Below are positions 1 to 64,000 of a stretch of 64,000 nt of DNA, piece after piece; the stretch's first letter is position 1; every line of letters starts with the position of its first letter. Below the pieces are notes generated by a model. The model saw only the letters and a list, made by a program, of their open reading frames with translations, was not told where the DNA came from and made no database searches. Origin of the DNA: Terriglobia bacterium. Lineage in GTDB: Bacteria > Acidobacteriota > Terriglobia > JAIQFV01. The stretch spans positions 14,544 to 78,543 of the forward strand of contig JAQUPQ010000014.1 of assembly GCA_028716525.1 (NCBI GenBank), in the 5' to 3' direction. The position numbers and the translations under genes were made by a program.

Positions 1-394
1 ACAAGTCCGCAGCATAACGCACAAGAAAATTGAATTTTGTCCCGCCGTATTCCACCAAGTAAATGGCTCCGAGAAATCCAATCGGAATGCCTATGGCGGC
101 GGCGATCAAGATAAGTGAGGCTGATCCAACAATGGCGTTGGCGATGCCGCCACCCGATTCACCCACCGGCTTCGGCAGTTGCGTGAAAAAAGCCCAATTT
201 AAGGCGGTGCCGCCGTGCCAAAGCAGATATCCGAGAATGAAGACCAACACCGAGACGGCCAGCAGGGCGCAAAGAACCGTGACCAGAAACACACAAGTGT
301 TTTTGATTCGGCGCCACACCATTCCGGAGTGCGGCTTCTGTCGTCGGGGCAGGGAAGAGCTAGCCAAGGTCGACGGGTCGTTCCGTGTGTTCAT
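1..394 (-). CDS. pstA: Phosphate ABC transporter permease PstA. Only the N-terminal part is in the window; the 3' end lies beyond the window edge.
   Basis: The reverse-complement translation from the ATG at 394 reads MNTRNDPSTL...VLVFILGYLLWHGGTALNWAFFTQLPKPVGESGGGIANAIVGS, which is PstA-like. It sits directly downstream of pstC in the pstSCA order. It is not in the supplied ORF track because it has no stop in the window. Confidence 0.75.
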   Translation of the reverse strand, partial: MNTRNDPSTLASSSLPRRQKPHSGMVWRRIKNTCVFLVTVLCALLAVSVLVFILGYLLWHGGTALNWAFFTQLPKPVGESGGGIANAIVGSASLILIAAAIGIPIGFLGAIYLVEYGGTKFNFLVRYAADL

Positions 395-419
395 AAGGCT
401 TCGTCTTTTAACCTGATCC

Positions 420-1541
420 TCAGACAACTGTGCTCTGCTTTCTGACCGTGGCCCAAATCATCAAGCGCGCCAGGGCGTTGATGATCATGGTGATCACAAA
501 CAGCAACAGGCCGATTTCGATCAACGCATTGAGATAAAGATCGCCAGTGGCTTCTGAAAACTCATTCGCGATGACCGCCGCCATGGAATAGCCTGGCGCA
601 AAAAGCGACGCAGAGATTTGCGGCGTGTTGCCGATGACCATGGTCACGGCCATGGTTTCCCCAAGGGCGCGCGCCAGCGCCAGGAAAATGGATCCAAAGA
701 TTCCCGAGCGCGCATAAACCATGGCCACGTGCCACGTCGTTTCCCATCGGGTGGCCCCCAGTGCCATGGACGCCTCACGTTGCTCGCGAGGCACCGCCAG
801 CAGAACCTCACGCGAAACTGAAATAATGAACGGCAAAACCATCATTGCTAACAGGACGCCGGCCGTCAGCACTCCGACTCCATAATTCGGGCCGGAAAAG
901 AGCGGCAAGAATCCGAGGGCGCCCTTCAACGCCGGCCCACCCACCTCGCGCATGAAAGGGACCAGAACAAAAACTCCGATGACTCCAATAATGACGCTGG
1001 GCACCGCCGCCAACAGTTCGATGATGAAAGTCAATATCGAAGAAAGGCCGCGTGGAGCCAGTTCCGCCAAACAAATGGCGGCCCCCAACCCGATGGGAAC
1101 AGCCAACAACAAGGCAATCGCCGAGGTCACCAGCGTGCCGAATATAAATGTGATGGCGCCGAAATCTTCCGCGACCGGATCCCAGGTGCTGCTGGTGATG
1201 AATTTGAACCCAAATTGACGAATCGAGAGCTGTGAGGCGCGGTAAAGTTCCCAAGCCAATGCCACCGTCAAGATCAAAATGGCTGCAGCCGATAGAAACG
1301 TGATCGATCGGGTCAGAAACTCTCCCCACCGTACCCGGCGGAACCGGGAGAAGGTGCTCCATGGGGTCGGTGCTGTCAGCCGTGGAAACTCATTGCGTTG
1401 GGTTGGGGCTAGGACTTGATTCATCGCAGCACTCTGTTCTTCTGATTCAACAGAAAAATCGGGGCCGAGGTGCGAGCTTCGACCCCAGAGGATGCTCGTA
1501 ATTCTCCTGGAGAGGTAGTTCGGCCACCGAGCATTTTGCAA
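420..1541 (-). CDS. pstC: Phosphate ABC transporter permease PstC.
   Basis: The 373-aa polytopic membrane protein carries the permease EAA-type motif (EASMALGATRWETTWHVAMVYARSGIF). It lies between pstS and pstA. Confidence 0.85.
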   Translation of the reverse strand: MQNARWPNYLSRRITSILWGRSSHLGPDFSVESEEQSAAMNQVLAPTQRNEFPRLTAPTPWSTFSRFRRVRWGEFLTRSITFLSAAAILILTVALAWELYRASQLSIRQFGFKFITSSTWDPVAEDFGAITFIFGTLVTSAIALLLAVPIGLGAAICLAELAPRGLSSILTFIIELLAAVPSVIIGVIGVFVLVPFMREVGGPALKGALGFLPLFSGPNYGVGVLTAGVLLAMMVLPFIISVSREVLLAVPREQREASMALGATRWETTWHVAMVYARSGIFGSIFLALARALGETMAVTMVIGNTPQISASLFAPGYSMAAVIANEFSEATGDLYLNALIEIGLLLFVITMIINALARLMIWATVRKQSTVV

Positions 1542-1561
1542 AACTCTTGAACTTCAACTTC

Positions 1562-2608
1562 TCAAAAGGTTATTTTCGAAACGGCTTTCATTTCCTTGGC
1601 GACCACCGGCTTGGGCAGCGGGGCGTAGGCGAGACTGGTGGTGTATTGCTGTCCCTCCACCATCATCCACTTGAGAAAGTCGACCACAATTCTTCCCTTT
1701 TGCGGGTTGTCGAAATGTTCCGGGATGAGCAGCCAAGTGAAACTGGAAATCGGGTATGCCCCTTTGCCGGGGGCGTTGGTGATAGAAACGCGAAAGTCGG
1801 CCGGCATGTTGGTGGCCGCGCCGGCGGCAGCTTCCGAAACCGATTTCAAATCCGCCTTCACGAAAATCCCCGTGGAGTTTTTGACTCGTCCATAGGGCAC
1901 GTGGTTTTGAATGGCGTAAATCAACTCCACATAACCCATGGCGCCGGGCGTTTGTTTAACCACGCCCATCACGCCCTCGTTGCCTTTGCCTCCGAGTCCC
2001 ACAGGCCAGTTCACGGAAGTCGAATGGCCGACGCGAGATTTCCACTCGGGGCTGACTTTGGAAAGAAAGTCGGTCCAGATGTATGTAGTGCCACTGCCGT
2101 CAGACCGATGGACCACGACAATGTCGGTCCCCGGCAATTTCACTCCGGGGTTGTCGCGAGTGATGGCCGCATCATTCCATTTCGTAATCTTCCCCAAGTA
2201 GATGTTGGCGAGCGTTTCCCCGCTGAAATTTAGCTCTGCGTTAACGCCCGGGATGTTGTAGCTGGGGACGGCGGCGCCGAGAACCGTCGGAAAATGAAGA
2301 ATCGGAATCTTGGATTTCTTTAATTGTTCGTCGGTCATCGGTCCATCACTGGCCCCAAAGTCCACCGTGCGCGAAAGCAGTTGCTGAATGCCGCCCCCGC
2401 TGCCGATAGATTGATAATTGATCTGAATATCGGGATGCTTCTTGTGATATTCGGAAAACCACTTGGAGTAAATCGGGTACGGAAACGTCGCGCCGGCAGC
2501 GTTCAATTGAGTTTGGCCAAATGCCGGAACTGACCCGACGATAAACCCAGCCAACCCCAAAAGAATTCCTGCGATTCTGAGTCTGCTCATTAAATCTCCT
2601 TTTCTCAA
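1562..2608 (-). CDS. pstS: Phosphate-binding periplasmic protein PstS.
   Basis: It has a signal peptide and the PstS-like core (ATFPYPIYSKWFSEY...SGTTYIWTDFLS). It heads the pstSCA operon. Confidence 0.9.
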   Translation of the reverse strand: MRKGDLMSRLRIAGILLGLAGFIVGSVPAFGQTQLNAAGATFPYPIYSKWFSEYHKKHPDIQINYQSIGSGGGIQQLLSRTVDFGASDGPMTDEQLKKSKIPILHFPTVLGAAVPSYNIPGVNAELNFSGETLANIYLGKITKWNDAAITRDNPGVKLPGTDIVVVHRSDGSGTTYIWTDFLSKVSPEWKSRVGHSTSVNWPVGLGGKGNEGVMGVVKQTPGAMGYVELIYAIQNHVPYGRVKNSTGIFVKADLKSVSEAAAGAATNMPADFRVSITNAPGKGAYPISSFTWLLIPEHFDNPQKGRIVVDFLKWMMVEGQQYTTSLAYAPLPKPVVAKEMKAVSKITF

Positions 2609-2631
2609 GGCAAACAGTGTAGCGTCTTCAT

Positions 2632-2670
2632 TGTTACAAGGAGGTTAAGACGCGGTTAAGGATTTGTTAA
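2632..2670 (-). promoter_or_regulatory. Putative Pho box: four hexamers (TGTTAC, GGTTAA, GGTTAA, TGTTAA on the plus strand; TTAACA, TTAACC, TTAACC, GTAACA on the gene strand) at exactly 11-bp spacing. It lies 24-62 bp upstream of the pstS ATG.
   Basis: The direct repeats at 2632, 2643, 2654 and 2665 are read directly from the sequence. The architecture resembles PhoB/PhoP binding arrays. Confidence 0.45.
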
Positions 2671-2699
2671 CTGCCCATTCTCTTTCTAAGACCCCGTGG

Positions 2700-4403
2700 C
2701 TAGTAGTTGAACTGTGTAACGATCATGATCGCGTTCGTGCCCTTCGGGACAACATTGACGATGCCCAGTGGATTTGCCGCCGCCAACGAGGAACTGAACG
2801 TCGCGATCTGACCGGGTGACATGGTGAATTGGTTGTGAACGTAATGCAGGTTCGAGTCGCCCACGGCAATGTCAAAGTGATTGTTGAAGTGATAGCTGAT
2901 GCCGGCAACGGTGCGCGTGAAATCCAGAGGGTTTGTGCCGCTGATATTCGTGTTTGGTTGGAAATAGTGGAACAAACCGAAAAGCCGGAAAGGCGAGCTT
3001 CCCAGCTTGACGTTCCCAAAGAAGGCGAACCCTTGCTGGCGAGTATGGTCTCCATTGAGGAGCCCCTTGGCGAGGGCATCAAAGGTGGCATTGGGGGTCG
3101 GACCAAGACCGAATTCATCCGCCGGCCCGGAACCCGAGAACAGGTTTCCGGTGCTGAAGGCATTCCGTCCTAAATCGTATTCTCCCACGATTTCGTAAGT
3201 CTTGGCGGGACTCTGGTAGTGCGCAAAAAGCGCCAGCCGGTTGAGCGCAATGCTTCTGGTATCGGGCGTCTGGGTGTTGTAGCCATAATCCTCGAACGCC
3301 GTCAGGCCAAAGCCGGTTCGGTCTATTTTTGTCCCAAACGGGTACCAGGTGACACGGGCCATGACTTGCTTCTTGTCGTTGGATTCGATGGCATGGAAGC
3401 TGGCTGTGTTGAAGACACCGATGTCGTAATCCAAGAACTCCTTGCCATTGATCATGACGGGGCCGTGCAGTTTGACGCCCGTGTAGGTGGAGCTGAGGCT
3501 CAGATAATTCCAAGGTACCAAATAGGCGAACCGGAAGCCGCTCAACGCTTCTTCCCAGTCCACCAGCGGGTTTTGTGTTTGCCCGGCCGTGAGTTTGTCT
3601 TTTCCAAACATGTCACTGCCGGAAAACAACGTGTTGAAGTCGACATACGCGTATTTAAGACGAAAACCAAGATTCCCGTTGGAACTGGTGTTGATGGCTG
3701 CACCATTCCCGAAAGCTTGGGCTTTGGATACGTCAACCTGGCGGTAGATGTTCGGGGTAAGGCGGAGTGTCACGGCCTCAGTCGGCGTGTACACGAAGTT
3801 AAGGTAGGTTCGAGTGACATCGAAGGAATTGAAGCCGTCGTTTCCGGGCCCCGGCTGATTGGCTTGGGTAATGAACTGGGGGCCGAATCCCGTCTGCGTG
3901 TAATACGACCAGTCTCCGAAGAAGGTGGCTCCGAGTTGAATTTTCCCATACGCCAGATCGGACAACTTGGGCTCTTTCTTTTGGGAGGGTGAATCTTGAG
4001 AAGCCTCCAAGGCGGATGCCGCCGACGTCCCGGCCAGGGGATTGGTCGCGCCGAAGGCCGGACTCAATGCCCCCGCGGGAGGAAGAACGGGCTTTAGGCT
4101 GGCGACTTGACCCGCGCTCTTCAATCGTAAGATCTCATCCTGCTGCAACTTCAGTTGGGCGCTCATCTGATCCATGGCGCGTTTCAGGTCCTCAATGGTC
4201 TGGGCTTGCTTTTGTAACGCTTCCTCCAGTTGCTGCGACTTTTCATCGGCGGCCGCGGGCGGAGCAGCATTTGACTTCGCCGATTTTCTTTTCATCGCTG
4301 TCTTCTGAGCAGGGGAGTTGTCCGCCGCGAAAGCAGGAAGACTAATCGCCAACACAGCCAGAATTACAATTGTTACTGCCGAGAGGGACAGAGTCTTTCT
4401 CAT
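2700..4403 (-). CDS. Putative phosphate-selective porin (Porin O/P-like outer-membrane beta-barrel) with an N-terminal coiled-coil extension.
   Basis: It has a signal peptide and a Q/E/K-rich coiled coil, followed by alternating beta-strand-like segments and a C-terminal aromatic end (TQFNY). It lies directly upstream of, and in the same orientation as, pstSCA. A Pho-box-like repeat array sits upstream. Confidence 0.5.
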   Translation of the reverse strand: MRKTLSLSAVTIVILAVLAISLPAFAADNSPAQKTAMKRKSAKSNAAPPAAADEKSQQLEEALQKQAQTIEDLKRAMDQMSAQLKLQQDEILRLKSAGQVASLKPVLPPAGALSPAFGATNPLAGTSAASALEASQDSPSQKKEPKLSDLAYGKIQLGATFFGDWSYYTQTGFGPQFITQANQPGPGNDGFNSFDVTRTYLNFVYTPTEAVTLRLTPNIYRQVDVSKAQAFGNGAAINTSSNGNLGFRLKYAYVDFNTLFSGSDMFGKDKLTAGQTQNPLVDWEEALSGFRFAYLVPWNYLSLSSTYTGVKLHGPVMINGKEFLDYDIGVFNTASFHAIESNDKKQVMARVTWYPFGTKIDRTGFGLTAFEDYGYNTQTPDTRSIALNRLALFAHYQSPAKTYEIVGEYDLGRNAFSTGNLFSGSGPADEFGLGPTPNATFDALAKGLLNGDHTRQQGFAFFGNVKLGSSPFRLFGLFHYFQPNTNISGTNPLDFTRTVAGISYHFNNHFDIAVGDSNLHYVHNQFTMSPGQIATFSSSLAAANPLGIVNVVPKGTNAIMIVTQFNY

Positions 4404-4493
4404 CGATTCTCCTTTTGGTCTTCATGAAATTTGTGGACCAGCGCCGTTGCCCGAGTATTTGAGGACGACCCTAATTCTGAAGGTCGGGGCGAT

Positions 4494-4534
4494 GTTAGAT
4501 CGTTCTGTGTTAAAAACGTGTGACAAACTGTTAA
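4494..4534 (-). promoter_or_regulatory. Second Pho-box-like array (TGTTAG, TGTTAA, TGTGAC, TGTTAA at 10-14 bp spacing) about 90-130 bp upstream of the porin gene.
   Basis: The motif family matches that of the pstS upstream array. The spacing is less regular. Confidence 0.3.
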
Positions 4535-4960
4535 AGATTCCATGAAACCCAGGACTGGGCTGAGGATTGTTCGGAGGGGGTCGGTACTGGGACTCGCCTT
4601 AGCAGCGTCAGTCCCGCGGCCTTTAGAGTGATCGGGGAATCGGTTGTGGGCCATCCACTGAAAGGGCAAGACACGCTGTCGTCAGGTGAGGGATGCTTTT
4701 TTCATCGAAGTACGATCCAGCATCGGTGATTCTGCCTTGCGTGGGCCTAGCGCTCGGCATCCCACCGAACCAAGAGGGGAGCAAGATGCTTCCTGCTGGC
4801 AGGAGCGCGATTCGAGTTGATTCCTAGCCAATTCATTCAAAAAAAGCGTGAGGTGAGGAATCCACATCTATCGTGAGAAGAAGCAGGGGCCATGAGGAAA
4901 GCGTCGCGAACTGAACGTGCGTACCCAACCCAACAAATGTCTTGACGAGGTAAATGAAAT

Positions 4961-4978
4961 CGGATATTCAGATATCCG
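4961..4978. promoter_or_regulatory. Putative ArsR operator: the inverted repeat CGGATAT-N4-ATATCCG, ending 2 nt before the arsR ATG. A TTGACG -35-like hexamer lies upstream.
   Basis: The palindrome is read directly. ArsR/SmtB repressors classically autoregulate through an imperfect 12-2-12 type palindrome that overlaps their own promoter. Confidence 0.45.
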
Positions 4979-4979
4979 G

Positions 4980-5384
4980 ATGCTTGAATTCTTTATGAAA
5001 GACATCGTCAAAGTTTTCAAGGCCCTCTCGGATACCACTCGTCTTCGCATTCTCCACCTGCTCGAGCAAACCGGGGAGCTGTGTGTGTGCGATCTCAAAA
5101 CCGTCCTCGAGTGTCCGCAGGCGCGCATCTCCAGGCACTTGGCGATTCTCAAGAATGCGGGCTTTATCGATGACCGGCGCGAGGGGACGTGGGTGCTTTA
5201 TTCCCTGACGAAAGCCAAGGGTCCCATTCAGCCCGTGGTTCGGAAAGCCTTCAAGCAGATCGTGGCTGTTTCTCCGGATTTTGGCGACGACAAGCAGCGC
5301 CTGCGACAGGCCCTGGCGCAAGGGCGATGCAAGACATTTCAAGTCGTCCATCCGCGTGGCCTGTCGAAACCAGCGCCACGATGA
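4980..5384 (+). CDS. arsR: ArsR/SmtB-family metalloregulatory repressor.
   Basis: It has a winged-HTH region and the ELCVCDL metal-binding motif (VFKALSDTTRLRILHLLEQTGELCVCDLKTVLECPQARISRHLAILKNAGFI). The start is taken at the internal ATG 4980 because the operator palindrome sits there. The track ORF begins at 4917. Confidence 0.85.
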   Translation: MLEFFMKDIVKVFKALSDTTRLRILHLLEQTGELCVCDLKTVLECPQARISRHLAILKNAGFIDDRREGTWVLYSLTKAKGPIQPVVRKAFKQIVAVSPDFGDDKQRLRQALAQGRCKTFQVVHPRGLSKPAPR

Positions 5385-5492
5385 CCGAGTGATCCGCAAA
5401 TCACCCGCGTGAATACTTTAAGAAGGGCGGATGGAAATCGCGGTTATGCACAGACAATGAAATCGGAATCAGACGATTTGTCGGAGGAATCC

Positions 5493-6128
5493 ATGCCTAA
5501 GCCCAGGTGGCGCTTGGTGATTGCCTTGGTAATACTGCTAGCGACTATATCCGCTAATTCTGCAGCTCCCGAACAAACGAAGGCTTTCAAAGGCTTCGAG
5601 GTGATTCCTCTGAGAAATGGCCCAAATGAAATTGATATCAATGGAGACGGCTTAAAAGATCTGATCTTTATCGCTTGGCGCGAGAACTACAATGCCCATG
5701 GATTTGACATTATTACTTTCTATCTTCAGGTTAAGAGTGATCATGATATCCAGCCGAAAGAAGAATGGTATCTTGTCCCGTTTTTTGATGAGGGAGGAGT
5801 TCCTGACAAAACCTCTCTCAAGACCGAGATGGGTGCTGATTGCATTCTCTCTGACATCCGCGTGATACGCCCAGTCTCACCCAAGAAGGGTCCTGTTACT
5901 ATTGTTGTTGGTATCCGTGATTTAGGAGAGTCGTATGCCGATGAAGCATCAATTAAATTTCTCGTTTATGAATTGAGGTACACCAAAGAGGGCATTCCAG
6001 GAAAACCGCCTTATTACTTTCAGCAGTCAAAGACCATACCTGGGCAAGAGAAGTACTGCGACATCAATAACGCATTTCAAAGAGAATTGGGACTCGGATG
6101 GTACCGCACCGACAGAAAAAAGGAATAG
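5493..6128 (+). CDS. Hypothetical secreted protein with a single D-x-N-G-D-G-x-x-D calcium-binding-like motif. The gene has a distinctly lower GC content than its neighbours.
   Basis: A GGAGGA ribosome-binding site precedes the ATG at 5493. The N-terminus (MPKPRWRLVIALVILLATISANSAAPEQ) is a signal peptide. Codon usage is AT-rich compared with the neighbours. The track ORF is 5409..6128. Confidence 0.5.
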   Translation: MPKPRWRLVIALVILLATISANSAAPEQTKAFKGFEVIPLRNGPNEIDINGDGLKDLIFIAWRENYNAHGFDIITFYLQVKSDHDIQPKEEWYLVPFFDEGGVPDKTSLKTEMGADCILSDIRVIRPVSPKKGPVTIVVGIRDLGESYADEASIKFLVYELRYTKEGIPGKPPYYFQQSKTIPGQEKYCDINNAFQRELGLGWYRTDRKKE

Positions 6129-6201
6129 GATGGTCTTACCAAACTCAGGGTGCCGCCCATAATCAGTGCTTGCAATCGATTGCAGATAATGTTGACTCCC
6201 G

Positions 6202-7314
6202 GTGACGCCTTCAAAAGATCGAACTCCAATGAATAAGAATTTCACAGGTCAACTGTCATTTCTCGACCGCTATTTGACCGTTTGGATTTTTGCGGCCATG
6301 GTGGCCGGCGTAGCTGGAGGATGGCTGGTTCCCGGGATTGTACCCCTCCTCAATCGATTCAACGTCGGCACCACCTCCATCCCCATCGCCGTGGGTTTGA
6401 TCCTGATGATGTATCCGCCTCTAGCCAAAGTGCGCTACGAAAAGCTGGGCCAAGTATTCCGCAACAAGAAAATTCTGTTGTTGTCGTTGATTCAAAATTG
6501 GATTGTTGGACCGGTGCTTATGTTCGCGCTCGCCATCCTTTTTCTTCACCATTATCCCGATTACATGGCGGGGCTCATCATGATGGGTTTGGCGCGTTGT
6601 ATCGCCATGGTGATTGTATGGAATGAGTTGGCCAAGGGAGATACCGAATACGCCGCCGGCCTGGTGGCCTTTAATTCGGTCTTCCAGGTACTGTTCTATT
6701 CCGTTTACGCGTGGATTTTTGTCACCAAGCTGCCGGAATGGTTCGGCATGCACGGGTCGGTGGTCAACGTCTCCATCCGTGACATTGCCCACAGCGTTTT
6801 TATCTACCTGGGCATACCTTTCGTGGCGGGCATGATCACACGGTTTGGTCTGCTGCGGGCGCGGGGCAAGGAGTGGTACGAGCGGAAATTCATTCCGCAC
6901 ATCAGCCCCGTCACGCTGATCGCGTTGTTGTTCACCATCGTGGTGATGTTTTCGCTGAAGGGCGAGTACATTGTTCGCCTGCCGCTCGACGTGGTGCGCA
7001 TCGCCATTCCGCTCCTCATCTACTTTGTGGTGATGTTTCTGGTCTCGTTTTACATGGGCCACAGGCTGGGCGCGGATTATTCCCAGACGGCCACGCTTTC
7101 GTTTACGGCTGCCAGCAATAACTTTGAGTTGGCAATTGCTGTCGCGGTTTCGGTCTTTGGCATCAATTCCGGCGCAGCTTTTGCAGCCGTCATCGGTCCG
7201 CTCGTCGAGGTGCCGGTTCTGATCAGCTTGGTCAATGTGTCTTTGTATTTTCAGCGGAGGTTCTATCCCGGCGTCGCAGTTCAGCCCGAAGCGGTTTTGG
7301 CAAGCCATACTTAA
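6202..7314 (+). CDS. acr3: Arsenite efflux permease of the ACR3 family.
   Basis: It is a ten-transmembrane-segment protein that begins ...[28 protein letters not shown], which is an ACR3 hallmark. An alternative start is at 6229. Confidence 0.9.
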
Positions 7315-7326
7315 GGAGTCCGATCC

Positions 7327-7737
7327 TTGAAGCAGCGGGTTTTATTTTTATGCACCGGCAACTCGGCGCGGAGCCAGTTGGCTGAAGGGCTGCTCAGACA
7401 CTTGGCGGGCGACCGCTTCGAAGTCTTCAGTGCGGGGACAGTTCCCGTGGGTGTGAATCCCGCTGCCGTTGAAGTCATGAATGAGATCGGGATCGACATC
7501 TCCTCTCAGTGGTCCAAATCGGTGGAGGAATACGCCGGGCAGGACTTTGATGTGGTTTTTACTTTGTGCGACTACGCTCGGGAGACCTGTCCGATTTATT
7601 CCGGTGGAACCAAACAGCTGCATCAGAACTTCGAGGATCCTACCTGGGCGTCTTCTGACGGTCGCCTGGAAGCTTTTCGCCGTGTGCGCGATAAAATTGC
7701 CGAGCGGTTGAAGCAGTTCATTGCTTCCGGACAGTGA
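7327..7737 (+). CDS. arsC: Arsenate reductase ArsC of the LMW-PTP, thioredoxin-coupled type.
   Basis: It carries the CTGNSARSQ P-loop motif (MKQRVLFLCTGNSARSQLAEG...) and is 136 aa long. Confidence 0.9.
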   Translation: MKQRVLFLCTGNSARSQLAEGLLRHLAGDRFEVFSAGTVPVGVNPAAVEVMNEIGIDISSQWSKSVEEYAGQDFDVVFTLCDYARETCPIYSGGTKQLHQNFEDPTWASSDGRLEAFRRVRDKIAERLKQFIASGQ

Positions 7738-7765
7738 GTTCCCGCTGCTCCGAAAATATTATTCT

Positions 7766-8046
7766 GTCGTCCCGCGAAGCGGGACTAGAATCCAATCTCA
7801 ATCTTTTCCCCAGGCTTACGCCTGGGGCTAAAGATCTGGCGTCCTCCTGGCGGAGGACTTGTTGAATGTGGTCCAGCAAAGTTCCTCGAAGACAGTCGAA
7901 AGTCCTTTATTCGAGACGTAAGTCCAGCGTCGGTGGGGTTAGAAATAGATTAGTCCCGCCTTCCGGGACGGTAGACCTTTAGCCCAGCACGTCAGTGCTG
8001 GAGACGGTACGAGGGGAGGGCACCGAGTCCCGCTCCGCGGGACGAC
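7766..8046. repeat. Cluster of GC-rich hairpin modules. These include GTCCCGC-N3-GCGGGAC at both ends, CCCCAGGCTTACGCCTGGGG, GTCCTCCTGGCGGAGGAC and CCAGCACGTCAGTGCTGG.
   Basis: The palindromes are read directly. The same modules recur at 12.6, 22.0, 46.2-46.5 and 49.2-49.4 kb. Confidence 0.6.
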
Positions 8047-8245
8047 AGATACCTTTCGGGAGCAGGTAAGATAATCGTGCGAACAGAAGATGCTTGGATT
8101 TCTTTCGCCACGTCCGGCATGATCCAAAATGAAAACTGCTTGAGGTGAAATCTCCGCAGGGCATAGAATTCACCTGTCGCCAGTCGCGCCTGTGTTGGCC
8201 CCTGATGTTTTATCGACCGGGTGGCACGTGAGGCTTTCAAGTAAA

Positions 8246-8483
8246 CGATCCCATTCCATGAACTGACCAGCGCTGAAAAGGAGCAGAAGGCAGAGATCAT
8301 TACGCGCGTGAGCGCTTGCGCATTGCATCATCGTCTCGCCACGCGCCTGCTCGAGGATGGCTCCGAGACTTGTGCGGTGCAAGAGCTTCTGGGTCACAGG
8401 GATGTGAAGACCACGATCCGGCGCGGCCCAACTCATGCTTTGGATCGGGGAGGCAAGGGCGTGAAGAGTCTCGTGGACACGCT
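8246..8483 (+). pseudogene. C-terminal remnant of a tyrosine recombinase (integrase-like, IntI/Xer type). It is about 78 codons long and has no N-terminal part.
   Basis: The translation ...RVSACALHHRLATRLLEDGSETCAVQELLGHRDVKTTIRRGPTHALDRGGKGVKSLVDTL* matches the conserved HxLRHxFAT...LLGH.DV.TT..YTHV...GG.GV.SPLD box II region. The catalytic Tyr region is degenerate. An in-frame stop sits just upstream at about 8243. Confidence 0.5.
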
Positions 8484-8736
8484 GTGAAGGAAAAGGCGGA
8501 GGGTGTTATGCGGAAACCAAATAAGATGCAGGATCGAAACAGAATTGCCCCTAATCCGTTGACGAAAAAGGGATGCGTCACGTTTTCGATGAGGGTATTA
8601 TCAGGACGGAAAACCGGATAATGGTTTTATCTGGAAACCATATATTTAGAAGTTAGGCCATTGGCGACTTTTCATGAGCGACCAAATCCACAATGCAAAG
8701 AAGTGACGGAATCAACAGTCACGAAAGGAATCCTCT

Positions 8737-9204
8737 ATGAGACTGCTCGTAGTCATCCTAAGTGGCTTGGTGTTGGCAGCTGCTCTTTGTACAGGCGAGG
8801 CTTCCAGCGCATCGAGCGCGGTAGTCAACCCTGTCGAAGAAACCCTTATCCAGATCGAGCACGACTGGGGAAACGCGCTGCTTAAGGCTGATGTAGCTGC
8901 GTGGAGCCGTTATCTGGGCGATGACTGGGTCCTTACGTATTCCGACGGCACGCTCGTAACTAAGCCAATGGCTCTGGCTGATCTTAAGAAGGGAGCGCTC
9001 AAGATCGAGTCTTTCCAGCTCGATGACGTGAAGGTGCGCGTGTACGGCGACGCCGCAGTCGTGACGGGTCAGATTACGGAGAAGAGCAAATTCCAGGACA
9101 AGGACACGAGCGGTGTGCGCCGCTTTACCGACGTGTTCGTGAAGCGCGCCGGCCGCTGGCAGGCTGTCGCCTCGCACGAGAGCGACGTTTCAGCAGCGAA
9201 GTAG
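8737..9204 (+). CDS. Secreted NTF2-like protein (DUF4440/SnoaL-like fold).
   Basis: It has a signal peptide and an NTF2-like pattern (IQIEHDWGNALLKADVAAWSRYLGDDWVLTYSDGTL...VYGDAAVVTGQ...RRFTDVFVKRAGRWQAVASHES). Confidence 0.6.
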   Translation: MRLLVVILSGLVLAAALCTGEASSASSAVVNPVEETLIQIEHDWGNALLKADVAAWSRYLGDDWVLTYSDGTLVTKPMALADLKKGALKIESFQLDDVKVRVYGDAAVVTGQITEKSKFQDKDTSGVRRFTDVFVKRAGRWQAVASHESDVSAAK

Positions 9205-9368
9205 TTGATTTATGTTCCTTGGAGCATGGCCCAACCATCCGGTGGAGCCAACCGTCGCCCCGCATGCACAGGTGACCGAGTCAGTGACCGGTTTGGGGAC
9301 GTCGGTGGCTCACCGGTTTCGTTAGCCCGCCAATAGAACTCGAGAAATCCCGATCAGGGGAAGCCCAT

Positions 9369-9868
9369 ATGAACACCGAACTGAAGAAGCGCGATCTCGT
9401 CGTTACCCGGGTCTTCAACGCTCCGGTCAAGCAGCTATGGAAGGCCTGGAGCGATCCCGAGCTCGTGAGGCGCTGGTGTATATGAATCGCTTCATCGGCA
9501 CGATCTTCTCGTAGGTCCAGGTGTTAAACATGTCTTGACCACCCAAGAATTCCTTTGGCGCGCGCATACAAACAAGAGATGTCCCGCCCTCGCGGAAATC
9601 CATCATGGCAATAGGGCAAGCAAAGCCCACTGGCTACATCCTTCGGTTCGCCGACAAGGACGGCAATCCAATGGACCCCGTCAAGCAGGGATTATCGGCG
9701 GATATCCCAAAGGAAATGCGTCATGAAGTCACTTTCAGGGAACTCGGCAACGATAAGTCGGAAGTTACAGTGACCAAATATGGCTGGACGGTTGGTCCAA
9801 TGATGGAGATGTCCAAAATGGGCTTGGAGCAGTGCCTGGATAAGATGGCTGCGCTCTTTGCCAAATAA
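9369..9868 (+). pseudogene. SRPBCC/AHSA1-family gene disrupted by an internal inversion. The N- and C-terminal thirds are on the plus strand and the middle third is encoded on the minus strand.
   Basis: The plus strand from 9369 reads MNTELKKRDLVVTRVFNAPVKQLWKAWSDPELVRRWC and then stops. The minus strand across about 9487-9630 encodes GFACPIAMMDFREGGTSLVCMRAPKEFLGGQDMFNTWTYEKIVPMKRFIY. The plus strand across 9605-9868 encodes ...YILRFADKDGNPMDPV...VTFRELGNDKSEVTVTKYGWTV...QCLDKMAALFAK. Together these read as one collinear SRPBCC protein if the middle segment is flipped. Confidence 0.65.
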
Positions 9869-10289
9869 TGAACGGTCGGGGACATAGGCAACAAAAGAGT
9901 CTTGGGAGATGGGTTACACTTGATTCTTTTTCTTATGACGCCAGAGGCTGCTGTAAGCATCCTCGCCGACGCCCTGCGCGATGGAGACTTTATCCGCTCC
10001 CACCTTTGAAGGGTGGCTGAAGAACAATCTTGTGGAGTGCGGTCCGCCGCGGCGGAACGCCGCTTTGGATTCTCGCATCGAAAGAGAGCATGGGAAGATG
10101 AGATGACCGAGGCATAGGGGGTGCAATCCTCTTCCAAAGCCCCGACAGGTCGGGGCACTCCAAATTTAAACATCGTTTTCCTAATCTCACCGGGAACGCG
10201 CAAGAGTTGATATATTTCAAGATCGAACTCCGATGAAATCGGAGCGGAGGAGTCAAGCCGCGTCCGATCTTGACGAGTCGGGGGAAGAG

Positions 10290-10570
10290 CAAGGTACGCA
10301 GCGGCGAAAGCACCCGTGCCCGCTCAAGCCCGGCGAATCACCATCAAAGTCATGTCGTCGGCGTCGAAATCCGCGCTGCGGAATTTTGTCCAATCGTCGA
10401 GAATCGTCCGAATCATCAGTGACGGCGCGGCGCTTGAATTCCGTCCAACCAGATCGATCTGCCGTTCCGTTCCGTAAGGACGGCCCGCATCATCTTCCAT
10501 CTCCGTCAGTAAAGAGAATCAGGCCGTCGCCGGGTTGCAGCCTGCCAGGACTTGGTGATGGTCCGAAGAG
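10290..10570 (-). pseudogene. Frameshifted 3' fragment of a PP2C/SpoIIE-type phosphatase gene. It is a paralog of the gene at 11429..12424.
   Basis: The DNA is clearly similar to 11440-11660. The minus-strand frames give ...RLQPGDGLILFTDG, then a frameshift, then LTEMEDDAGRPYGTERQIDLVGRNSSAAP...DDMTLMVIRRA. The N-terminal two-thirds are absent. Confidence 0.6.
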
Positions 10571-10625
10571 CTAAGTTGAGCATTGATGATTTGACGCCTG
10601 GTATGAAAAGTGTTATACTAAAAGT

Positions 10626-10862
10626 ATGAAAACAGCTATCTCCATACCGGACAAAGTTTTTCGTTCTGCGGATTCCCTGGCCAAGCGTCTCGGCGTATCC
10701 CGGAGTAAGTTGTACGCAACCGCCGTAGCCGATTTCTTGTCCAGGTACCAAGGTCGACAAGTAAAGGAACGCCTTGACGCAATATATGGCAAGGAGGAAT
10801 CCACACTCGATTCGGGGCTAGTCAAACTTCAGGTGAAATCTTTTCCGCATGAGGAGTGGTGA
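10626..10862 (+). CDS. Type II antitoxin, partner of the MazF/PemK toxin. It is a small DNA-binding protein.
   Basis: It is 78 aa long (MKTAISIPDKVFRSADSLAKRLGVSRSKLYATAVADFLS...). Its stop overlaps the toxin ATG, as in TGATGG. Confidence 0.6.
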   Translation: MKTAISIPDKVFRSADSLAKRLGVSRSKLYATAVADFLSRYQGRQVKERLDAIYGKEESTLDSGLVKLQVKSFPHEEW

Positions 10863-11200
10863 TGGAAAGAGGCACGGTGTGGTGGGCGGAGCTCCCCGAT
10901 CCCGTTGCATCGGAACCTGGTTTTCGACGTCCCGTTGTGATTGTTTCTTCCGATGTGTTCAATCGGAGTCGCATACGAACTATAGTCGCCGTTGTGATCA
11001 CTTCGAATCTCCGGCTCGCTGAAGCTCCTGGTAACGTGCAGATTGCCGCAGCCGACTCGGGTCTTCCCAAGGATTCTGTGGCAAACATATCGCAGGTTAT
11101 CACCATAGATAAGAGCTTCCTCACCAAACGTTGCGGTCGATTGCCGCCATCGCTTTTGAAGACGCTTGATCAGGGATTGCGGCTGGTTCTGTCTTTGTAA
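10862..11200 (+). CDS. MazF/PemK-family endoribonuclease toxin.
   Basis: The sequence reads MERGTVWWAELPDPVASEPGFRRPVVIVSSDVFNRSRIRTIVAVVITSNLRLAEAPGNVQI...GLPKDSVANISQVITIDKSFL, which is the canonical PemK/MazF pattern. Confidence 0.85.
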   Translation: MERGTVWWAELPDPVASEPGFRRPVVIVSSDVFNRSRIRTIVAVVITSNLRLAEAPGNVQIAAADSGLPKDSVANISQVITIDKSFLTKRCGRLPPSLLKTLDQGLRLVLSL

Positions 11201-11428
11201 AGTCCCAGCAGCCCAGCAACTGTTTGCAGCCGATCCGCCTCGGGGATCCCCCGCAGGGGACGCAAGCGCGCAAGCGCCCGCGCTTCAGCGGGCTGCCGGG
11301 TGGTGCGCCGCGGCTGGAGCGCAACCGATGGGTTTGTTAGTTCCACCACACGTGGCTGGTTCGTTCTTTTTGCCGCCTTCCTGGACTGACACCAAGACTA
11401 TTCCGACGAAGGACCGCCCGTGGGGCTT

Positions 11429-12424
11429 TTACTGGCGACTAGAGGAATCCCCTTTTCTCCGTATTGCCATGAGCGTCATGTCATCGACCTTGAAACCGGG
11501 GCCACGGAATTTTGTCCAATCGTCGAGAATCGTCCTGACCATCACTTGCGGAGCAGCACTGGAATTATTCCGAACCAATTCGATCAACCGTTCAGTTCCG
11601 TAAGGACGGCCCGATTCATCTTCCATTTCCGTAAGGCCGTCGGTGAAAAGGACCAGGCTGTTGCCGGGTTGTAAACGAACGGATTTCTCGAGAAATTTTT
11701 CATTGCAAAAAAGCCCGATCGGCAGACCGGTGGCTTCCAGGGGGATAATGGAATCCCCTTGCACGAGCAGCGCCGGGTGATGGCCGGCGTTACAAAGCTC
11801 AACGGTTCCGGAGCGATGCGCCCGGCCACACACCAGGGTGGCGAAGTGAGTGGGCAGCGTGCTTTCGCAAAAGCCGCGGCTGGCGCGTTCCACTGCCTGA
11901 GTCAGAGGCAAACCCAGCGCGGTGAGTGTGCGCAACATGGCATGAAGTTGGCCCATCAACATGGAAGCAGCCAAGCCCTTGCCTGAAACGTCGCCCAACA
12001 TGAAACTGACGGTATCTTCCGATGAAGTTAGGACGTCGCAATAGTCTCCGCTCACCAAACCGGCCGGGGCATAATGGTGGGCGATTACCCAACCGGCGTG
12101 CTCCACCAAAGGTTTCGGAAGCATTTCCTTTTGAATCTGGGCGGCTAACTGCAAATCTTCTTCCAGATCGTGTTGTTGACCGGGCGTCAAGTGTGCAAGA
12201 CATAACCGCGCCAAAGGATCGGCTAACAAGCGGTCTTTCTCGATGGGTTCGTGACATACATCGCACAGTCCATAATCGCCCTTGTCCATGTGTCCCAAGG
12301 CGTGATCGACGCTCGCCAATAGATCTTGAATTTGCGACATATCCATGGAATTTTTCTGAACGATCTCAAGGCGGCTGCGGCGATCCAGAAGTTCGTTTCG
12401 GAGCATGTCGTTGGGGGTGCTCAT
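11429..12424 (-). CDS. PP2C-type (SpoIIE/RsbU-like) serine phosphatase with an N-terminal Cys-rich zinc-ribbon-like segment.
   Basis: It carries the PP2C motifs (GDYCDVL, GDVSGKGLAASMLMGQL, ELCNAGHHPALL, LVLFTDGLTE). The N-terminus contains CDVCHEP...RLCLAH. Confidence 0.8.
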   Translation of the reverse strand: MSTPNDMLRNELLDRRSRLEIVQKNSMDMSQIQDLLASVDHALGHMDKGDYGLCDVCHEPIEKDRLLADPLARLCLAHLTPGQQHDLEEDLQLAAQIQKEMLPKPLVEHAGWVIAHHYAPAGLVSGDYCDVLTSSEDTVSFMLGDVSGKGLAASMLMGQLHAMLRTLTALGLPLTQAVERASRGFCESTLPTHFATLVCGRAHRSGTVELCNAGHHPALLVQGDSIIPLEATGLPIGLFCNEKFLEKSVRLQPGNSLVLFTDGLTEMEDESGRPYGTERLIELVRNNSSAAPQVMVRTILDDWTKFRGPGFKVDDMTLMAIRRKGDSSSRQ

Positions 12425-12594
12425 GTTTGGTAACTCCTGTCGAAAGCCTGTTTTATTCCTCGGCTGAGTAAAAGTAGAATGTTAAAGGCAATAGTAAAAC
12501 ACTCTCGTTATGCACAAGCTATCATATTGTCCCGGCGTTGTGTCTATCCGACTATTTTACTGAATTTTTTCAGATAAGGGTTCAAGTCTATGTC

Positions 12595-12906
12595 GCTCCC
12601 TGCGGGAGCTCGTTGTTGTAGGGTCGTCAGGGTCCTGAGGCTTACGCCTCAGGCTACGACTATTTCATCCCCCAATGGGGGATTTCATTTTCGTGAAAAT
12701 TTCTAATTGTGCTGAGAAAGAACGCACAGGGATATAAGAATGTTTTATCTTCCGGGGAGGAGATTCAACACAGAGGACATCGAAGTTACACAGTGAATTC
12801 CCCGGTTTTTTCCGAGGCAGTTGCTCATGCCCCGATGGATCGGGGCACCCAGGAGAATGAAAATCGTTCTGGAAGCCGGGATGCTCCGCTTTTTGGAGCA
12901 TCCCGG
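12595..12906. repeat. Cluster of GC-rich hairpin modules: GCTCCCTGCGGGAGC, CCTGAGGCTTACGCCTCAGG, CATCCCCCAATGGGGGAT(TTCAT), CCCCGATGGATCGGGG and CCGGGATGCTCCGCTTTTTGGAGCATCCCGG.
   Basis: The modules are shared nearly verbatim with 46.4-46.55 kb and 49.2-49.3 kb. Confidence 0.6.
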
Positions 12907-13114
12907 ATGTGCCATCGAATGCACGGTTGTAATCTTACAGCCCGCCTTGGCGGACGAAAGAAAACGATCGATGGGGTCATGGTTGTTTTTGGTCCAGCCC
13001 ACCCGGGCTTGAAGAAGGATCACACGCTCTGGCCTTCGTTGTCCGCTTCGTGGGATACTTCTAAAATATCTTGGCGGTCAAGGGCGCGCTCCTGCAATTG
13101 GAACGCGTGAATCC

Positions 13115-13693
13115 TTGTGTAGTGTGGTCTTCTCTGATGGAGACAGTTGGACCGTGCGGAAGGAGGGGACGTCTGTGGAACTCGTTTTGGATCGGTGCAT
13201 TATCCGCAGCTGGCAGTTGACGGATGCGGGATCGGTGGCCAAACAAGCCAATAGTCGCAAGATCTGGCGGAATGTCCGGGATGCGTTTCCATTTCCTTAC
13301 ACCATCGGCAATGCCAAGGAATGGATACGAATAGCACGGGCGGATGTGCCGGAGACCCACTTTGCCATTGAAGTGCATCGCGAAGCGGTGGGCGGTATCG
13401 GCGTCCGATTGAAGGAAGACGTGTATCGCTGCACCGCCGAGATCGGCTATTGGTTGGGAGAATCCTACTGGGGTCAGGGTATCGTCACAGAGGCAGTGCG
13501 CGCCCTCACCGATTTCGCGTTTGCCAACCTTGGCGTATGGCGGGTGTATGCCGACGTGTTTGAATGGAACCCGGCTTCCATGCGGGTGCTCGAAAAAGCC
13601 GGCTACATTTGTGAAGGCCGCCTGCGCAAAAATGTCATCAAAGATGGGCAGGTGATCGACGCCCTTTTGTACGCCAAGGTTCGGGAAAGCTAG
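13115..13693 (+). CDS. GNAT-family N-acetyltransferase (RimJ/RimL-like).
   Basis: It has the acetyl-CoA binding motif region (IGYWLGESYWGQGIVTEAVRALTDFAFANLGVWRVYADVFEWNPASMRVLEKAGYICEGRLR). Confidence 0.75.
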   Translation: MCSVVFSDGDSWTVRKEGTSVELVLDRCIIRSWQLTDAGSVAKQANSRKIWRNVRDAFPFPYTIGNAKEWIRIARADVPETHFAIEVHREAVGGIGVRLKEDVYRCTAEIGYWLGESYWGQGIVTEAVRALTDFAFANLGVWRVYADVFEWNPASMRVLEKAGYICEGRLRKNVIKDGQVIDALLYAKVRES

Positions 13694-14035
13694 GTGAAGA
13701 CCATGTCATTTGAAAAAATCGCAGAGCAGAAGATCCGCGAAGCCATGGAGAACGGGGAATTTGATAATCTTCCGGGGCGGGGCCAACCGTTGGATTTGGA
13801 ATCCTATTTCGCCCTGCCCGAAGATTTGAGGATGGCCTACTCCATTCTCAAGAACGCCAACGTGCTGCCGCCCGAGGTGGAATTGTTGAAGGAAATTAAT
13901 TCCCTGAGAGAAAAATCGGCGAAGTGCCCGGACAAAACCAAGCGTCATGACCTGGAGAAACAGCTGGCGGACCGTCAGTTGAAATTGGATTTGCTGGTCG
14001 AACATTATCGGCGCAAGCAGAGACCTGCCGGCTGA
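13694..14035 (+). CDS. DUF1992 (DnaJ-associated, DNAJC28-like) domain protein.
   Basis: It carries the DUF1992 signature (IAEQKIREAMENGEFDNLPGRGQPLDLESY...EDLRMAYSILKNANVLPPEVELLKEI). The GTG at 13694 abuts the GNAT stop, and an alternative ATG is at 13703. Confidence 0.65.
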   Translation: MKTMSFEKIAEQKIREAMENGEFDNLPGRGQPLDLESYFALPEDLRMAYSILKNANVLPPEVELLKEINSLREKSAKCPDKTKRHDLEKQLADRQLKLDLLVEHYRRKQRPAG

Positions 14036-14100
14036 CGGCGGTCGCGATCTTAAACATCGATACCTGTTTCAAGAAATCACTAAATCGGAGAATTGCATTT

Positions 14101-15069
14101 ATGAAGGCGATTCAAATTAAGAAAACCGGCGGTTCTGAGGTTCTGGAATATGGCGAAGTCAGCAATCCCTTGCCGGGGGCAGGCGAAGCCCTGGTGAAGA
14201 TTGAAGCCATTGGAGTGAATTTTATCGATGTGTACCACCGCACGGGGCTTTATCCGCTGCCCCTGCCTTTTACGCCCGGCTCGGAAGCGGCCGGTCGCGT
14301 GGCCGCCGTCGGACCGGGTGTGACCGAAGTAAAAGAAGGCGACCGCGTGGCTTACGCCATGGCCCGCGGCGCCTATGCGGAATATGCCTGTGTGCCGGTA
14401 AGGCAGCTGGTAACGGTTCCCAATGAAATTGATTCGCGGACCGCCGCGGCCACCATGCTTCAGGGCATGACGGCACATTACCTGTTGAAGTCGACGTATC
14501 CCGTGAAATCAGGCGAGACACTTTTGATTCATGCCGCAGCCGGAGGGGTGGGCTTGCTGGTGTGCCAAATAGGAAAAAAGTTGGGGGCGCGTGTTATTGG
14601 AACCACATCCACGGCGGAGAAAGCCGCCTTGGCGCGTCAAGCCGGCGCCGATGAGGTGATTCTTTACTCCACACAGGATTTTGAATCGGAAGTGAAGCGT
14701 CTTACCGATGGCAAAGGAGTTCAGGTGGTTTATGACTCCGTGGGTCGCGATACCTATCTCAAAAGTCTAAACTGTCTGGCGCCCCGGGGAATGCTGGTGA
14801 TGTTCGGTCAGTCCAGCGGCGCCGTGGGATCGTTCGATCCGCTGCTTCTCTCGCAACATGGTTCCCTGTTTCTGACACGGCCTTCGCTGGCTCATTACAC
14901 CGCCAATGCGGAAGAGTTGCGCTGGCGCGCCGGCGAGCTTTTTGAATGGATCAAATCAGGGGCTCTAAAAATCAGGATCGATCGCACTTATCCGCTGCGC
15001 GATGCCGCTCAGGCCCATCGCGATTTGGAGGCGCGAAAAACTGCGGGGAAGGTGTTGTTGATTCCGTAA
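14101..15069 (+). CDS. qor: NADPH:quinone oxidoreductase (zeta-crystallin/MDR family).
   Basis: The sequence reads MKAIQIKKTGGSEVLEYGEVSNPLPGAGEALVKIEAIGVNFIDVYHRTGLYPLP and includes the Rossmann motif AAAGGVGLLVCQIGK. Confidence 0.8.
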   Translation: MKAIQIKKTGGSEVLEYGEVSNPLPGAGEALVKIEAIGVNFIDVYHRTGLYPLPLPFTPGSEAAGRVAAVGPGVTEVKEGDRVAYAMARGAYAEYACVPVRQLVTVPNEIDSRTAAATMLQGMTAHYLLKSTYPVKSGETLLIHAAAGGVGLLVCQIGKKLGARVIGTTSTAEKAALARQAGADEVILYSTQDFESEVKRLTDGKGVQVVYDSVGRDTYLKSLNCLAPRGMLVMFGQSSGAVGSFDPLLLSQHGSLFLTRPSLAHYTANAEELRWRAGELFEWIKSGALKIRIDRTYPLRDAAQAHRDLEARKTAGKVLLIP

Positions 15070-15201
15070 GGAGTCACCCTCTCTCCATCGGAAGCAAGTG
15101 CCAACGCGAGTAATTCAGGACGATTTTTGATTTGCATTAAGGACGACATGTGAAGGAGCTCTGGTAGCCCCGGCCGTTCTCTAGTGCGGGAATCATAAAA
15201 A

Positions 15202-15261
15202 GGGGACAGACACCTCAAATTCTTCGACGCGCACTGTCGACAGCGGTTGGTGTCTGTCCCC
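15202..15261 (-). terminator. Hairpin with a 13-bp stem (GGGGACAGACACC ... GGTGTCTGTCCCC), immediately downstream of the outer-membrane gene stop and followed by a T-run on the minus strand.
   Basis: The inverted repeat is read directly. It lies between convergent genes (the qor end at 15069 and the outer-membrane gene stop at 15265). The stem sequence is shared with the repeat at 50601-50699. Confidence 0.5.
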
Positions 15262-15264
15262 TTC

Positions 15265-16116
15265 TTAAAAATCAAATCGGCGCCCCACGATCCATTTGAC
15301 CACCCAATGTTCGCTGCTGCCGGTCAGGCCGCGGCCCACTCCAAAATTCAATTCCCAGTCGGGCGAGACGTTGAGGTCCAAGGTCGGAAAAATCAGGTGA
15401 TGCTGATCGTGCAGCGTGTCGAAATGCGCGATGGGACCGGTTTCAGCATAGTATTCAAATCCGGGCGCAATTTTCTTGGTCAGGTTGTAGGAAAGTTTGA
15501 CGCCGGGTTCCATACCGAAGCCGTGATGCGCATCCACTCCGCGAAATGACTTCGTCAGATCGGGGTTCATGGAGAAATACCAGTTGCCGATTCCCTTTTC
15601 GATGATGGGGCGGATTTCCAAAGTAATGGTGTTGGGGTCGAATTGATGCTTATTGAATCCCACCTCCGTGCTGACGCTGAAACGAAAGGGAAGATGCCAT
15701 TCCTCGGGCGCTTTCCAGCGCGGACGCACGCGAGCCCCGGCAAACTTCGGCCCCACGTTCGGCACATAAGGCGCCGTCACCAGATACCCCGCCAGTTCCC
15801 AGTCTTTCGTCAACCCGTGCGTGACTTCCATGGTCGTGTGGAACTGATGGTTGTTGGGAAACAAACCACTCTCAGTGTTTTTTGTTCCCACGGGATAAAA
15901 ATTCATGTGAAGCTCGATCATGGTGTGATGCGGCTCCACGGTGTCGTAGGGATACACTTGAATTTCAAAAAGATCTTGAGCGCAAAGCCGGGAGGTGAAG
16001 GGCAAAAGCAGGAAGATCAATAGGCCTGCAAGGAAACCAAATCGCCTGCGAAATGCAGCAGGCCCCTGAGGGGAGTGAGCTGCGCGACCGGGGAAACCCG
16101 CGACAGTAGGCGCCAA
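15265..16116 (-). CDS. Putative outer-membrane beta-barrel protein (transporter/MetA-pathway-like family).
   Basis: It has a signal peptide and a periodic amphipathic strand pattern, and ends in ...VGRRFDF with an aromatic C-terminus. I recognise no catalytic motif. Confidence 0.45.
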   Translation of the reverse strand: MAPTVAGFPGRAAHSPQGPAAFRRRFGFLAGLLIFLLLPFTSRLCAQDLFEIQVYPYDTVEPHHTMIELHMNFYPVGTKNTESGLFPNNHQFHTTMEVTHGLTKDWELAGYLVTAPYVPNVGPKFAGARVRPRWKAPEEWHLPFRFSVSTEVGFNKHQFDPNTITLEIRPIIEKGIGNWYFSMNPDLTKSFRGVDAHHGFGMEPGVKLSYNLTKKIAPGFEYYAETGPIAHFDTLHDQHHLIFPTLDLNVSPDWELNFGVGRGLTGSSEHWVVKWIVGRRFDF

Positions 16117-16437
16117 AAGTTCCCCTCGATTTATCGTGTTCCGATACTTCAGCAGGAAATCCTCAGATGTGCAAGTGGCCGGGGACAGAAATTACAAGAT
16201 TTTGAAAAAGCGGGTCTGCCTTCTGCCTCGAAAAGAGCAGAGGTTTCTGTCGCCCCTGACGGGGCTGGGCGACAAAATCCTCCACCCACCCCACCCTTGC
16301 TCCACGAAAAGCGTGGAGCTTCGGGCGGGGCTAGATTCTGGTTGGCCCTCCGGGCCTCGAATGGAGCGACCCGGTGATTTTCATGTTCTTGGATGCGACA
16401 GTGGCATATGAGGAACTGCTCCGATAATAGGCGGTGC

Positions 16438-16475
16438 TTTGGTAGCCACCCCGATATATCGGGGTGGCTACCAAA
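16438..16475. repeat. Perfect 38-bp palindrome TTTGGTAGCCACCCCGATATATCGGGGTGGCTACCAAA in the divergent intergenic region between the outer-membrane gene and the first MacB-like gene.
   Basis: It is read directly; the two half-sites are exact reverse complements. It also explains the mirror-image peptide GSHPDISGWLP seen in both-strand ORFs of the track. Confidence 0.55.
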
Positions 16476-16836
16476 TCCTTCCTTTTTCACGATCCTGGGT
16501 GTGACCCGGGCCTACGCCACGCTGGCCTTGAGGAAATTTGTATACTCCGTGAACGATGAATACTCTTTTTCCGAATCTGAAACCCAGAGATTCCGCTAGT
16601 GGACACTTTCGAAAAATGCGCGGGATAGTTTCTTGATGGATCCTCTTTAATTTCAATAGATAACTTAATCTGGAAATGGCGATTCAGTTGCCAGGAAGTG
16701 TAATTGAAAATGTGGGCGGTGGTGTAAGTAAGGCTCGAGTTTGGAATCCAAAATATTTCAGGATCCGATCCCTCATTGCAGGTGAGGGTTGGAATGTTGG
16801 ACTGAAGCATTTCGCTGAGAAAGGTGGAATCAGTCG

Positions 16837-19305
16837 ATGGAGACCATCATTCAGGATGTTCGGCACGGTTTGCGACTCTTGCGGAAAAACCCCAGCTTCA
16901 CGTTGATTGCGATACTGACGCTGGCCTTGGGCATTGGCGCCAACACCGCCATTTTTACGGTGATCAATGCCGTTTTCTTACACCCTCTGGCCATCGAAGA
17001 TCCCTCTCGTGTGGTAGCGGTTTTCACCCACGACACGCACACCGTTCAGGCGGCCAATTTGAATCTCACTCCAAGTTCGCTTCCCAACTATGAGGATTTC
17101 CGCGATCAGAACACGGTTTTTTCGGGTCTCGCTGCTTTTTTCCCCACAGGAGTGCGATGGACGAACAACGGTGCCACAGTCGGTTTGCCCGCCATGATGA
17201 CCTCTGCCAATTATTTCGATGTTCTCGGCCTCAAACCGTTTCGTGGACGGTTTTTCTCAGCCGACGAGGACATCAAGAAAGCGGCCAATGTAGCCGTTCT
17301 CAGTTACAACTTGTGGATAAATAAATTCGGGGCTGATCCCAATCTCATCGGAAAGACCATCACACTAAACAATCTGCCCTTCACGGTGATAGGCGTGGCG
17401 CCGCAGGGATTCAAAAGCACGTTCTCGCTGGTGGGACCCGACTGGGTGTGGATGCCTCTCAGCATGCGCGATCAGCTGTTGACCGGTCCGCTGAAAACCG
17501 AGATGAACAATCGGCGCTTTCGATGGATCAACATTTTTGGCCGTTTGAAGCCCGGCGTCAGCTTGGCCCAGGCCCAGTCTTCCATGAAGATCATCGCGGC
17601 CTCTTTGGAAAAACAATTTCCCAGCTTCAATCAGGGCCGCACGGTGGAGCTCTCCGGCATTTCCGAGGCAGCCATGGGGATCAATCAACGCTCGCAATTT
17701 GTGCAGGCCGGTGTGGTGTTAATGGGAGTCGTGGGGCTGGTCTTGTTGACTGCTTGCGTCACCCTGGCCAATCTGCTGTTGGCGCAATCGGCTCAGCGTG
17801 AAAGAGAAATCAGTGTCCGGACCGCGATGGGCGCCAGCCGTGGCCGCCTTATCCGTCAGTTGCTGGTCGAAAGCATTACCCTGGCGGTATTGGGCGGGGG
17901 GGTCGGACTGTTGGTGGCATACTGGGGACGCAACGCGCTGTGGTCGTTCCGGCCGCCCTTTCTCCAGGCCGCTTCCATTGACTTGAGCTTTGATCCCAAG
18001 GTGCTGACCTTCACGGCGGTCATCTCGGTATTGACAGGAATTATCTTCGGATTGGCGCCGGCGTTAAAACTATCGCGTTCGAATTTGAATGAGATTTTGA
18101 AGCAGGGAGGGCGCAGCGGGTCGCTGGACCTCGGACACAACCGCATGCGGAGCTTGCTGGTGGTTTCCGAAATTGCGCTGGCCACGGTGGCGCTGGTCGG
18201 ATCGGGTCTTTTCATACGCAGCATGCAAGCTGCCCAGAACATGGATTTGGGATTTGACTCCAAGCACATCGGGTTCATGGGCTTGAATCCCGGAATCCAA
18301 AACTATGACCAGCCGCGAGGCGAACAGTTTTATCTCGATGCCATCGCCAAGGCACGGCTTGTTCCCGGAGTTCGAGCGGCCGCCGTTTCGCTGCTGGCCC
18401 CGCTGAATTTGAGTATCGAGTGGACCGTTTTTTCGGAAGGTGTACAACAGAACTCCGACTATCGAGGATCGTTGATTGCTTTCAATGATGTGACCCCTGG
18501 ATATTTCGATACCCTGCGCATTCCTTTCCGAAAGGGAAGAGACTTTACGGAGTTTGACCGGGATCCGGCCACGCCCATCGCCATCATTAACGAGGAAGTG
18601 GCCCGGCAGCTTTGGCCCGGCAAAGAAGCCTTGGGGAAACACTTCACGATTGTCAACCAAACGGCTCTCATCGAGGTGGTCGGCGTGGTCGCCGATTCCA
18701 CGATCGCAGCGATCGGCGAAGATCCGACGCCGATGATTTACCGTCCCATTCAGCAGGCTTACGTGCCGGGTGCCGCGTTGCTGGTGCGAACCGGAGGAGA
18801 TCCCGGAAAAGCATTGGGCGCAGTGCGCGAACAGGTCCAATCGCTCGACCGTCACATGCCGCTGCGAAATACAGGAACGGTGCAGGAAAATATTGAAGCC
18901 GGACTGTGGGCCCCTCGCATGGGTGCCGCGCTGCTCAGTATTTTTGGAGGCCTGGCAATGCTTTTGGCCCTGATTGGCGTGTACGGCGTGATGTCGTACT
19001 CGGTGGTACAGCGAACTCAAGAAATCGGCATCCGCATGGCGCTGGGCGCCAATGCCGCCGATTTGCTGCGGCTGGTCATCGGACAAGGAATGACTTTGGC
19101 AATGGTCGGATTAAGTGTGGGCGTTGTCGTGGCCTTTTCCGCGGCGCGATACATTTCCTCCCTGTTGTTCGGCATCAAGGCCAGTGATCCTGCGACCTAT
19201 GCCAGCGTGGCATTGTTATTTAGCTTGGTGGCTGTTATGGCGTGTTATGTCCCGGCGCGACGAGCGACGAAAGTCGATCCGCTGGTGGCGTTGCGGTATG
19301 AATGA
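16837..19305 (+). CDS. MacB-like ABC transporter permease: an FtsX-family, duplicated-permease protein with a MacB periplasmic core domain.
   Basis: It is 822 aa long. The N-terminal segment reads LRKNPSFTLIAILTLALGIGANTAIFTV. It has two FtsX modules and ends in the C-terminal motif CYVPARRATKVDPLVALRYE. Confidence 0.8.
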   Translation: METIIQDVRHGLRLLRKNPSFTLIAILTLALGIGANTAIFTVINAVFLHPLAIEDPSRVVAVFTHDTHTVQAANLNLTPSSLPNYEDFRDQNTVFSGLAAFFPTGVRWTNNGATVGLPAMMTSANYFDVLGLKPFRGRFFSADEDIKKAANVAVLSYNLWINKFGADPNLIGKTITLNNLPFTVIGVAPQGFKSTFSLVGPDWVWMPLSMRDQLLTGPLKTEMNNRRFRWINIFGRLKPGVSLAQAQSSMKIIAASLEKQFPSFNQGRTVELSGISEAAMGINQRSQFVQAGVVLMGVVGLVLLTACVTLANLLLAQSAQREREISVRTAMGASRGRLIRQLLVESITLAVLGGGVGLLVAYWGRNALWSFRPPFLQAASIDLSFDPKVLTFTAVISVLTGIIFGLAPALKLSRSNLNEILKQGGRSGSLDLGHNRMRSLLVVSEIALATVALVGSGLFIRSMQAAQNMDLGFDSKHIGFMGLNPGIQNYDQPRGEQFYLDAIAKARLVPGVRAAAVSLLAPLNLSIEWTVFSEGVQQNSDYRGSLIAFNDVTPGYFDTLRIPFRKGRDFTEFDRDPATPIAIINEEVARQLWPGKEALGKHFTIVNQTALIEVVGVVADSTIAAIGEDPTPMIYRPIQQAYVPGAALLVRTGGDPGKALGAVREQVQSLDRHMPLRNTGTVQENIEAGLWAPRMGAALLSIFGGLAMLLALIGVYGVMSYSVVQRTQEIGIRMALGANAADLLRLVIGQGMTLAMVGLSVGVVVAFSAARYISSLLFGIKASDPATYASVALLFSLVAVMACYVPARRATKVDPLVALRYE

Positions 19306-19306
19306 A

Positions 19307-19345
19307 AAGTGACAAGTGGCGAGTGACAAGTGGTTAGAAGTGGCC
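19307..19345. repeat. Short array of the motif (A)GTGACAAGTGG, followed by an imperfect hairpin, immediately after the first permease gene.
   Basis: The sequence AAAGTGACAAGTGGCGAGTGACAAGTGGTTAGAAGTGGCC is read directly. The same motif family occurs at 21829-21955 and 22298-22336. Confidence 0.4.
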
Positions 19346-19428
19346 TGCTGGATCTTGGATCCAGATTCTAGCCACTAACCTCTGACTTCTCAAAATCGAT
19401 CACTTCGGTCCAGTCCCCGGAGCAACTC

Positions 19429-21819
19429 ATGAACCCACTTTGGCAAGATTTTCGTTACGGAATTCGGATTCTAATCAAGTCGCCGGGCTTCCTGGCCATT
19501 GCAGTGTTTACGTTGGCCTTGGGCATTGGCGCCAACACCGCCTTATTTAGTGTCCTCAACACCTATTTGTTCCACTCGTTGCCTTATCCACGGTCTGACA
19601 GGTTGGTCCAAGTGTACCGGACCTCTCCGTTTTCACAAAGTTGGCCGCATTCGGCGGCGAACTTCTTGGATTTGAGCACAAAAAATAGTGTGCTTGAGGA
19701 AATGGCGGCGCTTCATTGGACGCAGCCTACACTGATCGAAAAAGGGGAATATGCGGAAAGCCTGAAAGGCTTAGAAGTCTCGGCTGGTTTTTTTCCGACC
19801 TTCGGTGTTCAGCCGGAGTTGGGACGCGTATTCACTCCCGAAGAAGATCGCCCCGGCCCGAACCTGGTGGCCGTTCTGAGTCATCGGTTCTGGCAACACC
19901 GATTCGGAGGCGATCCCAACATATTGGGAAGGATGCTTAAGCTGGATGGGGGGAGTGTGAAGGTGATCGGAGTGATGCCGCCGCAATTCGAGCAACCCCT
20001 TCTGTTTGGCAATGTGGATGTGTGGCGGCCGATTGATTTCAGCGCTGAGCGTCGGCAGAATCGCCACAATAATTATTTGAGTGCCATTGGACGATTGAAG
20101 CCGGGCGTGACGGTGGAGCAGGCCCAGGATTCCATGGTCAGGCTGTTCGCCGGGATTGCCAGCGCCAATTCCTCCAATCAAGGTGAGAGTCTCCGGCTCC
20201 AACCGTTGCAGCGATCCATGTCGGATGATCTCGGGCGCACCGTCATGTGGTACAGCTTCGGCCTCTCCGGATTCTTGCTGCTGATTGCTTGCGCCAATCT
20301 GGCCAATCTTCAGCTCGTGCGTTTGTCGGCGCGAACTCGTGAATATGGCGTGCGGGCGGCCTTGGGAGCGGGAAGGTTCCGTCTGGTGCGTCAATGTCTT
20401 ATCGAAAACCTGATTGTCGCGACTCTCGGCGGCGGGCTCAGTCTGTTAATTGCGGAATGGGGTGTTTCGTTTATCAGCCTGCGTCTATTCAGCGAGCTTC
20501 CGGGTGCTCAGATCGTGCTCGATTATCGCGTCTTTGGTTTCGCGATGCTGTGTTCGATGGTGACCGGCTTGATGTTCGGGACTGTACCCGCCTGGTTGTC
20601 GACCCGTCTCGACCTGAATCAGGTGTTAAAAGAGAATCTGCGCGGAGCGATCTCGGTTTCACACCATCGTTTGCGTCACGCGCTCATCATTGGCGAAGTG
20701 GCTTTGGCGTTGATCCTACTGGCGGGTGGGGGCTTGTTTCTGCGAGGTTTGCAACAATTTACCCAACACGATGCCGGCTGGCAAGTGGATGGCTTGTTGA
20801 CGGCACAAATCGGAATGCCCAAGGACACGAGTTTTTATCGGCAGCTCGAAGATCGGCTCCGCGCGATTCCGGGTGTCAAGCACGTGGCCCTTTCTGTTTC
20901 CTTGCCGGTTTGGGGATTCAACAGCAGCGGTGGGGGCAGGGCCGATGGACAACCGGAACCGAGACCCGGGCAATGGCCGGAGATTTTTTACGAGCCGGTA
21001 AGCCCAAGCTACTTTGAAACACTGGGAGTTCGCCTGATCGCCGGCCGTACCTTTAATGAATCGGATACCGCCAATAACGTGCCTGTTCTCATAGTCAACG
21101 AAAGGCTGGCGCGCCTTTTCTGGCCGCACGAAAGCGCCATCGGCAAACGTATCATGCCCCAGGGGGATACGAATTGGTGGGAAATCATCGGGGTCGTGAA
21201 CGACATGAGATTTCCAAGCCACATAGAAAAATCCTACACCGATCTTGAAGCCTTCCTACTCCTGGCGCAAGCTCCATTACATCAAGTCAACATCTTTCTG
21301 CGAACGTCTGTTCCTCCTGAGACCCTGGCCAATCAATTGCGTGGCGCAGTAGCGGCCCTCGACCCCAACCAGCCAGTTCAGCAAATTCGCACCGTGCGGA
21401 GTTGGGTTGATTTGGGACTCGGCAACATAACGCTTCTCGGCGCATTGCTCGGAGCCTTTGCGGTCCTCGGATTAGTGTTGGCTGCGGTGGGAATTTACGG
21501 GGTGATTTCCTATGCGGTGGCCCAACGGACCAATGAAATTGGGATTCGGATGGCACTGGGTGCGCCGCCAGGCATCTTGTTATGGCTGATTCTTAGCAAG
21601 GGGGCCCGCTTGGTCTTGTGGGGAACAGCGCTCGGTTATGGAGGCGCGTACGTTGTGGCGCGCTTGTTAATGGCAACTATTCCTACATTGCCGACACGAG
21701 ATCCACTGGCGCTGGCGGGAATCACCTTCGCCCTATTTGCCGTGGCCCTACTCGCTTGCTATCTCCCGGCGCGACGCGCCACCAAGGTTGATCCGATGGT
21801 GGCGCTGAGATATGAGTAG
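19429..21819 (+). CDS. MacB-like ABC transporter permease (FtsX-family duplicated permease), a tandem paralog of the upstream gene.
   Basis: It is 796 aa long. It starts MNPLWQDFRYGIRILIKSPGFLAIAVFTLALGIGANTALFSV and ends CYLPARRATKVDPMVALRYE. Confidence 0.8.
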   Translation: MNPLWQDFRYGIRILIKSPGFLAIAVFTLALGIGANTALFSVLNTYLFHSLPYPRSDRLVQVYRTSPFSQSWPHSAANFLDLSTKNSVLEEMAALHWTQPTLIEKGEYAESLKGLEVSAGFFPTFGVQPELGRVFTPEEDRPGPNLVAVLSHRFWQHRFGGDPNILGRMLKLDGGSVKVIGVMPPQFEQPLLFGNVDVWRPIDFSAERRQNRHNNYLSAIGRLKPGVTVEQAQDSMVRLFAGIASANSSNQGESLRLQPLQRSMSDDLGRTVMWYSFGLSGFLLLIACANLANLQLVRLSARTREYGVRAALGAGRFRLVRQCLIENLIVATLGGGLSLLIAEWGVSFISLRLFSELPGAQIVLDYRVFGFAMLCSMVTGLMFGTVPAWLSTRLDLNQVLKENLRGAISVSHHRLRHALIIGEVALALILLAGGGLFLRGLQQFTQHDAGWQVDGLLTAQIGMPKDTSFYRQLEDRLRAIPGVKHVALSVSLPVWGFNSSGGGRADGQPEPRPGQWPEIFYEPVSPSYFETLGVRLIAGRTFNESDTANNVPVLIVNERLARLFWPHESAIGKRIMPQGDTNWWEIIGVVNDMRFPSHIEKSYTDLEAFLLLAQAPLHQVNIFLRTSVPPETLANQLRGAVAALDPNQPVQQIRTVRSWVDLGLGNITLLGALLGAFAVLGLVLAAVGIYGVISYAVAQRTNEIGIRMALGAPPGILLWLILSKGARLVLWGTALGYGGAYVVARLLMATIPTLPTRDPLALAGITFALFAVALLACYLPARRATKVDPMVALRYE

Positions 21820-21828
21820 CAGGGGGCA

Positions 21829-22336
21829 GTGACAAGTGGTGAGTGAAGAGGAACCAGTGACGAGTGTGGAGTGACAAGTGACGAGAGAATAGTGATTAGT
21901 GGTTAGTGACCAGTGACAAGAGAACAGTGATCAGTGGTTAGTGACAAGTGGTTAGAGGCAGTTCTTCATGCGCCGATGGCTCGGGGACCCGAGAGCATGA
22001 AAATGATGAGGACCGATTCGGTTAGGCCCGGAGGGCCGGTTTGAGGGTAGCCCGCCCGCAGGGCGGGGCATTTCCCATCGCGAGGCGGAAATCATGCTGT
22101 GCAGGACGAATTTTGAATTTCGGTTTGCAAACACCGCAGCCGAGTCCCGATACGTCGGGACGAAGGCTGCGCTACCCAAACGACCACGGTTCCCCATTTT
22201 CGGAGCAGTGGTAATCGAACTTGGGCCAGAATGTTTTCATGCATCTGACGGATTTTTTCTTCTTCGCCCCGCAGCTCCATTCAGGTGGTTGAATTCTCTC
22301 GTCACTGGTCACTAACCACTGGTCACTAATCACTGC
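21829..22336. repeat. Composite MITE-like element. A left array of about 127 bp of GTGACAAGTG/TTAGTGACCAGTG motifs faces an inverted right array (GTCACTGGTCACTAACCACTGGTCACTAA). Between them lie about 340 bp containing hairpin modules of the dispersed repeat family.
   Basis: The arrays at 21829-21955 and 22298-22336 are read directly in opposite orientation. The internal hairpins (e.g. GCCCGCCCGCAGGGCGGGGC, and TTCTTCATGC...GCATGAAAA) are shared with 46.46-46.5 kb. The right end abuts the ROK gene stop. Confidence 0.4.
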
Positions 22337-23295
22337 ATGCTAAGAGCGGCAGCGCCGGCAATGCCGGCATCGGTTCCATATTTTGCTTTCACCAAAGGAA
22401 TCTCAGTGCACCGCGGATTGATGGACCACTGCGGCAATTGTTCTTGAATGCGTTTGAAGAATTCGCTCATTAACTCGCCTACGCCGCCTCCAACAACGAT
22501 GACATCCGGTTCCAGGATATCAATAACATTGCCGAGCCAAACGGTAAGCAGATCGGCACTTTCCTCCAAAACCTCTTTGGCCAAATCGTCCCCGCGGTGA
22601 AATGCGGCGCCGACATGTTCGGTGGTGATTTGGTCAACGCGCCCGGAAGCGAGCTCGATCAGCGTCTTTGCCCTGGGGTCCGATATTGCAATCTTGGATC
22701 GGGCTCTTGCCGCAATGGCGGGGCCGGAAGCCAGCGCTTCGATGCATCCTCGCTTTCCACAACCGCATTGGGGCCCGCGAAAGTCGATCGAAAGATGCCC
22801 GGCTTCTACGGCATTTCCGGTTCGCCCGCGATAAATTCGTTTTCCAAGAACAAGGCCCGTCCCGATGCCGGTTCCGATCGTGGCATAAAAGATATTTTGA
22901 TAATTTTGTCCTGCCCCCCAAATAGCCTCGGCCAGCGCCGCCGCATTGGCATCGTTATCGATCTTAGCCGTGATTCCAAAGGAACGTTGAATCTCCGCGG
23001 CCAAGGGAAAATTTCTCCAGCAAGGAAGGTTGGGCGGATTCACCACGACCCCTGTGTTTTGATCCAAAGGACCCGGAGAGCACACTCCAATCCCGTGGAG
23101 TTGGTCCCGGGCCGCAGGGTGGGCTTTGAAGACGGCCTCGATAGCTTCCCTGACGGAGGAAAAACCCTGAGCTGCAGTTCCAGTCACATTCATCAATGCT
23201 GCGGTTCGGAACAGGATTTTTCCGTTGGGGTCTATCAACCCCGCAGCCACTTTCGTGCCGCCAATGTCCACACCCAAAAATGCTTTTTCCGACAT
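22330..23295 (-). CDS. ROK-family sugar kinase (glucokinase/N-acetylhexosamine kinase-like).
   Basis: It has the N-terminal ATP-binding motif LGVDIGGTKVAAGL and the ROK zinc motif CGCGKRGCIEALASG. Confidence 0.8.
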   Translation of the reverse strand: MSEKAFLGVDIGGTKVAAGLIDPNGKILFRTAALMNVTGTAAQGFSSVREAIEAVFKAHPAARDQLHGIGVCSPGPLDQNTGVVVNPPNLPCWRNFPLAAEIQRSFGITAKIDNDANAAALAEAIWGAGQNYQNIFYATIGTGIGTGLVLGKRIYRGRTGNAVEAGHLSIDFRGPQCGCGKRGCIEALASGPAIAARARSKIAISDPRAKTLIELASGRVDQITTEHVGAAFHRGDDLAKEVLEESADLLTVWLGNVIDILEPDVIVVGGGVGELMSEFFKRIQEQLPQWSINPRCTEIPLVKAKYGTDAGIAGAAALSMQ

Positions 23296-23362
23296 GAAAT
23301 TAATTGGGAATTGAGGTCAAATAACTTCGCCAAGAAGAAAACCGAGTCATTCGACGACTAGA

Positions 23363-24691
23363 TCAACTGATTTTCATTCGCCGTTGCATTTCCTCCAGCG
23401 ACACGCCCTTCGTTTCCGGAAAGACAAACAAAACGACGAAGAATTGAACCACCATCATGAACGAGAAGAACATAAACGGATAAGCGCCCGACGAAGCCGC
23501 CATTGCCGGAAACGTCCAGGAGATGATGGCGTTCATAATCCAATGGGAAAAACTTCCGAGGCTTTGCCCCCGGGCTCGCACTCGATTGGGAAAGACTTCG
23601 CTCAGATATACCCAAATCACGGCGCCCTGAGAGAACGCAAAGGAGGCAATGAAACCCACCAACAACCACACCAGAAGATTTTCGTGTTGTTTCGTAAAAA
23701 AAATCGCCGAGACACCCGCCAGGCTGACTGCCATGCCGACGGAGCCGATGAGCAAAAGTGTTTTTCGTCCAATCTTGTCAATGACGGCCATGGCCAGGAT
23801 CGTGAACAGGAGATTGGTGGCTCCAATGGCCACCGCCTGGAGATCGCCCGACATCTTGCTGAACCCGGCGTGCTCAAAAATGTCATTCAAATAGTAAAGG
23901 ATGGCATTGATGCCCGAGAGTTGATTGAGAAGCGCCAGAGAAACCGCCAACAGGATCGGGAAAGCATACTTCCGGGAAAGCAAAGCTTCCTGCCCGTGAC
24001 CATGTTCCAGATCGATCGATTCCACGATGGCTTGAAGCTCCCGTTCAGAGCTTTCGGGTAAAGTGCGATTCAAAACCTCCCGCGCCTCTTCGATTCTCCC
24101 TCTGCCCACCAGCCAACGCGGACTTCGAGGTATGGCAAAGAGCCAGACTAAAAACAGGGCGGCCGGGACGGCCGAAATTCCGAGTTTCCAGCGCCATTCC
24201 AAGGATCCGAGCCCCATTAAACCGATGACATAATTCGAAAAGTAAGCCAGCAGAATTCCAGCTACGATGTTGAATTGAAAGAACCCCACCAACCGACCAC
24301 GCCACTTGGCCGGAGCGATTTCAGCAATGTACATCGGCCCAAGCACGGAGGAGCCGCCGATTCCGAGTCCTCCGATGAAGCGGAAGAAAACCACGGCCGG
24401 CCAATTCCACGCGAAGGCGCAACCCAACGCCGAGGCCAGATAAAGGACAGCCATCACCCGCAAACTGTCGCGCCGACCAAAACGATCTCCCGGGATGCCC
24501 GCAAAAAGAGACCCTATCACTGTGCCCCAGAGTGCGGCTGCGACCGTCAAACCCAACATGCCGGGCGAAAGGTCGTATATGAACGTGAGAGCGTGCGTGG
24601 TTCCGGAGATCACCGCCGTATCGAACCCAAACAACAATCCGCCCAATCCTGCCACCACCGTGCTTTTAATCAGAAAAGCGTTGGGTTTCAC
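23363..24691 (-). CDS. MFS sugar porter (sugar:H+ symporter family).
   Basis: It has twelve transmembrane segments, GRR motifs (PGDRFGRRDSLRV) and the sugar-porter motif PETKGVSLEEMQ. Confidence 0.8.
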   Translation of the reverse strand: MKPNAFLIKSTVVAGLGGLLFGFDTAVISGTTHALTFIYDLSPGMLGLTVAAALWGTVIGSLFAGIPGDRFGRRDSLRVMAVLYLASALGCAFAWNWPAVVFFRFIGGLGIGGSSVLGPMYIAEIAPAKWRGRLVGFFQFNIVAGILLAYFSNYVIGLMGLGSLEWRWKLGISAVPAALFLVWLFAIPRSPRWLVGRGRIEEAREVLNRTLPESSERELQAIVESIDLEHGHGQEALLSRKYAFPILLAVSLALLNQLSGINAILYYLNDIFEHAGFSKMSGDLQAVAIGATNLLFTILAMAVIDKIGRKTLLLIGSVGMAVSLAGVSAIFFTKQHENLLVWLLVGFIASFAFSQGAVIWVYLSEVFPNRVRARGQSLGSFSHWIMNAIISWTFPAMAASSGAYPFMFFSFMMVVQFFVVLFVFPETKGVSLEEMQRRMKIS

Positions 24692-24757
24692 TCGGGAGTC
24701 CTTTCGTGATTCCGATTGTGAAAGTACTGTGCAGAAATTTGGCTCGACGTGAAATCT

Positions 24758-27700
24758 CTATTTTGCAGTTCGGGTCAAGGTGTCAAACAAGGGTTGAACG
24801 GGATGCACTTCGTCGCCCTCATTGGAAACGGTCATGGCCAGGATTCGGATCTTGTCATTATAGGGCAAGGTCACTGTCTTGGCATTCGCGGGAACAGCGA
24901 GATCGTATGCAAAAAGATAAACATACGCGTACGGCTCGTTGGCGCCGTCGGCGGTGTGATGGTGAGTGGCAAACCAAGCGACCGGCGCAGGCTTGACGAA
25001 CCCGGGCGTCAGCCCGGCAAATTCTTGTGTGGTGCGGGGACGCTCCAAGCGATCTCGGAGGTCTTCGAGTTGTGCGACGCGATGAGTGTCTCCTCGAGCG
25101 GTGGCTTGCTTCAAAGCCTCCTCCACTTGGGCTTCGCGCTGTTTGAGCCGGGACGCTTGCTCTTCGGTCAAGGGCGGCGCTGGAATGGTTTTCCAAATCC
25201 GGTTGTCCCACTGTCCTATGAAACCTTGCCAATCTTGAATCGTGACGCCCACCTGTTTTTGGCCGAAAAGGAAAGAAGCTTCTTGATCTCCTTCCGCGGA
25301 AGCGGCCAGAATAAATAAATGGGTGGTCTTTCCAGCGGGAAATGGAATTGTTTGGCCTTTTGCGATCAAAGCGTCGGGGACGGATGTGGCGGGAGCGGCG
25401 AGTTGAAAGTGGATGTCGCCGTAAGCAATATCCGTAGGCAACTGTTCAGCCGGCAAAGCGCGGCCGACGGAATCGAAGCCCGGCGCGGATTTTGAGCCGT
25501 CGGCGCTGGCCGCGGCCAGATCATAAGTCAGTTTAATCGAGTGCCACTCGGGCGCAGCCGTCATGGTGCGAGGAGACTCCAGCTTCAAGGCAAACGTCCG
25601 CGGCTGATAAGGTCCAAACGGAGTCACCAGTGCGCCGTTTGAAACGGTAGCCGGCCCTACGGCCTCTTCAGCACCATTCACTTCGCGGGCTGAGATGATC
25701 GGAGCGGAAAAAGCAACGCGGACATCGGGCTGCGGCTCGCCTCCCATTTCCACCATTCGAACGATGATTTCCTTGCCGGCTTCCGCTCTCTTCAATGCGA
25801 GGACGCGAATGCGTTCATTGTTCACCTTGATCAGCGAAAACTCCTTGCCCAAAAATCCGGTGTGCTTGGGACTTTCAAAAGCAATCAAAGGTTGATTCAG
25901 ACGGTAGGCCTCCCAATCGGTTTGGGCGGCCCGGTAATCACCGCCATGTGAAGCCAGGCCGTAAGTCATTTCATGATGACCCCAATCTTGAGTCGCTTGA
26001 TCACTGTAATATTGGCCGTTCCCGGTTCCGATTCCGGGCGTGCGGAGCAAGGTCAACTGCAGTGTGTTGTCGGAGGGTTTGTCGGATCCATTCTTGCAAT
26101 CGGAAAGAATCGTTACGCCGAACGAACCGGATCGATCGGTGAGATCGAACCATTGATGAGAAGGGAATTCGAACATCTTCTCATCGTCGTTGTGGCGCCG
26201 GATAGTTCCAATATCCCAGTTGTAGGTCGCCAAAGCATTCGTTGCCACCAGGGGAAACACGGCTTTCAAATTGCTGGCGCCGGTTTTCCAGTCGATGGTG
26301 TTTACAAACTCCAAACGATTGCCGGCGTCGCCCTCGGACAGACGAATGATTTGAATAAATTTCGACCCCTCCGCTTCGCGCTCCACGCGGATGGCGATAC
26401 GGGCGGCGCCGTTCTCAACAATCTGAGTTCTTGCCGGTCCACCGACGTAAGCGCGGGGCGGCTTCTGCTGGTCTGCCCAATCCATATTCCAGGCCGGCCA
26501 GTCCACGGGTCTGTCGAGCTTGAAGGCCAGGCGGATCGGCGCCGATAGAATCTCTCTCTTGAGATTCTTATCGAAAATGCTCGAGACATCGCCCTGGCCA
26601 TCCAATTTCACCAGATAACGGGCATTCTCGAGTGAAGATTCAGTGACCCGGAGGTGCGAAGGTGCAGGCGATTCGGCGCTCTGAACGTCGAAAACAGAAA
26701 AACCTACGGAAGGAACTTTCGCAAGAAACAGAACTTTCCCGGCCGACACCTGCGACGGAACCTCTTTTCCATCCGGTCCCACCACTCGAACGGCTTTGGG
26801 CATTCCTTGAGGGAAAGAGATGTGCGCTTCGACAACATCCTGTCTTTCAATGTTCAACGGATTGAGAACCACGATGGCGATTCCGGGCCCTTCCGTGTTG
26901 AGAGAAGACGCCGCAGAATTCACGCCGCTCCTCAATACGGTGGCGAACTGATTCATCGCCAGGACTTGATCGTTCCATGAGTATTCATAGGCTTTGGGGA
27001 TACTGGTGCCGGGAATGATGTCGTGAAACTGGCCGCCCATCACCAAGGTCCAGGCATGATTGAGCCGCTCCAACGGATACGCCCGACCCGTCAGCCAGGA
27101 AGCTGCCACAGACGCTTCCTCGGCGGCATCCGCAAGCAATTCATTCTTGCGATTCCAGCGTTTCATATAGGCTTCCGAGGTCAGCGAACCCGCGGAGTGT
27201 TCCGTTAATTCGAGATCGCCCTTGTAACGCGGCATTCGAGTTGTTTGGTCCGGACGGATGTCGAGAAACATTTGTTCGGCAGTCGACTGGATGATATGGA
27301 GTGGGCCGTCTCCCACCAGGACGGGCGAGCCCGGTGGTGGGGGTTCTTCGAGCAGCCGTGAAAAGTCCAGGCGCTGACGCGGTGGAGGCAGCACCGTTTT
27401 GCTTTTGGTGAGAATCGCTTCCATCATTTTCACCGACGATTCCCGGGGCGCGCCGCCGATGTCGCCCGTGCCGTAATATCGATAATCCACAAACAGGCCG
27501 CTGGCTTCGCCATCCTTCTGAACCCGCTTGGGCCAGTCGATGGGATTATTTCGAGCGTTGGAATCGGTTGGCGGCGGAGGGCTCTTACTGATATCTTCCG
27601 TGATGTCGCCCGAGTAATCGGTGGCATTCAACGCCGCGATCACGCCCCGACCATCCGGTCCGTCCCAAATTCCTACATTGAAAGGAATTCCAACAGGAGT

Positions 27701-28303
27701 GTCTTCCGGCGAGTCCGGTCCTCCCACCCGTGTTCCCGAATGCCAGCTCAGTTTTTGGGTTGAGAAACCTTTGATTCCGGCGTGCGCCAAAATGCTGGGC
27801 AGAGACGCTGGAAATCCGAAGCAATCCGGCAGCATGTATTCCGCGCTGGTCTTGCCGAAGTCATGACGAAAGTATTCCTTGCCGTAAAGAATTTGCCGGA
27901 TGATGGATTCTGCCGAGGGATTGTTGACGTCGTTTTCTTCCATGGAAGAACCGGAAGGGAACCAGCGTCCTGCGGCGACATAATGCTGCAGCCGGGCGTA
28001 GTCGGCGGGGTAATATTCCTTCATCAGGCGATAACGGTTGGCGCCGCTGAAATTGAAAATGTAGTGAGGATATTTTTCGAACAGCGCAAAGTTGTCGTGC
28101 AGGGTCTTCGGTAGAAACTCACGAATGACCTGGGGATAATCCCATCGCCATTGAGTGTCCAGGTGCGCGTAGGGGACAACATAGAGCGTGGGCTGTCGCC
28201 TGAAATCGGGTGTGCGGGACGCCGCTGTTTGGCCCCACACAATTTGCGAAGAGAGCCCCAATAGGAAGAGCCAAATCGTGATTAGCCTGAATGATCGAAG
28301 CAT
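24758..28303 (-). CDS. Glycoside hydrolase family 38 alpha-mannosidase-like enzyme. It is secreted and carries a long C-terminal extension.
   Basis: It has the GH38 N-terminal catalytic pattern (YVVPYAHLDTQWRWDY, GRWFPSGSSMEENDVN, IIRQILYGKEYFRHDFG, YMLPDCFGFPASLPSILAHAGIKGFSTQKLSWH). The start is set at the ATG 28303, which has a GGAGTG ribosome-binding site and a signal peptide. The track ORF extends to 28519. Confidence 0.8.
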   Translation of the reverse strand: MLRSFRLITIWLFLLGLSSQIVWGQTAASRTPDFRRQPTLYVVPYAHLDTQWRWDYPQVIREFLPKTLHDNFALFEKYPHYIFNFSGANRYRLMKEYYPADYARLQHYVAAGRWFPSGSSMEENDVNNPSAESIIRQILYGKEYFRHDFGKTSAEYMLPDCFGFPASLPSILAHAGIKGFSTQKLSWHSGTRVGGPDSPEDTPVGIPFNVGIWDGPDGRGVIAALNATDYSGDITEDISKSPPPPTDSNARNNPIDWPKRVQKDGEASGLFVDYRYYGTGDIGGAPRESSVKMMEAILTKSKTVLPPPRQRLDFSRLLEEPPPPGSPVLVGDGPLHIIQSTAEQMFLDIRPDQTTRMPRYKGDLELTEHSAGSLTSEAYMKRWNRKNELLADAAEEASVAASWLTGRAYPLERLNHAWTLVMGGQFHDIIPGTSIPKAYEYSWNDQVLAMNQFATVLRSGVNSAASSLNTEGPGIAIVVLNPLNIERQDVVEAHISFPQGMPKAVRVVGPDGKEVPSQVSAGKVLFLAKVPSVGFSVFDVQSAESPAPSHLRVTESSLENARYLVKLDGQGDVSSIFDKNLKREILSAPIRLAFKLDRPVDWPAWNMDWADQQKPPRAYVGGPARTQIVENGAARIAIRVEREAEGSKFIQIIRLSEGDAGNRLEFVNTIDWKTGASNLKAVFPLVATNALATYNWDIGTIRRHNDDEKMFEFPSHQWFDLTDRSGSFGVTILSDCKNGSDKPSDNTLQLTLLRTPGIGTGNGQYYSDQATQDWGHHEMTYGLASHGGDYRAAQTDWEAYRLNQPLIAFESPKHTGFLGKEFSLIKVNNERIRVLALKRAEAGKEIIVRMVEMGGEPQPDVRVAFSAPIISAREVNGAEEAVGPATVSNGALVTPFGPYQPRTFALKLESPRTMTAAPEWHSIKLTYDLAAASADGSKSAPGFDSVGRALPAEQLPTDIAYGDIHFQLAAPATSVPDALIAKGQTIPFPAGKTTHLFILAASAEGDQEASFLFGQKQVGVTIQDWQGFIGQWDNRIWKTIPAPPLTEEQASRLKQREAQVEEALKQATARGDTHRVAQLEDLRDRLERPRTTQEFAGLTPGFVKPAPVAWFATHHHTADGANEPYAYVYLFAYDLAVPANAKTVTLPYNDKIRILAMTVSNEGDEVHPVQPLFDTLTRTAK

Positions 28304-28574
28304 GATCGTCACTCCATGGAAGAAGCCGGGAATGGAACTGCGGGTCAGAATTTCAAAGGATGCCGGCAAATACGAAGGGAAAATTACCGCGGCCGAATTG
28401 CAACGTTTCGCCGGATCTCGAACAGAGAATTTCGCTCGCGACATTGAAGCATAGTTCATCGGCCTACGCCAAGGACATCCTAATAATGATTCCATCTTCT
28501 TGACGGGAAGGAGGGCCACCTTGAATCATACGTGGTGACACTGAACTCTCCACGATCCTCCCTCCTCGATCAGC

Positions 28575-30338
28575 TCAGTGTTCTGCTACCGGCAGGGTGA
28601 AGGAAAATCGCGAGCCTTCCCCAAGGTGGCTCTCGATGTTCAATTTTCCCTCGTGGGCTTCGACGATGTGTTTGACGATGGCGAGACCGAGGCCGGTGCC
28701 CCCCAGTTCCCGGGAGCGGGCCTTGTCAACCCGGTAAAAGCGTTCCCCCAACCGGGGCAGGTCGGTGGAGGGGATGCCAATTCCATGATCGACCACCGCG
28801 ACCTGAACCGCACGGTCGATCTTTCTTAATTCTATTTCAATGCGGCCCCCGGGGCGAGAGAACTTGACGGCGTTGTCGAGCAGATTCAAGAGGACCTGAT
28901 GGATGGCGTCGGGATCGCATTCCACCGGGAGTGATGAAACCGTGGGTTGATAACGCACTGTGACGGCACTGGGTCGCGCCACACCGTCCACGGCGATGAC
29001 GGCATCCGTGATGATGCGGTTCAAATCCTGCAGCGATTTCTTGAACGGATACTTTCCGGCTTCGATGGTGGACAGGGTCAACAAATCCCCCGTCAGTTTT
29101 CCCAGGCGCTCGGCCTGCAGGCGAATCCGCTCCAGGAAGTCTCCGCGCCGTTCCAAATCGTTCACGGCGCCTTCCGCCAGGGTCTCCGCATAACCTTGAA
29201 TGGTGGCCAGCGGCGTGCGCATTTCATGGGAGACATTGGCGATAAAATCTTTTCGCACCCGTTCGAGGCGTTCGAGCTCCGTGGTATCGTAAAACACGGC
29301 GATCCATAGAGCGGAGCGTCCCTCCTTCTTTCCCACGGGCACCAGCGTGACTTGAAAAAATCTTTCAGGAGTGTCGTGGAGCGCCAGGCTGGTCGTGGCC
29401 GAGGATTGAGACTCAAAAGTCTTGTCAATGAAGGCTTGCAATTCCGCGTGACGAATCACCTCAAACCAGGGTTTTCCGACGGCAGTGGGAAAGCGACGGT
29501 TGAAGAGTGCATTGAAGATCCGGTTGGTGAGGACGATGTTTTTGTCTCGATCAAGGACCAGTACACCTTCGGAGGTGTTGTCCAGAATTGTTGAAAGCTT
29601 GGCGCGCTCGGCATCCAGGGATTGAAACAAGGTATAAAGTTGATCGGCCGTGGAGTTCAAAGACTGAGCCAGCACATTCAGTTCATCATGACCGCGGAGG
29701 GTGATGTGTTGCTGGAAATTTCCCGAAGCAATCGATTCCGAGAACTTCCGAAGAGCGTCAATTCGGGAGGCCAGGGATCGTGAGAGCAGATATCCGATGA
29801 GGGCTGCCAGGAGGAACGCCAGCAGCGAAGAAATCCAAATGCGCCGCCGGATGACCTGAATCTGTTGTTGCAGGTCGGAGAGTGGATACGCCAGTCGCAG
29901 GGCGCCGAAGATCCGGCCGTCGGATTCCAGCGGGATGGCCACATACAGAAAGTTGATGTGAAGCGTGTGGCTGAAGCGAATCGAACGGCCCACGCGCCCC
30001 TGCAGCGCCTCGATAAATTCCGGTCGCGCGGCATGGTTTTCCATCTCTGCAGGATTGGCGTTGGTGTCTTCCAGAACCACGCCATGCGGCTCGATCCAGG
30101 TAATCCGGGCGTTCGCGGGAACGTGGGCCGCGAGCACTTTGCGTTGTGTTTCCCCCAAAGGGACATCGGGTTGGATATCGAGGGCCAGCAACTCGGCCCG
30201 CTCTTCCAGTCCCTTGGCGATTTGGTCGGTCTGCCGTTTTTCCACATCCCGCGTGAGATAAAAATCCAGTACACCCAGCAGGACAAAAATCAGCGCCAGG
30301 TAGGTGAGCAGGATTTTTATGAAGAGTCGGTTTTTCAT
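28575..30338 (-). CDS. Sensor histidine kinase (PhoR-like: transmembrane segment, HAMP, PAS, HisKA, HATPase).
   Basis: It has the H-box [16 protein letters not shown], the N-box LLDNAVKFS and the G-boxes DHGIGIP...[14 protein letters not shown]. Confidence 0.85.
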
Positions 30339-30434
30339 CGATCGATCTGTGGGGATGCGATGAATTGTCGCCGGCCGGGAGATCGGCTCTGTGCGAACAA
30401 AAGTAAAATGGTGGTTCGAAATCGGCTCAAATTT

Positions 30435-31133
30435 TCAATCGGATGTGAGAGGGGATTCGAATTTGTATCCAAATCCTCGCACGGTTTTCAAAAAGGCCGG
30501 TTTTTCCGAGTCCCGTTCAATTTTCTCTCGAAGCCGCCGGATATGAACATCGACAGTGCGCGGCGTGACAAACGCTTCCGTGCCCCAGACCGAATCCAGC
30601 AACTGATTGCGGCTGAACACGCGGTTAGGATGCGAGAGAAAATACTCGAGCAACTTGAACTCGGTGGCGCTCAGTTTGACCTCGCGGTTCTCCACCCGCA
30701 CGGAACATTCGTCGCGATTCAATAGGATCGGCCCATGACTGACAATGGAGGCCGGTTCGGCTTCGGTGCGTCTGACATGTGCGCGCACACGGGCCACCAG
30801 CTCGCGGGGTGAGAACGGTTTGGTCATGTAGTCGTCCGCTCCCAGTTCCAGGCCCAAGACTTTGTCCACTTCCTCCCCTTTGGCGGTCAGAAAAAGGATG
30901 GGGAGCGACTGGAATTCTTTTTCCTTCCGTATGTCCCGGCACAATTCGAATCCGTCTTGGTCGGGAAGCATGACGTCGAGAATGAGAAGCGCGGGCTTCA
31001 GTTGTCGGAGGAGCATAAGAAGGTGATGGCCGCGATCGCGCGTGTGAACTTCAAATCCGCTCTTTTGAAGATTGTATTCCACCAGGTCCGCAATGTTGCG
31101 GTCATCTTCAATCACCAGGATACGTCTCGGCAT
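30435..31133 (-). CDS. OmpR/PhoB-family response regulator.
   Basis: It has a REC domain (MPRRILVIEDDRNIADL...LDVMLPDQDGFELCRDIR...LTAKGEEVDKV) and a winged-helix Trans_reg_C region (FKLLEYFLSHPNRVFSRNQLLDSVWG...VDVHIRRLREKIE). The start is set at ATG 31133. The 336-aa track ORF to 31445 would overlap the divergent GH57 gene. Confidence 0.85.
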   Translation of the reverse strand: MPRRILVIEDDRNIADLVEYNLQKSGFEVHTRDRGHHLLMLLRQLKPALLILDVMLPDQDGFELCRDIRKEKEFQSLPILFLTAKGEEVDKVLGLELGADDYMTKPFSPRELVARVRAHVRRTEAEPASIVSHGPILLNRDECSVRVENREVKLSATEFKLLEYFLSHPNRVFSRNQLLDSVWGTEAFVTPRTVDVHIRRLREKIERDSEKPAFLKTVRGFGYKFESPLTSD

Positions 31134-31367
31134 GGCGCGAATTATATCAGAAGCGGTCACCGGGGAAAGGTTTGGGGACGGAGGGCTATGCCGCGGTTCC
31201 CCGGCGTTTTTGTGGGGCCCACCCCTCGAAACCGCGCCGGAGAAGGCAGGGCGGAATGGGCGCGGCGCCACAATCCGTTGATGCCGTCCTGAAAGCCGGT
31301 TAAATTTACTTTTGAGAATTGGACGAATTCCGGTGTAAGCTTTCGACATCGAAACTCCCAATGAGTT

Positions 31368-33077
31368 TTGGGTCAACCCATGAGTGACTTTTTCGGATCG
31401 TTTGTTCTGGTATTGCATTCCCATCTGCCGTACGTGTTGCATCATGACCGCATGGATGAGGACTGGTTGATGGAAGCGGCGGCAGAAACCTATATTCCCC
31501 TTTTGAACGCCCTCTACAACCTGGTGGGCGAGGGCATTTCGCCGAAGATTACGATCGGGCTTTCCCCGATATTGGCCGAACAGCTACGCCATCCGCATTT
31601 CAGGAACGAGTTCAAGAAATACTGCGACATGAAGATTGAATACGCCGAGCACGACCGATCCGGTTTTGCACATCAGGATCCTCACATGGAATGGCTGGCT
31701 GAGATGTGGGCGGATTTCTATCGCGGAGTGAAGAAGGAATTTCAAGAGAAATTCTTCGAGGATCTGGTGGGATCGTTTCGATGGCTTCAAGACCAAGGTC
31801 ATGTGGAGATCATCACCTGCGGGGCGACGCACGGATACTTCCCGATGCTGGGAAACGACGTCTCGATTCAAGCGCAAGTCAAGATGGCCACCCGCAGTTA
31901 TGGGGAAATGTTCGGCCATGGTCCGCGCGGTATCTGGCTGCCGGAGTGCGGCTATCGGCCCGCCGGAAGATGGCCGAATCCCTTGCCCCACCGTTCCTGG
32001 GAAACTCCCCAGAATCGCAAAGGGGTGGACGAGTTTCTCAGTGAGAACGATCTGGAGTTCTTTATCGTCGATCATCATCAGACCATGAAGGCGGCGCCGG
32101 CGAATTTGAACAAATCGCCCATGGAAACCTATTTTTTGAGCGCCGCTCAGATTCCCAAGAAACCGGTGACGGTCTTTTCGCGCGACATCGAGCTGTCGCG
32201 GCAGGTCTGGGAGCACGATGTGGGATACCCGGGCGATTCGGTGTACTTGGATTTTCATAAACGTCATGCCGAAGGAAAACATCGTTATTGGAAAATCACC
32301 CACGCCAAGCTCGATATGCAATATAAACACAAGTACTATCCCGACGACGCCTTCCGTCAACGCGTCCAGGAACACGCCGGCAATTACAAGTGGCGCATCA
32401 AAGAGGCTCTCAAAAATCATTATGATCAAACCGGGAAGCCCACCTTGATCATGACGGCCTTTGATGCCGAACTGTTCGGTCATTGGTGGTTCGAGGGTCC
32501 GACCTTTTTATACTATCTGTTGAAATGGATTTCTTTCGATCCGGAGATCCGGACTGAAACCTGCAGCCAATACCTTGACCGCCAGCCGGCGTACGATTAC
32601 ATTCATTTGCCGGAATCTTCGTGGGGGAGCCATTACGACAGCAGCACCTGGAATAATCCCCAGGTGTACTGGGCCTGGGATCGGATCTATTCCGCGGAAC
32701 ATGAAATTCAGGATTTGGCGCGGCGTTATGCCCATTTGATGTGGGATGAACCCTTCCGGAGGATTGTTCGACAAACGATTCGCGAATTGATGATGCTGGA
32801 GGCTTCGGATTGGGAATTCATGATCACCAACTGCTCGACACGGGATCACGCCGAGCGCCGCGTTGTCGAACATCACGAAGACTTCAAGCGGTTGCTCTCG
32901 ATGGCTTGGCGTTGGGCCGCGGGCCAGGGCGGGAATATCAGCCAGGAGGAGTGGCAATTTCTATCCGCCGCGGAGTGGCGCAACGGCGGCGTGTTTCATG
33001 AGCCGGAGTTGTGGTGGTATGAAAAGCTGGAAGTTCCATCCCCTCGTAATGGACACGGCACCGGAATTTCAGACTGA
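31368..33077 (+). CDS. GH57-family 1,4-alpha-glucan branching-enzyme-like protein (GH57 N-terminal domain plus DUF1957).
   Basis: The N-terminus reads FVLVLHSHLPYVLHHDRMDEDWLMEAAAETYIPLLNAL, which is a GH57 His-Ser-His pattern. Confidence 0.7.
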   Translation: MGQPMSDFFGSFVLVLHSHLPYVLHHDRMDEDWLMEAAAETYIPLLNALYNLVGEGISPKITIGLSPILAEQLRHPHFRNEFKKYCDMKIEYAEHDRSGFAHQDPHMEWLAEMWADFYRGVKKEFQEKFFEDLVGSFRWLQDQGHVEIITCGATHGYFPMLGNDVSIQAQVKMATRSYGEMFGHGPRGIWLPECGYRPAGRWPNPLPHRSWETPQNRKGVDEFLSENDLEFFIVDHHQTMKAAPANLNKSPMETYFLSAAQIPKKPVTVFSRDIELSRQVWEHDVGYPGDSVYLDFHKRHAEGKHRYWKITHAKLDMQYKHKYYPDDAFRQRVQEHAGNYKWRIKEALKNHYDQTGKPTLIMTAFDAELFGHWWFEGPTFLYYLLKWISFDPEIRTETCSQYLDRQPAYDYIHLPESSWGSHYDSSTWNNPQVYWAWDRIYSAEHEIQDLARRYAHLMWDEPFRRIVRQTIRELMMLEASDWEFMITNCSTRDHAERRVVEHHEDFKRLLSMAWRWAAGQGGNISQEEWQFLSAAEWRNGGVFHEPELWWYEKLEVPSPRNGHGTGISD

Positions 33078-33079
33078 GC

Positions 33080-33883
33080 GTGGAATCAAAACGGACCCGG
33101 GCATTTCCGTCCAACAGAATGACACAGCAAACCCGAGAAGCGGAAACATCGATCTCCGAGCCGCCAGGTGCGGCGAAGAAGAACCTTCAATTTGAAGACA
33201 CGCCGCGGTCCTGGTCGCGGTGGCAACGTTTCCAAATCCAGCTGGCGGCCCACCTGGGTTACTGGCTGGTTTACTGCATTGGGCGGACACTGCGGTTTGA
33301 ATCACGTGGTGACGAGAATCTGGAAGGAATTTACAAAAGCGGTCATCGCGCCATTTTCACGTTCTGGCACAATCGCATTTTTGGGGCCACGTGGTACTGG
33401 CGGCGGCGCGGTATTGTCGTCATGACTTCTCAGAATTTTGACGGCGAGTATATTGCCCGTTTTATCGAGATGCATGGGTACGGGGCCGCACGGGGATCCA
33501 GCTCTCGCGGCGGAATGAAGGCTTTGATCGAAATGGCCAAATGTTTGAAGAAGGGAATTGATGTGGCCTTCACCATCGATGGCCCGCGAGGCCCTCGGTA
33601 TCAAGCCAAGGTGGGCCCCGTGCTGTTGGCGCGCAAGACCGGCGATGCCATTTTCTGCTTTCATATCTCCTACCAGAATAAATGGGTGCTGCGCAACAGC
33701 TGGGATCAATTTCAAATTCCCAAACCGTTCTCGAGGGCCCTCGTCATTAAAGCCCCCGCCATCTACGTGGATGCGGATGCCGATGAGGCCACGGTTCAGG
33801 CCAAACATGTAGAAATGCAGCGTCTTCTGGATCGCATTCGCGAGGAAGGCGATTCCTATTGGAAACAGAAAGCGGGCTCATGA
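33080..33883 (+). CDS. DUF374 / lysophospholipid-acyltransferase-superfamily protein.
   Basis: It carries FTFWHNRIFGATWYW...GAARGSSSRGG...VAFTIDGPRGPRYQAKVGPVLLARKTG. The start lies 3 nt after the GH57 stop. Confidence 0.65.
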   Translation: MESKRTRAFPSNRMTQQTREAETSISEPPGAAKKNLQFEDTPRSWSRWQRFQIQLAAHLGYWLVYCIGRTLRFESRGDENLEGIYKSGHRAIFTFWHNRIFGATWYWRRRGIVVMTSQNFDGEYIARFIEMHGYGAARGSSSRGGMKALIEMAKCLKKGIDVAFTIDGPRGPRYQAKVGPVLLARKTGDAIFCFHISYQNKWVLRNSWDQFQIPKPFSRALVIKAPAIYVDADADEATVQAKHVEMQRLLDRIREEGDSYWKQKAGS

Positions 33884-36100
33884 AGGCGGGGTTTGAGCAT
33901 GCGGTTTGTTTTCGAAGAGCCGGCTGACTCGGAGTGTGACCTTGGATTGAAACGGCTCGCTCGAGGAACAGATCCAGTGGGGGAGGATGGATGAGCCTTG
34001 ATAAACGGCTTCGAAGCCTTCCTCGGATTGTGTGACCGTCTGGAGCGGCGTGATCCACCAGGTACATGGAGAAGCTGCTCGGATCTCGATTCTCACCTCC
34101 TGATATTCATCCACAAGAACCAGTGAGTCGCAGGGCCCTAGACTTCCTTGCCAATCCAGCGGATAGCGTGTTCCTTGCGCCTCCAGGTAGCGATCCGGTT
34201 CATCCGGAGCCATCAAGTTGAAAACCATTTCCACTCCCACGGCGGCTGTTTCAGCGGTCTTGTCACCGCGGGACAACTTGAAATCACAAGCAATCTCGGG
34301 GACTTCAGGCTGCGGCAACCCTATGTGAAAATCCTTTTGCACCGACCACTGCGGGGTCTCGAGCCCGAATTTCAATTCCGAAGAAGTAAGCCAACGAGGC
34401 CGAATGTCGCCGGAACCCGCCGTCTGGTTTTTCGCGGCCCGTGAGCTTGCATTCCATCGATATTCACCGGCCGCGATCTCCGGATCCGCTTGGAGTTCAT
34501 TGCGCCTGAAATCTTCGAAGGCCTTTGCCGGATGAAAAACCAGGAGGCGAAAAGAATGGCGCAAGAAAGAATCGTAGACCAGCCATTGACGAAGATGAGC
34601 TTCTTTCGCCGCGGTTCGCTCATGGATGGTTTGAACGGATGCGGCGGGCGCCGTGTCAGGCGATAGTTCCTCCGGCACGCGGTCGTGATAGCTTTCGGGA
34701 CGGCGGGCTATGGAGTTGATGACATCCAAGGCGCATGGCTTGAAATCCAGGTAAGCAAGCGTGGCGCCATCCTGGGGAGCCAGCAGGGCAGAAAACGGGG
34801 GCGTGGAAATATGGATTTGAGTGGTGGAATTGCATTCGAAATCGGTGCACTCCATCCCCTGCGATGTCTGGCCCGAAAGACTCAGCTCCATTTCATCTGC
34901 GAACGAATCCGCCAAACTTAGGTTGCGTTGGGCTGAATGGCGGAGATGCGGGGCATACAGGCCTCCAAAGACACCATGCCAGTATGCATCGTTGGCTTGA
35001 GCGCGGAGGAGGTGGTCGTGCGCCAAATTCCACAAAACCCGGGATTCATTTCCGGCCCGAGAAGCACGCCGCTCGAGATCTAAAAGACGATCGGAAGTTC
35101 GGAGCATTCGCTTGTGCAACAGATTGGCCTCGGGATACCGGGCCAGAAAATTTCTGAAGAAACCCCCGCGAAGAAAAGCCCGGACAACCGCCCCCTGAGG
35201 GGAACGCTGCGCTATTTCCTTTGCCTGTTCAAAATCTTTTTGTCGTTCTGACGGGAGCACCCATTCCATCATCTCGTCATAGGATGTGGTGGGTAAATAC
35301 ACGCGGTCCAGAGGGCGATGTGTACTGAGATATTCCGCCGCGGGCAGCACTTCAATCCAGTCGTGATTTTGTTCCAGTGTTTTGAAGAATCGTTCGAGCC
35401 AGCGATTTTGATACACATGCTCGAAGGTGTGCGGCCACAAGCCGAATTTTTCCAGATCGTCGGCCATGGCGATCAAACGGTTCGGCCCTTGGGAGGCAAC
35501 GGCACGGAGATAATCAATCGTTTCGGCCGGCTCACGAAATGGAATGATGTAGCGCAGCCGTTTGCTGCCGGGAATGACAGCGATTGAATCGCCCAGATTT
35601 TCCGTGAGGTAGTATCCGTGCAGGTCGTCCGGCGACAGACCGGCTGCCAGGAAATGGGAATCGTCGACACAGACATATTGAAAACCGCCTTTCGCCAACG
35701 TGGTGGGCAGTTGAGGTTCCCACACGCGCTCCGCCAGCCAAAATCCTCGAGGGGCGACGCCGAACCGGTTTTTCAAATAGTCCTTCATCCTCGCCATCTG
35801 CGCCTGGGCGTCATGTTGAGAGATCATGGGAAGGATCGGCTCAAAAAATCCGCCCCCCAAAAGCTCCATCTGATTTCTTTGGATCAGTGTGTTCAATCTC
35901 TGGAAATACTCGGGTTGATGATGATCCAACCACTCAAGCAAGCCGCCCGAGAAATGCATGGACAGCCGGATCTGGGGATGCTGTTCCAAGCATTGCAGGA
36001 AGGGTAAATAGGATTTTCGATAAGCTCGTTCGAAAACCGAATTGAAGTTCCCAACGGGTTGATGAGCGTGGATGATGAGCGCCAGATAAATCTTATTCAT
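33878..36100 (-). CDS. GH57-family alpha-glucan hydrolase/4-alpha-glucanotransferase-like enzyme.
   Basis: The sequence reads MNKIYLALIIHAHQPVGNFNSVFERAYRKSYLPFLQ...WLAERVWEP, which carries the GH57 HQP and E...WEP signatures. Confidence 0.75.
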   Translation of the reverse strand: MNKIYLALIIHAHQPVGNFNSVFERAYRKSYLPFLQCLEQHPQIRLSMHFSGGLLEWLDHHQPEYFQRLNTLIQRNQMELLGGGFFEPILPMISQHDAQAQMARMKDYLKNRFGVAPRGFWLAERVWEPQLPTTLAKGGFQYVCVDDSHFLAAGLSPDDLHGYYLTENLGDSIAVIPGSKRLRYIIPFREPAETIDYLRAVASQGPNRLIAMADDLEKFGLWPHTFEHVYQNRWLERFFKTLEQNHDWIEVLPAAEYLSTHRPLDRVYLPTTSYDEMMEWVLPSERQKDFEQAKEIAQRSPQGAVVRAFLRGGFFRNFLARYPEANLLHKRMLRTSDRLLDLERRASRAGNESRVLWNLAHDHLLRAQANDAYWHGVFGGLYAPHLRHSAQRNLSLADSFADEMELSLSGQTSQGMECTDFECNSTTQIHISTPPFSALLAPQDGATLAYLDFKPCALDVINSIARRPESYHDRVPEELSPDTAPAASVQTIHERTAAKEAHLRQWLVYDSFLRHSFRLLVFHPAKAFEDFRRNELQADPEIAAGEYRWNASSRAAKNQTAGSGDIRPRWLTSSELKFGLETPQWSVQKDFHIGLPQPEVPEIACDFKLSRGDKTAETAAVGVEMVFNLMAPDEPDRYLEAQGTRYPLDWQGSLGPCDSLVLVDEYQEVRIEIRAASPCTWWITPLQTVTQSEEGFEAVYQGSSILPHWICSSSEPFQSKVTLRVSRLFENKPHAQTPPS

Positions 36101-37272
36101 ACTTGCGAAACCACCTCAAACGTCGGAGACCACACCCCAAGCGTGCCCTATGGAGGCCGCTTAGCCGGTCAGATACCGCGCGTGTCATCCGTGCGTCCGA
36201 TGCATTCCAACTCATGCTGCTTTCCGAGGACAAATTATCATCCCGGAAGGGAAATGACCAGTCCGAGCCTTTTGTATCCCGCCAGTGATTAGCGGGCTTC
36301 GATCATTCGTGAAAAAATCTGCGGAGAAAGATGCTCCCGCAAAAAAAAGAGGGAGAACAGGGGCGCCATTTCCTTTTGAACTCGTGCTGTTTTGTGATGC
36401 CACTTTGAAATAAAAAATCTTTGAGGCGTTTACGTAAGGTTCTGGATTGAAGCCCATTTCCAATTGAAAATCTAATGAGGAGTAAGCAGCCGTGCAATGT
36501 ATTCCAATTTTTGTACATCTGCATACAAGATTCAATATGCACATCCGGGTCTTTCAATCAACCACGATGGTATCGATTTTTCAACACGATGCGAGTGAGA
36601 CGGCGAAATTTTGCAGAATGAACTCGAGGCGTCTTAGGGGACTTGATATGAGAATGTGGTGAGAAAGATCCTTCGAGGATTACGCGCATGAATGGAAATC
36701 GCACATTTCCAAGGCCTTCATTAGGAATCCTTGATCGGAATGGAAATTGCTACGTTCTTTCTCAGAGACATTCTCAACTGGGGATTTGTACTGTTTGTCT
36801 GGGTTAGAGCTAGCGACGGTGTTTTGAGTCAAATAAAGTAGTTCATTTGTGTCCGAATGATTCCCGTATGGGGAGAGCCAAATTCTGAGGCTCAGCATTG
36901 GCCTTTTGATTTTGGTCGAAGAAGAGGGTTTGACCCCGCGGGATTGAAGTTCTCCTTTGAGCGGGAGGAGGCGCCGCACCGCCGATCCAACATCCTCGAT
37001 TTCATTCCTAGATTTTCATTTTGATTTGAAACGAGGCGCGGTTCCTTTCTCTCATTCTGTTTCACTGAGACTTAATTTCAGATGTTCAGGCCTGCAAATT
37101 GTAATTCCTTCACGGGCAGAGAGGAGGCCAAGGCAATCCTGTTGTGTTTCAAAGACAGGCAACTGAGACACTTTATTAGAAGCGGAAAGTAGGCGAGCAG
37201 CAAATTGAAGGTGATTCAAGCTGCCTTGGCCTAAATCCAAGAACTGAAACTTCTGACAGGGAGGTTCTAAAA

Positions 37273-40200
37273 ATGAAATTATCTAGGTTCCCGAGGAACA
37301 TGATTTATCTCGGATTGTTTCTAGTCCTTATCTTCGGGCTATCCACCAGCACTCTCTGGGCACAAGGAGCCGGAACCGGTGAACTCTCGGGTGTGGTATT
37401 CGACCCGAGTGGAGCCGTTGTACCCGGCGCCAAATTGCAACTGACGAACAGTGCAACCGGAGCCGTGCGTACGACAGAATCAACGGTGGCTGGCACTTAT
37501 CATTTTGTTGCGTTGCCGGTTGTGGGAACTTACAGCTTGAAAGTCGAAATGGCGGGATTCAAGACCGCGGTTTTCGGAGACATCGTCATCACAGTCGGTA
37601 GTGCCTTCACAAAAGACGTACATTTGGAAGTGGGAGCCACGACCCAGGTTGTGGAGGTGACGGCCGGGTCGGAGCTTATCCAACCGACCGAGTCTTCGCT
37701 TTCCACATTAGTGGATCGGCGCATTTGGGAGAACATGCCTCTGGAAGTTCGCAACCAGAATGTGTTCATCAACCTGGCGCCGGGGGTCGTGCCGGATGAG
37801 CAGGCGGGCAGCACGCGCGGCGCGGCGGTAAACGGCGCCCGCGGCGGCACCGGTAATTACCTGGTGGAAGGCACCGATAACTATGAGCAAGGCCAGGGGG
37901 GTCGCGGCCAACTGGGTGATGGTCCCGGGGGTGCATCCACCAGCATCTCGCCGGATGCCATTGGAGAGTACCGCATCATCACGAACAGCTTTGATGCCCA
38001 ATATGGCAAGGCGGGTGGATTCGTTACCGACACGGTACTGCGATCCGGCACGAATCAGTGGCATGGTTCGCTGTTTGAGTACAATCGCATTCAAGCCTTG
38101 GCGGCCAACGACTTCTTTTCCAATGCCAACGGAATCCAAGACCGGCTGGTCCGCAATCAATTTGGCGGGTCCATCGGCGGACCCATTTGGAAGGACAAAA
38201 CCTTCTTCTTTTATTCCATGGAGTATCACCGGTTGCGTCAGGGCTCGACGATTCACGCCGTCAATACCACTCAGCAATACCTGGACTGGGTAAAAAGCGG
38301 CGGATTGAAGACCTGGGCAGAAACCAGCCCGAATGGGATTTGCATGCAGTATATCGGGAGTACCTGCCCCGGCGCCTTCGCGCAATCGGCGACGCTTGGA
38401 CCCATTTTCTCCAAACTGATGGCATCTCAGAACTTTCCTTTGGCGACCACCGGGTTCAGCAATGAAGGCCAGGGATTTTACACCGGTGGCTTGATCTACC
38501 CCGTGCCGGTGTACGGTGATGTTTTTCTTTCGGATCCCTTCCATATGAATGAGTATAGGATTTCTGCGAAGGTCGATCACCGGTTCAGTGATAAAGATCA
38601 GATCTCGGCGTTTTACCTGAACCAAGCCGCTCAATCGGGCGATCCGTATGGCGGTGGTGGAGCGACGATCGGTCCGTCCTACTTGAACGATGGCCGCGGG
38701 GTCAACCTGGGATTGACCTGGACCCACACCTTTAGTCCTGCCTTGCTTAATAATTTTAAGGTGGCCTACCTGAGGCACCGCTCCGATTTTCCGCAGGCGC
38801 CTGGAACCGCGGGTCTGCCGCAGATTGTCACCTGGTATGACCCCATCTCCGTTGGATTCGGAATGTATGCCGGGTTGCCTCAGTTTTTCACGGAGAACCA
38901 ATTCCAGTACCAGGAAAGCCTTTCGTTTATTCGCGGCAAGCACAGCTTCAAGGTGGGCGGCGAGTTTCGGCGGATCCGCAATGGCTCCAGCTTCTACAAC
39001 GACACCTTTGGGTCGTTTTATCCCTACGGCGTAGAGGATCTGGTGACCGACTTGGCGTTTACGGACAATGCCGATAAAGCCATTCTTGGAAAATTTGCCA
39101 ACGGTTCGGTGTATTACAGCAGTGCGGCCGTGAATTCTGCGACCGGCACGCTCCCGGATCCCTACCGTGGGTTCCGCGCCAATGAATTGGCGGCTTATTT
39201 CCAGGATGATTGGCGCGTCACGCCGCGGTTGACGATCAATTGGGGTATGCGTTGGGAGTACTTTGGACCTCCGCATAACTTCCGCCCCAACATTGATTCC
39301 AATTTTTATTTTGGGAATCCCGTGACACCCGTTGCCACCACCTCCCAGAATCCCTTCTTCCCGAGGAACAACCCGTTTTATGCCACAGTAGCCACGGGGA
39401 CGTTCCAGGTGCGGAACAATGAAATCTGGAACAAAGACACCAACAACTTCGGGCCGCGCTTTGGATTCGCCTTTGATGTATTCGGCGATCAGAAAGTCAT
39501 CTTGCGCGCCGGGTCGGGGATCATGTACGACCGCATTTACAACAACGTGTTCGAAAATATTCGTTTTAATCCGCCCTACTTTTCGGACAACCAGATTGGC
39601 GCTGCTGTGAACGGCATTCCGGTGGGGGCGCTGTCCGCTCCCGGCCTGTACACCGTTCCCTTCACGTCCACGGGCGCGTTCTTTAGTGGCGGCCTGGCGC
39701 CGGTTCCCAACCCACGGCATATGGACCAGAATACGGTCACACCCTATTATGAACAGTTCCACTTGGGCATTCAGTGGGAGTTCATGAAGGGCTTCATGTT
39801 GGAGACCGGTTATGTGGGCACCATGGGCCACAAGCTGGTCGGCCTGGTCGACATCAACACATTCGATGGCCGAACGGCGTCGGGATATCCGGGAACCCGG
39901 AGCACCGCACGCATCAACACCAAAGTCGGCGCAGACAATTATCGCGCCAACCTCTTCAACTCCAATTACCACAGCTGGCAGACCACGGTGCGGAAGAACT
40001 ACTCCAGTGGGTTGGGCTTCAACATGAACTACACCTGGTCCAAGGCGTTGGATCAAATGAGCGATCTCTTTAACAATCGCAGTGCGGCTCATCCCACCGA
40101 CAACATGAACATGAGGGTGGACTACGGCCCGGCAGACTTCAACATGAAACACCGGTTTGTCGGAACCGTGGGTTACGACATCCCCTTGTTCAAGAACAAC

Positions 40201-40692
40201 CGGTTTGCCGGAGGGTGGGGGATCAACACCATTGTCTCGCTGCAAAGTGGCGTTCCCTTTTCGCCTTATAGCAGCTCCAGCAGTTACGATGTGAATAAAG
40301 ACGGATATGCCACGGACCGCATCGTGTTCGCCGGCACAGGTTCGGGGATGGATTCCCGGACCGGCGGCAACCCGGCTGACCATTATTTCAGCGGGACGAA
40401 CTGGAAGCGCTACGTTTGCCCGGCTTCCGTCAATGGAGGACTTTGGTGCAATGCCCCCATTGGACGCAATTCCATGACCGGCCCCGGCTTCAAGAACATT
40501 GACTTCAATGTCACGAAGAAGTTCAAAATTACGGAGCGTGTGGCGGTGTCGGTGCAAGGGAACTTTTTCAATCTCTTCAACCACCCGAACTTCCGACTGC
40601 CCAACGGCAATCAGACTTCCGCTGATTTTGGACGATCTACGAGTGATTACGGCCCGAGGGTTACGCAACTCGCAATTCGCCTGGATTTTTAA
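37273..40692 (+). CDS. TonB-dependent-receptor-like outer-membrane protein with an N-terminal carboxypeptidase-regulatory-like (CarbopepD_reg) domain.
   Basis: It is 1139 aa long. It has a signal peptide and a CarbopepD_reg-like segment (GVVFDPSGAVVPGAKLQLTN...GTYSLKVEMAGFKT), followed by plug and barrel regions, and it ends in ...LAIRLDF. Confidence 0.7.
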   Translation: MKLSRFPRNMIYLGLFLVLIFGLSTSTLWAQGAGTGELSGVVFDPSGAVVPGAKLQLTNSATGAVRTTESTVAGTYHFVALPVVGTYSLKVEMAGFKTAVFGDIVITVGSAFTKDVHLEVGATTQVVEVTAGSELIQPTESSLSTLVDRRIWENMPLEVRNQNVFINLAPGVVPDEQAGSTRGAAVNGARGGTGNYLVEGTDNYEQGQGGRGQLGDGPGGASTSISPDAIGEYRIITNSFDAQYGKAGGFVTDTVLRSGTNQWHGSLFEYNRIQALAANDFFSNANGIQDRLVRNQFGGSIGGPIWKDKTFFFYSMEYHRLRQGSTIHAVNTTQQYLDWVKSGGLKTWAETSPNGICMQYIGSTCPGAFAQSATLGPIFSKLMASQNFPLATTGFSNEGQGFYTGGLIYPVPVYGDVFLSDPFHMNEYRISAKVDHRFSDKDQISAFYLNQAAQSGDPYGGGGATIGPSYLNDGRGVNLGLTWTHTFSPALLNNFKVAYLRHRSDFPQAPGTAGLPQIVTWYDPISVGFGMYAGLPQFFTENQFQYQESLSFIRGKHSFKVGGEFRRIRNGSSFYNDTFGSFYPYGVEDLVTDLAFTDNADKAILGKFANGSVYYSSAAVNSATGTLPDPYRGFRANELAAYFQDDWRVTPRLTINWGMRWEYFGPPHNFRPNIDSNFYFGNPVTPVATTSQNPFFPRNNPFYATVATGTFQVRNNEIWNKDTNNFGPRFGFAFDVFGDQKVILRAGSGIMYDRIYNNVFENIRFNPPYFSDNQIGAAVNGIPVGALSAPGLYTVPFTSTGAFFSGGLAPVPNPRHMDQNTVTPYYEQFHLGIQWEFMKGFMLETGYVGTMGHKLVGLVDINTFDGRTASGYPGTRSTARINTKVGADNYRANLFNSNYHSWQTTVRKNYSSGLGFNMNYTWSKALDQMSDLFNNRSAAHPTDNMNMRVDYGPADFNMKHRFVGTVGYDIPLFKNNRFAGGWGINTIVSLQSGVPFSPYSSSSSYDVNKDGYATDRIVFAGTGSGMDSRTGGNPADHYFSGTNWKRYVCPASVNGGLWCNAPIGRNSMTGPGFKNIDFNVTKKFKITERVAVSVQGNFFNLFNHPNFRLPNGNQTSADFGRSTSDYGPRVTQLAIRLDF

Positions 40693-40712
40693 GAGTTGAT
40701 CGGGTTCTTTCG

Positions 40713-40748
40713 AATCCCGCTCTGCTTCGGCAGGGCGGGATTTTTTTT
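40713..40748 (+). terminator. Rho-independent terminator: a 12-bp stem with a CTTCGG loop followed by T8.
   Basis: The sequence AATCCCGCTCTG-CTTCGG-CAGGGCGGGATT followed by TTTTTTTT is read directly, 20 nt after the receptor gene stop. Confidence 0.75.
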
Positions 40749-41648
40749 GAGGTTTGCTGCGTCGGCAAAACGCCGTCAAGCGGGTCTGGCCAGTCTGCGC
40801 TTGCGTCCGCCGGGGTTCGCTTGCGTCCCCCAGGTCTTTGGGGGATTGGCGGATTCGCTCTATTCAGCCGTTGTGCAATTCCAGTGAGCGTGTATCTTTT
40901 GGCGTTTTTTTGGATGCTGGCCAGTCTTCTGCCTGCCGCTTGACTCTTGTGGGTCCTTTTCGCGGATATTGAAAGTGAATATTCAGCCAAAACCAGGATT
41001 TCCAAAAGTAATATTTTGTCTCTGAATGGATACAAGTTTTCATATATTCGCACCCTTGGGAATAGGTCTCATTATCGTGAATGTTTTTCCCACAGAAGGA
41101 AGCATGAATAATAGAAACGCAAAAATCGCCCTAAGCAGTTGATAAAAAAATACTTAATTTGTCATAAATTTTGAGAGTTGGCGGCCACAGATAAACTCAT
41201 TCTCCATTCCATTAAAGGACACCTTTGGCATTCGAAGTGCCACTCCCTTATCGAACATTTTGGTTGCAGCGACCTGGATCGACCCTTGCCAGTTAGTGCG
41301 AATTGATTTGAACGCGATAGGTTGCAGATGGGGGCGTTTGAGGCTGTGTCGTGCGGGGGCGAAATTTTTCAGGAAGGCAGGCTGAATCTCTCATTCCGGG
41401 TTTAAGGCTGATCCCGCTCTCAGGAAATCAGGACAGATAGAACCACTCAGAAGTCGACACGCAGTGAAAAATCCAGTTCGGAATCAGAAATTCTGTCGAT
41501 TGCACGGACTTCCAAGATTCTCTTCAAATGCGGCTTCATTCCAAAACTTTTCTCGGTTTTTTGAGTGCGACTTGCGGGTCTGTCCACAGGATGCACTCAT
41601 TTCAGTTGACACGTACCAACCATTACATAAATCGATAGGAGGAAACAT

Positions 41649-44600
41649 ATGAATTATCGGAGGTACCAATCACACTGGTTGGCTTGGGGTTTCGCCCTGG
41701 CGCTCCTGATCGTGGTGTTGGCGAGCATCGGATTTGCTCAAGACATCATGACCAAGGGAAACATCAGTGGCACGGTGGTGGACGCAAGCGGTGCAGTTGT
41801 TCCCAAAGCTTCAGTGACCGCGACAGGTGACATCGACAAGCGGACTGCGACCACCGACGAATACGGACGATTCGATTTTACGAGTCTGTTGCCGGGCAGC
41901 TACACGGTGAAAGCCGAAATGACCGGCTTCAAAACCGTATCCGCCTTGAATGTAACCGTCTTTGTCGGAAAAACTTCCACCTTAAAACTCACGCTTGAAG
42001 TCGGCAACGTTTCCCAAGTGGTCGAGGTTCAAGCGGGGGCCGAGACGGTGGATCTTTCCAGCACGGCAGTGTCCTCGAACTTGAACGACCAATTGTATGA
42101 GAACCTGCCGTTGCAGCGGACCGTCAGCAGCTTGTTTTATCTGGCTCCCGGTGTGACCGACGGTTTGGGCGGCGGCCGGGCCAACCCCTCAGTGTCGGGT
42201 GCCTCGGCGCTCGATAACCTCTACGTGGCCGACGGTGTGAATATCACCGACTCCGCTTTTGGCGGATTCGGAGTGTTCTCACGTTCCTACGGCTCCTTGG
42301 GTGTTGGAATCACGACGTCCTACGTCCAGGAAGTTCAAGTCAAGACCGGCGGGTTTGAGCCGCAATATGGACAATCCGAAGGCGGCATTGTCAACATCAT
42401 CACCAAGTCCGGAACCGATCAGTATCATGGAGAGGTATTCGGATTCTTCCAACCGAAATCATTCGAAGCCACTCGCTTCCAGCGTGATGATTTCGCTGTG
42501 AACAAGGTTGGGGAATTCCTCCATCCGGAAAACTATGACATGGGTGTGGATGCAGGTGGACCGGTGCCGGGAACAGGCAAGCGCGTATTCTTCTTTGGAT
42601 CATTCAATCCTTCCCTTCAGCGGAGTATTGTCCAGGGAGCGGCAGGATCGGGAATTTTGACCCTCCTCGGGCAGACTGCCCAAGTCGCCTATTCCAAGAA
42701 TTACGCGGCAAAAATCGATGCCAATATTGCCACCGGACATCAGGTGAACTTCTCGATATTCGGCGATCCCACTTCAACCAACCTGGCGCCGTGGAGGTCA
42801 TTGAATATTGACAACCTGACAGCCGACAGCGTTCTGAATTACGGCACCCGCAATATGGCATGGCGCTATACCGGGACTCTCTCATCGACTTGGACGGTCA
42901 GCAGCTCTTTTAGCTGGGGACATAACACATTCGATGAGAGTGGATTCGCCAACTTCAACCAGATTGTCGACCGCACGCAAGCAGCGCGGGGTAACTTCAC
43001 GGCCATCGGTTTGGGATTTATTGAACCGACCCAAGGGGATACCTATCGACTGACGGGCGACACCCAGAAGATATTTAATTTCCTGGGGACGCATACCATT
43101 GCGCTGGGCTACAACTATCAGCGTGCCTACTACTCCGGACTTCGTGATCGTAGCGGGCCGCATTACACGGTGCCGGCCGGCAATGCTGATGGAAGCTACA
43201 AGATTCCGTCCTTCGCGGCGGGACAACCCCTGAATGCCTCATGGTCGCTTCGTCTGGCCAGTTCATCTTGCACCCTGTGCCCGTTGCTGAACGTGCCAGG
43301 TGTGGGTGTGACTCCTGTCTACCTGCGGCAAGACCGTGGGGAATTTGGAACCCCTGTGTTTAACACCCGGTCGAATTACCACACCATGTATTGGCAAGAT
43401 ACGTGGCGGGTAAATCGATTTGTGTCAGTTCTGGCCGGCTATCGGTGGGAACAGGAGGAACTGGTTGGGTCTCCGTTCACTTCGGGTGGATTCAACCACT
43501 ATACATTTACAGACAACTGGTCTCCTCGCTTTGGAGTGACCATCGATCCGTTGGGCCACGGGAAGACGAAAATATTTTACAACTTCGGTCGATTCACCGA
43601 ATATTTCCCGTTGGATGCGGCGGAACGATCTCTTTCCACAGAGCTTGATTTCATCGGGGGACGTTTTGCTCCGGCCTATACGGTTATCGGAGGGCAACGC
43701 GTCGCTACTCTGAACCAGTTTGGAACAGTAACTCCGGTCGTCGATGCTGCGCATTTGTTGAATTTCGCGGCGGGTGGCACTGGATCCGGCATTGGAATTT
43801 CTGCACAGTCGGTTTCCAATCCAATCAATCCCGGCACCAAGTTGGGATTCGCACAGGAGCATATGATTGGATTTGAGCAACAGTTGCCGCACGGCTTTGT
43901 TCTGTCGGCGCGTTACATTGACCGGCGGTTGAAGCGCATCATCGAAGACGCCTCCCTTGATCCCATTGAAGACTATGTGTACCTGGGAGCTTTTGGCCAG
44001 ACCTACTTTATCGGAAACGTCAACTCCAAGCTCGACGTGGGAACCAACCCCATCGAGTTTACTTTCCCGGTGGGCGGTACGGTGCCCAAACAGTGCACCG
44101 ATCCTTCCTTGGTGGGCCAGGCCTTTGACCGGAACAATAATTCACTCGGCATGTTCTGTTTTGCTCCGCTGGGTGTGAATGGAAAGCCGGCGGGTTCTCA
44201 GATCCCGGATGGTGTCCCGGATGGATATGTAGATCCGGTGCATCTCTACAAAGCGGTTGAAATTGAAATGAACAAGCGGTTCTCAAACAACTGGCAGTTG
44301 TTGGCGAATTGGAGAATTGCTACCCTCCGTGGCAACTACGAGGGGCACCTCCGCAACGACAACGGCCAAACCGACCCGGGCATCAGCTCCTTGTTCGATT
44401 TCACACCGGGCGATTTCGGCCTGCTGGGTGATCAATTCGCCGTAGGCCCGCTCAACACGGACCGCCGCCATGTCGTGAATATCTATGCCAATTATGGCCT
44501 GACGGACAACGTGTTGTCGGATCGATGGAAGTTCTTCAACGGGCTGAACCTCGGTGTCGGGTTCCACATCGAGTCCGGTTTGCCGATGAGCAACTTGGCT

Positions 44601-44894
44601 GCGCATCCGGGTTACCTGAATGCCGGCGAAGTTCCCTTGGGCGGCCGTGGCTCGTTAGGTCGAACTCCCACCGATTTCCGACTGGATTTGCATGCGGATT
44701 ATCCGTTTAAGATTTCCGAACGTCTCAAGGCGACCATCATTGGAGACGTTTTCAATGTCACCAACTCGCAGACTTTGAGACTGATCAACCAGTTCAGTGA
44801 AAGCACCTTCCAGCAACCCAATCCGGATTTCAAGCAACCGACATCTTGGTACAATCCGATTTCGTTCCGCTTAGGTGTAAAACTGAGCTTCTAA
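41649..44894 (+). CDS. TonB-dependent-receptor-like outer-membrane protein with an N-terminal CarbopepD_reg domain, a paralog of 37273..40692.
   Basis: It is 1081 aa long. It has a signal peptide and the segment GTVVDASGAVVPKASVTATG...GSYTVKAEMTGFKT, and it ends in ...FRLGVKLSF. Confidence 0.7.
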   Translation: MNYRRYQSHWLAWGFALALLIVVLASIGFAQDIMTKGNISGTVVDASGAVVPKASVTATGDIDKRTATTDEYGRFDFTSLLPGSYTVKAEMTGFKTVSALNVTVFVGKTSTLKLTLEVGNVSQVVEVQAGAETVDLSSTAVSSNLNDQLYENLPLQRTVSSLFYLAPGVTDGLGGGRANPSVSGASALDNLYVADGVNITDSAFGGFGVFSRSYGSLGVGITTSYVQEVQVKTGGFEPQYGQSEGGIVNIITKSGTDQYHGEVFGFFQPKSFEATRFQRDDFAVNKVGEFLHPENYDMGVDAGGPVPGTGKRVFFFGSFNPSLQRSIVQGAAGSGILTLLGQTAQVAYSKNYAAKIDANIATGHQVNFSIFGDPTSTNLAPWRSLNIDNLTADSVLNYGTRNMAWRYTGTLSSTWTVSSSFSWGHNTFDESGFANFNQIVDRTQAARGNFTAIGLGFIEPTQGDTYRLTGDTQKIFNFLGTHTIALGYNYQRAYYSGLRDRSGPHYTVPAGNADGSYKIPSFAAGQPLNASWSLRLASSSCTLCPLLNVPGVGVTPVYLRQDRGEFGTPVFNTRSNYHTMYWQDTWRVNRFVSVLAGYRWEQEELVGSPFTSGGFNHYTFTDNWSPRFGVTIDPLGHGKTKIFYNFGRFTEYFPLDAAERSLSTELDFIGGRFAPAYTVIGGQRVATLNQFGTVTPVVDAAHLLNFAAGGTGSGIGISAQSVSNPINPGTKLGFAQEHMIGFEQQLPHGFVLSARYIDRRLKRIIEDASLDPIEDYVYLGAFGQTYFIGNVNSKLDVGTNPIEFTFPVGGTVPKQCTDPSLVGQAFDRNNNSLGMFCFAPLGVNGKPAGSQIPDGVPDGYVDPVHLYKAVEIEMNKRFSNNWQLLANWRIATLRGNYEGHLRNDNGQTDPGISSLFDFTPGDFGLLGDQFAVGPLNTDRRHVVNIYANYGLTDNVLSDRWKFFNGLNLGVGFHIESGLPMSNLAAHPGYLNAGEVPLGGRGSLGRTPTDFRLDLHADYPFKISERLKATIIGDVFNVTNSQTLRLINQFSESTFQQPNPDFKQPTSWYNPISFRLGVKLSF

Positions 44895-44917
44895 TTCGGT
44901 ATTGCAGACTTGAATTG

Positions 44918-44960
44918 AAGAGGGAGGAGACGGTTTCCTCCCTCTTATTTTTTTATTTTT
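44918..44960 (+). terminator. Rho-independent terminator (an 11-bp stem, AAGAGGGAGGA/TCCTCCCTCTT, plus a T-run).
   Basis: It is read directly, 24 nt after the stop of the second receptor gene. Confidence 0.75.
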
Positions 44961-45043
44961 GCCGATGATTAAGATGAGGCATAATGACGGCTGAGGTTGC
45001 ATGCAGCCCGCCGAAAAGAAAGATTGAATCCTTGGAGGTTGGA

Positions 45044-46054
45044 ATGAAATCCGGTGTTTCAAAGGTAATTTTTATCGCCATCTATATTTTAGGTTTTGGG
45101 TTAACACGGCTTTATGCCATTCAGGATCAAGCACGTCCCCCTATGATGCCCACGTCCATTCATGGACAAGTGCGCTTTTCCGAAGGTCAAATTCGGGCGG
45201 AGTATGTTTTGGTCCGTCTGGAACCCGTATCCGGTGGCATGACCGAAGAAACACGAACAGACCGTACGGGAAAATTTGATTTTTCAAACATTGGACAAGC
45301 CATCTATCGCGTTACAGCAACTTATCCGGGTTATATCCCTGCCACCCAGGAAGTAAATCTCGTGACGACTTTTACGGAGTACGTCCAGTTGACTCTCTTT
45401 CCGGAGAAGAAAGTAACGAAGCCGGTGAATAAGGCCGGCACTGAACTGTTGCTGGATGCAAAAGTCTCCAAAGAAGCGCGTGACGAATATGACAAAGGTC
45501 GCGAGGAATTGTCCAAAGGCTCCGAGCCCGGGAAAGGAATCGCTCATTTGGAAAAGGCCGTACAAATTGATCCCAATTTCCTGGAAGCGCAAGTTTTCCT
45601 GGGAACTTCTTATATTGACGCGCATGAGCTCGACAAAGCTCAAAAAGCCTTGCAAAAGGCATTGACCATCAATCCCAAAACCCCCTTGGCGTTGCTGGCA
45701 CTGGGAGAAGTGTATCGGGAAAAGAAGAATTTTCAGGAAGCGGAGAAGAATCTGACGGAGGGATTGAAACTTGACGATAACTCCTGGCAGGGACACTTTA
45801 CTTTGGGGAAGTTGTACTGGGATACGGGCAATACTCCCAAAGCCGGAGCGGAGATCGGCCGGACTCTGCAACTGAAACCGGATTACCCCGATGCTTATTT
45901 GATCGCCGGGAATATCTTTCTGAAAGCCAATCGCGCGCCTGAAGCCCTTCGAATGTTCAATGAATATTTGCGACTGGATCCCAAAGGAAAATTTGCCGAA
46001 CCCACGCGCCAATCCGTCGAGAAACTCAAGAAGGTCATGGCCGCACAAAAGTAG
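45044..46054 (+). CDS. Secreted or membrane-anchored protein with a CarbopepD_reg-like N-domain and TPR repeats.
   Basis: The N-terminal hydrophobic segment is followed by IHGQVRFSEGQIRAEYVLVRLEP...YRVTATYPGYIP. TPR-like helices then follow (AHLEKAVQIDPNFLEAQVFLGTSY..., ALLALGEVYREKKNFQEAEKNL...). Confidence 0.6.
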   Translation: MKSGVSKVIFIAIYILGFGLTRLYAIQDQARPPMMPTSIHGQVRFSEGQIRAEYVLVRLEPVSGGMTEETRTDRTGKFDFSNIGQAIYRVTATYPGYIPATQEVNLVTTFTEYVQLTLFPEKKVTKPVNKAGTELLLDAKVSKEARDEYDKGREELSKGSEPGKGIAHLEKAVQIDPNFLEAQVFLGTSYIDAHELDKAQKALQKALTINPKTPLALLALGEVYREKKNFQEAEKNLTEGLKLDDNSWQGHFTLGKLYWDTGNTPKAGAEIGRTLQLKPDYPDAYLIAGNIFLKANRAPEALRMFNEYLRLDPKGKFAEPTRQSVEKLKKVMAAQK

Positions 46055-46172
46055 TCTTGCCGTTGGGAGTGCGCTGAGGAAAAAATCAAATCAGCCCTGA
46101 TTCATGGGGCGACAAAAACCTCACAATCTCTGATTCGGCTGATCATCCTGTGTTTTTGGAAGTGCATCTGCC

Positions 46173-46548
46173 GTCCCGCAGTGCGGGACTCATCCCACCC
46201 CCTTCCGTTCTTTCCCGGCACTCACGTGCCGGGCTAAAGATCTAACGTCCGTCTTCGACGGACTATGTGAAGCTGATTTCTTGTTTTGTTTTTCCCCGCG
46301 AAGGACTAGCCCACGGATTCATTGACCCGCCGGGATTTCATGAAGGAAGTCCCGATGTACCTCATCGGGACGATAGATTTTTAGCCCCAGGCGTGAGCCT
46401 GGGGTATTGGAAGGAACGCGGTTTCAGTCCCGCTCTGCGGGACGGCAGACCGGCATTTTCGGAGCAGTTCTTCATGCAGCGTGGTCGCACCCAGTAGCAT
46501 GAAAATCGTTCTGGTAGCCGGGATGCTCCGCTTTTTGGAACATCCCGG
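46173..46548. repeat. Cluster of GC-rich hairpin modules from the same dispersed family: GTCCCGCAGTGCGGGAC, CCCGGCACTCACGTGCCGGG, GGCTAAAGATCTAACGTCC, CCCGATGTACCTCATCGGG, CCCCAGGCGTGAGCCTGGGG, GTCCCGCTCTGCGGGAC and CCGGGATGCTCCGCTTTTTGGAACATCCCGG.
   Basis: Modules are shared with 7.77-8.05 kb, 12.6-12.9 kb, 22.0 kb and 49.2-49.4 kb. This one contains a near-verbatim 65-bp match to 12848-12915. Confidence 0.6.
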
Positions 46549-46687
46549 ATGTGCGATCGACTCGGATTACCGCGAGGTCCGGCCCCGATGAATCGGGCGA
46601 TGCAAAAGTGAGGAAGTCATTTGCCGTTGAGCAGGGACGGCGAGGGGAGATCCAGACTAGCGATATGATAATGGACGGCCGGTAAAA

Positions 46688-46869
46688 AATTCCAAAGTCC
46701 AAAGGCCAAAATCCAAATAAAATCCAAATTCCAAAATTCAAACGGCCGAGTTCCGGAGGATCGCTTCGTCGGAGTCGCTTTTCTTGGAATTTGAAATTTA
46801 GGACCTGGAACTTACCTGAAATTTGGGTGTTGGAGCTTGGATTTTATTTGGATTTTGGACTTTGGAATT
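46688..46869. repeat. Long imperfect inverted repeat built from TCCAAA-rich arms of about 55 bp each, with a 60-bp centre. It begins 33 bp downstream of the GGDEF gene stop.
   Basis: The left arm is AATTCCAAAGTCCAAAGGCCAAAATCCAAATAAAATCCAAATTCCAAAATTCAAA. The right arm ...TTGGATTTTATTTGGATTTTGGACTTTGGAATT is its reverse complement apart from a 7-bp indel. Confidence 0.55.
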
Positions 46870-46901
46870 TACTCGCTGTCCGTCCCAAAATTTCGCCCAT
46901 T

Positions 46902-48497
46902 CTATTTCACTGCCAGAGTCGGAAAGACTCGGTTTCTTCCCGCCTGTTTGGCTGCATACAGGGCTTCGTCGGCGACACGAATTAGATCCACAGGGGACCG
47001 CGCGTCGTCGGGGTATGTTGAGACTCCCAGGCTGACGGTGGTGTGCAACGTGCCCTGTTTGTTGTAGTCCGAATAGTCGCGGTCCTGGATTCGACGCCGC
47101 AGTTTCTCGCCCACCGCCAAGGCATCGGGTTTTGAAACGTTCAAGAGAATCACGCTGAATTCCTCGCCCCCGTAGCGGGCCACAATGTCGATAGCCCGCA
47201 ACGATTCGGTCAACAGTTGGGACGTCTGCTTGAGAATCTCGTCGCCGTTCTGGTGTCCATGCAGATCGTTGACGGACTTGAAATGATCCAGGTCGATCAT
47301 GATAAACGAGCAGACATAGCCCAAACGTCCGGCCCGATGCAGTTCAATTTCAAGCTGCTCCATCAAAAAGCGATGGTTGTAGAGTCCTGTGAGGCCGTCA
47401 CGGTTGGCGCGGTCATGGATCTCGTCGACCCAGCGGGCATTGGCCAGCGCAATCGAGGCGTAATCCGCGACCGCCATCAGGACGCGTTCATCATTTTCAC
47501 TAAAGGCCTGCGGCCGATCACTCTGCACATCCAGGACGCCGAACACTTCCCCTTGCCGCCTCAAGGGAAGCGCCAGTTCCGACGCGATGGGATGCTCTGA
47601 AATCAGTTCTCCTGTCACATAGCGGGAATCCTTTTCCACGTCTGCCACATTGGCAATTTTGCCGTGAGTAGCGGTCCACACGGAAATGCCGGGACCGGTC
47701 AAGGAGAGCCGTATGGAGGGAGTCGCCTCGCGCGGACCGAATCCTTTTTGGGCCCGCATCACCAGCTCCTGGGAGGCCGGTTCCACCGTCCACAAAGAAC
47801 AATTGAGATAGCCAAATTTTTCCTGAATGATGGAGAGGATTTGATCCACTAATTTATCCACCACCAGAGTGGAGACCAGGGTCTTACCCATCTCCTGCAA
47901 AGCCGACACCTCTTTCATGGTGCTGATATGCCGTTCGCGCTGACGCTTGGTGCGTTCCATGACCAGACATGAGAAAACCATGACGAGGAAAAAGACCGTG
48001 ACGCGCACACCCTCGGCTTGAGTGTCGATTGGTTCCGTACCGTGTTGAGCTTCGTGGAGCAGGAGAGTCAAGTAAGAGATTACGAATAGAGAACTCATGA
48101 CGAGTCCGTCGCGCAGACCGACGAGGCTGACCATGAAAACAAAGGGCAGAAAAATGACGGTAAAGAGCAGACCTTGAGCCTGGTTGCCTGAAATGTGCAA
48201 GAAGTACGTCAACCACAGGATCGAGGTGAACACCGGTGTGTAGATGAAATGCGGGTCAAATGTCAGCTTCTCATCCCAGCGGAGCTGGAGCAGAAGAAGG
48301 AGGAAGAAAGTGTTGGCCAGGAAATAAATGGTGCATGAGATGATTTGGTTGGTGCGGACGGTGCTCAGATCCAGTCTTTGACACAGCCACAGCAACCCGA
48401 TCGCCAGCAGGTATCCCACAGCCGCCAACAGCACGCCGCGGCGCTTGGTTCGGCGACGGGTTTCAGATTGCAATTCGGTTTGTGAAGAAGGTGTCAT
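46902..48497 (-). CDS. Membrane-anchored GAF-GGDEF diguanylate cyclase.
   Basis: It has N-terminal transmembrane helices and a GAF-like segment, followed by a GGDEF domain with an intact RYGGEEF active site and an RxxD I-site-like motif. Confidence 0.85.
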   Translation of the reverse strand: MTPSSQTELQSETRRRTKRRGVLLAAVGYLLAIGLLWLCQRLDLSTVRTNQIISCTIYFLANTFFLLLLLQLRWDEKLTFDPHFIYTPVFTSILWLTYFLHISGNQAQGLLFTVIFLPFVFMVSLVGLRDGLVMSSLFVISYLTLLLHEAQHGTEPIDTQAEGVRVTVFFLVMVFSCLVMERTKRQRERHISTMKEVSALQEMGKTLVSTLVVDKLVDQILSIIQEKFGYLNCSLWTVEPASQELVMRAQKGFGPREATPSIRLSLTGPGISVWTATHGKIANVADVEKDSRYVTGELISEHPIASELALPLRRQGEVFGVLDVQSDRPQAFSENDERVLMAVADYASIALANARWVDEIHDRANRDGLTGLYNHRFLMEQLEIELHRAGRLGYVCSFIMIDLDHFKSVNDLHGHQNGDEILKQTSQLLTESLRAIDIVARYGGEEFSVILLNVSKPDALAVGEKLRRRIQDRDYSDYNKQGTLHTTVSLGVSTYPDDARSPVDLIRVADEALYAAKQAGRNRVFPTLAVK

Positions 48498-49218
48498 CGC
48501 GGATCAGCGAGAACCGCAGGGCCGGAAGCGCCCCAGATTTGACAATAAAGCCGCAGAGGCCGCCAGTCTACCATGTTTAAAGTTGGACGTGAACGGTTTT
48601 ACCTGAAATGGGGGATTCCCATGGTCCGTGAACCACACGACGGATCGGGACAGCCCCGCCATGATCTTGATCCCGTATAAGAATCTCCGCTGGGCATGTT
48701 CGACGGTATTCTTCAAATGCCCGAAAAAATAAAGCCCGCCGGAGTCTATCCGGCGGGCCGGGGAATTTATGTGTCTATCTCAATCGGATGGATTGGACAG
48801 GCTGTCGCTTCCCTTTGCGAGACAGCCTTGATCTAACGGCGGCCACCACAGCGCCGGAAGATACAAGACCTGCGATTACCCAAAAAAATGTCATTGAAAC
48901 AACCTCTTGTCTTTCTCAAATGTGGTCGGAGTTTGTACTGGTAGGGGGAACCGTCCGAGACCCGCCCGCGCGAACTCATAACCCAATAAAATGCTATCAC
49001 TTCTTCGGGGTTTCTCAAAAAAGATTTTTTGAGGAAGGTCCTTATTCCGTTTGCCCGGATGCGGGCCCGTCGCCGAAATTACGCAGAGAACGACGTGTCT
49101 AATTTCGGGGCATTATGTGGCGCGGGGATTTTCAATCTGCTCCGTCGAAGCGTATCCATGTTGGGATCCAGGTTTATGCCGCTCCCGTTGGGAGCTGGTC
49201 GTTCGCGCGGATCAGTGA

Positions 49219-49446
49219 CCTGAGGCTTGCGCCTCAGGCTACTGGTATGCCATCCCCCCATGGGGGATTTCATCTTCGTGAAAATTGTTCATACCGCAAC
49301 CCGGGACCCCGCAAAGCTGCGGCATGAAAATTCGAAAATGCAACGGAAGCCCATCCAACGTCCCTGAAGGGGACGAATTCAACAGCCCAGTCTCCCGCGG
49401 GGGACTGGGTATGGAATCGGCACCACGTTCTAACCCTGAAGGGGTT
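49219..49446. repeat. Cluster of GC-rich hairpin modules: CCTGAGGCTTGCGCCTCAGG, CATCCCCCCATGGGGGATTTCAT-CTTCGTGAAAAT, CGTCCCTGAAGGGGACG, CCCAGTCTCCCGCGGGGGACTGGG and AACCCTGAAGGGGTT.
   Basis: The first about 70 bp are about 90% identical to 12634-12705. Confidence 0.6.
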
Positions 49447-49654
49447 GTGTAAGAGGTCTTCCATTGGCTCACGCCCGATCTTATCCGCCGAAGGGCAGCA
49501 GACCCCTTGGGGCTGTTTTCAGGGAAAGGGCCTACAATCCCCCGCGGCGGATCGTGGCTACCAAAGCACCACGTTTATCTTCGGGAAGGGCGGACAATGT
49601 GGCTTCGACCCCCAGCCCCACCCTTGCAATCCGCCCTTTCCTGTGAAACCATAA

Positions 49655-50590
49655 TTGCAGTATTGCTCGCAAGCGGTGATAACTTTTGAGATGGCGCTGG
49701 ATGAGGTGAAGATCACGAAGAAGAAAGGTTCATTCCTGCAAACTCTATGGCGGAGTTCCGACTCCGGGACTGAGAACGCTTCGTCGGACGCGCCGGCGGC
49801 AAGCAGCAGTGTTTCTCTTTCAGAAGCGGAGTTGTTCAGCCAGTTGCCCCAGGCCGTGCCGGCTTCGTTATTCTTGAATCGTTGGACTCCGGAAGAGCTG
49901 CGAAAAGAACTTGAAAGTTCCGGCCTGTTGTCATCCATTCGAAAGAAGGGATTTCATCATCTGCGGATCGACACTCAGCATGTGGATCCGGACGAACATC
50001 GGCTGCTGGTTTTTGAAGACGACGCGGGCGGATCTTTGAAGCTTTCGGAATTTCGTTTTGAGTTGACACGAAGAGAAATGCCCAAGATGGAAGGCTTCAA
50101 TCCCACCCGCAGTTTCTTCAACGTGCTGAACATCAATTGGGTGTTGTTGCAAAACCCGCGACAGAACTTCACGGCGGATCGCCCTCAATTGCCCGGACAG
50201 GAGCATCCCGGCTTGGGATTGGGTTGGAAAAGCCAACAGTTTCTGGAACGATTAGGCGCCGGTCTGGGCTGTGACGGATTGGAAAATCACCCCCAGTATT
50301 TTCATAACGCCGTGTTTTATTGCAACCGTTACTTCTTTGTGGATCCGGTTCGGCAGGGTGTTTTGTTGGCGATGATGCGTGATTTGGAAGAGACCCCAAT
50401 GAACGTGGCGTCCCGGGCCATTACGGAAGGCAAACTGATGGACAAGATCAGAAACGCGCCCGTCATGTGGGAGGCCGGGTCCATGCTGTGCCCCCTGACT
50501 CGAAGCCTCAAGAAGTTTTTTGATACGCGGGCCTATAAGAAGTTGCGGCAGGAAGCCATCGAGTCTCATCATTTTGGTCTTTCGCTTTAG
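49655..50590 (+). CDS. Hypothetical protein with no domain I can recognise.
   Basis: It is a 311-aa ORF in GC-typical coding sequence, in the same orientation as the downstream TPR-ABC genes. An alternative start is at 49691 (MALDEVKITKKKG...). Confidence 0.4.
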   Translation: MQYCSQAVITFEMALDEVKITKKKGSFLQTLWRSSDSGTENASSDAPAASSSVSLSEAELFSQLPQAVPASLFLNRWTPEELRKELESSGLLSSIRKKGFHHLRIDTQHVDPDEHRLLVFEDDAGGSLKLSEFRFELTRREMPKMEGFNPTRSFFNVLNINWVLLQNPRQNFTADRPQLPGQEHPGLGLGWKSQQFLERLGAGLGCDGLENHPQYFHNAVFYCNRYFFVDPVRQGVLLAMMRDLEETPMNVASRAITEGKLMDKIRNAPVMWEAGSMLCPLTRSLKKFFDTRAYKKLRQEAIESHHFGLSL

Positions 50591-50600
50591 CAGTTGTTGT

Positions 50601-50699
50601 GGGGACAGACACCTCACGCTCAGGATGCTTTGGGACTGGGGACAGACACCTCATGCTCAGGATGCTTGGAAATTGTCGTGCCGTTGATGTCTGTCCCCA
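50601..50699. repeat. Tandem direct repeat: two copies of GGGGACAGACACCTCA(C/T)GCTCAGGATGCTT at a 37-bp period, plus an inverted copy of the core (GATGTCTGTCCCC).
   Basis: It is read directly. The core GGGGACAGACACC is identical to the stem of the hairpin at 15202-15261. Confidence 0.5.
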
Positions 50700-50804
50700 G
50701 TCTCGGAATAGGCGCCTTGATTTTTGGTTTTCATCGGTTCAAAATCCATCGCACGGCCCGGAAGATTTTCGCGAATTGATCTTCACCCACAGGAGGCATT
50801 GATC

Positions 50805-51941
50805 ATGTTTTCGAAAAAGCATGCTGTGGTGATGCTTTGGCTTTTGATTTCGAGCATCGTGGTGTGGTGTCAAACTCCTCCCTCCACTCCACCCATGATT
50901 ATGGCAAACTCGCCCGAGGACAAAGCCCTGCGAGTGATTGAATCGGAGACCGACGCGGCCAAACGCGTGACGCTCCTGGATCAGTTTGTGAAAGACTTTC
51001 CGGCCATGGCATACGCCGTGGAGGTGAACGAGCTCTATACATTTGCTTATCAGTCCCTGAAGGATAATGCCAAGGTGGTGGACCACGCCGAGCGGGCTGT
51101 GGCCATGAAATCCAACGATATCGATGTCTATCCCGTGCTCATCAACACCTTGTTGGACATGCGCAACCAGCCGGAAAAGGCCTATGACTATGCCCAACGG
51201 TATCAAAAATTAGTGCAGGGATCCGATTGGAGTCCCGCGGGTCGCACGATCAGCGCAGACGAGCGGGCGCGCATCCAGGGCGACGCCAAAAGTCTTTTGG
51301 ACGCAGCTCACCTGCAGAAGGAATACAACGATCTGCAAAAAGCATATGCTGAAACCGATCCCGATCAAAAAATCTCTCTTTTGGAAGCGTTTGTGAAAAC
51401 CTTTCCGGATTCCAAACAGGTGTGCAGCGCCTTCACCATGTTGGCCGTAGGCTATCTTCAAAAGCGCGATGTGTCGAAAGCTGCTTCCAACGCTCAAGAC
51501 TGTTTGAAGGCGGAACCCGACAACATCGAGATGGTGGTATTGCTGGCCGATCTTCAGGTGGAGGACAAAACCAAGGCGGCTGAGACGGCGGGATTGGTGA
51601 AGAAGGCGGTGGAGTTGTCCGACGCCTTGGATTCCCAACCTGTTCCCGACGGGCAGACCGAAGCAGATTGGACCAAACGTAAGAATTACATGCGCGGCAC
51701 AGCCCACGGTTTGCGTGGTTACATCGATTTGAAGGTCGGTCTTTATTCCAAGGGACTGCCCGATTTGCAACTGGCTTACAAACTGCTCGGAAACGACTCA
51801 GCAACCTTGTATCGGCTGGGTTTTTGCCTGGCGAAACTGCATCGCAACAAGGAAGCGGAAACGTATCTGACTCAGGCCGCCGGCATGCCGGGCGCATACC
51901 AATTGGCGGCCAAACGCGCGCTGACTCAGTTGGAACGATGA
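50805..51941 (+). CDS. Secreted TPR-like (alpha-helical repeat) protein.
   Basis: An AGGAGG ribosome-binding site lies 8 nt upstream of the ATG at 50805. It has a signal peptide (MFSKKHAVVMLWLLISSIVVWCQ). The body is helical-repeat-rich. The track ORF starts at 50724. Confidence 0.5.
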   Translation: MFSKKHAVVMLWLLISSIVVWCQTPPSTPPMIMANSPEDKALRVIESETDAAKRVTLLDQFVKDFPAMAYAVEVNELYTFAYQSLKDNAKVVDHAERAVAMKSNDIDVYPVLINTLLDMRNQPEKAYDYAQRYQKLVQGSDWSPAGRTISADERARIQGDAKSLLDAAHLQKEYNDLQKAYAETDPDQKISLLEAFVKTFPDSKQVCSAFTMLAVGYLQKRDVSKAASNAQDCLKAEPDNIEMVVLLADLQVEDKTKAAETAGLVKKAVELSDALDSQPVPDGQTEADWTKRKNYMRGTAHGLRGYIDLKVGLYSKGLPDLQLAYKLLGNDSATLYRLGFCLAKLHRNKEAETYLTQAAGMPGAYQLAAKRALTQLER

Positions 51942-52112
51942 GTGGGGCGCGTCTCTCGGTATCTTCCCCAAGAGAATGTCTTGACATCACGGTGATAAGC
52001 CCTATTATTCGGAGCGATTTTCTTATCACGGCCTGCCGCCCCCGGGCGGTTTTTCTTTGTGCGCCTGCGGAAGGCAAAAGCAAAGGGGTTCTTCTTAATA
52101 TCGGATGAACAC

Positions 52113-53093
52113 ATGCCAGCCATTCTGGAAGTCAAGAATCTAAGAAAGATCTTTTCCATCAATGCCGGCCGTTGGAGGGGTAAATCCGCCGGACCCAAGA
52201 CGGTAACGGCCGTCGACGGATTGAGTTTTGCCGTTGAGGAGGGGTCCATTTTCGGTTTACTGGGACCCAACGGGGCGGGGAAGACCACCACTATCGGGAT
52301 TGTAACCACGCGCATTATTCCGACGGAGGGAACCGCCCTGGTCAATTCCATTGATGTGGTGCGCGATCCCATCCGCGCCAAGCAAATCATCGCGGTGGTT
52401 CCTCAAAAGATGAATTTGGATCGCAGCCTCAAGGTCCGCGAGAATCTGACTTTTCATGCCGCCTATTTCGGGGTTCCGCGAAAGATCCGCGAGGAACGAG
52501 CCGATGAACTTTTGGAATGGCTGCAGCTCAAAGACCGCGGCAACGATCGCGTCGACCGCCTTTCCGGAGGCATGACCCAGCGCATCATGATCGCCCGTGC
52601 CTTGATGCATGATCCCAAGATTTTGTTTTTGGATGAAGCCACGGTGGGCCTGGACCCGCAGTCGCGTCTCCTGATTTGGGAAAAAATCAAAGAGCTCAAC
52701 AAGAAGGGGCTGACCATTATTTTGACCACGCACTACATGGAAGAGGCCGACGAACTGTGCCAAACCCTCGCCGTCATCGATCACGGCAAGATCATTGCCA
52801 TGGATACGCCTGAAAATCTGAAGAAACTCATTCCGGGCGGCGAGGTGATCGAAATGCACATGGCTTCGAACACCCGGCAATTGCTGGAAACTTTGAACGG
52901 CATCCCGGAGATTCAGCGGGTCGAGCCGCTGGAGGGTATGATCCGGCTGTACATAACTCCCGGCTCGAAACTGCTGACCCGATTGGTGTCGATCGTCGAG
53001 GATCATGGCTGCGAGTTGCTGGATGTCAAGATTTCTCATCCCACGCTTGAAAACGTATTTATTTTTCTTACGGGCAAAGGACTGCGCGAATGA
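52113..53093 (+). CDS. ABC transporter ATP-binding protein (ABC-2/DrrA-like).
   Basis: It has Walker A (GPNGAGKTT), signature (LSGGMTQR), Walker B (ILFLDEAT) and the H-loop. Confidence 0.85.
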   Translation: MPAILEVKNLRKIFSINAGRWRGKSAGPKTVTAVDGLSFAVEEGSIFGLLGPNGAGKTTTIGIVTTRIIPTEGTALVNSIDVVRDPIRAKQIIAVVPQKMNLDRSLKVRENLTFHAAYFGVPRKIREERADELLEWLQLKDRGNDRVDRLSGGMTQRIMIARALMHDPKILFLDEATVGLDPQSRLLIWEKIKELNKKGLTIILTTHYMEEADELCQTLAVIDHGKIIAMDTPENLKKLIPGGEVIEMHMASNTRQLLETLNGIPEIQRVEPLEGMIRLYITPGSKLLTRLVSIVEDHGCELLDVKISHPTLENVFIFLTGKGLRE

Positions 53094-53860
53094 ATCTGAA
53101 AACCTTTCTGGCGCTGATGCAGCGCGACACGGTGGTGGCGATTCGTGACTTGATCTCGTTCCTGGTCCGGACGCTGGTCCAACCCATGTTTCTACTGTTT
53201 ATTTTCGGCAACGTCATGATGCGCATGAGCCTGGTGACCGGGGGATTCAAAGAGATTCTGGTGCCGGGTGTCACGGCGCTCACCATGTTGTTTGCCGGCA
53301 TGCAGGCGGTCACGCTGCCGTTGGTGTTGGACCTCGGCTACACCAAAGAGATTGAAGACCGCTTGCTTTCGCCCATCGGGGTCCGTTACCTGGCCCTGGA
53401 AAAAATTGTGATGGGCACTCTGCATTCTATTTTCTCAGGTCTGCTGGTGATTCCGTTGGCCAAGGTGATGCTGCACGGCGGGGTCAGCCTGAGCTGGCAT
53501 CAATGGGAATTCACGCTCTTTTTGGCGCTTCTGATCGGTTTGGTGTCTTCGGCGCTGGGACTGACGCTGGGGACCTATATCAAACCGGAGAAAATCGGTT
53601 TGATGTTTTCACTCATCATCGCGCCGCTCATATTTTTTGGATGCACTTATTATCCTTGGGAAGCCCTTTACCGTATTCCCTGGATGCAACGTCTGGTGCT
53701 GATTAATCCCCTGGTGTACATGGCCGAAGCGTTGCGTTCGGCGATCACACCCTCAGTTCCCCACATGTCTCTTCGCTGGATTCTCTCAGGCTTGGTGGTC
53801 AGCTTGATTCTCTTCACCTGGCTGGGAATGAAAGGCTTTCGCAGTCGTGTGATCGATTGA
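53090..53860 (+). CDS. ABC-2-type transporter permease.
   Basis: It is a six-transmembrane-segment protein. Its start overlaps the ATPase stop, as in ATGA. Confidence 0.75.
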   Translation: MNLKTFLALMQRDTVVAIRDLISFLVRTLVQPMFLLFIFGNVMMRMSLVTGGFKEILVPGVTALTMLFAGMQAVTLPLVLDLGYTKEIEDRLLSPIGVRYLALEKIVMGTLHSIFSGLLVIPLAKVMLHGGVSLSWHQWEFTLFLALLIGLVSSALGLTLGTYIKPEKIGLMFSLIIAPLIFFGCTYYPWEALYRIPWMQRLVLINPLVYMAEALRSAITPSVPHMSLRWILSGLVVSLILFTWLGMKGFRSRVID

Positions 53861-53957
53861 TTGTCTGCGGAAGATGCATGGGAAATGTAAACGGATAATG
53901 CCGGTCGAACTGAAGGCTGCCGGCCGAGGAATTCAAGCTCACCACAGGTAATTCACC

Positions 53958-54359
53958 ATGTCGACCTTCAAAAATTTCCGCACCCTCGCCTTGAAAATGA
54001 CCGGTGCGATTGAGAGCGCCCATATGGGGCATCCTGACTTTCGAGTGGGCGGGAGGATTTTTGCCACCCTTCATGCAGACCTAAAATGGGGCATGGTCAA
54101 GCTGACTCCCGACCAACAACAGACCTTTGTTCGTGAAAATGCTAAGGCTTTTTCGCCGGAAAAAGGAGCATGGGGACGGTCGGGGTGCACCCGCGTGCGG
54201 CTGGAGTCCGTTGACGAAGACACTCTCGGGGAAGCCATGACGCTGGCCTGGCAGAACATAGTCAAGAAAGCGGTCGTTCACCGACCCGATTCTTCACGCC
54301 AGCCGCCATCGATCCCATCTTCTCGCCAGCGTCGGACTGGACTGAAGAAGCCTCGTTAA
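53958..54359 (+). CDS. MmcQ/YjbR-family protein (predicted DNA-binding).
   Basis: The sequence MSTFKNFRTLALKMTGAIESAHMGHPDFRVGGRIFATLHAD...GWVRL-type pattern matches the YjbR family. Confidence 0.55.
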   Translation: MSTFKNFRTLALKMTGAIESAHMGHPDFRVGGRIFATLHADLKWGMVKLTPDQQQTFVRENAKAFSPEKGAWGRSGCTRVRLESVDEDTLGEAMTLAWQNIVKKAVVHRPDSSRQPPSIPSSRQRRTGLKKPR

Positions 54360-54388
54360 CACCATCCCCTCAAAGTGTCAGTCACACA

Positions 54389-54558
54389 TCAAACAAGGGT
54401 AGTGACTCATTTTGAATGGGGTGGCGCACACATGCGCTCCAGGCATGTGTGCGGAGTCCCCCTTGTTGATGTACGCACGCATCGTCCGCCACGGCGGCCG
54501 ATGTATGCGCCACCCAGAGGTGAAAAAGAATTCAAAATGAGTCACTACCCAAACAAGC
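54389..54558. mobile_element. Miniature inverted-repeat element (about 150 bp) with 19-20 bp terminal inverted repeats, flanked by an 8-bp direct repeat CAAACAAG (a putative target-site duplication).
   Basis: The left end is CAAACAAG|GGTAGTGACTCATTTTGAA and the right end is TTCAAAATGAGTCACTACC|CAAACAAG. The interior carries nested palindromes (GCGCACACATGCGC...GCATGTGTGCG) and has no coding capacity. Confidence 0.55.
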
Positions 54559-54981
54559 AATCGATTTTCAGGTACACTCTTTTAATCTGTCATGTCGTTA
54601 CACGGGTGAGGTCATTGACCGGTTATTTTTACTGTGCTAGCATGCGGGTGTTCTTCTATCTTACACACAACGAGATGGTTGGCGAAGGGAATGCCGGTTT
54701 CAGGGTGATCATCCCCTAGCGTCGTGGCAGCAGCACGAACAGCAATTCGATAGTGCCACGGGGATGATTTTTCAAGTGGCTTTGAAGATTATTACCGCCA
54801 AGCATCTCTGCAGGCGCAACGCAGGGCGCGATATTGCCTCGAGGCGCCAATTCTGGTGCTTCACGTTTACTACAACGTCCCCGCGGTCTACAACCTGGAA
54901 TCAATAAGAAAATTCACCACAGAAGAACGGGCGTCGGAGCCGGCTGCGGATCTGCCGTGAGCGAAGGTGAGGAATCATGCT

Positions 54982-55110
54982 TAACATCGGCACGAAGCTG
55001 GGACCGTACGTGATTGAGCTGTTTTGGCGGCGTCCGAGCCGCCAGGCGAAATTCCCCGTGAGGAGATCAGGTGGTGGCTCGGCGAAGGTGAGGAATTATG
55101 CTTAACATCG
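54982..55110 (+). other. Decoy upstream ORF of 42 codons. It is created by a 58-bp duplication of the kinase ribosome-binding site, ATG and first 16 codons. Its TAA stop overlaps the authentic kinase start (ATGCTTAA).
   Basis: Copy 1 (54962-55019) and copy 2 (55082-55139) differ at 4 of 58 positions. The upstream ORF encodes [42 protein letters not shown]. Confidence 0.4.
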
Positions 55111-57827
55111 GCACAAAACTCGGACCGTACGTGATTGAGTCATCTCTGGGCGCCGGCGGGATGGGGGAAGTCTATCGCGCCCGCGATACGCGACTGGATC
55201 GTACCGTCGCCATAAAGGTTCTGCCCGACCACCTGGCGGCGACCCCGGAATTGCGCCAGCGCTTTGAGCGCGAAGCCCGGTCCATCTCGGCACTCAATCA
55301 TGCCCACATCTGCGTTCTACACGATGTGGGCTCTCAAGACGGCATGGATTTCCTGGTCATGGAGTACCTCGAAGGAGAAACACTGGCCACACGACTGGCT
55401 AAGGGAGCCTTGCCCCTCGAACAGGCGTTAAAGATTGGCATCGATATTGCCGACGCACTGGACAAAGCCCATCGCGCCGGCATCACCCATCGCGATTTGA
55501 AGCCGGGTAACATCATGCTCACCAAGAGCGGAGCAAAACTTTTGGATTTTGGCTTGGCCAAATCTGCCGTCATGAGGACAGGGACATCGGGGACAGCACC
55601 GCTGCTGAGCGCTGCCCTGACGATGACTTCGCCGAGCCCGCAGGTCTCTCCTTTGACTACGGCCGGAACGATTGTGGGCACTATTCAGTACATGTCGCCG
55701 GAGCAAATCGAAGGCAAAGAGGCGGATGGCCGCAGCGATATTTTTGCCTTGGGAGTTGTGCTTTACGAGATGGCCACCGGCAAGCGCGCCTTTGAGGGAA
55801 AGTCACAGATCTCGGTGGCCTCTGCCATTTTAGAAAAAGATCCGGAGCCGATCAGCAGTTCTCAGCCTTCGGCGCCGCCGGCTTTGGATCGCGTCGTACA
55901 AACCTGTTTGGCCAAAGATCCCGATGAGCGCTTTCAAACAGCCCACGATCTGAAATTGCAATTGAGTTGGATTACGGAAGGAGGTCCGGCTTCCGGTGCT
56001 GCACAACCGGTGAGGCTCGACTGGCCGGTGCGGCGTAAGGCTCTTTGGGCTGGAGGCGCCTTGGTGGTTGTTCTATTGGCTGCATTCGGCGGGACCTTTC
56101 TCGTGCCCAAACCGAATGCCCCCACGGTCCGGGCGATCATTGAGCCGCCCGAAAATCTGACCATCGACTCCACGGGTGATTACAGCGGCCCGCCGGTTCT
56201 TTCGCCTCAGGGCGACAAAATCGTCTTCTGTGCCCACGGACGTAACAGTCCCAAGGAGTTGTGGGTGAGGTCTATGAACAGCTTCTCCAGCCAGCGACTG
56301 GAGGGTACGGAGGGCGCCTACGACCCGTTTTGGTCACCCGACGGAAGTTCCATCGGGTTCTTCAACAACGGCAAACTCGATCGCATTCCGGTGAACGGCG
56401 GCCCCGTAACGGTGGTGACCGACGCGCCCAACGCCCGAGGCGGGACCTGGGGCCCCGGCGATGTTATTTTGATGGCACCGGACATCCAAGGGCCCATCTT
56501 CCGAGTGGGTGCGGATGGCGGCAAACCGACCGCCGTGACGCAATTGGATGTCAGCAAGCATACGACACATCGATGGCCGACTCTCTTGCCGGACGGCAAG
56601 CATTTCCTTTATCTGGCCACAAATCATAATGGAGGCAAGCTGGAAGAGAACGGCATCTATTTTGCTTCGCTGGATGGAAAAGAAAACCGCTTGCTTGTGG
56701 CTACCGATGGAGACGGGGAATATGCTTCCGGCTACCTGCTGTTTCATTCCGGAACAGAGTTGATGGCCCAGCCATTCGACCCCGGCTCCGGCAAACTCTC
56801 CGGCGAACCCTCGCCATTGGTCGGAAGGATTCGCCAGGATTCCGGCGTGTGGCGTACGTTATTTACAGTTTCGCAGAACGGCCTGCTTATTTACGAACCC
56901 GGCGCCGCTGAAACAGCGGGATCACAATTGGTCTGGTTTGACCGCAACGGTAAGCAGTTGGGTCAAGTCGGGGAACGGGGATCGTACATGGATCCTCGTC
57001 TTTCACCCGACGGCAAGCGTTTGGCCGTGAGCTTCGGCGATCCGCAACGCGAGATATGGATTTTCGGCCTGGATCGCGGAACAAAAACTCGTCTGACGTT
57101 CAGTCAAGCGGCGAGCGGGACCAAGGTGGAGCCGGCCTGGTCGCCCGACGGCAGGACCGTTGCTTATTCAACCTCTCTCTCATCGCCCGGGGGCAACAAT
57201 ACGGCGATTGTCAGCAAGGCTGCCAGCGGCAACGGTGGTGAAGAAATTCTGGAAGAACGGCGGGGGAACTCCTTGAGCGGATATCGCTACCCGTCCTGGT
57301 CGCCGAATGGACAATACTTCGTCTACGTGGTCTCGAACGGACCCAGCGGAGCCGCGATTTACGCGAAGCCGACCAGCGGGAACGGCCAACCCATTGAGGT
57401 CGTGCGGCCCACTGCGCCCCAAGCCAACATTGGTTTTTATCGCATCTCACCGAACAACCGCTGGGTCGCCTACACCTCCGATGAATCGGGACGCACCGAA
57501 GTGTATATCGCACCCTTCCCGCATGGTGACGGCAAGTGGCAGGTCTCGACGACAGGCGCGGACTTTGCGGCTTGGCGCGGGGATGGTAAGGAAATCTACT
57601 TCAATACCAATGCGGACGAATATACAGCATGCTCCATCACGGAGCAAGGAAGCGATCTCGAAATCGGGACACCCCAGGTGCTTTTCGCAGCCAACACCTC
57701 GGCTTTGGGCGTCGGATATGACGTGACGTCCGACGGCAAGCGCTTTCTCGTCAATCTTGCCGGCGATGAGACTTCTCCACCGCTGCATCTGGTCGTGAAT
57801 TGGCCCGGCGATTTGAAAAGGAAGTAG
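55098..57827 (+). CDS. Ser/Thr protein kinase with a C-terminal TolB-like (PD40/WD40-like) beta-propeller sensor domain.
   Basis: It has Hanks kinase motifs ([34 protein letters not shown]) and a transmembrane segment, followed by repeated SPDG/WSPDG PD40 motifs. Confidence 0.85.
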
Positions 57828-57935
57828 GTCTCATTGGAGGAGAAGGGCACAGCCGCAGAAAATTGAAATCTTTTTTGTATTTCGGGATCCATTTGATGCC
57901 GTTTGATTCTGAAGAATCCATTTAAGGAGATTTTT

Positions 57936-59891
57936 ATGATCCGGAGACGATATCCCCTTTCTTTGTTTTTAGTGGTCCTGTTCCTCCTGGCGACCGCGAC
58001 ATCATTGATTCTGGCTTCACCCACCATCCAGCTCACGGTAGACACGACTCAAGCCCCGGAACGAATTATCCGCACCCACGAGATCATTCCCGTGAAGTCC
58101 GGCCCGCTGACGTTGTTTTACCCCAAGTGGATTCCCGGTGAGCATGAGCCTTCCGGCCCGATCGCCAATGTGGCCGGGTTGAAATTCACTGCCCATGGAA
58201 AGAACATTCCCTGGAATCGGGATTTGCTGGATGTCTTTACCTTCCACGTGGAGGTTCCGGAGGGAGTCAGTACTCTCGACATCGAGTTTCAATATCTTGA
58301 GCCCGGCGGTCGGGGCGGGCAATACACGTCCGGAACGTCGGCAACCCACAACCTGGTGGATTTGAGTTGGAATCAGAATCTGCTCTATCTCGCCGGGGTA
58401 CCCGCGCAAGATCAAATGTTTCATGCCACGTTGGTGCTGCCGGCCGGATGGAAATTTGGAACCGCCCTGCCCGTCGAAAATCAAACCGGGAGCCGCATCA
58501 CATTCCAATCGGTGGAGCTGAATCGCCTGGTGGATTCACCGGTCATCGCCGGGAAGTTTTATCGCGCCATTGACATAACGCCTCCAGGCGAATCGATTCA
58601 CCACGAGATTGATCTGGTAGCCGACAGCGCCGAGGCCCTCGAGATGACTCCGCAGGTCGAAGATGGGTTGAAAAACCTGGTGGCGGAAACAGGCAAGCTG
58701 TTCGGTGCCCGGCATTATCGCGATTATCACTTTCTCCTGACCCTAAGCGACTTCGTGGCTCATTTTGGTCTGGAGCATCACGAATCAAATGACAGCCGCG
58801 TGGGCGAACGCACATTGATCGGCCCGAATGCCTCGCGCCAGGTGGGACCGCTGCTGGCGCATGAGTTCACACATTCTTGGAATGGCAAGTTTCGACGCCC
58901 CGCAGACTTGAGCACGCCGTATTACGAAGTTCCCGAGAAGACCGACATGCTCTGGGTGTACGAAGGATTCACGGATTTCTTTGGAAATGTCCTGGCCGCG
59001 CGGAGCGGGCTGTGGACCGAAGAAGATTATCATCGATACATCGCTGGAGTGGCGGCGTCACTAGGACCGGGCCGTCCCGGACGCACTTGGCGAGCCTTGC
59101 AGGACACCGATGTGGCTGTTCCCGGAATGTTTGGTCAGGGCGGATGGATGAATTGGCGCCGCGGGACCGACTACTATCCGGAAGGTGATCTGATCTGGCT
59201 GCAGGCGGCCACCATCATCGATCGTGTAACTCACGGCCAGAAGTCCATTGACGATTTTTGCAAGCTGTTTTACGGCGGGCCGAATGAGGGGCCGCAATTG
59301 AAGCCCTATACCTTTGAACAGTTGGTGGAAACTTTGAACCAGGTCGCGCCGTACGACTGGGCCAAGCTCCTTCACGAACGTCTCGACTCGACCGCCCCGG
59401 AAGCACCCATCGAAGGTTTGGAAGCCAGCGGATGGAAAGTGATCTACAACGATAAGCCCACCGAGGAACCCCGGCCGCGTATTACCGGCGGTGTAATCGA
59501 ACCCTATTCCATTGGCCTGACCGTTTCGCCGGCAGGTGACGTGATCGATTCCACTTGGGACGGACCGGCTTTCAATGGGGGTGTGACTCCCGGCATGAAA
59601 ATCCTGGGAGTAAACGGACGTCTTTATAACCCGGATCGTCTGAAACTCGCCATCAAGGAAAGCGCCAAGAGCGCCAAGCCCATTGAACTGCTGGTGGGGG
59701 ACAACAGTGACTACAAGATCTGCACCGTGAATTACCACGGCGGGGAGCGCTATCCTCATCTTGAACGCATCGAAGGCACTCCGGAATATCTTGACTCCAA
59801 TGTGCTGAAAGCCCGGGTCCCCCATATCGAGGCGAAACCATCTCCCGGGGACAAAGAAAAACGTTCACGCGTGACAGGGACAGAGAAATGA
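57936..59891 (+). CDS. Secreted M61-family glycyl aminopeptidase with a C-terminal PDZ domain.
   Basis: An AAGGAGA ribosome-binding site precedes the ATG at 57936. It has a signal peptide, the HEFTHSWNGKFRRP zinc motif and a PDZ-like segment (GLTVSPAGDVID...VTPGMKILGVNGRLY). The track ORF starts at 57903. Confidence 0.7.
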   Translation: MIRRRYPLSLFLVVLFLLATATSLILASPTIQLTVDTTQAPERIIRTHEIIPVKSGPLTLFYPKWIPGEHEPSGPIANVAGLKFTAHGKNIPWNRDLLDVFTFHVEVPEGVSTLDIEFQYLEPGGRGGQYTSGTSATHNLVDLSWNQNLLYLAGVPAQDQMFHATLVLPAGWKFGTALPVENQTGSRITFQSVELNRLVDSPVIAGKFYRAIDITPPGESIHHEIDLVADSAEALEMTPQVEDGLKNLVAETGKLFGARHYRDYHFLLTLSDFVAHFGLEHHESNDSRVGERTLIGPNASRQVGPLLAHEFTHSWNGKFRRPADLSTPYYEVPEKTDMLWVYEGFTDFFGNVLAARSGLWTEEDYHRYIAGVAASLGPGRPGRTWRALQDTDVAVPGMFGQGGWMNWRRGTDYYPEGDLIWLQAATIIDRVTHGQKSIDDFCKLFYGGPNEGPQLKPYTFEQLVETLNQVAPYDWAKLLHERLDSTAPEAPIEGLEASGWKVIYNDKPTEEPRPRITGGVIEPYSIGLTVSPAGDVIDSTWDGPAFNGGVTPGMKILGVNGRLYNPDRLKLAIKESAKSAKPIELLVGDNSDYKICTVNYHGGERYPHLERIEGTPEYLDSNVLKARVPHIEAKPSPGDKEKRSRVTGTEK

Positions 59892-59956
59892 GCCGGTAGC
59901 ACCGCCCATTTTGGAGGCTGGCGCCACACCCGAACCGCAGGCGCAGGAGAAAAATT

Positions 59957-62650
59957 GTGCTGAACATTGGAACCCGATTCGGACCCTATGAGATTGAATC
60001 TGCATTGGGCGCGGGCGGCATGGGGGAGGTCTATCGTGCGCGCGACACACGGTTGGACCGTACCGTAGCGATCAAGGTCCTGCCGTCACATCTGTCGCTT
60101 AATGCCGAATTGAAACAGCGGTTCGAGCGTGAAGCCAAGGTTATTTCCCAACTCAACCACCCCAACATCTGCACTCTGTATGACGTTGGGCACGATTCGG
60201 CCAGCGACACCGATTATCTGGTGATGGAATTCCTCGATGGCGAGACGCTTGCCGAGCGTCTCCGCACAGGCTTGATTCCGCCCGATCAGGTGGTGAAGAT
60301 CGGCTGCGAAATTGCCGACGCGCTGGAGAAAGCGCATCGCGCAGGAATTGTTCATCGCGACCTCAAGCCCGGCAATGTGATCCTAACCAAGACCGGCGCC
60401 AAGTTGCTTGATTTCGGTTTGGCCAAACCGGCATCGATGAGCGCCGTTTCAACGAGTGGTTCAGCGCCTCTGCTCTCGGCCGCCATGACGGTGACGTCGC
60501 CCAATCCGCAGGCGTCGCCCCTCACGTCGGCCGGCGTGCTCGTGGGGACCATCCAATACATGTCCCCGGAGCAGTTGCAGGGAATCGAAGCGGACGCACG
60601 CAGCGACATTTTCAGCTTCGGCTCCGTGCTTTACGAAATGACAACAGGGAAGAGGGCGTTTGAAGGCAAGAGCGCAATCTCGGTGGCCAGTTCAATCCTG
60701 GAGAGAGAGCCGGAGCCCATCACCGCACGGGCGCCCCTGACCCCGCCGGCGCTGGCGCACGTGATTAATACCTGTCTAGCCAAGGACCCGGAGGAACGCT
60801 TTCAAACGGCGCACGATGTCAAGGTGCAACTGAAGTGGATCGCGGAGGTAGGATCGGCGGCGGTGGGATTGCCGACGGTGAAGTCGGTACAGCGGCGACG
60901 CCGGGAATGGCTGGCCTGGGGAATGGCAGCTCTGCTGGCAATCGTGGGTGTCGCCGTTGGCTGGTGGTTGCATGCTCCCATCCCTCCGGAAGTGCTGCGG
61001 TCGAACTTGGAGCTGCCGGCCAACGAGCAGGTGGCGGGGGTTGACAGCTCATTGGCATTTTCTCCGGACGGCCGTAAGCTGGCGCTGACCCTCACGGGAT
61101 CGGACGGCAACTCCAAAATCTGGATCCGCTCGTTGGATAGTCTGACGACCAACGCGCTGACCGGCACGGAAGGCGGAACTTACCCCACCTGGTCACCCGA
61201 TGGGCGTTTCCTTGCGTTCTTCGCCGATCACAAATTGAAAAAGATTGACGTGGCTGGAAGCACGGTCCAGACCCTCTGCGATGCAGACGACGGGAGGGGT
61301 ATCGCGTGGGGCCGGAACGGGACCCTTGTGTTTGCGCCGGGACCGTTCACCGGACTGTTCACAGTTTCATCTGCCGGAGGAAGTCCGAGTGAGCTCACCC
61401 ATCCTGCGGCCAGCGGAGAAACGCATCGCCTGCCGCAACTCTTGCCGGACGACGAACATGTCTTGTTCTTCAGTGGATCGCTCAGCGGAAAAGCCAACGC
61501 CATTTTGGTCTTATCGCTGAAGACTCGACAGACCACTGAAGTTCTCAAGCCGGCGGAGAGCGGGCCGCGCTATGTTGCGCCTGGGTATCTGGTGTTTTTG
61601 AAAGAGCAGAATCTTATGGCTCAACCTTTCGACGTCAAGCGGTTAAAGCTGACAGGCGAGGCCGTCCCCATCGCCGAACAGGTTCAGTATACAAACTTCC
61701 GCTGGACCGGAGGTTACACCATTTCCGATACCGGTCTGTTGGCATACAGAAGGCAGGGAACCGCAGGAGTGTATCAGCTGACTTGGATGGACATGGACGG
61801 CAAAGAGTTGGGCAAGGTAGGAGAACCCATTTCCGTTGCCGGAATAACTCTTTCGCCCGACGCCAAACATGCCATCTTGATGCGACCGGAAACCGGCGGG
61901 CATGGCTCTATAAAACTGTGGATATATGATTTGCAGAATGGCGTAATGAGTCGGTTCACGTTCAGTAACGGAGACGATCAAAGCCCCGTGTGGTCGCCGG
62001 ACGGAAAGCAGGTGGTCTATTCCGCGAATCGCGGGCAAGGATTCGGCATTTATGTTAAGGCGGCCAGTGGCAGTTCTTCAGAGCAATTGCTGTATCGAGC
62101 CGACGACCTGATCCTTCCGACGAGCTGGTCACCGGACGGCAAGCTATTGGCGTTCGACAGCGTGGGAGGTCAAAACAAAAATGGTGCGCTCTGGATCCTT
62201 CCCATGACGGGAGAGCAAAAGCCTTACCGCTTGCATCCGACGACAGAGAATAACGAGCGGACCGGTTTCTTTTCCCACGACGGTAAATGGTTTTGCTACG
62301 AGTCGGATGAATCGGGGCGAAACGAGGTTTATGTTGTCCCTTTCCCGGGGCCGGGAGGCAAGTGGCAGATCACTCAGGGTGGCGGCACAGGGAGATGGCT
62401 GGGGAGCGACCAAATCTTGTGGGTGACAGCGGAGCAGCGGGCGATGGCAACTAGTGTGAAGGCCAAAGGCGCAGACTTGGAGATTGGTTCGGCGCGGCCT
62501 TTGTTCGGGGGCAAGCCATTACCCCAAACGGCGGGCGCCGATTTCACACAGGATGGCAAGCGCATTTTGACTGGGTTGCAGGTGGTAGAACATGCCGCTA
62601 ACCCATCGCTGATTTTGGTGGACCACTGGACTGCGGAATTAAGAAAGTAG
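59957..62650 (+). CDS. Ser/Thr protein kinase with a C-terminal TolB-like beta-propeller, a paralog of 55098..57827. It uses a GTG start.
   Basis: It starts [43 protein letters not shown]... and has [11 protein letters not shown]. The C-terminal region carries PD40 repeats (WSPDGRFLAF, WSPDGKQVVYS, WSPDGKLLAF). Confidence 0.85.
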   Translation: MLNIGTRFGPYEIESALGAGGMGEVYRARDTRLDRTVAIKVLPSHLSLNAELKQRFEREAKVISQLNHPNICTLYDVGHDSASDTDYLVMEFLDGETLAERLRTGLIPPDQVVKIGCEIADALEKAHRAGIVHRDLKPGNVILTKTGAKLLDFGLAKPASMSAVSTSGSAPLLSAAMTVTSPNPQASPLTSAGVLVGTIQYMSPEQLQGIEADARSDIFSFGSVLYEMTTGKRAFEGKSAISVASSILEREPEPITARAPLTPPALAHVINTCLAKDPEERFQTAHDVKVQLKWIAEVGSAAVGLPTVKSVQRRRREWLAWGMAALLAIVGVAVGWWLHAPIPPEVLRSNLELPANEQVAGVDSSLAFSPDGRKLALTLTGSDGNSKIWIRSLDSLTTNALTGTEGGTYPTWSPDGRFLAFFADHKLKKIDVAGSTVQTLCDADDGRGIAWGRNGTLVFAPGPFTGLFTVSSAGGSPSELTHPAASGETHRLPQLLPDDEHVLFFSGSLSGKANAILVLSLKTRQTTEVLKPAESGPRYVAPGYLVFLKEQNLMAQPFDVKRLKLTGEAVPIAEQVQYTNFRWTGGYTISDTGLLAYRRQGTAGVYQLTWMDMDGKELGKVGEPISVAGITLSPDAKHAILMRPETGGHGSIKLWIYDLQNGVMSRFTFSNGDDQSPVWSPDGKQVVYSANRGQGFGIYVKAASGSSSEQLLYRADDLILPTSWSPDGKLLAFDSVGGQNKNGALWILPMTGEQKPYRLHPTTENNERTGFFSHDGKWFCYESDESGRNEVYVVPFPGPGGKWQITQGGGTGRWLGSDQILWVTAEQRAMATSVKAKGADLEIGSARPLFGGKPLPQTAGADFTQDGKRILTGLQVVEHAANPSLILVDHWTAELRK

Positions 62651-62721
62651 ATTCGCTGGCGTTCGCCTTGAGGGATTGGGGCAGGGCCATTCTGAAGCCG
62701 GCGACCGATCGACGATAGACA

Positions 62722-64000
62722 ATGGTTAACATCGGGACAAACCTTGGTTCTTACGAAATCCTCGGACCGATTGGGTCAGGCGGGATGGGCGAAGTGTATC
62801 GTGCGCGCGACTCGAAGCTCAATCGCGACGTGGCGCTGAAATTTCTTCCCGAAACTTTTGTCGCTGACGCCGAACGATTGGGACGTTTTGAACGCGAAGC
62901 GCGAGTTCTGGCCTCACTGAACCATGCCAACATCGCCTCAATTTATGGAGTTGAAGACTCCACTCGCAATAAGGCACTGGTGATGGAGCTCGTGGAAGGG
63001 CCAACGCTCGCAGATCGCATCGCCAAAGGACCGATTCCTATCGACGAAGTGCTGCCAATCGCCAAACAGATTTGCGAAGGTTTGGAATATGCGCATGAGC
63101 GCGGGGTGGTGCATCGCGATTTGAAACCCGCCAATATCAAAATCAGCATCGACGGCGTAGTGAAAATTCTGGACTTTGGATTGGCCAAGGCCTTGGAAGA
63201 AAACGTTGCTTCCAGTGATCCCTCCACTTCGCCGACGCTGAGTCACTTGGCGACGCAGGCTGGAATCATTTTGGGAACCGCCGCGTATATGGCGCCGGAG
63301 CAAGCGAAAGGAAGGCCGGTCGATCGACGGTCCGACATTTGGGCTTTCGGTTGTGTGTTGTACGAAATGCTCACAGGCAAGCCGATGTTCACCGGCGAGA
63401 CCGTTACCGATGTTCTTGCGGCTGTCGTTCGCGCCGAGCCGGAATGGCCGCTGCTTCCCCCAAACACACCGGATGGGATTCATCGTCTTTTGAGGCGTTG
63501 CTTGCAGAAAGAGGCGAAGCAGCGATTACAGGCTATCGGTGACGCCCGTTTAGTCCTCGAAGAAGCTGCTTCTGGTGCGCCTGAGGACCGTTTCCAGGTC
63601 GTCCCTGGCCCTACCGGTGCGTCCTCTGCACGGTCGTGGGTGGTTGCCGGCGCCTTACTTCTCGCTTTTGCGGGGATGGCAGGAGGTGCGCTCTTGTGGT
63701 GGCGTTCACCGCAACCCCTTAATCTGGAAGTCAGTATCCTGCCTCCCGAGAAAACCCGCTTTACTTTGATGAGCGACGATGCGTCAGGTCCGGTCGCGCT
63801 TTCGCCAGACGGAAAACAAATCGCGTTCGTTGCCTCAGACGACAAGAGCAACGGCCGGATCTACATACGCTCTCTTGATCACAAAGAGGCCAACCCCGTG
63901 CCGGGAACGGAAGGAGCGACCTATCCGTTCTGGTCAGCGGATGGGAAATCACTCGGCTTTTTCAGCGGAGGCAAACTGCGGCGTGTCGCTGTGAGTGGTG
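62722..64000 (+). CDS. Ser/Thr protein kinase, third paralog. It is partial and continues past the window end.
   Basis: It starts [43 protein letters not shown] and has HRDLKPANIKI and DFGLAK. The reading frame is open to position 64000. It is not in the track because it has no stop in the window. Confidence 0.8.
   Translation, partial: MVNIGTNLGSYEILGPIGSGGMGEVYRARDSKLNRDVALKFLPETFVADAERLGRFEREARVLASLNHANIASIYGVEDSTRNKALVMELVEGPTLADRIAKGPIPIDEVLPIAKQICEGLEYAHERGVVHRDLKPANIKISIDGVVKILDFGLAKALEENVASSDPSTSPTLSHLATQAGIILGTAAYMAPEQAKGRPVDRRSDIWAFGCVLYEMLTGKPMFTGETVTDVLAAVVRAEPEWPLLPPNTPDGIHRLLRRCLQKEAKQRLQAIGDARLVLEEAASGAPEDRFQVVPGPTGASSARSWVVAGALLLAFAGMAGGALLWWRSPQPLNLEVSILPPEKTRFTLMSDDASGPVALSPDGKQIAFVASDDKSNGRIYIRSLDHKEANPVPGTEGATYPFWSADGKSLGFFSGGKLRRVAVSG

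Follow-up and report, generated by a model that had tools for sequence, protein, structure and literature searches.

Why should the start of a protein kinase gene occur twice, with the upstream copy opening a short reading frame that closes inside the authentic start? The locus lies in a 64-kb window (the whole stretch of DNA that was analyzed), and the gene concerned (kinase 1; plus strand, 55098–57827) encodes a 909-residue Ser/Thr protein kinase with a PD40/TolB-like β-propeller, one of three kinases clustered there. The protein has a 100% identical record from a Terriglobia MAG, its start at 55098 agrees with the N termini of 120 homologues, and its closest relatives in a search of 5.8 billion clusters are about 70–71% identical in amino acid sequence. 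Genes for an ABC transporter, YjbR, and an M61 peptidase are nearby.

The 58-nt direct repeat that the initial annotation placed at this start is present on the plus strand at 54961–55018 and 55082–55139, with 54 of 58 positions identical. The four mismatches and the duplication of the SD-like site and ATG were correctly described, but the start of the repeat was off by 1 nt, the start-to-start distance is 121 rather than 120 nt, and 14 codons are duplicated rather than 16. Each copy consists of 16 nt 5′ of the ATG, including the SD-like GAAGGTGAGGAA, and the first 14 kinase codons; the downstream copy carries the working SD and the ATG at 55098, and the truncated upstream copy has its ATG at 54977. 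One mismatch (C/T) immediately precedes the ATG (position −1) and the other three are at synonymous third positions (ACG/ACA, AAG/AAA, and CTG/CTC). A 33-nt pattern taken from the repeat matches just the two copies within the window and none of 100 shuffled sequences, and a Logan contig from SRR22315506, an independent assembly, is identical over the duplicated region, which speaks against an assembly artefact confined to a single record. The upstream ATG, which is preceded by the kinase's own SD-like motif and differs in its surroundings only at position −1, opens a frame of 42 codons plus TAA (the uORF; plus strand, 54977–55105). As had been claimed, the stop codon (55103–55105) is embedded in the kinase start (ATGCTTAA), where it occupies positions +6 to +8 of the ATG, inside codons 2–3.

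The spacer between the 58-nt copies is one copy of a two-hairpin repeat element of about 66 nt, here named E. A covariance model of the element finds a single significant copy in the window, at 55012–55073 on the plus strand (52.9 bits, E-value 1e-13), and the final 5 nt of the upstream kinase copy (TTGAG) are shared with the 5′ end of E. The hairpin previously noticed between the copies is indeed there (GGCGGC-GTCCGA-GCCGCC, 55026–55043, plus strand) and can now be identified as the core of hairpin 1 of E, the stem of which extends to 55024–55046. The consensus of E is TTGAGCCGTTYTGGCGGCGTCCGAGCCGCCAGGCGAAATCC-YGAGCG..CGARGGAYCTC; in hairpin 2, AUCCC pairs with GGGAU, an SD-like motif being included in the pairing, and canonical copies carry the SD-like GAGGGA within the 3′ arm. 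Across the alignment 98.5% of cells are paired and six pairs have compensatory changes, a result reached by none of 500 shuffles, and in two diverged copies (L078 and L110) the stem bases are swapped and the loop is kept. The window copy is close to consensus over its 5′ two-thirds but its hairpin 2 is degenerate (GAAATTCCCCGTGAGGAGATC). It should be noted that E copies were collected through the exact 23-mer at 55026–55048, so that the apparent conservation of the element is partly an effect of collection. Rfam gave no match for the window region, for eight loci with intact E copies, or for the whole window; a literature search with the exact E sequence found nothing, one on MITEs or tRNA arrays of Acidobacteria found nothing relevant, and a protein search with the six-frame translations of E gave eight matches, all weak. 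On these comparisons, E is a conserved structured repeat that is apparently undescribed so far.

The exact 23-nt core occurs in 31 soil-metagenome contigs with unrelated flanks, and two Acidobacteriota MAGs also carry E. Applied to 83 Acidobacteriota loci (1.04 Mb), the covariance model revealed two copies besides that of the window, L005 and L078. L005 lies upstream of the orthologous M61 peptidase gene in a relative, has E within what is left of a decayed kinase 5′ end, and matches the window spacer at 37 of 39 positions. Among 80 loci with synteny around the M61 peptidase, flanking kinases are found in L006 alone, and these are 38–43% identical. E is found next to tRNA genes of five identities, in one orientation or the other and with junctions in the T-loop, anticodon-loop, or D-loop region, as well as at a gene 3′ end, upstream of a promoter, and in tandem arrays, at a low copy number of about two to three per Mb sampled. 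Neither a transposase nor a recombinase was found as a partner of E, and there was no Y1 transposase in those E loci whose neighbors were examined, few of the ORFs having been Pfam-scanned. When the ORFs of the 31 metagenome loci were clustered, the recurrent families were the kinases and a gene with HNH_repeat (PF18780) and a conserved C-terminal region, which is within 0.5 kb of E in five loci; four independently fetched loci with homologues of this gene are without E, and it was rejected as an obligate partner. An apparent in-frame insertion of E in a long ORF (L113) was dropped, since the ORF translation looks spurious by eye.

The association of E with duplicated gene ends is what connects the spacer with the repeat. 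About 15 of 35 E copies (about half) have a significant match between left and right flanks that ends at the 5′ end of E, the duplications being 24–68 nt long and 75–100% identical; about half have no flanking duplication, and at tRNA-Lys in L093 the footprint is that of a simple insertion. At the duplicated sites the gene end is present as a truncated copy that abuts the 5′ end of E and is followed by E and then the intact gene, the targets being 5′ ends of PD40-kinase genes, the 5′ end of another ORF, a gene 3′ end, and tRNA genes. The kinase's own start is copied upstream in six of eight kinases with E versus none of 12 without it. In seven of nine ORF contexts, two of them involving a non-kinase gene, the truncated ORF is open through E and stops at −4 to +8 nt from the real start, and changes of 36 and 66 nt at the junction leave the frame intact. 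The geometry is lost in two members of the E-linked clade, L089 and L098. The E-linked metagenome kinases form one clade with 70–88% identity in the kinase domain, and the seven coupled cases are therefore not independent events. These comparisons indicate that the duplication in the window is an instance of a recurrent E-associated architecture, and neither a bespoke attenuator nor a simple paralog scar.

The reading that we consider probable is that the 58-nt copies flank a conserved element of about 66 nt, present at low copy number in Terriglobia/Acidobacteriota and characteristically situated between a truncated gene end and an intact gene, and that the uORF is one such case, with coupling to the kinase as a likely consequence. 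Since the spacer is a copy of E, the uORF would be a by-product of the element: it consists of 14 kinase codons followed by E read in one frame (xTT GAG CTG TTT TGG CGG CGT CCG AGC CGC CAG GCG AAA), which gives the peptide ...LFWRRPSRQAKF... The junction after codon 14 may have arisen by microhomology (ATTGAG / gTTGAG). At PD40-kinase genes the start codon is retained in the truncated copy, and this produces a short ORF that continues through E and stops on the real start codon or next to it. Ribosomes translating this ORF would open the structure of E and terminate at the start of the kinase, and kinase translation would thereby be coupled to, or tolerant of, the insertion. The initial annotation had suggested termination-reinitiation; the geometry is real and the comparison of loci favors the idea, making translational coupling of the uORF to the kinase plausible. 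At the window locus itself, hairpin 2 is degenerate and the kinase retains its own duplicated SD, so that coupling would not be required there. An alternative pairing of the 3′ arm of hairpin 1 (55034–55046) with the complementary CAGGTGGTGGCTCGG at 55068–55082 (plus strand) is particular to the window copy and does not cover the SD.

The proposed arrangement resembles translationally coupled overlapping ORFs (ATGA and TGATG) in that the uORF has its own SD and a stop near the downstream start (TGATG in L098, ATGCTTAA in the window), and in that the downstream SD-like motif of canonical E copies is enclosed in a hairpin, which would be opened by a ribosome arriving from upstream. It differs from coupled ORFs of operons in that the upstream ORF at E loci is a truncated duplicate of the downstream gene start plus a repeat and not a separate gene. 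Rickettsia palindromic elements are likewise small palindromic repeats that are located within a coding sequence or on its margin and are translated as part of an ORF, but E does not lengthen a functional protein, because the intact gene restarts 3′ of it.

A bolder extension, which we offer as a tentative and on balance doubtful proposal, is that E represents a new type of small mobile element, directed at conserved gene ends (the glycine-loop region of kinases and tRNA loops), and that its insertion is "self-healing," the target end being duplicated, an intact gene being rebuilt downstream, and the truncated ORF read through E handing ribosomes to the rebuilt start; or else that the 40-nt hairpin module, which is invariant, is recognized by a recombinase, nuclease, or RNA-binding protein. 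Like MITEs and REP/REPIN sequences, E is small, non-coding, hairpin-forming, and dispersed, with highly similar copies and occasional tandem arrays. Unlike MITEs, it is without terminal inverted repeats, its 5′ end (TTGAGCCG) and 3′ end (GGAYCTC) not being inverted copies, and it has no short target-site duplication of fixed length, its flanks having either no duplication or the long ones described above, which are of variable age. REP/REPIN sequences number tens to hundreds per genome and are associated with a RAYT, whereas E has one copy in 64 kb and two in 1.04 Mb and no RAYT was identified. Elements that integrate at tRNA genes through the att sites of tyrosine integrases likewise end up flanked by an intact gene and, at the opposite end, a partial copy of it, with junctions in tRNA loops; however, the interval at E sites is only about 66–130 nt and encodes nothing, no integrase is linked to it, and E also targets the 5′ ends of protein genes. 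There are also similarities with the PATEs of IS200/IS605 and with IS91-type rolling-circle elements, with which E shares a subterminal hairpin near each end, tandem multimers, a 5′ boundary that is sharp and does not vary, an ill-defined 3′ boundary where variable additional sequence occurs, and, in many copies, a left flank with GAAC or GAAG at its end. Unlike that of PATEs, the target is not a strict tetranucleotide, since left flanks also end in GAGG, AAAG, AATG, CATC, or TAAT and no tetra- or pentanucleotide is conserved there; long flanking duplications would be unexpected for either class, and no copy was found with an HUH transposase in its vicinity. An integron attC site was rejected, because GTTGAGC at the 5′ boundary of E fits GTTRRRY but no complementary RYYYAAC is present in E. 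A TR/VR pair of a diversity-generating retroelement was also rejected, the differences between the copies being C/T, G/A, G/A, and G/C at a 5′ end and the neighbors being the three genes listed above.

It is unlikely, in our estimate, that E is not mobile but a vertically inherited, conserved cis-acting RNA or DNA operator, the window representing a local tandem duplication between TTGAG pentamers. The restriction of E-linked metagenome kinases to one clade, the near invariance of the 5′ 40 nt of E across them, and the junction type and hairpin-2 variant that L005 has in common with L095/L097 are all consistent with vertical inheritance, and TTGAG is present at both ends of the 121-nt unit (the 5′ end of E and kinase codons 13–14). 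In addition, GGCGTCGGAGCCG at 54930–54942 (plus strand), just 5′ of the truncated copy, matches the E core at 12 of 13 positions and may, as a weak reading, be a remnant of an older E copy; its score is reached by 3 of 500 shuffles and the covariance model gives it 6.5 bits (E-value 4.4). However, a recent tandem duplication predicts an E copy 93% identical to the present one 5′ of the left copy, where a mere 13 nt are recognizable, and duplication of the entire 121-nt unit was rejected for this reason. Kinase 1 falls outside the E-linked clade, and the contexts of E, which extend to tRNA genes, a gene 3′ end, a site upstream of a promoter, and arrays, are too varied for one regulatory role.

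Much less probable is that the uORF evolved for the purpose of controlling kinase 1, as a leader-peptide attenuator or decoy for which the duplication was selected. The identity of the two SD motifs, the overlap of the uORF stop with the kinase start, the alternative pairing of hairpin 1 in the window copy, and the synonymous nature of all three coding differences (P about 0.015–0.06) would fit such a role. Nevertheless, no intrinsic terminator-like site was found in the leader region and its folding is no better than that of shuffled sequence (z −0.22), so that the translational attenuator which the initial annotation had offered as an option is unsupported in its classical form. The nearest relatives of kinase 1 (L002–L004, about 70% identical) have no duplication, uORF, or E upstream; in the comparison of orthologous loci that had been suggested, these distant relatives (all about 70–71%) show neither synteny nor upstream similarity, and a degenerate DNA pattern for the duplicated 14-residue N terminus had no matches in the genome collection. 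Moreover, beyond codon 14 the peptide is no more than a one-frame translation of E that recurs in unrelated genes, and tRNA genes, to which translation does not apply, show this architecture too.

Although kinase 3 is not in the subfamily that includes kinases 1 and 2, all three have LNIGT/VNIGT N termini, seen in 1 of 120 family homologues, which suggests local exchange of 5′ ends among them. A plain recombination or gene-conversion scar between near-identical paralog 5′ ends, with the hairpin incidental, would accord with that exchange but is highly improbable as the origin of the repeat, because the upstream copy is 93% identical to the start of kinase 1 and 67–79% to those of kinases 2 and 3, the intervening sequence is a member of a dispersed repeat family and neither paralog nor intergenic sequence, and upstream copies of starts accompany E only.

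If the E-associated reading is true, one odd duplication in a MAG becomes an entry to a family of conserved structured repeats, new to Rfam and to the literature searched, in the Acidobacteria, a dominant soil phylum whose genetics is poorly studied. Short ORFs and N-terminal extensions annotated at E loci would then derive from the element and should be treated with caution, and the loci would constitute a natural series of uORF, hairpin, and start constructs for tests of translational coupling. The order of truncated end, E, and intact gene, with a stop on the real start, suggests how insertions into essential or useful genes may be tolerated.

The start of kinase 1 (55098, 909 aa), the first of the clustered Ser/Thr kinase genes, is duplicated in the window, as the initial annotation had claimed. 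A 58-nt direct repeat occupies 54961–55018 and 55082–55139 (54 of 58 positions identical), each copy comprising the ATG, 14 codons, and the 16 nt that precede the ATG, among them an SD-like GAAGGTGAGGAA; the dimensions first given were slightly off (16 codons, and 120 bp rather than 121 nt between copy starts). A 33-nt pattern from the repeat matched only these two sites in the window and none of 100 shuffles, and an independently assembled Logan contig is identical to the window at the duplication. One of the four differences between the copies is at −1 of the ATG and three are synonymous third positions. The upstream copy opens a 42-codon uORF (ATG 54977) whose TAA (55103–55105) lies within codons 2–3 of kinase 1, so that the proposed embedding of its stop in the kinase start is borne out, and the start at 55098 is consistent with the N termini of 120 homologues.

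The hairpin described between the copies (GGCGGC-GTCCGA-GCCGCC, 55026–55043) is present, and the spacer is a copy of a repeat element, here termed E (55012–55073; covariance model 52.9 bits, E-value 1e-13), the sole significant copy in the window. In a short-word BLAST search of the spacer against loci fetched via the M61 peptidase, positions 55014–55052 matched (37/39) the locus of the closest M61 relative, L005, in a decayed kinase 5′ remnant directly upstream of the peptidase. The L005 kinase is gone, and this remnant of about 260 nt (2700–2960), built from a number of incomplete copies of kinase codons ∼5–36 with E among them, alone fills the kinase 1 position. The 23-nt hairpin core has exact matches in 31 JGI metagenome contigs with unrelated flanks, and ascertainment of copies through this exact 23-mer is one of the main caveats on comparisons across the E family. 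Aligned copies are ∼66 nt long, with a sharp 5′ boundary (TTGAGCC), an 11-bp stem, and a constant GTCCGA loop, followed by a linker (GCGAAAUCC) and a second hairpin (UCCY...RGGA), in which the closing pair shows covariation between C-G and U-A at about 1:1. In 37 distinct copies, 98.5% of cells are paired and 6 pairs have compensatory changes, which none of 500 shuffles equaled, but it should be noted that this alignment was fitted to the structure model, which favors the pairing statistic. In the diverged copies of two comparison loci (L078; L110, 835–900), stem bases are exchanged and the loop is kept. E is a low-copy element, since the covariance model recovers two copies from a further 83 Acidobacteriota loci totaling 1.04 Mb; it is matched by no Rfam family, and exact-sequence and topical literature searches returned nothing on it. 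In the comparison locus L101 (635–840), 3.1 copies follow one another head-to-tail without spacers, the period being 66 nt.

In about 15 of 35 E copies the left flank is significantly similar to the right, the left copy ending at the first bases of E; these duplications are 24–68 nt long, with 75–100% identity. Their targets are the 5′ ends of PD40 kinases (L089, L091, L095/L107, L098, L111, L112, and the window) or of another ORF (L090, L109), the 3′ end of a gene with an HNH_repeat domain (L086), and portions from the 3′ or 5′ side of tRNA genes, with five tRNA identities represented. In the tRNA array of L093 (3990–4135), E interrupts tRNA-Lys(UUU) just past the anticodon loop, replacing 8 nt, and neither a duplication nor an intact tRNA-Lys copy follows it there; in the related arrays of L085 (1470–1690) and L106 (5238–5409), the same junction has an intact tRNA-Lys after it. 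An upstream copy of the gene's own start accompanies 6 of 8 kinases with E, compared with 0 of 12 control kinases without it. Given E-linked duplications at many targets and this control, the window duplication is therefore one case of a recurrent E-associated architecture, and a conserved repeat-element architecture explains it best.

The source organism is a Terriglobia (Acidobacteriota) MAG, in which kinase 1 is preceded by ABC-transporter genes and a YjbR-family gene and followed by an M61 peptidase and two more Pkinase+PD40 (TolB-like) genes, the three kinase genes lying within 55098–63999 with the peptidase between the first and second. The 738-nt intergenic region contains a single sigma-70-like promoter match (54615–54643), upstream of both 58-nt copies, and no terminator-like site. 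It also holds a classical MITE (54397–54550, 154 nt, within 54389–54558) whose 21-bp terminal inverted repeats (GGGTAGTGACTCATTTTGAAT) are perfect and which is flanked on both sides by the 8-bp target duplication CAAACAAG; the Logan contig stops inside it, as a repeated element would predict. An ORF of 114 aa that spans the MITE (54375–54719) matches nothing in Pfam and is unlikely to be a gene.

Unlike a MITE, E has neither terminal inverted repeats nor short target duplications, which rules out that class. A typical REP is ruled out by the low copy number and the lack of a RAYT partner in the loci whose neighbors were examined, a typical IS200/IS605 or IS91 derivative by the lack of a strict target tetranucleotide, and an attC site by the absence of an inverse core site. 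The spread of E and the duplications beside it may have come about by recombinase crossover at x|TTGAGCC, by rolling-circle transduction, or by homology-driven copying among paralogues. Five E copies have nearby a gene that encodes an HNH_repeat domain and a conserved C-terminal region (L094, 9083–10165; L110, 1757–2695; L086, 884–2272; L103; L108), and four independently fetched loci of HNH_repeat homologues contain no E. This family is large in Terriglobia (1878 matches at E-value ≤1e-10) and combines two HNH_repeat (PF18780) modules with a C-terminal domain (..PDCEA..IEFE.ESRNF..H.HD..CD.I.CW.HNW) that, by eye, resembles a PD-(D/E)xK-type nuclease. A conserved non-coding block (CCGAGAGCGGCGTCGGCGGG...) lies 3′ of the promoter of the HNH_repeat gene, and two Acido-Lenti-1 RNA (RF01687) matches (L110, 693–738, 57.8 bits; L119, 3862–3908, 33.5 bits) adjoin loci of the family. 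In L116/L118 (1004–1447), a Y1_Tnp (IS200/IS605- or RAYT-type) gene and an IS481-type transposase are near an HNH_repeat homologue, and this site has no E copy.

Kinase 1 shares ∼70% identity with its closest relatives, and three of their loci have no duplication, different neighbors, and unrelated upstream sequence; a degenerate pattern for its N terminus had no match in 185,579 species-representative genomes. The nearest relatives begin MPLANGT, not MLNIGT, and kinases 1–3 share the family-atypical N terminus (M/V)(L/V)NIGT. Kinase 3 is from another subfamily than kinases 1 and 2, and an N terminus shared across subfamilies suggests that 5′ ends have undergone gene conversion within the cluster. 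Kinase 3 groups with the E-linked metagenome kinases and kinase 1 lies outside their clade, yet LNIGT/VNIGT occurs in all three, which points to transfer of 5′ ends, together with E, among paralogues by recombination. The kinase domains of the E-linked metagenome enzymes are 83–88% identical within one group and 86% between L095 and L097, with ∼70% between the two groups, a divergence indicating that the architecture would have persisted vertically for long. Their E junctions fall after codon 25, 22, 13, or 1, all of which could derive from the codon-25 junction via deletions between short direct repeats, a pattern that the window junction (ATTGAG / gTTGAG) appears to fit. Immediately 5′ of the left 58-nt copy, 12 of 13 positions match the E core, which hints, weakly, that an older E may once have been there.

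Only one of the three frames of E contains a stop codon, TGA. In seven of nine ORF contexts, which include cases that are not independent because the E-linked metagenome kinases form one clade, the truncated ORF continues into E in an open frame and terminates −4 to +8 nt from the downstream start (window, +6; L091, L111, and L112, +5, xTGyTGA; L090, −4; L109 and L095, −3); in L089 and L098 the geometry has been lost. The differences between junction variants, 36 or 66 nt, leave the frame intact, and a 7-nt variant (L095 type) combines the other open frame with an E variant in which the stop once more adjoins the start. The 3′ arm of hairpin 2 in canonical copies consists of an SD-like GAGGGA, which, with the stop-at-start geometry, supports translational coupling as a likely functional consequence. 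This reading is weaker for the window copy, where hairpin 2 is degenerate, kinase 1 retains its own SD, and the leader folds no better than shuffles. The initial annotation had read the overlap as coupling or attenuation, or else as a scar of recombination between kinase paralogues; this is partly supported, in that coupling is consistent with the recurrent geometry, but the origin of the duplication is better explained by the architecture of E. Judged from these comparisons, the uORF is best seen as a by-product of that architecture, one that probably couples translation.

Follow-up and report, generated by a model that had tools for sequence, protein, structure and literature searches.

Gene organisation at the locus

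Three genes for receptor Ser/Thr kinases (K1, K2 and K3), with a gene for an M61 zinc metallopeptidase placed between the first two, occupy the 3′ end of the window, that is, the whole 64,000-nucleotide stretch of Terriglobia bacterium DNA analysed here (Table 1). The four co-oriented open reading frames described in the original prediction are confirmed, with gaps of 108 bp between K1 and the peptidase gene, 65 bp between the peptidase gene and K2, and 71 bp between K2 and K3. An AAGGAG Shine-Dalgarno sequence lies 7 nt ahead of ATG 57936, the peptidase start chosen by the gene caller; a start at TTG 57903 would shorten the first gap to 75 bp. The window end truncates K3, and its complete gene (889 aa) was found at 8202-10871 of the Logan contig L001, which matches the window with 0 mismatches over 9480 nt and on which the array terminates after K3. 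Further paralogs of the three kinases are absent from the rest of the window. All four proteins are already present in public databases, as 'protein kinase' and 'M61 family peptidase'.

Table 1 Features of the kinase-peptidase array and their positions in the window
Feature	Residues (aa)	Position (nt)	Strand	Remarks
Copy of K1 ribosome-binding site and first 14 codons		54961..55018	+	58 nt; repeat family D3
K1, receptor Ser/Thr kinase		55098..57827	+	909 aa
K1 kinase domain	11-283	55128-55946	+	
K1 transmembrane helix	318-336	56049-56105	+	
K1 periplasmic tandem PD40 beta-propeller	346-909	56133-57824	+	
M61 zinc metallopeptidase		57936..59891	+	651 aa; putatively secreted
M61 signal peptide	about 1-27			
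M61_N domain	about 32-207			
M61 catalytic domain	about 306-420			HEFTH at aa 309-313, nt 58860-58874
M61 PDZ-like domain	about 515-600	about 59478-59735		
K2, receptor Ser/Thr kinase		59957..62650	+	897 aa; GTG start
K2 kinase domain	11-285	59987-60811	+	
K2 transmembrane helix	320-338	60914-60970	+	
K2 periplasmic tandem propeller	346-897	60992-62647	+	
K3, receptor Ser/Thr kinase		62722..64000	+	cut by window end
K3 kinase domain	11-271	62752-63534	+	
K3 transmembrane helix	307-325	63640-63696	+	
K3 propeller region, start		about 63727	+	

No intrinsic terminator, sigma-70 promoter or stable RNA structure stood out above shuffled controls in the intergenic gaps. The shared orientation, the short gaps and the lack of terminator-like or promoter-like sites within them suggest that K1, the peptidase gene, K2 and K3 may be co-transcribed, which would imply some coupling of the peptidase and the kinases. 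A phosphatase or FHA-domain partner gene does not adjoin the array; the sole PP2C/SpoIIE-type gene lies 43 kb away.

Kinase domains and membrane topology

K1, K2 and K3 are, by their sequences, Hanks-type Ser/Thr kinases with intact catalytic motifs. Their matches to the Pfam Pkinase model (PF00069) reach 154.9, 161.2 and 188.7 bits, respectively, against a cut-off of 31.7, and the Gly-rich loop, VAIK lysine, HRDxKxxN, DFG and APE/SPE are all five present in each (in K1, [21 protein letters not shown] + SPE). The activation segments are unusually long, at 43-54 aa across the kinases (53 aa in K1, 54 aa in K2). A single hydrophobic helix follows each kinase domain and is preceded by RRK in K1, RRRR in K2 and a single Arg in K3; the positive-inside rule thereby supports an orientation with the kinase domain in the cytoplasm and the propeller outside it. 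The arrangement of kinase, transmembrane segment and PD40 repeats that had been read into all three genes is borne out by these matches and by the one helix in each. The common N-terminus that had likewise been ascribed to all three holds for K1 and K2, which are 88.6% identical over 44 aligned codons, but not for K3 ([43 protein letters not shown]), which reaches only 64% there and whose kinase domain, 45% identical to those of K1 and K2, falls in a separate subfamily.

The kinase domains also attract models of anti-phage defence kinases of the PD-T4-6 or MADS Mad6 type, with PADLOC scores of up to 314 bits for PD-T4-6 and up to 268 bits for mad6, and about 150 bits for antiphage_MADS6 of NCBIfam. 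However, the last of these falls far below its cut-off of 460, and all of the matches are confined to the generic kinase domain, at about aa 5-300, which led us to reject this identity. The PD-T4-6 models of PADLOC are also triggered by a housekeeping enzyme, the PASTA kinase of Streptococcus thermophilus, in all genomes of that species examined (PMC11514479). A periplasmic propeller would moreover be an unusual means of detecting phage infection, and the neighbourhood shows no defence genes, in that PADLOC found nothing in the other flanking proteins tested; a role in defence is therefore highly improbable.

The propeller ectodomain

The periplasmic region of each kinase spans about 560 aa and contains Pfam PD40 repeats in K1 (81 bits), K2 (96 bits) and K3. 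An AlphaFold model of the K1 ectodomain (pLDDT 85.9) is all-beta, with about 46 strands, and its best Foldseek matches are double propellers, namely LRP6 E1E2, Pwp2 and tricorn protease. As modelled, the ectodomain is a tandem double beta-propeller of PD40 repeats. Tandem propellers of PD40 type are shared with the beta6/beta7 propellers of tricorn protease and with those of S9/DPP-IV peptidases, in keeping with Pfam matches of the ectodomains to Tricorn_N and Tricorn_2nd and with Foldseek matches to 1k32 and to an S9 carboxypeptidase. Unlike in tricorn and the S9 enzymes, the propellers at this locus are followed by no peptidase domain and are joined to a kinase through a transmembrane helix.

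The original prediction had called these propellers TolB-like, and a related explanation is that the kinases sense envelope integrity, with propellers that would bind not external ligands but components of the cell's own envelope, for instance Pal-like lipoproteins or fragments of peptidoglycan. The PD40/WD40-like repeats of a periplasmic beta-propeller are indeed common to both, and partial matches to the TolB model TIGR02800 were obtained; PASTA kinases provide a precedent for the sensing of wall fragments (PMC6213207), and the conservation of the sensors among orthologs fits stable ligands. Nevertheless, the TIGR02800 matches, at 24-106 bits, stay far below the cut-off of 343, and TolB, a product of the tol-pal operon, is soluble and combines an alpha/beta domain at its N-terminus with a single six-bladed propeller, whereas the kinases are anchored in the membrane, carry a double propeller whose all-beta model has no room for such an alpha/beta domain, and lie outside any tol-pal context, there being no tol-pal genes among the ORFs annotated in the window. 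Membership of the TolB family is rejected on these grounds. The many divergent paralogs per genome also fit a single self ligand poorly, and we consider envelope-integrity sensing an unlikely role for the kinases. What the model describes is a double propeller, not a copy of TolB, as the ectodomain of an abundant and wholly uncharacterised family of Acidobacteriota kinases.

The M61 peptidase

The product of the gene between K1 and K2 is predicted to be a zinc aminopeptidase that is secreted and carries a PDZ-like domain towards its C-terminus. It matches Pfam Peptidase_M61_N (101.2 bits) and Peptidase_M61 (100 bits) well above the cut-offs of 23 and 22, residues H309, E310, H313 and E343 are invariant across 22 orthologs, and its hydrophobic, signal-peptide-like N-terminal segment comes after an RRR motif. 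An end-to-end alignment was obtained between the M61 family profile and PDB 8j9c, a 'putative glycyl aminopeptidase' (E=7.5e-188), on which our literature search returned nothing specific. The M61 assignment stands as originally made, whereas the PDZ domain that had been assigned along with it is seen only through family profile and structure alignments: profile positions 504-594 match solved PDZ domains (E=1.6e-4 to 2.6e-4) and the tail of the peptidase can be aligned to the C-terminal portion of 8j9c as well, but the Pfam PDZ models gave no match to the single M61 sequence even at E<=10. Orthologs are labelled 'metalloprotease with PDZ domain' by JGI, and the combination of M61 and PDZ has already been catalogued (PMC6411480). 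In its full-length profile alignment, its HExxH and its putative C-terminal PDZ-like domain, the protein is like other members of the M61 family (PDB 8j9c/8j9d; 4fgm, IL1258), and it shows no notable difference from the M61 glycyl aminopeptidases, being an ordinary ortholog. Such orthologs, 56-77% identical, were found in 80 Acidobacteriota species.

Synteny of the peptidase and the kinases

The position of the peptidase gene within the array had given rise to the proposal that the M61-PDZ protein acts with the kinases on either side of it as a single sensing module outside the cytoplasm, in which the peptidase would generate, trim or present peptides or envelope fragments and the propellers would bind them, so that proteolysis is relayed into cytoplasmic phosphorylation. 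The shared strand, the short gaps and the lack of a terminator consensus between the genes are consistent with such a module. PD40 propellers act as peptide gates in tricorn and in the peptidases of family S9, to which the ectodomains show weak similarity (Pfam, Foldseek), and PDZ domains bind peptide C-termini; both properties would suit it. Moreover, the M61 gene adjoins kinase-propeller genes not only in the window but also in three of its five closest relatives (contigs L003, L004 and L005), with 2 to about 6 such genes flanking it in L003 and L004; this adjacency among the closest relatives exceeds the background of about 3 kinase-propeller genes per roughly 1.4 Mb of flanking sequence.

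Across the Acidobacteriota as a whole the association is not kept. Only 4 of the 80 species with the M61 gene have a kinase-propeller gene within about 1.1 kb of it, and 6 within the flanking sequence present, of up to 10 kb, leaving 74 with none there; three of these linked species are among the five closest M61 relatives, and the clustered occurrences may be a single evolutionary event. The closest relative of all (L002, 77% identity) has no kinase-propeller gene in the 3.2 kb upstream or the 4.7 kb downstream of M61. Where kinases do lie beside M61 elsewhere, their sensors are only 28-43% identical to those of K1, K2 and K3 and are not orthologous to them. Approached from the other side, none of the six contigs with orthologs of K1 (three) or K2 (three) carries M61 within the available flank of up to 10 kb, while arrays of 2-5 such kinase genes are found on four of them. 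The peptidase has no conserved neighbour, no flanking family occurring in more than 7 of the 80 species, and no shared neighbourhood was found between the other genes of the window and the M61 loci. A conserved M61-kinase module is rejected on this two-way synteny, and a joint sensing function at the present locus is very unlikely. The proposal was made on the understanding that a lack of synteny in other genomes would speak against it, and on this comparative evidence the peptidase-kinase sensing module can be set aside. The place of M61 inside the array most likely reflects a gene order particular to one small subclade of Terriglobia and does not argue for a conserved functional module.

Divergence of the paralogs

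K1, K2 and K3 are, on their sequence divergence, ancient paralogs and not recent duplicates. Synonymous sites are saturated between them, with pS at 0.71-0.77 over all domains and pairs (0.71-0.73 with the first 45 codons included), and DNA identity in the kinase part is 59-76%. As saturation extends even to the first 45 shared codons, the shared N-terminus would reflect a protein-level constraint on the ATP-binding lobe. The sensors have diverged much more than the kinase domains: identity between K1 and K2 is 72% for the kinase domain and 36% for the sensor, with dN of 0.22 and 0.71 (ectodomain), respectively. Between orthologs the sensors are conserved, at 68-72% identity for K1 on other contigs and 65-78% for K2 (L085, L086 and L087), similar to the 71-77% of their kinase domains. 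These statements rest on identities and pS tables, the ASCII trees showing no support values.

Proposed model of the array

We propose, with a probability of roughly three in four, that the locus encodes three independent receptor Ser/Thr kinases together with a peptidase that most likely has no connection with them. All three kinases are single-pass membrane proteins, whose topology places the N-terminal Hanks-type kinase domain in the cytoplasm and the tandem propeller of about 560 aa in the periplasm. By analogy with PknD and PknB of Mycobacterium tuberculosis, ligand binding, or a ligand-driven association of the propellers, would bring two kinase domains together; the paired kinases would autophosphorylate their long, Ser/Thr/Pro-rich activation segments and could then phosphorylate cytoplasmic targets, a model of receptor-kinase activation that we take from a published review (PMC6213207). 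The sensor of each paralog is conserved in its own right, which makes a separate ligand for each of them probable, read out through a similar kinase module. The M61 peptidase most likely trims peptides on its own.

PknD is a close precedent for this layout among the characterised proteins that we compared: its Hanks-type kinase is likewise N-terminal and cytoplasmic and is linked by one transmembrane helix to a beta-propeller sensor outside the cytoplasm, and dimerisation is the presumed route of activation (PMC6213207). The propeller of PknD is a single six-bladed NHL propeller, whereas the ectodomains at this locus are modelled as two PD40 propellers, and the activation segments of the kinases are unusually long. 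Assignment of the kinases to PknD itself was rejected, the equivalog model NF009651 scoring 154-160 bits against a cut-off of 839 and the repeats being PD40, not NHL.

Acidobacteria rank with the most abundant bacteria of soils and have expanded sets of Ser/Thr kinases. The cluster described here is an ordinary one, and its kinases belong to a very large family, common in soil Acidobacteria, that numbers tens of thousands of members and often occurs as tandem arrays: 17,616 clusters at 50% identity were recovered at E<=1e-30, mostly of about 890-905 aa and with the same layout. Our literature search on fusions of kinases and PD40 propellers in Acidobacteria returned nothing specific, and the Solibacter genome paper reports only expanded Ser/Thr kinase paralogs that are less than 50% identical and give no indication of positive selection. 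The family is a reasonable target for ligand discovery, for which the present locus gives no special handle.

Recombination in the kinase arrays

The original prediction had taken the array to be recombinationally active. Recent duplication or gene conversion inside the window array is rejected, given a pS of 0.71-0.73 in every domain of its paralogs and the low DNA identity of their kinase parts, whereas sister arrays do recombine, with recent gene-conversion tracts in the kinase-coding halves of L085, L086 and L003. Sensors that differ sharply between paralogs and are conserved between orthologs, beside kinase halves that are homogenised in sister arrays, are consistent with a tentative proposal, which we hold as possible though somewhat doubtful: the arrays of this family would be modular sensor repertoires, in which gene conversion homogenises the kinase 5′ halves of neighbouring genes and the propeller 3′ halves stay distinct, with conservation between orthologs only. 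The window array would then be an old one that is no longer converting. If true, one interchangeable kinase chassis would serve many sensors, and the arrays would be bacterial counterparts to the clustered receptor-kinase families of plants. Less likely than this is that one subclade recruited the M61-PDZ peptidase as a partner to process ligands.

The same proposal would make a recombination scar of the short duplicate upstream of K1. This duplicated start region, which had been described from the sequence, is real: the 58-nt copy is 93% identical to the K1 original, lies 121 nt upstream of it and has no equivalent upstream of the three K1 orthologs examined. A 42-codon ORF (54977-55105) opens in the copy and ends in a stop codon that overlaps the start of K1.

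Organisation of the array

At the end of the window, three anciently diverged paralogs of a receptor Ser/Thr kinase (K1, K2 and K3), each with a PD40-propeller ectodomain as its sensor, form an unremarkable tandem array, and a stand-alone M61 peptidase with a likely PDZ domain lies among them. Positions 55098-64000 are occupied by four co-oriented open reading frames on the + strand, with gaps of 108 bp (K1-M61), 65 bp (M61-K2) and 71 bp (K2-K3), and the other 55 kb of the window contain no further paralog. A Logan contig (L001; run SRR22315506) reproduces window positions 54521-64000 with zero mismatches and completes K3; as the gene after K3 on this contig is on the opposite strand, the array has three members. 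That gene, just past the window end (L001:11042-13270, - strand), encodes a protein of at least 742 aa, whose sole Pfam match is a sub-threshold Lcl C-terminal domain and which has no PADLOC match. The gene caller starts the peptidase at an ATG that follows an AAGGAG ribosome-binding site by 7 nt, and the mechanical open reading frame starts at a TTG at 57903. Two more tandem paralog pairs occur in the window, one of MacB-like permeases (MacB_PCD and FtsX; 822 and 796 aa) and the other encoding large outer-membrane barrels that carry a CarboxypepD_reg domain (1139 and 1081 aa).

Positions of the array genes and of other features in the window
Feature	Position	Strand	Remarks
K1	55098-57827	+	909 aa
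K1 activation segment	55545-55703		DFG to SPE
M61 peptidase	57936-59891	+	651 aa, counted from the gene caller's ATG
K2	59957-62650	+	897 aa, GTG start
K2 activation segment	60410-60571		DFG to SPE
K3	from 62722, past window end	+	889 aa in full (Logan contig)
58-nt copy of the K1 start	54961-55018
42-codon ORF	54977-55105		opened by the 58-nt copy
Zinc-finger/phosphatase ORF	11429-12424	-
Further tandem paralog pairs	16837-21819; 37273-44894

Linkage between the peptidase and the kinases

Synteny was examined both ways, outward from the peptidase and outward from K1 and K2 orthologs. A scan of one genome per species gave at least 577 relatives of the peptidase, and the best 80 of these (56-77% identity) were taken with up to 10 kb of flank, some contigs being shorter. 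Among these best 80, four loci have a kinase-propeller gene no more than about 1.1 kb from the peptidase gene (L003, L004, L005 and, oriented divergently, L059), and two have one at 5-6 kb (L030 and L040). Three of the kinase-adjacent loci are among the five closest relatives (67-77% identity), and the closest relative among the matches listed (L002) has no kinase-propeller gene in 3.2 kb of upstream and 4.7 kb of downstream flank. The sensors of the kinases flanking the peptidase in L003, L004 and L005 are only 28-43% identical to those of K1, K2 and K3, and these kinases are therefore different paralogs. The kinase beside the peptidase at L003:6752-9714 is split over two reading frames, perhaps because it is a pseudogene or because of a frameshift error in long reads. 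From the other side, K1 orthologs are found in a five-gene kinase array (L082), in a two-gene array (L083) and as a solitary gene (L084), and K2 orthologs in four-gene arrays (L085 and L086) and as a solitary gene (L087).

The original prediction, that the peptidase and the kinases form one sensing system, found little backing in the gene order of other genomes: within the available flank of up to 10 kb, the partner was absent from 74 of the 80 peptidase loci and from all six contigs with K1 or K2 orthologs. Nor was a conserved neighbour of any kind found across the 80 loci, where the commonest flanking family reaches 7/80, and none of the window's other genes was found to travel with the peptidase. 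Taken together, the two-way synteny and the lack of a conserved neighbour indicate that the linkage is a gene-order trait of one small subclade, possibly the product of a single evolutionary event. The points that still speak for a coupling of the peptidase and the kinases are their shared orientation, the short gaps and the lack of a terminator or promoter consensus in these gaps. The family recurring most often near the peptidase elsewhere is that of the MacB-like genes.

The peptidase begins with a signal-peptide-like stretch, contains the M61_N and M61 catalytic domains and has HEFTH at aa 309-313. Across 22 orthologs, H309, E310, H313 and E343 do not vary. Over its whole length, the ortholog profile aligns with PDB 8j9c/8j9d, a 'putative glycyl aminopeptidase' (E=7.5e-188). 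The PDZ domain first proposed has support at the profile level, where positions 504-594 match solved PDZ domains (E=1.6e-4), but not by the single sequence, which gave no match to Pfam PDZ models; a C-terminal PDZ domain is thus likely. The combination of M61 and PDZ is an architecture already catalogued (PMC6411480). The protein is most likely a secreted aminopeptidase acting alone.

Architecture and signalling of the kinases

All three kinases pass the Pfam Pkinase model by a wide margin, contain PD40 repeats and carry the Gly-rich loop, the VAIK/VALK lysine, HRDLKPxN, DFG and S/APE. A single hydrophobic helix lies at about aa 307-338 in each, preceded by RRK in K1, RRRR in K2 and one Arg in K3; from these basic residues the kinase is predicted to be cytoplasmic and the C-terminal region of about 560 aa extracytoplasmic. 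The Ser/Thr/Pro-rich activation segments (53 aa in K1, 54 aa in K2 and 43 aa in K3) are unusually long, the usual length being about 20-35 aa. The ectodomain is not the TolB propeller first proposed: with the NCBIfam TolB model it reaches 24-106 bits, where the cut-off is 343. The K1 ectodomain was modelled with AlphaFold2 from 31 sequences; the model is all-beta (mean pLDDT 85.9), with about 46 strands, sufficient for 11-12 blades. Searched against the PDB with Foldseek, the model best resembles tandem double propellers (LRP6 E1E2, Pwp2, tricorn protease 1k32 and S9 peptidases); TM-scores are just 0.3-0.37, as expected where the inter-domain angle differs between two-domain proteins. Precomputed Pfam matches to Tricorn_N and Tricorn_2nd are consistent with a double propeller.

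The kinases belong to a very large, uncharacterised Acidobacteriota family. Among 1.84 billion representatives, the K1 ectodomain retrieved 17,616 clusters (50% identity) at E<=1e-30, rising to 46,681 at E<=1e-10; most top matches have the architecture of K1 (about 890-905 aa, propellers at about 340-900), and the source names of K1 and K2 sensor matches are nearly all Acidobacteriota classes. A literature search found no published characterisation of a family member; in the Solibacter usitatus genome, expanded Ser/Thr kinase paralogs share <50% identity and show no sign of positive selection (PMC3174227). The sequences themselves show the architecture, intact catalytic residues and one transmembrane helix per kinase, and comparison shows each sensor to be conserved among its orthologs. 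By analogy with PknD and PknB (PMC6213207), ligand-dependent association of the ectodomains would draw the kinase domains together, and autophosphorylation of the activation segment would be followed by phosphorylation of cytoplasmic targets. No PP2C or FHA-domain gene was found beside the array. The single candidate Ser/Thr phosphatase in the window lies 43 kb away from the kinases; its ORF joins a DksA/TraR C4 zinc finger to a SpoIIE/PP2C-type phosphatase domain. An anti-phage role was rejected: the PADLOC PD-T4-6 and mad6 models score high, but over the kinase domain only, and the NCBIfam MADS6 score is far under its cut-off. In every Streptococcus thermophilus genome examined, the housekeeping PASTA kinase is picked up by PD-T4-6 models too (PMC11514479).

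Divergence and recombination

Between the paralogs, the sensors have diverged more than the kinase domains. K1 and K2 are 72% identical in the kinase and 36% in the ectodomain, with nonsynonymous divergence of 0.22 and 0.71, respectively; K3 shares 43-45% (kinase) and 31-38% (ectodomain) with either. Synonymous sites are saturated throughout the pairs (pS 0.67-0.85), and these are not simple recent duplicates. Between orthologs, ectodomain identity (68-72% for K1, 65-78% for K2) is similar to that of the kinase domains (71-77%). These comparisons argue that the sensors are not fast-evolving as such, and that their specificities split early and then came under purifying selection.

The claim that the array is recombinationally active applies to the family, but not to the window array. 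In the first 45 codons, DNA identity is 67-78% and pS for the pair K1/K2 is 0.73, so the shared N-terminus reflects protein-level conservation of the ATP-binding lobe and not recent recombination. Locally there is just one trace: 121 nt upstream lies a 58-nt copy, 93% identical, of the K1 ribosome-binding site and first 14 codons, which was absent upstream of three K1 orthologs. The ORF that it opens ends in a TAA overlapping with the ATG of K1 in ATGCTTAA, and this layout could couple translation. An 11-bp stem between the copies folds no better than shuffled sequence.

In sister arrays (L085:15434-20790, L086:10001-20821 and L003:4233-17703), neighbouring kinase halves share 80-90% DNA identity, with stretches at 100%, and propeller halves about 50%. 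Genes 3 and 4 of L085 share 89% identity in the kinase (nt 90%, pS 0.16, 30-codon windows at 100% nt) and 31% in the ectodomain, and the change comes where the kinase domain ends (about residues 280-307). The same pattern is seen in L086 genes 1 and 4 and in L003 genes b, dn1 and dn2. The sensor of L083 gene 2 corresponds to that of L082 gene 2 (80% identity), whereas its kinase is 84% identical to L082 gene 4 and 61% to L082 gene 2, which makes it a chimera of the gene 2 sensor and the gene 4 kinase. In these arrays the two halves have different histories, and the patterns indicate gene conversion or module exchange restricted to the kinase-coding half. Of all this, only the mosaic evolution at family level might merit further study. 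In L085 genes 3 and 4, homogenisation has spared a single stretch of the kinase domain, the activation segment (66% nt against 89-100% in the flanks). The L086 array also includes a 630-aa propeller-only gene (L086:16237-18129) with no called kinase domain, immediately preceded by a kinase-like stretch.
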